From Bilabrum cf. latius (taxonomy: Eukaryota), in the NCBI GenBank assembly GCA_965178125.1, contig OZ237757.1, positions 558,001 to 622,000 on the forward strand: 64,000 bases of DNA, read 5' to 3'. A model generated the notes under the pieces. That model had not been told where the DNA came from. It searched no databases and was given only the letters and a program-made list of their open reading frames with translations. Positions 1 through 64,000 of this stretch are shown here, one piece after another; position 1 is the stretch's first letter; every line of letters begins with the position of its first letter. The position numbers and the translations under genes were made by a program.

Positions 1-22000: not shown

Positions 22001-25000
22001 TGGCCCGCAATTGATCAAGCCAGGCGGCGCTTGGGCCGCTGCTGTGTGGCTGGCATTGTCGGCAGCTGCACCTGCCTTCCGCGACTTTATCTCTTCTTCT
22101 GCTTCGGCTGCAAGCTTCCCGGCAGCCCTGGATGCAAGAGCCTCCCTCTCCACCGCAGGCCATGGCCGGGTGCTCGACACCTCCCTAGCAGATGTTCGCT
22201 GCCAGTCCTGCGCCAGCAGAAGTAGTCCCCGTGCCTCGCCCACAGGCAGGCCCTCGACTGCGCTCCTAGATTTGGTGCCGCCGTCGCGGCTATTAATCCT
22301 CCGCAGTCCAGTATCTAGGAGCTGCAGTCGTCCCAGCATTGCGGTTGAGACTAATGTCTCCATGCTCACCGCGCACACCGAGTCCAGCCAGGACTCCCAC
22401 GCGCTACCAGGTCCGTCCATTGGCCGCTGCATCCGCAGCCCTGGCCCCACTCCTAGCTTAATCCGGCGGCTGGCTCGCTCGAGGAGGGCCCTGGCAGAGG
22501 CGCTCGCAAGCAGCTGCAGGCATGCATCAACGCCGCCCTCAGCAAGCATCGGAAACGGCACGCAATTGGGATCAAGTACCGCACTGCAGAGCCGACGTAG
22601 TGTGCCATTAAATACATGATCAACACCGCCATGCGAGCTATGTGCAGCGCAAGATCCAACCGCCTTCCGAAGCATCAGGTCGCCCGCTGCGACGTAGTCC
22701 ATACCTCGGACTGCAAGCAGAGTCAAGCTGAAGAACACAGCCGGCATCAGTGCACCAAGGGCCAATGCTTTCGAACCCTGCGATGAAGCGGCAGACTCTA
22801 GCTCTTTGTGGTGCAACAGGACGTGCTTAGTCCGCATGATGGCGAGAGTCAGCCGGCGACATGCGCTGGCAGCTGCGGGCCTGCCGCGCCCCGAGTCGAC
22901 TACCGCCCTTATGCTATCCATTAGCACCTGCAACAACCCAGGTATAGTATCATTGCTGGCATGATGACCGACCGATGGCATGGGTTGCATCTCTGCTCCC
23001 GCTGCCTAGGTGGATCCGCCACGAAGTCCGCCCTCGATCATGCCATCCGCCACCCTGGCCAGCGTATCACCCATCTCACGCATCGATGCTGAGCTCTAGG
23101 GATCGCCTACTAGGAACAACCGCGTGCTTATAAGCCTGCAGCGCTGCGACGCCCGCTAAACGATACTCACAGTGCCACTGCCAAGTCCTCGCACCACACC
23201 CCGGTACCTAGGCGACTGCAGAATGGCATGTGTCAGCTGCAGCTTGCGAGTTTCTTCCAGCAATGACTCCAGCCGCAAAGCACTCCTGCCTCCCCTCGAA
23301 AAGCCGTCAGCCCCCGCATCGTGCAGCAGCGCAAGCACGGCCTCCGTATGCTCTCCTTGCAGCCATCTGGACAAGTACTCCCACCAAGCTGCCACCGATG
23401 CATCCAACTCAGACACGCGCTGTCCCTTGCGCCTGTAGCAAGCCATTGCACTGTCTATGAAGGACTAGTCCGAAAGGAGAGCGCGTGGATCAATGCCAGC
23501 GGTCTCATGGACGGTATCAGCATCATCACTTCCCATCTCCGCATCATCCGCATCCTCGCCCTCTGAGTCGTCAAACTCGCCAAAGATGCCGCCCCCACCC
23601 CCATCCTAGCTGTCCTTCCCAGCTCCATCGTTGCCTGCCGTCTCGGCATCACCCGCATCCTCGCCCTCTGAGTCGTCAAACTCGCCAAAGATGCCGCCCC
23701 CACCCCCATCCTAGCTGTCCTTCCCAGCTCCATCGTTGCCTGCCGTCTCGGCATCACCCGCATCCTCGCCCTCTGAGTCGTCAAACTCGCCAAAGATGCC
23801 GCCCCCACCCCCATCCTAGCTGTCCTTCCCAGCTCCATCGTTGCCTGCCGTCTCGGCATCACCCGCATCCTCGCCCTCTGAGTCGTCAAACTCGCCAAAG
23901 ATGCCGCCCCCACCCCCATCCTAGCTGTCCTTCCCAGCTCCATCGTTGCCTGCCGTCTCGGCATCACCCGCATCCTCGCCCTCTGAGTCGTCAAACTCGC
24001 CAAAGATGCCGCCTTCATCCCTACCCTATCCCACGTTTTCAGGCTATGGAACCGGATCACTGACATGTTGTCCAGATTCCTAAGATCTGATTCGTTTTGC
24101 GCTGGATTTAACTGAGTCTTGAGCTCCAGGGCCGGCAGGCTCAGCAGCAGGGGCCAGGCTTCCCCATTGCCTTCCACCAACCGTCCTGTCCACACCACCT
24201 GCTCTGCTATGCAGCGCCATGCGAGCTACGACCAGTGCCATCATCGGCATGTGCGCAGTTTGAAACAGCGTGCGGACTGCAGTTGAAGGGCTACCACCCA
24301 GTAGGAAGAATCCCGCTGCGTGCACGTGAGAATGCCTGGAGAGCAGCATGTATCCGGTATCCATTGCACTGCGGCGTGCCTCTACCCCGTCCCTGTCCCT
24401 CCTGCCTACCTTGTCCACCAGTCCTGCCATGACTTTCTGGCTGTCAAGCGCGAACAGCCTGCCCAACACCTGCACGCGAGACCCGCCCATGGCGGCATAC
24501 GGCAGCAGGCAGCTCATGGGGTCTTTGCCAGCCTCCTGATATTCGTGCGATGCCACGCTCTCCATAACCTGTGCTAGGTGGTGGTCACTTCTCAGCCACA
24601 GAGGCACCCGCAGCCTCTCGATCATCTGCATGGAGGCACGCCCGTCGAACCCGCTCAGCTGCGCCTGACCCATCCGGGCCAGCCCGAGCTCTTTGAGCAG
24701 AATGTCCTAGCTGTCAGAGAGCAGCGCATTTGCGACCACCGACAGGGGCACGGCCTTAGGTCGATCGGAGCCCGTGAGGCATTTCATGCGATACAGGAAC
24801 ATACGCATGCCGACCAACGCTCGCTAGCCCGAAGAGTCCAGCACAGTTGCCTGCTAAGCGCCCGGTCCGTACACGTCATTCGCCGTGGTGGCCAGGGCAA
24901 GCAGGGCTCGGTTGTCTGCCGCAGCGCTGGGAACAATGGACACGCTGCCGAGAGTACTGCTTAGACGTTCCAGCGTGCCTGCCTTCAGGCTAGCCTGCGT

Positions 25001-28000
25001 CCCTGCCGTGGCTTGATCCTCCTACCCAGCCTAGGCCATGAGGGCGTCTGGCAGCAGGTACTCAGCGAGACCGCTCTGCCTAGACACAGCCCCTGCACCG
25101 CCAGCATGCCGCGCCACCCATCGCTTCCACCCTCTGTGGCCCACCACGGGAGCTTCCTCTGCCGTGTGGCCCTCTACCCCCACGCCATGACCTCGCAGGG
25201 ACAGCACGGACCCAGCCCTCCGCCTGCTGGCCATCAGCTTGGAAGATGGCTTCCCCACGCTCTGCATCCTACCGGCTTCTGATCCATCGCTCCCTTCATC
25301 TAGAAGCTCCAGCCCTCCCTCGCTGCCAGAGCTGTCTCCACCCGCGAGCTTGCGCTCATCGGCCCCAGCACCACTGGCTGGACTTGCCCTTACCCCTGCC
25401 TCCCCGCCATCGTCCCCTTCCTCGGATACGCTGCCCTCGCTGTCTGACACCTCTCTGTTTTCCCCGTCGAGGTCTTTCTCCTCTTCAATTGCCTAGGACC
25501 GCAGAACCGCTAGCCTCCGTCTGAATCGCCTATCCTCCAGTCGCCTTGCTCTCGAGGAGGCGGTGTCTGCCCGTCGTTGCGAGGCATAAAGCGCCTCGTC
25601 CAGGTGCTGCAGAGCTGCCACAACCTGCCCCCTGTCCTTCCTGACAATGGCCCCCTCAAGTGCCAGCCCGCTGCAAGGTGAGACCACGCTGCCTGACAGC
25701 GACATTGACGAGCTGAGCTAGACTCCGCCTGGCAATCGAATGACGATGTCGCTACTTGTGCCAGTGCCCTGCCGTATAGCAGCAGCGGTGCCCGCCAAAC
25801 GTGGCTATTTGCTGAGCGCGCCACTCCAACCGTTGCACGATCCAGTGACAAACACAGGTTGCTGAATGAACGTCCATGGCAACCCATCCATGCTGGCATG
25901 CACCTTGCTGCGCTTCTCATGCGGCAGCACATACGCAGCCAGCTTGGGCGCGAGGAAGATCGACCCCTCAGCCAAGTCCATGCCCCCGCCATCCCTGCGC
26001 AATGCGTTCCTGTACGCCAAAACATAACCAGGAACAAACGAGCCACAGCCTGACACTGCAGTAACTTGAATGCTCGTTTGCCCATGGTGAGCATGGGGCA
26101 GCCGTAGGTGACCCTGAAACAGAGTGTACTTGGACTGCCCCAAGTCTTCTCCAATGGTGGCCTCACCAGCATCAGCTGCCACAACCTTCACGTGCACGCT
26201 GCCATGTGAGTCCACAAAAAATGACCCGAACGTCGCAAGCAAGCCACTAGTGTGCACGACATGCGCAGCTGAAGTCCCCATAGCAAATGGACTATCAAGC
26301 TCGATCTGCTGTATCCTAGTTCGTCCATCGGCCGCGGCACATCGAGGATTGTATCGCACCAGAAATGCTTCCGACGGAGCATCGGCACTGCTGACGCCAA
26401 TTGTCACTGCCACCTATGCAGGCTCCGATTCAATCCTAGGGAACCCAACCGCGGCGTAGACAGTCTGGTTCTGGCGTGCATCAGCCAGCTCGACAGCATC
26501 GGTATGCTCCAAGCTGGCCTGGCCTTGGCACACATCAAGTAGCAACAGCCGAGATGTAAGACGGCCACCACTAGCATATACAGCTGCGATCGCAACTTGG
26601 CACGGACTGGAACCGTCCGAACCCATCTCATCTTGCACTGGCCTCGCAGCCGCAGCTATGGCAAGCACGTGCTCAGGCTAAGGCAAGATTCCGCCGTCCG
26701 CTGCAGGCAAGTTTACTTGGATCCATCGGATACCCTCCGGTATGCTTGCATTGAGCCCGGCTTGAGCATGCAGGTCGACCTCCCTCCCGGCCAGCTGTAC
26801 AGCTGCAGCACTGCCTGTTCTCGTGCACAAGCCGATTCTGACATAGGACGGATCCGTATTCGCAGCGTCTAAGTCCAACACAGAAGTGCCCGCTGCATCG
26901 ACAACACCAGTCACTATCCCTACCGCAGCTGATTCGTGCATCACGTCAAGCACCTACTCGAGCCAGTCGCCTCCACTGCTCACTGACCCCTCCCTGCTTT
27001 GCGAGGCAACGTGAGACGGCGATTCACCTGCGTACGCCGTCGGCACAAGCCTTAGCTTGGGCCAGGGCTACTTTGCCACCCGAATCGACTACCACACGGT
27101 ACCGGAGCGACTGCCGCAAATCGTTGAACGCAGCAGCAGCGCGGTGGGCGGTGCACTCACCGTAGCCATGCGTGCAGGTGCGGCTAGGCTGAGCACTTCG
27201 CGTGGAGCCGCTACTGGCAATCGCCAGATGGGCCGCATGGATGGCAGCTCGCGCGCTGCGGGCCGTGAGCCAGGACTCAATTCTGTGGTATCCGCGGCTG
27301 ACGGTGCCTTGCTGTGCGCATTCATTGTTCCGTGACGAGATCCGCCCTGAAGCCGAGCTAGAACATGGGCTGGAATCCCGCTGGTGTCAGCCCCACCCTG
27401 TCCAGCACCAGCAGATCCTTCGTACCAAGCATTGGTTGAGTCTTGCGCTCCTGCGCCTGCGGTCCCCTCGCTTCTATCCTAAGACAAGCTTCCGTCCTCC
27501 AATGCAATGGCACCTACCTGCAACTTCGTCAGGGCAGTCAGCATGGCAAGTCTCTCGGCACAGCCTTCCGCCCCCATGGCTCCACTTGCAGACCTGCCGC
27601 GAGCAGCTGCATGCACGGCCCCTCCTGGGTGCCTAGGGGGTAGTGCAGGCGGCTGCACGTCCACCCATGAACCGGCTGCATCTTTGGGGCTGCGGGCACC
27701 TGAAATAGCTTTCTCCTCTGCACTAGAACGCCCATCTCGCAGCACAGCCCTCGCCTCGACTGCCTCCTGCTCTTCGTCCCTCGGGGTGATTGTGTCCCCG
27801 CCCAGCACTCGCAGGGCACGGGTCACGGCCGCAGCCGGGCACTCTATGCTGCCAAGCCCGACCGTAACCGCCTTCCCGAGCTGCTCTGCCCCTCCATCTA
27901 TCTCAGATTTCGCACCCAACTTTCCCTCACCCGATGAGCCCTTCCCAACATCCGCCAGCCTGCGGAACCCTCCGAGTGACGGGTCGGCCTGCTCGATCAG

Positions 28001-29725
28001 GGATGGTGGGAAGGACGGTCCCGAGCCCTGCACGGAGGCTATTGAAGGGCACACCAGGTGCAGCTTGCCCAGGGAACAAGAATGAAGGCCCCCTTGCGCC
28101 TGCTGGCTGCCTCCAGCCGCACCGGCCTCCCAGTCGGAATGGCACCGGTGGAGACCTGCCGATACCTGCGGTAACGCACCCTTCTCTAGCATAGCCACTG
28201 CATGGGGCACCACACGAGGCTGCCGCATGGGCACGTCGACCACCCCGCGCACGTGCCACGAAAGCAGCACGCACCTGCCGGGAGTGGAGGGGACCCCGTC
28301 ACCGGAAGGACCGGTCCCGAGACAGGCGAACACGTAGTCACTGTGACGAGTCAGTGCGTGAGGGCTGCCCACCGCAGCTAGCATGCCTGCATCGTCCCGG
28401 TCCACGTGGCCATGCCACGGCACCGGGCATGCAGCCGCACGCGTCTTCCCCTAATCTACTTCTATCGGTTCCTCTCTCTCGTCAATATGGCTGCCCACTC
28501 GGCCCTCCTCATCCTGAGCACCTTCCAAGGCACTGTTCCCGCCCGCATCCGCTCGATCCTCCGCCGTGAATCGCGCCGCCTCTAGCTCGAGGGCCCGTTT
28601 CAGCTGCCAGGGCATCTCGCTGCCTGGACACACGAAGCAGTCCTCACCGCTGGCAGCTGCCACGGAGCGGAAGAATGACCCGTGGTCCCCGCCAGACGGC
28701 GAATCATACCCCCAACCCGCATTGGATGAATCGATCCCACCCGCCCTGCTGGCCCGCTCAATCTCCCCAGCCATCTCGGCCGACTCCATGCTGGGAAGCA
28801 GCTGTCGGTTGAGGCCGCCGCCATGCTGGCTGCTCCAGCCCACTGCGCACGCAATGAGCGGTATAGGCCGACCTGGTGCGGGTGACAGAGCAATTGAATG
28901 CACCCGGCGCATGGCAACCGCTTCCCATGGCTCCGTTTCTCGCCACAGGTCCAACCGAAGCGGGCCATGCAGCGTCCACGCGCCTTGGCCAGCTGCCTGG
29001 CTGGCAGGCCCACTTATGCTAGCGAGAGATGCAGCAGTGTTGCTCCGGCCAAGTCTCAACTTGATGCGCTTCTCACGCGCATTGGCGTGCTGCGGCAGCC
29101 AGGCAAGTGCCAAAACGACTGGACGCTGCGAATCGATAGATTCGCTCGGAGACCGCAAGCACGGCTCAAGCACGCTACTACCAATGACTAGTGGAATTTG
29201 ACGCAAATTTGGGGCCTTTGGTCCCAGTCTACACCAAACACGCAGGCCGACGGATGCTTTACACTCCGTAGCCCAGCAGCTGGTCGCGGTGTATCGCCCA
29301 CAAGCAGACACTTCCAGGAGGGCTTGGCTGCGGCTGGATCCAAAATCGTATACATGACTCGCAAGCGGATGACTGATTTGGCACATTGGCAACGGCTTTC
29401 CCGACAAGTCCACAATAGCCCTCTGGGAGGAATCCTCGAGCGATATCTTGCAGCAGAGCAGCTCCCCACAAGCACGTAGACACCGCAGTACCAGCACAGA
29501 TCCTGTGCTTGTACATACTACGCAAGCGTGGGCTGAGACTATCTCAGTCGCTTGCCTGTCCTGACTCTATGCTAAAGAGTGCCATCCTGACAAGCTGCGA
29601 ACTGTGGACCTTGCGGGGCTACCACGAATCTCCCAAGCCCTAGCCTTCCCGCATGCTGACAACGTGACACAATACTTAGTCACTCTTGGCTGTCCTGAGA
29701 CGATCACACATCCTGCAATTCGCAT
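19097..29725 (-). CDS. DmX-like / Rabconnectin-3A / Rav1-family WD40 protein, ~3,540 aa (start uncertain)
   Basis: Fourteen track ORFs share one frame with only TAG between them. Rav1p_C-like segment: ALLSDS*DILL, LRVPLWLRS, KDPMSCLLPYAAMG, AAGFFLLGGS. C-terminal WD40 repeats: HPQLPVYTTGG, LAATDAGGSVWLW, VATGGLDGSVRLW, LYSCGADG. Stop TGA. Confidence 0.85.
23548..24013 (-). repeat. Perfect 105-bp coding minisatellite, ~4.4 copies, each full unit with an in-frame TAG
   Basis: CAAAGATGCCGCC recurs at 23581, 23686, 23791, 23896 and 24001. In the DmX frame the unit reads GGIFGEFDDSEGEDAGDAETAGNDGAGKDS*DGGG. Confidence 0.95.
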
Positions 29726-29915
29726 TTTGTTGTTGCGTTGTGAGCAGGCGAACAGCAACTGTCGTCACGCACCGCCAACCACGGGCAGGCTCAACGAACC
29801 CGTGGCAACGCACTGGTTTGCGGACAGGCAGCGCAAGCGCGCTTATTACAACCTAAAAGAAACAATCCCGTGAAGGGCACAAACGCCTCGCATGGTCGCA
29901 CGCATCCATCCTGGA

Positions 29916-31334
29916 TCAATCCATCCGGCTCCGGTCTTTCCCTGGAGCAACCCCCGCAGAGGCAGCACCTGCTCGAGCACCCCCCCTCGCCCCTCCTCCT
30001 CCCAGCAGCCTATCAACGGATCGAAGGGCGGCCGCAGCGCTGGGCCTGCTGGATGGCCGCTTCCGCAGCATGGACAGGAGCAGCAGCCGGTATGCCTTGG
30101 AATACCTAGGTGGCCGGTGCGGCTTCTAGGCCCCTGCCCCTGCACCTGCCCCTGCACCCTTGCCTCTGCTCTTCTTTCCCCTTGAGCCGCGCCCCTTTCC
30201 GCCACTGGATGCAGCGCCCGCCCCTGCCCCGCCGGCAGCCGCCCCCCGCTCCACATCCACGTCGTGCACCTCCTCCGCGTCCCGCTCCGCAATCTCAACG
30301 GATATATCGTCCCGGTCCCCGCCGGGGAATGGCACGGTCCCCAGCACCCTCAGGTGACTCACGGCCTGCACCGTGCCCTCACCCTCCTCGTCCAGGGAAC
30401 ACTCGAAGGGGCTGTACCCGTAGGCCATCGCGAACCCCACGCAGCCTGCCGCCCACACGTCCACGGTCTCCGTCACGCCCTCGGGGCGCGGGGGCTCCCA
30501 CAGCTCCGGGGCGCGGTAGGGCATGGAGGTGCGCTGCTCCGCTTCCTCCTTGATCCGAGCAGCGGCGCGGGCCGTGCTGGCTGCCTGCCGGGCGGACCGT
30601 GCCGACCCTAGGTCTGCGAGGATGCACTCGTCATCCCCTGTGCCCGCCAGCATGCAGTTGTGGGTCTTGACGTCCCTGTGCGCAACGGGGGGCGAGTGCC
30701 CGTGCATCGTGGTGAGACCCTGCAGCAGCGATCGGAGCATCGTGAGGCACCGACGCTCCGGGAAGTACGGCCCCGCTGGTCGCAGCGGGTTGATCGCGTC
30801 TTCGATTGTTCCTCCCGCCATGAGCGGCATCAGCATGTCACACCTCTCATGGGGTGTACGATCCAGCTCAAGGGAGCCGCCCGCGCTACCAGCGGGCCTC
30901 TGCTGCTGAGGCGATGGTAGCACAGATATCTCATGGCCCACAAGGCGCAGTATCTGCGGAGACCTGAACGCCAGATGCCACGTTACTTCGTCTCTAGCCT
31001 GCGACTGCGACTCTGTAGTTTGCAACAGCATCCGCTTGAGGGCAAATTCCTGGCCCGTTGCAAGGTCTGTGGCGCGGTAAACCTGTGAAAATCCCCCATC
31101 TGCGAGCTTGTCGCCAATTTCGATGAGCCTATCGCCTATACGCACCTACTCCGCAGTAAATCGGGCAAATCTCCCGACAATTGCGCGTAAACAAGACGAC
31201 AAGCAGTCCTCCTGTCGAGACGCCGGAGCGTGCACCTAGTCGTACTGCTGAGCTCGTCCAGAGCTTCCACTTCTAGCTGCATCCATATCGTCACCTAATA
31301 AATCAATTGCTGCACTCAGATCTCCACTGGCCAT
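29916..31334 (-). CDS. NAK-family Ser/Thr kinase, STK16/Env7-like
   Basis: LADGGFSQVY, FALKRM, HRDVKTHN, LADLGSA (DLG), SMPYRAPELW, DVWAAGC, YGYSPFE. Subdomain XI (YSKAYRLLLLSMLRKRPSSRP) lies after TAG 30126. Stop TGA 29916. Confidence 0.88.
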
Positions 31335-31487
31335 GCAAGCATATCGTACTGTGCATATCGAGGGCGCACGAACTGTCCGCTTGCTCGAGCGAACTCGCGC
31401 CGAACTACGACGAATGCGTGCTCCGTTTCTTCGGAGCACGCATTCGCTCCGCTCCGCAAATCCATTGCCATCGAAGAGCACACCAAG

Positions 31488-34043
31488 ATGATCAGTTTGC
31501 AGAGAGTACAATTGGCTGCCATCAGCAATGTTCGCTGGAGAAACAGCGGGTCCCTACTTGACGATACTCGTGTCCTCAAGTCGACACTTGCTCACTCCAG
31601 GCGAAGTCTAGGTGACTCTGAGCAGCCCCCCGAGAGCAATGCATCGCGTGCGAGCCGATCAATCACCGATAAAATATTTCAAATACTGAATTCTCTCGGT
31701 GTGCCAAGAAGACGGTCCCCAGAGAGGCAGGACTGGGGGGCCGCCCTGCAGGGGCTTGCCAAGGAGCGGCAAGCATTCATCAGCTCGCGGCAGAGGGCTC
31801 GCAAGCAGCTGAACGCCGAGATTGGCTTGATGAAATAGAGCATTGTTGCATCCGGGACTCTGCCAGCGATTTCATCAAACTCGACTGCGGGGCCGGGCCG
31901 TCCATTCGGAAACCAAGGCCAGGACAGTGCCGCCTCCGGTGCCATTCTTCAGTGCCTGGAAGTACTCAGCCCACCAGTCGTAGACAATTTTCTCATCGAT
32001 GCATGCGTGGATGCATACCACGACGTAGTGCCAGACGCATCGGAGCGGCCGTTCTGCCCCGCCGATGCACGCTCCTCTCTGTCGCGACTCGCTCGGCTCA
32101 TCACCCGGGAGCCCGACCCCGGGCCGTAGCCAAGCGCAACATCAGCTGCAGATCCAACCGGCCAGGCATTGCGCACTTCACCAAGTGCCGGGAGGGGACG
32201 TTTGAGCGGGCGCGAGGCCGTGGCATCCCATCGTGGCGTGAGGCACATGCGGAAGGACGTCCTCCAATCGATCCGGAATAGAAACAAGTTGCGCCCCCGG
32301 AAGTGGCCCGGCACGTTCGGCGAGGGTCCCGGACAGACAATGATTCGCCCCGACGACCCGCGGTCCGTGCTGTTCGACAAGCGATTCGGACTCGTGACGC
32401 AAGGGGCGCTGCAGCCAGGTGCCTCCCGGGCGTTCGGGGCCGCCGGCGTGTTCGACCCTGCTGCCACTCAGGCTCTGCGGGAGCGGGCCTCTGTCTCTGG
32501 CACGAGCTCGTCGATCCCTCTGAGGCGGGACGGGGCGGTGCAGCGAGAGGGGCCCTACCTCGAGGGCTACCGCAGGGAACAATTCCTGGAGAGGGGAGGA
32601 GGCGACTTCCTGTCGCAGCCCCCTAAACGAAGCACACCTGGCGCGGTCCATGGCCATGGCGCCGCATTGGGCACAGGCGCTGCGTCTAGTCGCCCAGAGG
32701 GCCCGCCTGGCGACAACCCACCGGTGGACGGAGCTCGGCCGCGATTCAGCCTCGAGACCACCTGGCCCAAGCTCAACGGATACGTGCCTCCGCAACACAG
32801 GCAGCACGCCAAGGTCAGTCGGCTTCAGAGAGCCAAATTCACGCCACTGGGGCGCCCGGGACCAGCCTCTACTAGTAGCAGCCCAAGTGCGGTGCACGAC
32901 CTCAGGCCCAGAGCCATCTCTGCTGCGGCCAGTGCGGCTCCCTCGAGGCCCATGGAAAAGGAAGGTGCGAGATAGACTCGGGCAGACGGAGGAATGAATG
33001 CACGGGAGGGTCAGGCACCGGGGAACACAGCCAAGGAGAGAAGATTCGCAGGGACCCGCCCGCTCACTCCACCAATGGACGCGGTCGAAACTCTAGTGCC
33101 AAACAAGCGGCGCAGTACCCCGGGATAGGACAGCGCCACCAAGTCTCCATCGCTCCACCTCCGCGCGTCTCCCGCAGGCGCTGGTTCGCCGCCCCCCTCC
33201 TTCTCCCTGGCCCGGCTCATGCCACGCAGTGAGACTAGACCCAGGTCATCTCTACAGCTAGCCGAATTGGGTGCCACTGCAAGTGCCAGTGCCAGTGGAA
33301 GCGCCTCCTCCTCAGCCGCGTCGCTTCGAAGCCTATCGCCGCAGCAGTCGATCGCCGAGATTGGTGGGTACCCATGGGCGAGCTAGAGCCAACAGGTCGG
33401 AGAAATGCAAGTGCCAGCCTGGCAGCAGGAGAGGGACACCGCCAAGAAGTAGTTTCAGCAGGTGCTGCATCCTGTGCGACCGCATCATTCGAGGGAGGAG
33501 GCCAGCGAGATGCTTGCATCCCGCGACGATGAGCACTCCAGGTTCTTGGGGCAGCAGCCGAGGCCGGGCAGTCGGAGTCACGCAGTGTGCGGGCCTTTCG
33601 ACACGGACTTGCGCACCGGACAGGTGCCTGGGTCGCCAGTCGCAGTGCGAAGACCAGCTTCAAAACAAGAAGAGTCTATTATTCGTATCTCCCGGTCGGG
33701 GGGGACTCACAGGCTTCGATCGGCCTCAACTAGGCGGAAGAGTTAGCTGGAGCAGACACCGGGGTTCGTGTCTCCAATGCGTAAATCAGGCACCGATCTA
33801 GCAGATAGGAAACCAAGAGGTCGTATTTTTGGCTTAGAGGCGTCGCGGTTTACAGCAAGCAGGCGTGGAAGGTGCGTAGCTGAAGTCGGATTGGATGGTG
33901 AGCCGTGGGCACCCTCAAGGAGACACCACGATCAGAGAGGAGGATACTTTGGCCCAGTCCCAGCAAGACAAAGTGCATCAATACAGTGGATCCGACGAGA
34001 GACTCGAAAGCTGCGTGCAAAGCACCAGTTGGGCATTTCGTAA
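31488..34043 (+). CDS. Hypothetical protein, ~851 aa, Arg/Pro/Ser-rich
   Basis: Track ORFs 31488-31838, 32169-32975, 33462-33746 and 33768-34043 share one frame joined across TAGs only. Stop TAA. No domain recognised. Confidence 0.6.
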
Positions 34044-34146
34044 CCTGGACCGAGCAGGTGCCTTCTGCGGAACCTCGTGCACTCAAAGGGCGCCGCGCCG
34101 GCCGTTTGTCCCCAAACTGTTGCTTTGCCCCAGAATTGGCAGGATT

Positions 34147-35253
34147 ATGCCACGACAAATCCAGTATTAGAATCCAACCTCGTGCTATGACTTTTTGCAC
34201 ACACTGGGAACCGTGATTGCATGGAGTGCCACTCTCCTTGTGGTGGTTGCCCCGCCCACGTTGCTTACGATTTCCGGGCCCGATGGTTCTTCGCAGAAGT
34301 TTGGCATTCAGTCCTTGGCCTGCCCCGCCCTCAGCTCTGGATTGAAGTCTATCCGTGAAAGTCAGTTCAACTACTTGGGAGATTTTCAAATTGAATCTCT
34401 CTGGTGCGAACAGGACCACTTGCAGGTTGCGTCTGTTTTGAAGGCGTCCGGGAGCGATCGACAGTGGATGCTGCTGCAGATTGTAGGGCTTTCCGCCTTG
34501 CTCTCTAGCGTATTCCGGTCCCGATTGGCAACTAGCGTGGTGTTTGCGGTCCTGGGATACCTTCTTTTCGTGTGGCAATCGGAGATGGCGCGCGCGGGAT
34601 TCACCACAGAGCTCACATTTTGGACCTGGCTGCTTCCCGCAATATTCGCACTGGCCGAGGCATGCCGCTTCTCCATTTCAAAGCTGGTGTCCAAGCAGTA
34701 CTGGAGCGAGCTGGGCCCCAGCGGTGGCAGCAGGCAGCCGGACGAGCCCTACCACGAGATCCACTACGCCCGCGACGTGGCGCTCAACACCGCCGTGGGC
34801 TGGCACGGCCTCCCGTCAGACGTGATCACCTTCGCGGCCGAGAAGATCCAGTCTGGGCTGCTCTTCATCCTGGGCCAGCTCGCCATCTTCGTGCTGGTGG
34901 TGGCCAGGGACCCGGTCCCCGCCTACGCTTGGCTGGTGCTGGCGGGCAGCGGCACTGCCCTCTCCCTCTTCAGCCGGGTCATCACCTGCTCCCTGCCCGG
35001 GCTCATGCCGGCCGTGTACCAGATTCTCCTGGTAGCTGCAGCCGGTGCTGTGGTGTTCCTGCCCTCCCTCCGCGACGCGGTGGATGCGGCGCTCCAGGGC
35101 CCGTACTAGGCACAGATTTCGCTGGCGCTGCAGGCGGTGGGCGTGATGGCTGGCCTGCTGTACGTGCTGCGGCTCGTGGGCATCAAGGTTTCCCTTGGAA
35201 GCCTTATCGGGTGCTTCACGGGGAAGTCTGGCAGAAGGGTGAAGAGAAGCTGA
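34147..35253 (+). CDS. Multi-pass membrane protein of unknown function
   Basis: Hydrophobic ORF 34195-35109 extends upstream to ATG 34147 across TAG 34168 and downstream across TAG 35107 through a further hydrophobic helix to TGA 35251. Confidence 0.65.
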
Positions 35254-35802
35254 GTATGAACAGAGGGAAGTGTGCGCGAACCAGGGTGAGAGCGAGGACC
35301 ATGGCTGGGCGGAAGACTGAGCTAGCTTAAGCTTCTAGACTTTGTGATTCTGGTGGATGGCATGGATCAATGGTGCATTGTGGGTCTAGTTTGAAGTAGG
35401 CCCACCCCCTTGTGCGAGTTGCCTGGAGCCCTGTTTGCTTGCCCTAGTGGTTGTGAGACCCGTTTCTGTGCCTTATCCGATCGAGTTCAACCCATCTTGG
35501 ATGACAGAAGGCGGACATGTCGGTCTTGCTACATCCTGGATAGTTTGGCACCAAGAATAACTATAAAATTGACTAAGCAGTGCTCGGGATCAACATTGAG
35601 ATCAAATCAAATCCCTAAATCTTCACGTGACCCCAAAATCTAGCGCTGTCCGATTTTGGACCCCGGATCCCTGAATCCATTGGATCTAATCTATGGATCC
35701 AAAGTGTACACCTTACAGCTTGATCCAATTGGATACAGACAAACAAGAGGATAGCTTAGATTCTCCAATCGAAGTGTGTGGCCAACATATCGCGGACAGT
35801 GG

Positions 35803-38800
35803 TCATGTGTCGGAACTCGACCGGCCCTTCCGTCTCTAGAACCGCAGACGAGTGTCTATTTCGACTTCAGCCGCAAGCTACAGAGAGGCAGGCCAGTGGA
35901 ACTAGCTCGGTGCAGGCTGCTACATTGGCTCCACAGCAGCTGTGGCTCGCTACCACAGCCGCCCAGGCGAGCTAGCTGGGGCTGTGCTGTCAATGTCCGC
36001 TCCCACCGCTTCGTCTTGTGCGCCCTTGCCAGTGCTTGACGTCGCCCCTCGAGCGCCTGGACCCGATACAACAGGGCCAGCACCGTTCAACCCCAGCAGT
36101 CTTGAGCTGGCAGACTGCTTGTGCACGGGACGCGGACCAGCCCCGCTAGCATTCCGCACCCCACCCTATGCATCTACAGCCTCTCCACCTCCTGCAAAGA
36201 GCCGTCGCAGGCCCCCTAGGAACCCCCTGCCTACAGACGAGGCCATATGCCCGGCTACGGACTGGACCATGGACCACACCTAAAAGTTGAAGTGCTGTTG
36301 GACCAGGGCGCCGAGCTGCGGCACTGAGAGGCACTGCCGCTGCAGCACCAGAGGTCGCACCTTGGCCCTGTCGTCAATGCGCACAACATACCCTGCCACT
36401 TCCATCCTGAGTCGAATCTCACCGACCCGGAAATACTTGATGTATACCAAGCGAGACAGCTCGTCCTGCCTCTCGTCCTTCTTGGCCCGCACTGCCGAGT
36501 CGTGCCTGGCCTCCTCGCTCGACGACCCATCACCTCGCCAAGCCCCCGAGCTGCCGCCCACTGTTGTCCCACTGCTGCCGGTGATAGTGCGGGATTGCCT
36601 GCTCCCCCGTCTCTTGCCCATGCCACTGGACGACCTCGAGCTCGACCCCCACTTTTGCATGCGCGGGTCCCTCGCTCGCCTCGCCCTGCCTCCACGCGAC
36701 CCTGAGCTCCTCCGGGACTGCCGCGAGGAGCCGCTTGTGATGGACCGCTTCCCGCTGCCTCCACTACTACTGGAGGGCGCATCCACGTCAGTACCATCTT
36801 GCTCTGCTCCAGTTTGCGCGAGCGAGTGATCACTGGAGCTGCTGTCAGATCCTGGTACGGTCCGACTGGCCCTTGAGCCCCTCCTCAACGGCCCAACGCT
36901 GGGAACACGGACGCCGGCAACCTCCCCTCGACTCGCGGTATGTGAGCTACCTCTCGCCCCCGCCCATGCGCCAGCAATTCCAGAGGGTGTGGCAAGCTCA
37001 ACAGAGTCGATGCCCATCGTGTTGGAGGAATCTTGCCTCGGCAATGCAGGACCGTCCACTGCACCATCCTCCACGCCCAGCAAGTCCCCCATCCTGTTCG
37101 TCAATAGCCTTCGCTGCTCTTCTGGTGAGGCCAGCCCGTCCAGTTTCTTCTGCTAGGCTCGGCCACGACCAGAGCCAGCCCCCACTCCGCTGCCCACGAA
37201 CGACCTCCGGACCTGGTGCGCGGCCGCTCTAGCCTTGCTCAGGTGCACTGGGTTCGATATGCCCCCGTTCCAGGGCTGCATCGCCGGGTCATACTTGTAG
37301 TAGAAGAATGCCAGCAGGAAATCAACCGTCTCTTTGTCCGCCTGTACCACGATGAGGTGATCCACGCCGGGAAATGCACTGATCTCGACGTGGTCGTACA
37401 CTGCGACGCCCGCTTGGATGTCTTTCGAGGTGGAACTCTCTTCCCCCGCTAGTGCGGTGCGTTGCACCCTGCGCCGTCGACGAGCACCCGCATCGGACCG
37501 ATCTTTATCCTCCCTTTCCTTGCGCGCGCGCTGTCTCCGCACCACTGGGTCGTATTGCGGGTCCATAAGCGGGTAGATCGGGGGCTGGCCGTGCGCGACA
37601 ATCCGCAGGAATCGGTCGTTTGGGGTAGGCGCGTGTCCTAATCTGGCCCCGATCACGAAGTCCGTTGGCTCCACGTGGAATGGAGAGGGCTGCAGGTCTT
37701 CAGCATGGCCTCCTGTCGGAGTAGATAGGCTGACGCCTTGCGCTGCAGCAGTCTACGTGCCGCGTGGGGACAGCGCCGCCGGTGCACCAGCGACCTTCCT
37801 CGCGACCGCAGGCAGCAAGTCAACCGGATCAACAGAAAACCCGGGCTCTTGGCCCATCCTCGCGGGCGAGTCGTGCATTGTGCGGATGGAGGATACTAGC
37901 CGAGACATCTCACTGTCAGCGCCACCGCTGCTCTACGCCTTGCTCTTTCTGGCCAATGAACTCCCACTCTCACTTTGCACGGCTTCCTCCCGAACAGAGA
38001 GGATGCGCAACCGTCGTACCTCGGCCCAGCCGAGCTCAATGTCCACCTGCTGCCCACCATCTGACCGCCTGTTGTGCCTTCCGTGCAGTGCACTCAGGTA
38101 CAGTCCGATGACTGGCATATCGTCCTTGCCCTCTCGCAGCAGCAACTGGCCCTCCTTCACGCCGTACTCGATCAAAAAGCTGGAGGAAACTGCTGCGCTG
38201 CGAGTGCCGCGGCGACGGCTAGAAATAGCCTCCAACACAGCAGTCATGTCTTGAAGTACATTGCCGCGGCCCCCATGGCACGAATTGCGGGCTGCCAGAG
38301 CCCACGGATCCTCGCTCTCACTTGTCTGGATCGTGTCCGGGTCGTCGCCGTCGTGGTCCCGCTCCAAATCCACCTGCTGAGGCGGCCGCGTGGCACTAGC
38401 GAACGCCAGCGCCGGTAGGTCGGTTGCCCAGTCCACTATGCTGCGAGCGATTGCCTGCTCCTCATCTGTCGACTTGGAGCCAACACTGTCTGAATGGCTG
38501 TCCCCGGACCTCCTTCTGAGGCCAGCCTCCAGCGCGTGCACTTCCGCACCTGCTGCATCGCTGATCAGCCAGTCGCTGGCTGCGGGCAGAGCATCGCTTG
38601 GACTATACAGCAGTCGCATCATCGTCGCGTAGTGGCCCAGAATCGCGCTGGATGGCGCCGAGCTGTGGTGTGCCCTGGGTCCCTGCCATACCCACGGTGA
38701 GGAGGCAAGCGCCCTTAGCCCGGCCAATTTGCACTCAAGGGGTCTTGCTCGGCCTGGTAAAGGGCCTGCATGTTGCACAGCAGCATCATCGCCAACATCG

Positions 38801-41800
38801 CCAACATATTTTTCACCCGCTGGTGCAGTCCCACCTTTACCATGGTCAGATCCAGGTGGATCACGACCAGCTGTTCCGCTCGGTCTACGCACCTCATCTC
38901 CCAGGAGTGCAGTCACCTCACCGTGCTTCGACCCGACCAGCGTGAACCTTGGGGCCAGCCCGGCATCAGATTCTGTGCCGTGGTCGCTACTACTCGGTAG
39001 CTCGCTGGAAGATTCGCCTGCATTTTCTTGTGCACTGCGCGAGACCAGACCGCTTGGCTGACCCAGGAAGGTGGCCAAACTGGTTCGGGAAGGCTACAGG
39101 CCTCGGCTGCCCTTGAACCCACGTTTTCGATGCGAACGCTCACCATCAGCCCCGTCGTCGGATGCTTGCGACGAGACGGACACTTTACGCTTGCCATGGC
39201 TGGGCAGCTCGCCGAGCAATTCCTCAGGTCGCGCACCTCCGGGACTAGATTCAGGCGAAGTGGGGCTCTGGGAAGCAGCAGTAGCACCCTGCGCAAACGA
39301 CTGGGCCGGTGTCTTAATTTGCAAGCCAGACGGGGTCTCCACCGTGGTGTTGGTGACGCTGCGGGCTGCAGCTGACAGGTCAACCGCATCGATCAGCTCG
39401 GGCGATATAGTTCGCGGGGACCCAATGACACCAACAGACGGCCCTCGCCGTTCAATCCTCTCCTCGACGCGTGCATGGATCGAGCTCTGCAGCGCCGCCT
39501 GCGGCAGGCTATCGAGGCCGCTCTACCTGAGCGCGCTCTGCACATACTGGCTCTTGGCAGCAGCCAGCCCTGCTACATCCGAGGATGAGGCATCTGCCAC
39601 TCCCTCCTGTAGCACGCTCCTCCTGCGGATCCTAGTGATTTGTCCGATGATGTCAGCCTCGCACTGCTTCTGCGTCTGCTCCGAGCACACACCATTCAAC
39701 GAGCCGACCCAGATCCTGGCAGGCCTTTGCTCGGAAAATCCCCTGGCCAGGCCAGCTGCAAGAAGCAGCAGCGGCGGGTCTGGCAGGGCATCCTGTAGGC
39801 GAGCTGCAGTAGCTTCCACTATTTCTTGCGCAGATCGACCATACGTATCCACTAACGCGTCCTAGTCGACCTCTCTACAAGCCGCCCATGCGCCGGAACC
39901 CATGCCCGTGCCAACCTCCGTGACGGGAAGACCACCAGTGCCCACACCAGCCCCGAGGGCGTGCGATATAGCGACACGTGGCTATAGAGGCTGCACGGGC
40001 AATGCCACAGCAGCAGCATAGGTAGGAAGCTCCAGGCTTGGCCGGGCCGGGTCCCCCCAAATGGCGTAGCATACGTCAACGAGCCCCCTAATCTGCGAAG
40101 GATCTCCGCATGCCTGCACCTTGGGCACGTTAATGGACAACTTGCTGTGGCGGGCAGCGGAACCACCGTCCTCTGCACCCGCCTCGCTAGATTTGCCACC
40201 CTTTCCGTCCTCGGTGGACTGGTAGATGCACTGGAGCTCCGTCTCCCTCATAATGGGAACAAGGAAGGCGCCTTTGCTGCTACTGTGCCGACTCGTGTCT
40301 CTGCTGGACACTCCGGCATCGTGGGTGCGAGGCCCAGGTCTTGACCGTACCCTGCGAGAAGATGGCCGATGCCTGCCAGGGTGCTTGGCAGGGGCGGCCT
40401 GCCGGATGCTGGACTCGCTTGATTCATGCAATGCAGCTCGCGCAAGCCAGAGGCTGGACGGATCACCACTAGTCTAACCACCCCATCTGGTGTCCATACC
40501 GATCTTTGCAGCGTCGTATGCGGCCCACGCACGGACCTTTGCGAACCGAATTAGCATTTGAGAAGCGATCCGCCTGCCCGTGAAACGCAGTCCGTCCTGT
40601 TGCAGCATGCGTAACCTGAACGAGGCATCGCGTGGCATGGTCCCGTCATTATGAGGCTCTTCCGAACGCAGCACCATCCTAACCGCCTTGGGAGCGATCA
40701 TTATCCTTCGGTCGTCTGATTCGTCTCCGCTCCAGAGCGCTAACTGCGGGAAATCCGCAAGCAAGCGGAAGAACACGCGCATCTATCGCTTTTTCCGTGC
40801 GGTTCCCTTGTTGGAGACACATCGCAAATCCTTGGTACTGTGTCTATCAACCCCAGACAGGACTCCAAGGGGAAGGAAAAAATCGCCCCCGGTGATCCCG
40901 GGGACTGGGGCTCCGCTAGGTAGCCGAATCGATCCCTCTTTACCCAACAGACCCGTGCTCTCGTCCAGATCCAAGACAGACTGATCATCTCCGTCCTCAG
41001 GCGCAGCAGCTTGAGAGGATACTGTGTCCAGTGTCCCATTAGCCGTCAGGCTGCGGCGAGATGCTGGGGATGCGTGGCTTTCCCCACTAGGTTGCGCGGG
41101 GACATCGCTGTTGCCCCCGTTTGGTGGTAATGCAGCTTGAATCGCCTTCCGAAGCGCACTGGGCGGCCCATGCACGAGCCGGCGTGCAATACGCTTCATG
41201 GTGGCAGGGGCAGACCAGAGTAGTGGCTACGTTCGGTTGAAGGTAGCAATAATGCGGTCCGTCAGATAGTTAATCAACTGGTCCGTTGACGGAGTGTAGT
41301 AGCCCCTCAAGTAGCCCATGTAGAGCAGCCCTGCAGCCCTGCTGCGATGTCGCGGACTTGGGACGTGCCTTCTGCTGGGCAGGCCGAGGGCTCGTCTGGT
41401 GCGGTCGGGGAGCTGGCTGAAGGGCCCGCATGCTGCGGCGCGACGGATCGAGGCGTCTGGAAGGATGCCAATGTGTGCGTACCGCTCATGCTAGCTGTCT
41501 GCACCGTAGGTCCTTCCTCCAAGGCGGGGTGATACGAGCTTGGCCGGTACCTGGCCGACGTGGTTTGGCACCTGGGGCGTTGACTGGGTCGGCTCCTCCG
41601 GGCGGCAATACCGGGCGCACTCCCTTGCCATTGACTAGAAGATCTTGCACCTCTGAGTCAAGTCCGATCCACTCCCAAACACCATCAAGTCACATTCTAG
41701 CAGCACATCCTCCGGCCTCGCTGGTCGCATGGGACTCACGGGTGTGGCCCAGAACGGCCGAGACGGCCCTGTACCTCCACGTGAGCGCTTCGACAAGGCA

Positions 41801-44800
41801 ATCACAAATGGAACCTGCAGCTCCCGCTGCTCTGACATGCGTACGCCTGGTGCTGCCAGTAGTGACTGGGAAACCGCTCGGGCGTGAGACTCCCTCTGCA
41901 TGGACTGCAGCACGGGCGCCTGCCGCGTTGAGCACGCGTGCACCTTGAGTCCCACTATGCAGGTTGTCTGCCCATCGGCAATTGCTTGGCTGTTTTGGCA
42001 AAGTCTTTTAAGCCCAGCCACCGGGTTCATCGTGTTGCCACTTGTCGCTTCCAAGGTGTTGTGTTGTGAAAACACTATGTCTGTCCACCAGAGGGGCTTG
42101 CGGTCCCCTCCAGCTGAGGCCGCCCCACCCAAAAACAATGACTCATGGTCGGTTACGGAAGTAGCTTGGCTAATATGCGCCAGATTTCCCCTGCTTGACC
42201 GCTTAGCACTACTTTGTCCGACGCTAGTTGCTGCAACAGCAGCACTCCCAGCAACGGCTCCTCTCCGTGTAGCCGCCTACTCACATTTGCCAGATGCTGA
42301 GGAGACACGCCTGTCGGTATCTTCAGACGCGGATCCAGTCTCTGGTGTAGAAGCAATAGTGTCCGAGTGTGAGCGAAGCACCGGGGTGCTACCACCTTCC
42401 CCAGCTGAGTTAGACTCAAACCCACCGTCACTGCTCTCCTAATTTGTGGACCCTGTCCTAATTCGAAGCACCTGTGTCAGCCCAGTCTCGGCCCTGGATC
42501 GTGCAGTAGGGCCAACATCATCCTAAAAAATCTGATCCGTCGCTAGAACGGATCCATGGTGCCTCAACTGCAGCAACCCGGCACGGCATGCCTGGGTTCG
42601 ATTCACAAAGCTGTACCTATATTGCATCAGCTCCCACTGCGCTCCCAGCCTGGAAGTGCGAGTAGGCCACCACAGCAGCCTCAAAGCCGGCTTCGCTTTG
42701 CGCCGAGCTGCTGGCCGTTGGCCTCTTCGCGCTTGTGGAGTGCCATCCACTCCGCTTGGCTTCCCGGTCCCAGCATCTGTACGATCGCCCTAAGACTTTG
42801 ACACTCCGGGGCAGCAAGCTGGGACATCGATCTCCAACAATACGCTTCGGCTCATATCACCAGCTGACCTTGGAAATAGGGGCGGATTGCCTTCCTCACG
42901 GAGCGGCATGCCACTCGAAGCAGCCCCCAGTGCCTCCTGCAGCTGGAGGGCCGCCGTCCGAAGCGAGCCACCCAGCACCGACTGGTAAGCAAACACCACG
43001 GTGGCAATTGCCTCCTGACACATAGATAGCGTAGGAATAAGCAGTCCTTTGAATTGCTTGGGAGGTACCAGCTGCAGACCTGGGATCGTCTCCCACGGCA
43101 GCTCCAAACCAGTGGGAATCCCCCGGATCTCACAACCAGGCCCTGCAGGCAAGACTCTCATGTCCATACACCAGGACACGCCCAGCGACCGGAATGGCAT
43201 AAAATTATCACCGTTCCAATCCTCTACATCATCGTCTGCAGCATGCAGTGGCATTGATCCACGCCTCCTCAGGTGCAGCGCATTGCTTGCGAGCCTTCTG
43301 CAGCGGTCCAGAGCCTACTGCCCTAGTCGGCACGTGTGATGGGAGCCTAGCACGTCGCGACTTACGGCTCTGTGCAACGCACCCGATCTTCCGGGACTGT
43401 ATATATCCTTATCTCGCAACATACCACCGATTGTATCGTGGTGCATGGCTGCCTTCAGCTCGACCTATGGGAGGCTCATGAGGGGGAAGTCCACCGATGA
43501 CCCGGTAAGTCCCAGGTCGACAACGTCCCCACCACTTCCCTGGGACGTAGCTACAGTTCTCTGCGCATTGCGCTCTCTTCGCGAAGATGGTGCCCCAGCA
43601 ATGGTAGGCTGCAAGTCACCCCCCCTGCACATGGAGCTCACTCTGTACCCGTGCATGCGAGCTGCAACCTAGCCCCACCTGGACTCAATCGTAGCGGCAT
43701 CGATCGCAGTCATGAAGCCCAGGTCGCAGTGCTCCCTGGCATCGAGGCCCTTTGTCACCAGTGCCTGGACCATGGCGAAGGCGCTTGGGCAGGAGCGGAT
43801 CGAGGAGAGCAACGACGGGCGTAACACCTGGGCGTGCACCTGAAGCACGGCCCTCGTCATGTGCAGCCTCATCTTGCCGTGCACACTGTACCGCAGCCGG
43901 TCCCACCAGGCCAACGAAGGGCTCTGCTGTGTTTGGTGCACCTAGCGGGCATTATTTGCAAACTGTGGACTTAAAGAAGTAGCGGTGGCATTCTCTGCTG
44001 CCGGTCCTACTGGCCGAACCACGGTGTTGGTCGTTCTGCGGGGTGTCCACTCGGCCAGTCGCTTTGATACGTCCCCGAGCCCGTTCAACCTGGCCATGGC
44101 CCAGTCATACCTAGGGCTAGACAGGGTCACATCGAGGTCGTGGTACACCTTGGTGTCACTTTTGGCGGTCCAAGCGTGGATTGAAGGCACCCGCAGCACC
44201 TCACTTGACAAATGCGGTGCGATGGCCGCAGATGGTTGCTCTCCGGTTGGAGGCGGAGTCATGGCTGTCATCAGAGGAGCGGTGCGCGCAACAAACACCT
44301 TGCCTGTGATTCGCGCTCGGTCTGCCGATAGCATCGGCTGCTTCGGCTCGTACCTGATTCGATCCAACGAGGTACCGTCATGCACGACGATAGGCAAATC
44401 ATGTTTCCCACTTACCATTCTACCTTCGTTTACCAGGACTTGCATCGTCGATGCGGCGGCATCGATGTACAGGGGGTCCGGTGATAGCCATGAAAGGCCC
44501 TGTATTGCTCCACCAGTTGCCGTGCTGGACGCAGCTGAATCAAGCGGCCGAATCATGGACGCCAAAACACTTGGATCCTTGCTCGTTGTGCTGAGTCCAA
44601 CGGCGAGCCACAAAGACTTAGCCGTCACAGCGAGCGCGGGAACTTCATCTCCGTGCGGAGGCTTCTCACTGGAAGTACCTACTACAGCTGAATGACGTGG
44701 CACAACAAGGCTAGCATCAGTGCAGGCTAACCGCAGCAACAGCTTTGGTGGACCTTGGGCCGATCGACTATTCGTTAGCCTACCACCTTCTTGTGCGAAT

Positions 44801-47800
44801 AATGGCATGTGCGTCTGAATAAGATCGGTGCAAGCTGAACGGCGTGTCAGCTCCGCACACATTCCACCCCGCACAAACGATTGCCGCAGGACTCTTACCC
44901 CTTCAAACAGGACTCCAGGGGCGACTTCGGTGTGCTGGTATATATGAAAACCAACGGAAAGAACCTGGGCAAGTCCGTTATGCCCGTATCTGGCAGCATT
45001 AGAAGGGAGCGCCCGCTCGAGTGCTTCTACGCCATCCTGAGTGCCATCCTCCGAGGCAAAATTGAGGGCACTTAGGGCCCTCTTGCGCCAATGCGGGCTC
45101 ATAGCCACGCCACCTGGCACGTCTGGACCTACCACGAATGCATCTCCGCTTGCAATAAGCCAGGGAGCATCTGGATTACTCTGGCACTCATCCGCAGGTA
45201 TGGCGTCAGCAGATCTACCGGCTGGTGGAGCAATAGAGAGCCTTGGATACTTGAAAGCCACCGCCACTCCGGAGGGCTAAACTGAGTCTGCAAGCTGAGC
45301 AGCAGGCGAACTGTCAGACTTGTTCGAACCAACAGCTCCATTCACTAGCTTAGCCGTCTCAGCCACAAACCGCATTTCATGCCCACTGGGGAGGGTAGCC
45401 GTGCCCCGAAAGCTGTGGAAGCTGGCACTGAAACCTGCTGTGGGGCCTATCATGTGGTTGCCATGCCTTGATGTTGATGCCTATGCCGCAGGAGGACAAG
45501 GCTTGGCAGCTGCTGATGCATCAACCAGCATCCTTCGCAAGTAGGCGAGGTAGTACACCGTGTCTTCCTATACTTGTATGGATGCTTTGTGCATGTCTAG
45601 ATGCCACGCGCCCTCAGTATGAGGCTACCTTGCAGCTGCAAGCAGATCCCATGATATAACCTTCGCTTCTCTTCCAGTTACCACTGTGAGCTCATCGTTT
45701 CCTGCACGCTGCTTTCCCCCCGTTCGAATCGACATGCATCCCGACTCAGCAAGCCGGATCAGTGGTTCGGCCGACGCTGATGCGCTGGCCCCACCAATGT
45801 CAGTGCTAGTTCCCGCATTCATTGTCGAGCCATTCAGACAGATCTCATACACAACGTAAGACAGCTCATCCGTTTCAATCTGGCGTGCCCGAGTGAACAC
45901 CGACGCGGGCATGTCTTCGATCCATCCCCGTAGCTTTACCATTTCCTCGTGGAGCAGGCCTAGCCGCTGCTGCCGGGCATCGGCTGCCATGTCGGCAACC
46001 TGCACCTCGTCCTGATCGCCAAAGGACCGAACTGCCTCAGCAACGTGTGGGGGACAGGGTTGGCGCAAGACAATAGGTATGCCCTGCTTGCGCAGTCGCA
46101 ATGTTATCGTCTGCAGCGATGCATCGACGGCCATTCCCAGTATGGCGAAGGGTTCGAGAGCTACAGCAGGGGCATCTCCAGCCGGCGCTTGGGCAACGGA
46201 CTCCTTACGGCCTTCGGAGGATGCCTCAGATCTGACTGCAAGGAGCAAATCACGCGCCAGTGGTATTGTTTGCACTGCCTCGTCATACCACGTCTCAACC
46301 GATGCATCAGCCCCACGAAACCTGAGACAGGGTGTGTGCCCAGGCGCGTCCATCACAGCAACCTTGGACTGAGTCATGCTGCAGCGCAGGATAGGCTCTG
46401 TCACGGATGCGAATAGCTTCGCATCAAATGAGCAACATCCTGCAGCGGCGGCAACATCGATCGCTGTGGCTCCGCGCTCACTAACACTCCGCTCAGAGGT
46501 ATCCTGAGTATCAACCGGCGCTTGTGCGCCGCTTGATACCGACGCATCAAGTCGAGTGCAAGCGACTGAAAGCTGCAGCTGCCTTTCACCACCGGCTAAT
46601 CCATCACTCCCTGAGTCTTGGTGCGCGCTGCTGATGTTTTCACTTGCCTGCACGTCCAAGTTCGCCAACCGCACCCGTACCAAGCACGGTTCGGCTTGCT
46701 CGTTGGGTAGGACCCTGCTTGGCGTCTGTCTCCGAGACTCTGGCCCAGCCCTGTATTCAGACGCGCTCGTGATAATTTCCATAGTGTGGCCGTGTTTGGG
46801 AGGATGTGCTAGCAAGCGATCCTTCAACTCTAACATAAAAGTGGCTGCGTTGGATGTGCGCAGGTGCAGCGTGCCGGCGTCGACATCTACCATATTGTAC
46901 CTGGTACAATCCTCCGCATCAACAGCGTCCGCCCCATCTGAGATGCTAGTTGACCGTACATTGCGTCGAAGCAATACACGCAGGTCGTTCAATCGAAGCA
47001 AGGCCCCTGCAAGCGATGGGTGTTGAGCACAATCCAAAGCTGGCAGTGTGCTGTCTAGAGCACGTGGTAGAGAGCCACCTTCAAGCGAAGACGCACCAGT
47101 TGCCTCAATACTGGCTGCTGTTAGGACGAAGTTGGAATTACCAGTAATGCCCTTCTATATGTCTAGCTGTAACGAAGTGCCCTTGCCTTGCACGTGCACT
47201 GGCCGAATGCAGCTAGCTGATTGATCAGTGGTGCCCCCATGGGGGTCCACGCTCACAATCTCGCCATTCACCACGACAGAGTCGATCTTCAAAGAGGGGA
47301 CTAAACCTATAGTGTCAAGAATATCAGTGGCTGCTATCACTGAGCCAGCTCTTAGGCCCGCTGCAATGGCCAGCTGCCGCAACTTCGCAGCTGCGGTCTA
47401 CTACTCTGAGCGCATTGGACTTGCGCTCGGTGTAGAAATCGATGCGCTAGATGCGCCTGCGTTGACTGGCGGCGTCGCTTCTGGTCCGCTATTCCTCACT
47501 GAAGTATCAAAGGCCCCCGCTGCCGTCTGTGTCTCCACTGTCACCTCCAGTTGCCTTGCTGCGCACTGCACAGTGCTGGCAGGACAGCTGGACACGGCCC
47601 GCCCACATACGAGCCTCTGAGCAGCGGGAGACTTGCACTCTATGACGAGGTCTTCCACCTTACAATCTCCTCGTGTGAGTATGAGCCCCTTGCGACCGCT
47701 AGATCGCGGGCTTCCCTACTATTGATCACTGCCCTAGGACTCAGGCAGTCCGGCCTCCTGAGACGCGCCCAAGCCCCTCCCAGCGGTGGTGCTCCCTGCC

Positions 47801-48528
47801 GCTGCCGCCGCAGAGGGGCTGCTGCTTGTCTAAACAGCTCGCGCAGGTCCTATTTTGTCTTGTATACTCACAACCCCTGCATATGCTAGCGAGCCTATTC
47901 GCAAATATGCCTCCCCTGCATCGATTGCAACCACCACCTTGATGTTGCATGCTTGCACCTGCCGCTGTGGGGGACAGCAGGCAAGCTCGTTGCATTTGAT
48001 GCGCACCTCGACCCTTCGCAGCAGCCAGAGGATCCAAGGTGATAGCATTCGTAATCTTTTTGTTAGCAAGTTGATGCCTGTCAGTATCTGGGACTGCAAC
48101 GGTGAGCGAACGGTGGGCACAGCAGCGCGCCCTTCCATCTGCCTCTAGCTCACAAGCACGCCATCTAAATCAACGCAAATGGCGATACGTGATACATCGG
48201 ATGTTTTATCTACAGTACCCGTGAGCAATCCAAAACTTAACGCAAGCTTGGCAAACGATATGTTGTACAACCCGTCGGACGTCGACATTCGGAATTCTTC
48301 AATGACTCCGATATCTAAAGAGCTAGCTTGTGCAGTGCAAGATATTTTTGGATACAAAAAATGCACCAGTGACAGCGTGAGGCCAATTGAGTTCCGAACA
48401 GATGCGAAAACAAGCGCGGCAACTACTAGTCCAAGTAGAACGCTGGACGAAACATCGAATCCATCAGAAAATCCAGCTGAGATCGATAGAAGTCCAAGCA
48501 AAATAGATAAAACAACTACACGTATCAT
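35803..48528 (-). CDS. FMP27/Hobbit/KIAA0100/SABRE (BLTP2)-like bridge lipid-transfer protein, ~4,240 aa
   Basis: About twenty track ORFs in one frame, separated by TAG. N-terminal hydrophobic helices, SLAWWDRLRYSVHGKMRL, FMPFRSLGV, and C-terminal Apt1-like VYDHVEISAFP...LLAFF and VYIKYFRVGEIRL. Stop TGA 35803. Confidence 0.8.
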
Positions 48529-48927
48529 TACAGCGGCGGTATAGCTCCAGAAAATGGACAGCGGAGGCGCCGAATGGCAATTCGAAGCTTGACATTGGAA
48601 CGTTCGTTAAGGTTCACTAGTGGGTGCTGAATTGACTTCAGATTTACTGCTTAGCTTGGGACTTCATTTGGGAGTTTATTTGAAATTGATCGGAATACAT
48701 GTCATAACCACACTTGTGCTAATAATTTGCACAAGTATTGATTTTGTCCAATTGTGCTGAACCGGGTATTGACCGGCAGTCATCACCTGACCCCCCACAA
48801 GAGACTCGAACTCTCACCATGCATTGATACCCAACATATCTGCATTTTGGATAAATCAAAGTTAATAATAGCTACTATATTTTGTATTAAGACACTAAAC
48901 CAATTCACAAAGGGTCTGCTTGTAGTC

Positions 48928-51900
48928 TCAGCATGGCTGGCTTGGCACAACAGCCAACGCCGCGGCGTCACACAGTTGTCCACCATTCTCACAGAACGGC
49001 CCAACACCTTCAGCATTCTTTGCAGCCACTCGCACGTAGTATTGCTGGTTGGGCAGCAACGCCTGGCCGTTGGCCGGAGACAGAGTCATCACGAACGGGC
49101 CTGCCGGGCTCGCAGCCGCAGCCACGCTGTAGTGGAACACCCCACCGTCCGTGGCCGTATCACGGAAGTCGGGCTGGGCAGACCATTCCACGATGTACTC
49201 TGTAATTGCAGATCCTCCGTCGGCTTGGGACTAGTAGCCCATGCCTGGCTGCGGGCAAGCCCCCGGCTGCTCCGGATCCGACGTCCCACCCCCAGCGCAG
49301 AAGATCCCGTGGGCTGGCACGGTGGGCGCCTGCAGAGACACCAGAATCTAGGAGCCGCATTGCACGCTTGGGTTGCTCAAACTACTCGCGAGAACCACCG
49401 ACGTCGGCTTCCCGGGCAGCTGCCTTGATGGAGCCACCCCAGCAGGGGACGGGAGCGTGGGCAGCCCCTCTCCCACTCGGTTCACCGCGGAGACGCGCAC
49501 GTAGTACAGCTGGCCTGGCTGCAGATCCCGGATGGTGTACGCCATGGACGCTGCCGCCCGCACCTCGGCCTTCCCCTTGTGCGGTGCCAGTGCGAGGGAT
49601 TCGAACTCCGGGTCCACGTCCCACTCCACGACGAAGGCGGTCACGTTGTCGCCACCGTTGTCCAGGGGCATGCCGAATCCGACGGAGATCATGGTGTGGG
49701 ACGTGGCCTGGGCCCGCACGTTGATGGGGCCCATCGGTAGGGACCTGGGAAACTCGAACAGTGGCGTAGGCCCTTGCCCCTCCCCGACTCCTTGCGCGTT
49801 CACGGCGTACACGAGCACCCAGTAGCTCCGGCCGGGCACCAGACCAGAGAGGGTCTTGCTGTAGGGACCCCCATCTGGGATGTACAACAGCGAGGTCTCT
49901 TGGAATCCGGTCATTGCCATGTTATCAGCGTACCTAAGGCGGTACTCCGTGATGGCAGAACCGCCATCGTCTTGCGGCGGGCTCCATGTGACTCTGAGCT
50001 GGGTCCCGCTCACGACCGTCAAGCTGGCAGCTCGCACCCGGCCAGGGACGCGCACAGGAGCGACAAACGACCGACTGGGATCGGTTCGGCTGATAGCAGC
50101 CGTGGACTCGCCATATCCAACTCGGTTGTAGGCCGTGACCCGGGCGTAGTAAGGCCGTCCCTGCAGCAGCTGGGTCAGCGTTTTCTCGCTAAGGCAGTCC
50201 AGCGTGCTTTCCCTCTCCCCCTCAGTACGAATGGCAGCCGACACAGACACCGGAGACCCATCCGCACTGGTCAGGCTATTGTCGGCAACTGCCACCTATA
50301 CGTTGCCGACGTCACCCATGAACGTGATTGCCCACTCATGGGCACCGCTGCCGAGGTCGGTCCGCTCCACATTGACTCCGTCCGCTTCAACGACGCTGTC
50401 CAGGTAGTTCAGGTGGCTTTGCATCGACCCGGGGTTCGACACCGGATTTTCATCGCACGGGCGGTTGGATGCACCGATAATGGACACGTCCTCCACCACG
50501 CAGAACACGCCGCTACCACTTCCTACCGTAGCAGCAGCGTTCTCGTCGCTCATGAGAGCCTGGGCGTCGTATCGGATCGGCTCAGAGAGCGCCTCTGTCG
50601 TGTTGCTCTCGCTCCACACCCTCAAGCGGAAGGTACCGTTCGTGATGGCCGCGCTAGACGTGGTAGTCACCGTCACCACCTCGTGTGCTGCATCAACGGC
50701 GCAACGCTCGGTCTTTGCCCTGACTTGGCCCCCAGGCCCGTAGTCGGCAGACTCGGACCACTCCAGCCTGTACCCGAGGATTCCCGCTCCGCCATCGTTC
50801 TGCGGAGCATCGTAGTCCAGCTGCAGGCGCGAGCTGCTGGTTGGGTCGACAGCCAGGGTAACGTTCTCTGGGGTGCCTGGTTTCTGCAATGGCACCCGTA
50901 GGACCGCCGTTGCCTCCTGCGCGACAGTGGCAGCTCCCATTGGGGCCTGTTCGGCCAAGTTGCAGAAGACTGCCCCGGCCGGGGCGCATGCAGCTGCTGC
51001 TGGTATGCCCGCGCCGAGAGCGTTAATCGCAGATACCCTCCAGGCGTATGCAGTCCCAGCCACGAGCCCAGCGGTTCTGTATGAGAATTGGTCGGGCGGC
51101 ACCTCGACCGAGCCCTTGCTGGGAGGAAGCTCCCCGGGCCTGCAGGCCTCACACACCCGTCGTGTGGTGTTTGTCAGCTCGTTTGACGCAGAGAAGACGG
51201 TAGCAGCTGCTGCCGAAGACCCAGCCAGAAGGGAGTCGTCGATCTGCAGCAGGGGTACTTCACTTCCAGCCTCTCTTGCAAAGGTGATGATGTATCTGAA
51301 GCCGTCTGGCGAACCTCCCAAACTGGTAGAGATGTTCCCAATCGTTTCGATCGACACATCGACGGGCGATCGCACGCTCTCAATGACGGTCAGCGCCTTT
51401 TGCAAGTGCTCCGGGTCACACCCAGCCTGCAGCCAAACCGAGGGGCTGGAGCCGCCTGCTCGTAATCGGAAGAAGCCAGAAGGCACTTCGTTATTCGCAG
51501 TGTTGTCGGTGAGCTCGATGACCTGGATAGCTGACGAGCCTGCTCGGCGCCTTCCATCCATGTTCCGATCCGGATCCACAATGTTAGTAATGCAATCTGT
51601 TCGCAAAGGATCTGCGCTATTGCAACCGCTGGCGGAGCGCACGTTGGATGCATCGACCACCAGGGCGGGTACGTTGGCCTTGTCCCCAACGAAAGTGACA
51701 TCCCAGTAGTATCCAGTGGGAGTCTGGCCGCGGCTGACCTCGATGTGCTCCATCAGGTAGGACGTACCTGGCGCGGCATTCGGGTCCTCAATGTGCATCA
51801 GATGCCTCCGGAAATCGGCCGCGCTTGCGTCCTACGGGATTTGCACGGAGGTCCCGCCGAGATACTTGACCAGCATGGACCCCTGCGTGACAGGGACGTT

Positions 51901-54900
51901 GAGGTCCAGGCGTCCCTCGGAGCTCTCAAGCACAACTCGCTACACTTCCGGTGCATACTCATCCGACCACCACTCTACAAGGTAGCCGCTGACTGTGGCT
52001 CCTCCATTGCTCGCTGGTGCCGACCAAGACACCGTTGCTGCAGACTGAGGCTCACTGTTCGGTTGGACCAATTCGGTTGTGACGCGTACGTCCCGGGGCG
52101 CGGGAGCGGTAGTCATAGGCACTCCCATCGCCACAGAACCGGCTGCCCCCACGTACTGTCCCGCTGCCCCCGTAGTCCACGCTCCGGAACCAGCCTGCGA
52201 ACGTGCTCGGACTCGCACGTAGTACGTGGTGCCTGGTATGAGTCCCGTAATGTTGTGGATGAATACACCTCCAGAAGCGAGGGGTACAAGCTGTAAAGAG
52301 GCTACAGGAACCGGGGTGCCTTCGTCGTACGATGGACTCGAGAACGATGCAGACGTATCGTATGCAACATCATACTCGGTCACAGGCCTGCCACCGTCCG
52401 TTGCTACTGGCGGGAACTGCACCCTGAGCTCTGAACCAGAGAGCAGCCGAGCTCGCACGAACTCAGGAGCGGCCGGGGGCTAGAACGCGGTCTCAACCGA
52501 CTCTACAGCTGCCCAGTTGCGGTTGTCGACCCACTGCAGCGCTGGCGCTCCGTCGTAGGTCGGCGGCAGCCACTGCTTGTTGGAATCAAAGGGGACGGCA
52601 TTTTCCGCACAGACGCGCGCAAAAATTACCGTACCGTTTGTGATACTGGACGGTGAGGCTGAAGCAGTATTCAGCTGCTGGATTGTGTACGTGTATGGCG
52701 GAGCCTAGCCGGACAGCGATGCCATCTCAATCACCTCAACACCTGATGGTGCAGGTCGCCCGGGCTCCAGTCCCGAAGTGGAGGCCGCCAAAGAGCGGAA
52801 GTCATCGGCAGTATCCCACTCGATCCTGTATCGCAGCACCGCAGACCCGCCGTCCTGCACAGGCGGGCTCCAGACGAGCTGGACCTCGCTGTCCGACAGC
52901 ACGATGGCGCTGGCGCCGATTGGCGGCTATGGAATCTCCATCGGTACCAATGATGACACCAGTGAAGCTGCACCAGCACCGATCTGGTTGTGCGCCATAA
53001 TACGCGCGTGATACTCCTCGCCGCGAAGCAGGCCTCCAATCACGAGGCAGCTGTTGCAAGCTGAGTGCGTCACGAATGCCCGAGCCTCCGTCGGAGTGAG
53101 TGCGTCTTTCCACACGTGCAGCATCTCAATGTCACCTTCCCAACTGATGAACTCGACAGTCCATTCGAATCCGCCAGCTGCTCGAGCCACGCTGAGTGCA
53201 CGCTGTCCAGGTCTGCGGCTGATGTGATCGACGGTCGTGTGGTCGTCGGCCCGTCCAAGCTCCACTCGCATACCCCCAAGATGGATGCCACGGACGCCGA
53301 ATTGCTCGTCGCCGACCCAAATCGTATCTCCGACCGACATAGTGCCAGCAACACCAGGGGCAGTCAAATCCACAAATGAGGACAACGCAGTTGGCACACT
53401 TGCAGTCACAGGCAAATCTAACCGAGCCAGCACTCGAGATACATCCACGGCATCTACTCCCTGAATAGACTCCACTGCATTGCGCACTGCTGCCGCGGTA
53501 GCATCGAATGCAAGCTCGGCCGTCCTTGCTCCGCCAAGGCCGTATGCTAGGGAGAAGTGACCACCGGAAACGACAGTGAATTCATCCGTAGGGTCGCCGA
53601 CTATCAGTTGCACTCGCTGCACCCTTCGAAGCAACTCAGTGGACGTGATTTCAAGCGTGCGCTTGTCTGGCGACTGAAGCGTGGGACTGCTATCAACTTC
53701 GACTGTGTACTTCGTAATCGCCGCGCCACCCGAGTAGCTTGGGGGATGGAACGAGAGTGCGAGCTTGGATCCAGACTCGGCGATTCCAAGGCTCACCTCA
53801 CGCACCGACACAGCAGCACCATCGCCCTCAAGCTGTGTTGCAATGCCCTGCATGGCCTCGACGTCTCCAGCAGCGTAGAAGGTAACTAACCACGAGCTGC
53901 CGTCCTATGAATCAAGCACAGCGGCCTTTGATACTTGAACATTCGCGATGCTGGGAAGGGCCTCGAGAGCCTCTTTGACGCTGAGGCGGTTGTCCCCTGC
54001 GATAGGCTCTGCCGGGGCATCGTATCCGAGCATTGCGGTCTGCCTGCCAGCGTATGACAGGCGCCATTGACCACGCAGTGCGTTGCTCTCACTGACCGTG
54101 CGCACCTGCACGGCTGCCTCAGATCCAGTCAGTGACGACACCGCTTCCATCTGGGACACGTCACCCTTTGGACCAACAAAGGTGACAAGCCAAGTGAAGC
54201 CCTGGGTAGTGTCAGGGCCAGAGCGTGATACTTCCACTGCATTCGAAATGGAAGGGAAGTACAACCCGTTGAGCGCCAGCTCTACGTCGGATGCAGTGGC
54301 GTTCCAGCTGAGTGAGGTCGTGGAGCTCCCGTCCAGTTTCAAGTAGAACAAGCCACCAACCGCGTTGCGGGTAACCTCCACCGAAACGTCGCAGCGCGGG
54401 GACGAAGCTCCAGTTGACTACAGGCTCGAGCTTTCGCATTCAATGTCTGGAACAGCACCGCTTGATGTGAAGTCTACATCAACCATTGCGACGTACCAAG
54501 CGAACCCACCCACCACGTTAGCGATGGACCTGGTCACTTCAACCTACTGTATTCCTGGTAGCTGCTCCAAGCTGGCGGTAATGAGCTGTGCGCTGGAATT
54601 GTGGAACAGCAGACGGTCAGTCTCATGACTTTCGGCCCACGTTGATACCGTAGATACGGTAATCTGGCTGGACTAGCATCCAGTTGCAGACGCGTTAGCC
54701 GCTACTATCCACGCCGGCATCAGATCGCCTGCCACGTCGTCGCTCCAGGATACCGCGTCAATCAAGTAGCGGAAACCAAAAGAATCAGCGGCCCCTCCGT
54801 CCAATTGTCTCTAGACAGCCACTGCATTAATCGATGTCCCGGCAACATTACGCTGTGTTCCGATCAGGGCATTTGCAAGCTCAGAGGAAGTAGCTCCAAG

Positions 54901-57900
54901 TCCCACGCAAGATGATGAGCCTTCCGTATGCGTGCTGGCGTCGCTAGAGGATGCCTGTAGCGCAAATGTAGATGAAGGCGATGGTGTGGTCGCAGAAACA
55001 ACTACCGTGGTTGTCTCAGAGATGGCTACCATCGGCTAGACAGACGGCGAACCATCAAAGCATCCCACTGCGCTCCCCATACCGTGAACTTCAACCGACA
55101 ATTGCTGGCCCTGCACCGCAGGCGCAAAGACTCGTATGAGGCGAGCAGTATTCAGGGCAGCTGCAGCACCTGCTGATGCATACGCAAAGCCTGCTGCGTC
55201 GATGTATTTCGCCTTTATCCCCTGTCCCAGGGAAACACCGGCACCATCTATGGTACCGTTCAGCAGTGCAAGAGCCTGCTCAATCTGCACGAGGTCGGCA
55301 CTAAAGTCAATGCATTGCGATATCAGCGAGGTCTGGTTCTCAGCACTGCTGCTGTTCCCGTACCGGAGTCGGAATTGGGGAAGCGACTCCATAGGGTCGC
55401 TGCTACTCGAAGCCAAGGCAATGGAGAAACTCGGATCCGAGAGTGCGATGCCACCCCACGACAGGTCAAGCTTACCACTGAGCGATTCACCGCGGGGCAC
55501 CGAGGTGCGAATCGCTTGAATTTCAGGAATGTATGCTGCATTTGTACGAATTTCTTGCACCTCGTCCTGATGCGTGGCACCAGTCGAAATTGCCTGCACC
55601 TCGTACATGCGAGTGGCTACACTTAGACGCACGGCCTGAGGCGCAGCAGGAGGGGCCACCGGAATATCAGAGTCGACGTTCGACCACGGACCAAGTTTGG
55701 CCGGTGGCATGGGCAGCTCATCATTTGACGATGCAACACGTCCGAAGTACTGAACACCCTCTTGCAGGCCACCGACAACGTAGGAAGATGGCAGCTTGCC
55801 GGCGACGAAGCTGTCAAACACCCAGCCAATGGCTGACGTTCCACTGAGAGCACTTGCTTCAAGATCAAGACTAGGAATATCCCCCACATTCGTTTCGAAT
55901 TCTACTCCCCACGACAAGCCACTTGACTTGTAGACTGGATACACCCCAGTGGCACCCTGGAATGAGAGCTCATCGGACGCATCGCCTGATAGGTTCGCAA
56001 GTGGGATTGTTGTGGCCGACAGCACGTCGTCCATACCACGAGTTGGGCCCATCTCGCTTACCCTTGAATCAAATGATGCAACCTCTGCGTCATTCGCAGG
56101 GTTAGAGTCGCATGCCGACAGAGCAATTGGTACGCTTGTGTTCATGGTAGCTTCAACATGGATGACATACACGAAACGCGAGGAAGAGGCCTCTTCGTAC
56201 CTGGTTACGAAGACAGGTACCGAAAGGCTTCCCTCGGATTCCGCCAAGCGAATCGCTGCAGCCGCATCATCAGTCATACCTGTCGACACGTTTACGAAAC
56301 CCGGATTCATGGCCCCAATGATAGCAAGTTCTACCTCAGCAGCAGACGGTGGGCCAGATACAGACCCAACACACACAGACGTGCTGCCACCAAGAGCGGC
56401 CATATCGAAGCCGAACTCTAAAGTCGTTCCAACCGGGAGTACAACCTCGAACTTCGGAAGAGGCACGGACCGAACAGCAAACGTCTCAGCCAGATGGAAC
56501 ACTTCCTCATCCGCCACCGAGGTGGTCGATGCGTTCTTATCCAGCTGCGCGAACCGGCCCAACCCAGCCTCTATCACTGTAGCATTGAACTCAAGCGCAC
56601 TGGTTGAGTTCGGGAAAACGACTGGATCGCAGACGGCTGCGGATGCTTGACCCGCGTTACCGCTATCAATTGCGAACATGAATGGCACACCATTGAAACT
56701 ATTTCTCGGCGAGACAGCATCGAACGATCCCGCAAATCTGACTCTGTATACTAGCCCAACTCCAGCCGTGCCAGCACCCGGTTCTGGCAGCAGCGCGACA
56801 GATACTGGTGTTCCAACAAGGGTGGACAGAGCGGCCTCTAATTCGGCTGCAGAGGACGCGACCGGGACGCAACGACTGAATCGAGCTGCTGTTTGGGTTC
56901 CTTGGGACGATGATGGTGGGATGTATCTGAGCCGGTACTACCCGGTCGCCCCACTCGCTGCACTCACATTGGCTGTAGCGCTGAACACGCGCATTTCAAC
57001 TACAGCTGCACCAGTGCTCGTCACCACGAAGGATTCTCCACTGATCTCAACTCGCTGCCCATCATATAGATCGCCTCGGTTTACTGTTGCTAGCTCCAGC
57101 TGGCTTGCTCCAGCCGCCAGCCGACCAGTGCCGAGCAACGTCTTCCCCAACAATGCGGCGCTGCCGTGCCGATAACCTGCAGGTAGACCTCCGACTCGGA
57201 TAGAGTCTCCGGCGGCCAGCAATGTTCGAGCATCGGGAGGCGCACTCACGCCATCGGGACCTGCCACAAGCTCCACACTGGCTCCGCCAAAGGTCGCTCT
57301 TCCGAATCCGATCAGGCTGCCAAGCAGTTGCTGTCTATCGACCGTCACTGTTCCAATATCTGGCAGGTCTTCCAAGAACCCGTCGAGCGCTGCGGCACTC
57401 ACATCATATGCCATGCTAGGAGTGCTCGACCCATAGAGCGACACCGCGAAGTTGCCACCCAAAGGCTCCAGGCCGTCGATAGAGGAAACTTCAACCCTTC
57501 CATTGGTGCCGCCGATTCCAGAATCGGACACCTAGAGCTACAACGGGTTCCCAGTGCCGTGTGGGTACGCGATACCACCATCGAATGCGCCTAGGTTGCG
57601 GATAAAGTGTACGCTAACTTTGTACCCACCCTTGCGCGATGTGGGCTGCACATGTTCAGCATTCCACCCTGCTCCCCAGGTACGGTCAATGCTCACATGC
57701 GCATCGACGACGCTGCTCAGCTCCTCCAGCTGCAGTTCTATCCGTCGAGCCGAAGAGGTTAACGAAAAAGTTCTGGCTCCGGTGTTGTGACCAGCAGCGC
57801 CAGGCATAGTCACGTCAAATGTTCCATTCAGGCCGACTGAGCCGGTTTCAACCTCAACGGCATCAATACCCGCCGATGAAGTGTTCGCACAGGCCGTACA

Positions 57901-60900
57901 AGCTCCAACGCCCGACTCTCCCAGCAACATGGGCGTGTGGATCAATGGGTCGGTAGCAGAGACATTAAACTGCGTGCTCAACAGGTCGATATCGCCCGCA
58001 CCAGCAGGCACCATTCCACGGTTGGCCGTAAACGTCACTGTCCACTAGTACGTCCGGTACTTCGTTGTCCGCATGCGCGAAACCATAACATCGTCATACG
58101 CATCTACCGACCTGAGTCCATACGCGAGATCGTCAGTACTTGCATCAAAAGCAACCACAGCGGAAGAATTGCCACCAATTCGCATCACATCTGATTCGAC
58201 GCTAAACTCTCCAAATAACACGTTCCCTCGAGTTGCTTCCAGTACGGTCGCTGTCACGTTGTTGCCGGCCAACTGCGGCTGAGTCGAAGCAGAATCCAAC
58301 AGAATGCTAAGGTCAGGTACATTGCCGGGAGATGGGCATGACTAGACTCCCGGCAAAGAACCCTCTGAGCATTGAAGTGCTGATTCTGCGTCTCTAAGGA
58401 AGGTTATGGTCCACGTGTATCCTCCAGAGAAAGGCACATCTGTCGAGAATCTCTCCACGGCTACATCGCCCACATTTGCAAGGTCTTCTAACACAGACTC
58501 CATCGAATAGTCGGCGTTTTCTGTTCTTGAAGCCGCAATATCGTGCCGGATCAGCACCGTCTGCTAGTCCACGCAAACATACGGAGTCCCGGAATCACCG
58601 CACGTCTCGATACCTTGGGCTTCCTCGGTAGTGTTGAGGCCAAGCCTGAAGTATCCATGCACTGGGTCGGTGCCTTCGTCGCCCACATCGACCGTAACTG
58701 AGCACGTTGCCGAAGCAATGCTAGGTGACGTATCCTCCAGCCGCGAGTCGTCACATACCGCAGTTGGGATGCGTGTTCCTACGTTCCTGCCCCACGCCTG
58801 GGAGTAGCCAGTATTCCAGTCGTGGGATGAATCTCCAGAGTGAACATTAGAGGTGTACGTTATGCGCCACACAAACTCCTTCTACTAATTGACGCGCTCG
58901 CTGCTTATGTTGACGGGCAAGCCTCGTGAGACACTCACGCTATGAATGGTTGTGAGTGCCTCGAGCTGCGTGGTGAGCACGGCGGCCGATGCATCAAAGG
59001 TAATCTCGCCGGTGGTTTCTCCGTCAAAAGTAAGCTTGAAGGTGCCATCGAGTTGGTTGCCTTCCTCAACGGTACCAGTCTCGATTCCAACGTCACTGTA
59101 GGAGCCTGCCGTTGACACGGTGGCATCGCACTGTCCAAGACCGAGCTGGTCACATGCAGGCCCAGCCTGCAGCTGTGGCACGTTGCCACCGTTCTCCGGA
59201 GCAACAAAGGTGATCAGCCACGTGAACCCACCGGCTGCATTTGGAGTGTACGACTGCAAGGCAACGTCCACCTCTGGAATTACTGACACATTAAGTCCAG
59301 TTGCAGAGTCCGTCATATTCATGCCCTCCAGAGCTGCTTTAATTGAGATGGCGACCTAGTCAGCGTCGATTGGAAGCTGTGGCCCTAGTTCCACAGACTG
59401 AGTGCGATGGGAACCATACGATAGGAAAAAGCTCCCAAGGATGCTACTTCCTTGCTACGGCACGGGAGAAGAAAGCTACACCTGCGCGGCGCGACTTGGC
59501 GCTCCGGCTCGTGGCGTACCCGATGAGAGATTAGTCAGGGTAGGAGACAGGCCGTTAATTGAAACGTACGCAGCGTCCACGGGACCAACGGAGATAAGCG
59601 AGTCGTTGAAATCGCCAGGGTGGCTCACAAAGGTGATTCTCCACGAGTAGCCGCCAGCCCACCCTGCGCCGACAGCAGGCGTTGGTACTGGCGCTGACAC
59701 GGTCACCGTCTCTCCAAGCTGCTAGAACACTTGCTCAAACTCACCAGACGATGCGTTTGCCGGAACAATTGCGCTGGAGTTCCCATCATCAATGGAAACC
59801 CAGAAATGCCCAGTAATTTCAGAGCCGTCAGTGCAGTTCTGTGCATCGAGGGCAGAATCGCACACCGAAAGCTCCACGACACCGTTCGTGCTGACGACAG
59901 GGTTTCCGCTTGCCTGGCTGATTGCCAAGGCGTCCAAGTTTCCATCCACGCCCGTAAATGTAACGAACCACACGTACCCGCCGGAACTGTCCCGGTCACT
60001 TCTCGAGACTGTCACTGATTGGATTGCGTGAAGTGCCTGAAGCTCCTCTTGCACACTACCGGCCCCATCCGAAGTTGTTGCTCCAGCGTTGTGGTCTACT
60101 CCAGGCGTAGTGGCCTGCACGCCAAACTGACCGCGTGAATCTGTGTAGGTCAGCACAAACTGCCCATCGTAAATCTCGTTGCCATTCTATGTCACTGATT
60201 GCTGGATTGCCGCGGTGTCCGCAACCCCATCACCATCGGAATCGAAGTTGGCTGTGGATGCTGCATCTGTGCCAGGCAAAGTCGCGGCGAGGGGCCTGAG
60301 AGCGAATGTAGACGTAGAGGTCCTGCTAGGCGGAATATCTCCATTCACACTCTCGCCTGAGAATTCTACTAACCAGCCTGCATAGTTGGGGTCGCTCTAA
60401 TCGCGGGCAAGTGACACATTTAGCTAGCCTGAAAGGATTGGGAACTCTGCTTCTATCGCCTCTAAGAATTGGCTAGCGTTCATTCCAGCGTTGAACGCGG
60501 ACGATCCGGATTGCGAAGGCCCACAGGATGAGCCGCAGTTGCACAGCAAGCAGCCGCGCAGGTCAAGCTCGAGACCGAAAGTTGCCTGCGTTCCGAGCGG
60601 GAGGTCGTCCCGCCCGGCCTATGTATGTGTGCTCGTGTACACCGATGGTGATGCCACATAGTCATTCACAGTGCCTACAGCGCCAGGATGAGCGCATGTA
60701 AAAACGATGCGACCGGTTGCCTCGTCCACCTGGGATAGCACATCCTGCGACCTTGGCACCGTTGCACTTATTCCTCCCGGTGCTCCCATGGTGTTGGACA
60801 GACCGCCTTGATGGAGCTCAACTGATTCAGCTGTGGCATTCAAGATATCAACCAAAGCTGAGTTCGCTGTCAGATTGACAACCACAGCCTGTGAGTTCTC

Positions 60901-63900
60901 CACCGACCCGTCTGAGTCCCACTCATAGACTACCTGGTCTGACGGAGACCCTCCGCAGTTAATCGCGAACTCCCGGTCATCAAGGCCATTAGGTCCATTC
61001 CCAATATCAGTTGATACCACTACTAATGTGAGCTCGGACGCCTACGTGCCATTCCTGTCGCGCAGCTCCAGAGCGTGCACCTCGTTGACATCATCGGAGG
61101 CCACGCGGATTACCTGCACCTCGGGAACCCTTGTGGCCGACGTGACAATTTCCTAGACTTCATCCACGTTGTTTCCAGTCGCACGAACGAACTGAACTTC
61201 ATCGCGATCAATCGTCGATGTCCTAAGGGTTTGTACCTGAGGTAGCACAGGCCCACTCGAGATCGCAACGGTCTGTACCTCATCGGTACCGTTGACAGTG
61301 GTTGTGAGAGTCTAGATTTCATTGTGCACGTCCTCCACGATTTCGATCGTCTGCACCTCGATGCCAGTCTCATTTAGCTCTACCGAAAGGACTTGCACTT
61401 CATGGACTACAGGCAGGTTGGTGCGCTGCAGATCGGAAGAGTTAAAGTGCTCAGTCGTGTCAATCTGTAGCTGGAAATACTGCAAAGTTGAGCCACCATC
61501 ATGAAGGGGCGCCGTCCATTCGGCGGATACTTGTTGGTTGTTGATCGATCGCACTGAAAAGTCACGAGGTGCGGTTGGCTCCTGGTCGCTTGTGGTAGCC
61601 GTTGGCGGCTTGGGGTGGGCGGCGGGCCCAAACCCTACTGAATTCCTGGCCGATACCCGCACAGCATACGTTTTCCCGGGAACGAGCTAGGAATCAATGT
61701 TGCCGGTAGAAACATTCCTTGAGCCGATAACAAAGCTTAGCAGCTGGGATGACGCGCGAGGCGCCGGGACAGATGCTTGCGTCACTAGTCGTCTCGATGC
61801 CTCAAGAGCCGGCCCGACCTGACGCCTAGCTGCTGGGCTCAGGGAGCTACCAAGCTCTATGGCTGTTGACGCAGATATCGTAGTGCTGTCCTGTGGTGGG
61901 GCACCGACAGCAGAGAATCTGGTCTCGTCCCATTCGATGACGTACTCGTCAATTTGGCTTCCACCGTTGCCACTGTAAATTAGCTGCTCTGCCGTTGGAG
62001 CCTCCCACACGACTCTGATTTCCACAGCGGACAGCACCTGCAGCGCAACAGCTGCTGGGGGCCCAGGCACTCGCATTCGCGGGATGGCTGAATGTGTCGC
62101 GGCATATGGTCCATCGCCCCTGTCATTTGTTGCCAAAATCCTCACGTAGTAGCGCTGCCCTGATGTGAGACCGTCAATGTTAGTGTAGAACTGGCGCTCG
62201 CTGCGCGCAGTTGAACTCGTGATCGTAATTGCTGCAGGGTCGTCCACCACCACGCTATAGTCAGACACGTTTTGATCCACGAAAGACTCGCTTAGCGACC
62301 ACTATACGAGGTACTAGAATACGGGAGAACCACCATCCTACTAGGGGTACTGCCACGATAGCTTGAGCGACGTATCGGAAAGCACGTGTAGTGCGGATAC
62401 CCTCGGAGCGCCAGGCGCCGTTCGCGGCAGTTCGAATCGGGGGTGGGTGAACGTGGATGGTCCGAATCCATTCAATGCATTCTTCGCAGCGACTCGAACT
62501 CCGTAGGCACGTCCTGCTTCCAGCCCCCCCAGCTAAACCGTGTACAAACTGGTGGAGCCAACTGCTTCTAGCTATACTACAGCATAGTCACGAGGAAGCA
62601 CGCCTGTCTGAACGACAGCAACCTCAGCGTCTGCTCCCGGACCAGTGATCGCAGAGGTGGAAATCTCTAGCGTTGGAACATCTCCAAGTTCCCCGACAAA
62701 GGTGACAACCCAATCGTACCCCAACCCATTCGCGCGTCGCACAACAGACACATCAGACACGGCAGCAAGAGCTTCAAGGCGGTTCTCAAGCATATCTGAA
62801 GAAGCCTCCACATCGATGAGTTCCGTGCGCTCCCCACGGAAACCTAGCTCAAAGTACCCGCCAATTGGCTTCTATCCCTGTCTCTCGGTTACAACGGAAG
62901 CAACCACATTTGTTCCTGACCAGCTGGTTCCAGGTAGCGTGATCATCTCTGGCACATCTCCCACGTGTGCCGTCTCTATGAACGTGATGCGCCAGTTGAA
63001 GCCGTTCCCGGATACCCATACGGAGTAGTCGCCCTACACTGGCCCGTTCCATGTGCCAGGCTGTAGCGCAGCATTAGGATCAGCTGCCTTTGACAGGACG
63101 AACGAATCAGCACCTCCAGCACCTGCGGATCCAGGCGCTCTAGAAGCATCTGATGTCACTATGAATGTGTTGGCTGTCTCCGAGTCTGCATGGTCAAAGG
63201 CAGTCAAAAGTCGGACTGCAGTGACCCCGGGCTGAAGAGCAATTGTATCAACAGTGCTATCCAGACGCGTCACATGCACGAATCCAGTGCCATTAGTTGG
63301 GTCGATTTCCTGGCGGGCCCTGTACAGGCCAGGCAGTCTCTTCCACGACGGTGTTCTAACGACCTCAACGTTCTGCACAGAACCAGTCCTCTCCAGGATT
63401 GCTTCCAGCTGACTGGCGGTGGCATCGTGCGGGATGTCTTCAGACACCTCCGAGCCAAACTGTACTCTGAAGCTGCCCTGGATATCATTCAAGTCTGCTG
63501 TCGTGCTCACAACCTGCACTTCTTCCACTCCGGACGGGCGGGCGGTCCCAATCGCGCGCGCTATTGCCGACACAGTGATCACCTGGACTTCATAAACAGG
63601 TTCCGACGCGAAACGTTCAACCCTGTATGACTCAACTGGACTGCCACCATTGTCCGATGCCGCTGAAAACTACACTTGGAGCTGGGCTGCACTTGCAACG
63701 GATAGTTGGGGGCTCAATACTGGCCCTGGCTGGGTTGAAACGAGTACTCGAGCACTCGACTTCGCTCCAGTGCTTGCACCCCTGCTGTTAAATGCGGTCA
63801 CACGTGTGGAGTAGCCATTGCCACTCTCCAGCTGGTTGACGACCACTCGTAATGGGTTGGTCCCGCGCACCAACTCACTAGCGAACCCACGCACGTTCAT

Positions 63901-64000
63901 TCCGATGCAACCGGAGGTATCGACACCCATGATGCCGAGATTTCCGGCACCTCGTACAGTCTCGTGGCTTGTGTGAGCGAATTCAACCTTCCATTGGTAG
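48928..64000 (-). CDS. Giant fibronectin type III repeat protein, >5,000 aa (5' end outside window)
   Basis: More than twenty track ORFs in one frame, broken only by TAG. Repeated W..P..DGGS.I..Y...W and YYVRV.A.N..G.G FN3 motifs interleave with EVQ-initiated / W.VTF...GDV repeats. Stop TGA 48928. Confidence 0.9.

Follow-up and report, generated by a model that had tools for sequence, protein, structure and literature searches.

TAG as a glutamine codon in a giant fibronectin type III protein and other genes of a GC-rich microbial eukaryote

The locus described here raises the question which amino acid is encoded by TAG. In the DNA analysed, a stretch of 64 kb that is called the window throughout, one giant open reading frame (ORF) stays open only if TAG is read as sense:

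48928..63999, minus strand: giant FN3/repeat protein ORF, 5,023 codons, 43 in-frame TAG, TGA stop

The 5' end of this ORF is located beyond the window edge. Pfam fn3 (PF00041) matches it with E=3.3e-67 and 9.2e-23 (223.1 and 80.7 bits; cut-off 25), and several fn3 stretches, distributed over both protein halves, identify fibronectin type III (FN3) domains. Plus-strand ORFs that overlap the region, e.g. 50204-52048, are GC artefacts without homology.

A preliminary description had proposed that the protein itself reveals the meaning of TAG: Three copies of an E[VI]Q motif carry TAG at the place of Q. All three sites were confirmed; they are listed here together with the arrays of the motif:

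61312..61314, minus strand: TAG at residue 896, NEI[TAG]TLT, in register in the 13-residue array
61153..61155, minus strand: TAG at residue 949, DEV[TAG]EIV, in register in the array
51940..51942, minus strand: TAG at residue 4020, PEV[TAG]RVV, at a junction after an FN3 domain (Y.VEWW-x6-EVQ)
61045..61401, minus strand: tandem array of nine E[VI]Q units of 13-14 residues, residues 867-985
55486..55602, minus strand: second array of three units, residues 2800-2838, codons CAG, CAA, CAA
63496..63591, minus strand: two more EVQ units, residues 137-168, both with CAG; TAG at the first in the orthologue L001 (see below)

The copies quoted with CAG or CAA are likewise present: EVQVLSV (867), EVQTIEI (881), EVQTVAI (907), EVQEIRT (2813) and EIQAIRT (2826). 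The nine units of the long array are positioned at residues 867, 881, 894, 907, 921, 934, 947, 960 and 973, and their third-place codons are, in this order, CAA, CAG, TAG, CAG, CAA, CAG, TAG, CAG and CAC. A codon table of the Q column was compiled with the stricter pattern [EQ][VI]x.[IVL].[TVSIAL], which has 22 matches in the giant protein. It contains CAG eight times, CAA four times, TAG three times and other residues seven times, three of the latter being an echo of EVQV displaced by one register. TAG is found at the third place of E[VI]_ with 3 of its 43 occurrences (7.0%), Gln codons with 11 of 179 (6.1%) and all other residues with 36 of 4,801 (0.75%). Fisher tests yielded P=0.0048 for TAG versus the rest and P=0.74 for TAG versus Q. 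Within the gene, TAG is separated from Leu with P=0.0011, from Glu with P=0.022 and from Tyr with P=0.06. The assertion that this internal control needs no database holds in part: The control is real, but it is thin and, taken alone, gives no clean exclusion of Tyr or Glu. The three motif TAGs are a correct, if small, proof that TAG encodes Gln. The Gln reading itself is borne out, mostly by homologues, the orthologue L001 and the ESF1 gene, beyond the within-gene control. Contigs from the runs of three studies have the same letters as the window throughout their overlap, both array sites included, although one of them may itself be the assembly from which the window was taken. Across contigs of four runs, all identical to the window, no TAG/CAG polymorphism was found.

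The homologue columns at residues 896, 949 and 4020 were drawn from 150 homologues of the giant protein. At residue 896, Q is present in 34/43 homologues, at residue 949 in 34/46 (with L in 5) and at residue 4020 in 23/40. Among the 22 best-scoring homologues at residue 4020, 18 have Q, three V (one of them a one-column slip of EVQ) and one S. Arrays were found in 82 of the 150 homologues, and at the third place of their motif, Q accounts for 398 of 422 copies, H for 7, L for 2 and E for 1. The three E[VI]Q-motif TAGs are ordinary Gln codons at a place where Gln is nearly invariant. Protein fragments add single sites. At residue 949, P0156 (70% identical) has Q and P0187 (55% identical) has L; fragments of a closer relative with 87-92% identity contain Q at residues 1127, 1271, 1508 and 1706. 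Eight standard-code ORF fragments of relatives end at positions that match TAG (3), Gln (4) or Ser (1) in the window. A PDB sequence search with the repeat region of the giant protein gave no match, a protein search with the region around residue 4020 only two generic FN3 matches, and a search for named giant homologues two matches, neither of them named.

Other TAG columns lead to the question whether TAG might encode glutamate, in which case the Q-like columns would reflect the frequent exchange between E and Q. Glu codes of this type exist: UAG is Glu in one uncultured oligohymenophorean ciliate and UAR is Glu in Blastocrithidia. E is favoured in the column of residue 1426 (35/99 homologues) and in the FN3 column of residue 566 (E in 34/57, Q in 14), at which L001 has GAG. 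The fragment P0127 (89% identical) has E at residues 1548 and 1705. Furthermore, a looser profile test with the 150 homologues separated the candidates by a small margin, with log-likelihoods of -120.5 for Q, -124.1 for K and -124.4 for E, which is third-best. On the other side stands the array motif with its single E in 422 third places. L001 is a metagenome orthologue of the giant protein with 53.8% identity, collinear over 3,443 columns, a coverage that leaves out residue 4020. It is open only when TAG is read, with 32 TAG, 0 TAA and 0 TGA in 3,508 codons. In the alignment of window and L001, the partner of TAG is Q in 21 of 58 TAG-versus-residue pairs, whereas true E pairs with Q at a rate of 0.068. 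The log-likelihood of these 58 pairs is -129.7 for Q, -155.4 for E, -169.4 for K, -173.3 for S, -229.0 for L and -244.0 for Y, so that E, second-best in the orthologue tests, is 25.7 units below Q. With the motif sites left out, the values are -124.0 for Q and -141.6 for E, a distance of 17.6; Q is best in 1,912 and E in 80 of 2,000 bootstraps. L001 has GAG at three window TAG sites and the window GAG at three L001 TAG sites, as Glu would have it. Altogether, we consider glutamate most improbable. Leu, Tyr and Ser were rejected on the log-likelihoods given above. Introns or frameshifts at the TAG sites were also rejected because the L001 alignment is collinear and ungapped there.

With glutamine as the meaning of TAG, the same alignment shows how the codons are used. 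TAG is exchanged for CAG or CAA in both directions: Residues 896 and 949, TAG in the window, are CAG and CAA in L001, respectively, and the EVQ residues 139 and 909, CAG in the window, are TAG in L001. Counting against Gln, a good number of single columns carry another residue: at the 35 aligned window TAG sites, L001 has 8 Q and 4 TAG, but also 7 S, 4 D, 3 E, two each of L, T, V and A, and one R. Among 73 conserved Gln columns (window/L001), 48 are Q/Q, 13 Q/TAG, 8 TAG/Q and 4 TAG/TAG, with about 2.8 TAG/TAG pairs expected if TAG and CAR were used independently. Over evolutionary time, TAG, CAG and CAA can replace one another.

TAG is not confined to the giant protein. Seven window genes contain a total of 134 in-frame TAGs in 15,976 codons, among them:

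11388..12884, plus strand: ESF1 homologue, 498 codons, 7 TAG; Pfam RRM_ESF1 E=2.9e-44
19097..29758, minus strand: Rav1/DMXL-like ORF, 3,553 codons, 29 TAG, 0 TAA/TGA in frame
35803..48528, minus strand: Hobbit/BLTP2-like ORF (weak Pfam match), 4,241 codons, 39 TAG, 0 TAA/TGA in frame

Two of the ESF1 TAGs, codon 253 (12144-12146) and codon 299 (12282-12284), are located in conserved sequence. ESF1 of the closest relative, P0002, has Q at both, and the column of codon 299 contains Q in 79/120 homologues. Yeast Rav1 (9cop) has V and K at two TAG sites of the Rav1/DMXL-like ORF, but this is one distant sequence and uninformative. Pfam matches in the window comprise ESF1, Rav1/DMXL, a protein kinase, MACPF and the Hobbit-like protein. 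A prokaryotic or phage origin of the window is ruled out by its eukaryotic housekeeping genes. An ESM Atlas search with the kinase domain returned generic kinase clusters, from which no taxonomic information could be drawn.

Which of the three stop codons have become sense codons can be read from the long ORFs. Those of 5,023, 4,241 and 3,553 codons exist only with TAG as a sense codon; under the standard code, no ORF is longer than 634 codons. Together, these three giant ORFs (12,800 codons), all supported by homology, contain 111 TAG, 0 TAA and 0 TGA in frame. As the off-frames of the same genes hold 9-25 TAA and 50-150 TGA each, the in-frame absence of TAA and TGA is selective. The CAA:CAG ratio in the three ORFs is 138:329. 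At this ratio, a TAA that encoded Gln should occur about 47 times alongside 111 TAG. About one in five Gln codons is TAG. Translation with NCBI table 15 converts every TAG here into Q and leaves the ORFs open. At the ends of 13 ORFs, TGA was found 11 times and TAA twice, the two TAA-ended ORFs being weakly supported genes.

The ORF ends also bear on whether TAG is ambiguous, i.e. mostly Gln inside genes and a terminator in some contexts, for instance near the 3' end of an mRNA. Five TAGs are crowded into the final 49 codons of the Hobbit-like ORF (10%, compared to about 0.9% elsewhere), and the true end could be one of the upstream TAGs. In addition, only the 13 ORF ends were available for inspection. 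However, none of the 13 ORFs requires TAG as stop, and the TGA stop of ESF1 is located just four codons past a conserved C-terminal motif common to the ESF1 of P0002. At 10%, the Hobbit-like cluster is also richer in TAG than non-coding frames (about 1%), and for this reason untranslated sequence fails to explain the cluster, too. Dual use of TAG is regarded as very unlikely. Alternatively, U-to-C editing might turn a genomic TAG into CAG in the mRNA, yielding Gln in the protein with an unchanged genetic code. The Gln columns would be explained equally well, and no RNA run is among the recorded runs that contain the stretch. On the other hand, every 16,000 codons would require about 134 specific edits, exclusively at TAG and in at least three related organisms. 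Moreover, TAA, which is one edit away from CAA, is absent in frame, which is a better fit to a decoding constraint. To our knowledge, there is no precedent for such editing in nuclear genes. Editing appears barely credible.

We conclude that the window is, with high probability, nuclear DNA from a microbial eukaryote with high GC and few introns, in which UAG is translated as Gln in the cytoplasm and UGA (mostly) and UAA are used for termination. Its code is the known UAG-only-to-Gln code of the NCBI table 15 type, here in a genome that does not look like that of a ciliate. By analogy, UAG would be decoded by a tRNA-Gln that carries the anticodon CUA, differs from tRNA-Gln(CUG) by a single mutation and cannot pair with UAA. 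In addition, eRF1 may have lost or weakened its recognition of UAG. Precedent for the CUA-anticodon argument and for eRF1 changes is provided by the account of a related code in PMC5304391. ARAGORN found no tRNA genes in the 64-kb window, and the eRF1 gene is absent from it.

Similar codes have been described in several groups. In Iotanema spirale (Fornicata), as in the window, UAG is a sense codon for Gln and UAA and UGA are stops; the main terminator reported there is UAA (PMC5304391), whereas TGA ends 11 of 13 ORFs in the window. In the ciliates Hartmannula sinica, Trochilia petrani and Protocruzia tuzeti, UAG is likewise reassigned to Gln and UAA is still a stop, as inferred in PMC11687900 from in-frame UAG at conserved Gln positions. 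According to the same report, UAA accounts for 86.9-98.3% of their stops, and their GC content is 27.4-53.6% (PMC11687900). By contrast, the window has mostly TGA stops and about 59% GC and is part of a contig of at least 79.8 kb. UAR-to-Gln codes (table 6 type) are listed for many ciliates, hexamitin diplomonads, Streblomastix, Amoeboaphelidium and some ulvophyte green algae (PMC11687900, PMC5304391). They share with the window the reassignment of a stop codon to Gln, presumably via mutated tRNA-Gln genes, but use UAA as sense, too, which the window lacks in frame. Other UAG-only changes, to Leu in the rhizarian exLh and TARA phyllopharyngeans and to Ser in Scotinosphaera (PMC11687900), similarly decouple UAG from UAA; Leu and Ser were, however, rejected for the window. 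In crAss-like and other gut phages with code 15, TAG is Gln as well (PMC9523058), but this is a late-gene strategy in bacteria and the window genes are eukaryotic housekeeping genes. A literature search covering mainly freely accessible papers found no GC-rich or non-ciliate UAG-to-Gln lineage besides Iotanema.

Tentatively, the window, its relative with about 90% identity and the L001 organism (54% identical here) can be grouped as an undescribed GC-rich non-ciliate clade, in which UAG alone was reassigned to Gln long ago and termination uses mainly UGA; we hold this to be possible, at somewhat less than an even chance. A long-ago reassignment in the proposed clade is suggested because its members have already reached equilibrium in their use of TAG and CAR at conserved Gln columns. 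In a FastTree of the single gene ESF1, window and P0002 fall outside the groups formed by land plants, green algae, fungi and animals; this tree includes neither named protists nor metamonads and so neither places the organism nor says anything on kinship with Iotanema.

Reassignment of UAG without UAA is rare and has, in the account of PMC11687900, for Gln been assigned to one fornicate and three ciliate lineages. Another such lineage, GC-rich and with UGA as its main stop, would bear on whether this change requires low GC or termination dominated by UAA. If the undescribed clade is real, it would represent a further independent origin of the rare state in which UAG and UAA have separate meanings, and its base composition would be the opposite of that in the AT-rich lineages known for it. 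Reading TAG as Gln is needed to annotate this genome. The standard code splits its largest genes into dozens of fragments, and such broken fragments are the form in which the proteins of its relatives appear in public protein sets.

In the window, TAG is very probably read as Gln. Under the standard code, 45-64 kb contains only short ORFs. With TAG as a sense codon, a giant FN3/repeat ORF extends through this region, and two further giant ORFs lie upstream of it in window coordinates:

48928-63999, minus strand: giant FN3/repeat ORF, 5,023 codons, 43 TAG, TAG read through; 5' end open at 63999, TGA stop at 48928
35803-48528, minus strand: Hobbit-like ORF, 4,241 codons, 39 TAG; weak Hobbit match in Pfam
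19097-29758, minus strand: Rav1/DMXL-like ORF, 3,553 codons, 29 TAG; Pfam Rav1_C and WD40 repeats

Unlike TAG, read-through of TGA or TAA across the window yielded no comparable ORF lengthening. The three giant ORFs have a CAA:CAG ratio of 138:329 and contain no in-frame TAA, whereas about 47 would be expected beside 111 TAG if TAA also encoded Gln. Each of their off-frames holds 9-25 TAA and 50-150 TGA. ORFs end with TGA in 11 of 13 cases and with TAA in two; neither TAA-ended ORF has family support. By Pfam, the giant protein has numerous FN3 domains; other genes match protein kinase, MACPF and, with E=2.9e-44, the RRM domain of ESF1. The window genes are eukaryotic and nuclear. GC content is 0.50-0.64 per 4-kb step and about 0.6 in most steps.

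The preliminary description had located three TAGs at the Gln position of a recurring E[VI]Q motif. All three places proved exact: residues 896 (61312-61314), 949 (61153-61155) and 4020 (51940-51942) of the giant protein, which also contains the quoted copies with CAG or CAA. Nine units of 13-14 residues follow one another in a tandem array (residues 867-985), and their third-place codons read CAA, CAG, TAG, CAG, CAA, CAG, TAG, CAG and CAC. This means that two of the three TAGs stand strictly in register with Gln codons. Contigs from four runs in three studies show no mismatch to the stretch over the parts they cover, including both array sites (896 and 949); one run is possibly the source assembly, and none is recorded as RNA. 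In the whole protein, the third place of E[VI]_ accounts for 3/43 TAG, 11/179 Gln codons and 36/4,801 of all other codons, so that TAG differs from the rest (Fisher, P=0.0048) and not from Gln (P=0.74). The proposal that this within-gene control favours Gln holds for the contrast with Leu (P=0.0011) and for that with Glu (P=0.022); for Tyr (P=0.06) it barely does.

Residues 860-2059 were used in a full HMMER scan, in which 593 proteins reached E<=0.001; the top 150 of them went into a BLASTP comparison with the whole giant protein. The possibility that the three TAG columns mainly align with another residue was not borne out: Q occurs in 34/43 (896), 34/46 (949) and 23/40 (4020) of these homologues; L is found in 5/46 at column 949. 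At residue 4020, 18 of the 22 best-scoring homologues have Q and share the motif Y.VEWW, six residues and EVQ.I. In the 82 of 150 homologues that bear the array, position 3 of E[VI]x.[IVL] holds Q in 398/422 cases (H 7, L 2, E 1), so this column is a near-invariant Gln throughout the family. Over all 43 TAG sites, the column-profile likelihood is best for Q (-120.5), with a narrow margin over K (-124.1) and E (-124.4). Among the best 150 of 593, some columns favour Glu, such as residue 566 (E 34/57) and residue 1426 (E 35/99).

An orthologue is encoded on a metagenome contig, L001 (10,525 bp, GC 0.54). Only when TAG is read are its positions 1-10525 one uninterrupted frame (3,508 codons, 32 TAG, no TAA and no TGA), which aligns collinearly with residues 1-3414 of the giant protein, at an identity of 53.8%. 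Hence, at least one further organism, 54% identical here, uses the same code. At 35 aligned window-TAG sites, L001 has Q 8 (CAA 4, CAG 4), TAG 4, S 7, D 4, E 3, L 2, T 2, V 2, A 2 and R 1, with CAG opposite residue 896 and CAA opposite 949. Conversely, at the 32 TAG sites of L001 the window has Q 13 (CAG 10, CAA 3), TAG 4, T 4, E 3, V 2, D 2, A 1, P 1, S 1 and one gap; opposite the L001 TAGs within EVQ units, at residues 139 and 909, it has CAG. With substitution frequencies drawn from this same alignment, the log-likelihood of the 58 TAG-versus-residue pairs is -129.7 for Q, -155.4 for E, -169.4 for K, -173.3 for S, -229.0 for L and -244.0 for Y. When the five E[VI]-preceded sites are dropped, Q (-124.0) still exceeds E (-141.6) and is best in 1,912 of 2,000 bootstraps. 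TAG stands opposite Q at 36% of sites, to be compared with 45% conservation for true Gln and with 6.8% for Glu facing Gln. In the 73 columns with Gln or TAG in both sequences, four TAG/TAG pairs were observed and 2.8 are expected under independence, as for a synonymous Gln codon at equilibrium.

Short proteins with 87-92% identity appear to be standard-code ORF pieces of a closer relative. They have Q at window TAG residues 1127, 1271, 1508 and 1706 and E at 1548 and 1705. Eight pieces (>=60% identity) end opposite window TAG (3), Gln (4) or Ser (1); such a distribution is expected if the relative, too, carries in-frame TAG at Gln sites. ESF1 (11388-12884, plus strand) was compared with P0002, the ESF1 protein of a relative (71% identity over the conserved part, BLASTP). 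P0002 has Q at both window TAGs within conserved sequence, codons 253 and 299. Among homologues, column 299 is Q in 79/120, column 253 mostly S, R or T. The TGA stop closely follows a C-terminal motif common to both proteins. In a single-gene ESF1 tree, the organism joins none of the land plant, green algal, fungal or animal groups and stays unplaced.

One paper lists UAG-only-to-Gln codes in Iotanema spirale, Protocruzia tuzeti, Hartmannula sinica and Trochilia petrani; it also gives UAG-to-Leu codes for one rhizarian and for TARA ciliates, a UAG-to-Ser code for Scotinosphaera and UAR-to-Gln codes for a number of groups (PMC11687900). With four UAG-only-to-Gln organisms already listed there, the code is a known variant; the lineage is possibly new. 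In the UAG-to-Gln ciliates covered by that text, UAA makes up 86.9-98.3% of stops (PMC11687900), whereas the window mainly uses TGA. The setting, about 59% GC on a contig 79.8 kb or more in length, also differs from the known cases. A literature search of incomplete coverage found no GC-rich or non-ciliate UAG-to-Gln lineage besides Iotanema. According to another paper, a code that reads UAG and stops at UAA needs a tRNA with anticodon CUA (PMC5304391). Here, the decoder would be tRNA-Gln(CUA), a single mutation away from tRNA-Gln(CUG), and eRF1 would carry altered stop-recognition motifs, as is usual in such codes. The 64-kb window contains neither a tRNA gene nor eRF1.

Beyond FN3, the giant protein comprises units of about 90 residues (consensus G.F.L...T...DA.A....L..L....V.V.R....GY.W.VTF....GD; e.g. 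62641-62907 within 48928-63999, minus strand) with no match in Pfam or among PDB sequences. In position, the E[VI]Q.I.T stretch corresponds to the first strand of the unit. One unit was modelled in AlphaFold from 22 paralogous and orthologous units; the model reached pLDDT 70.5 and pTM 0.61, with the first strand poorly resolved. Its best structural matches are tail-tip and capsid protein domains of mycobacteriophage Bxb1 (Z 11.1 and 9.2, 22-25% identity; for Z 11.1, rmsd 1.8 Å over 86 residues, 22% identity), followed by a phage Patience domain (Z 7.7). As modelled, the resemblance to the Bxb1 domains speaks for a similar fold only, not for a function.

The Hobbit-like ORF (4,241 codons) has five TAG in its final 49 codons (35836-35952, minus strand; residues 4193, 4203, 4209, 4217 and 4231), a density about 10x the usual one that also exceeds that of non-coding frames. 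Possible readings are a Gln-rich tail or a wrongly placed gene end; the cluster may also hint at altered TAG behaviour near 3' ends. Within the Rav1/DMXL-like ORF lies a 105-bp tandem repeat (23536-24013; 4.6 copies, 99% matches). Every full 35-residue copy has an in-frame TAG (GKDS[TAG]DGGGGG), which was therefore copied together with recent duplications. At 31488-35253 (plus strand), two putative overlapping long ORFs of 851 and 751 codons, with seven TAG apiece, have no family match; one of them is among the only two TAA-ended ORFs. A tandem segmental duplication (1140-10300; unit about 4.2 kb, three copies starting at 1140, 5372 and 9665, 88-99% identity) covers the MACPF gene in its 3' part, together with an opposite-strand 434/473-codon ORF with zero in-frame TAG. 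At 12885-12930, ESF1 (plus strand, TGA stop 12882-12884) converges with a 961-codon multi-pass membrane-like ORF (minus strand, TAA stop 12928-12930); a gap of only 43 bp between their stops shows the compactness of the genome.
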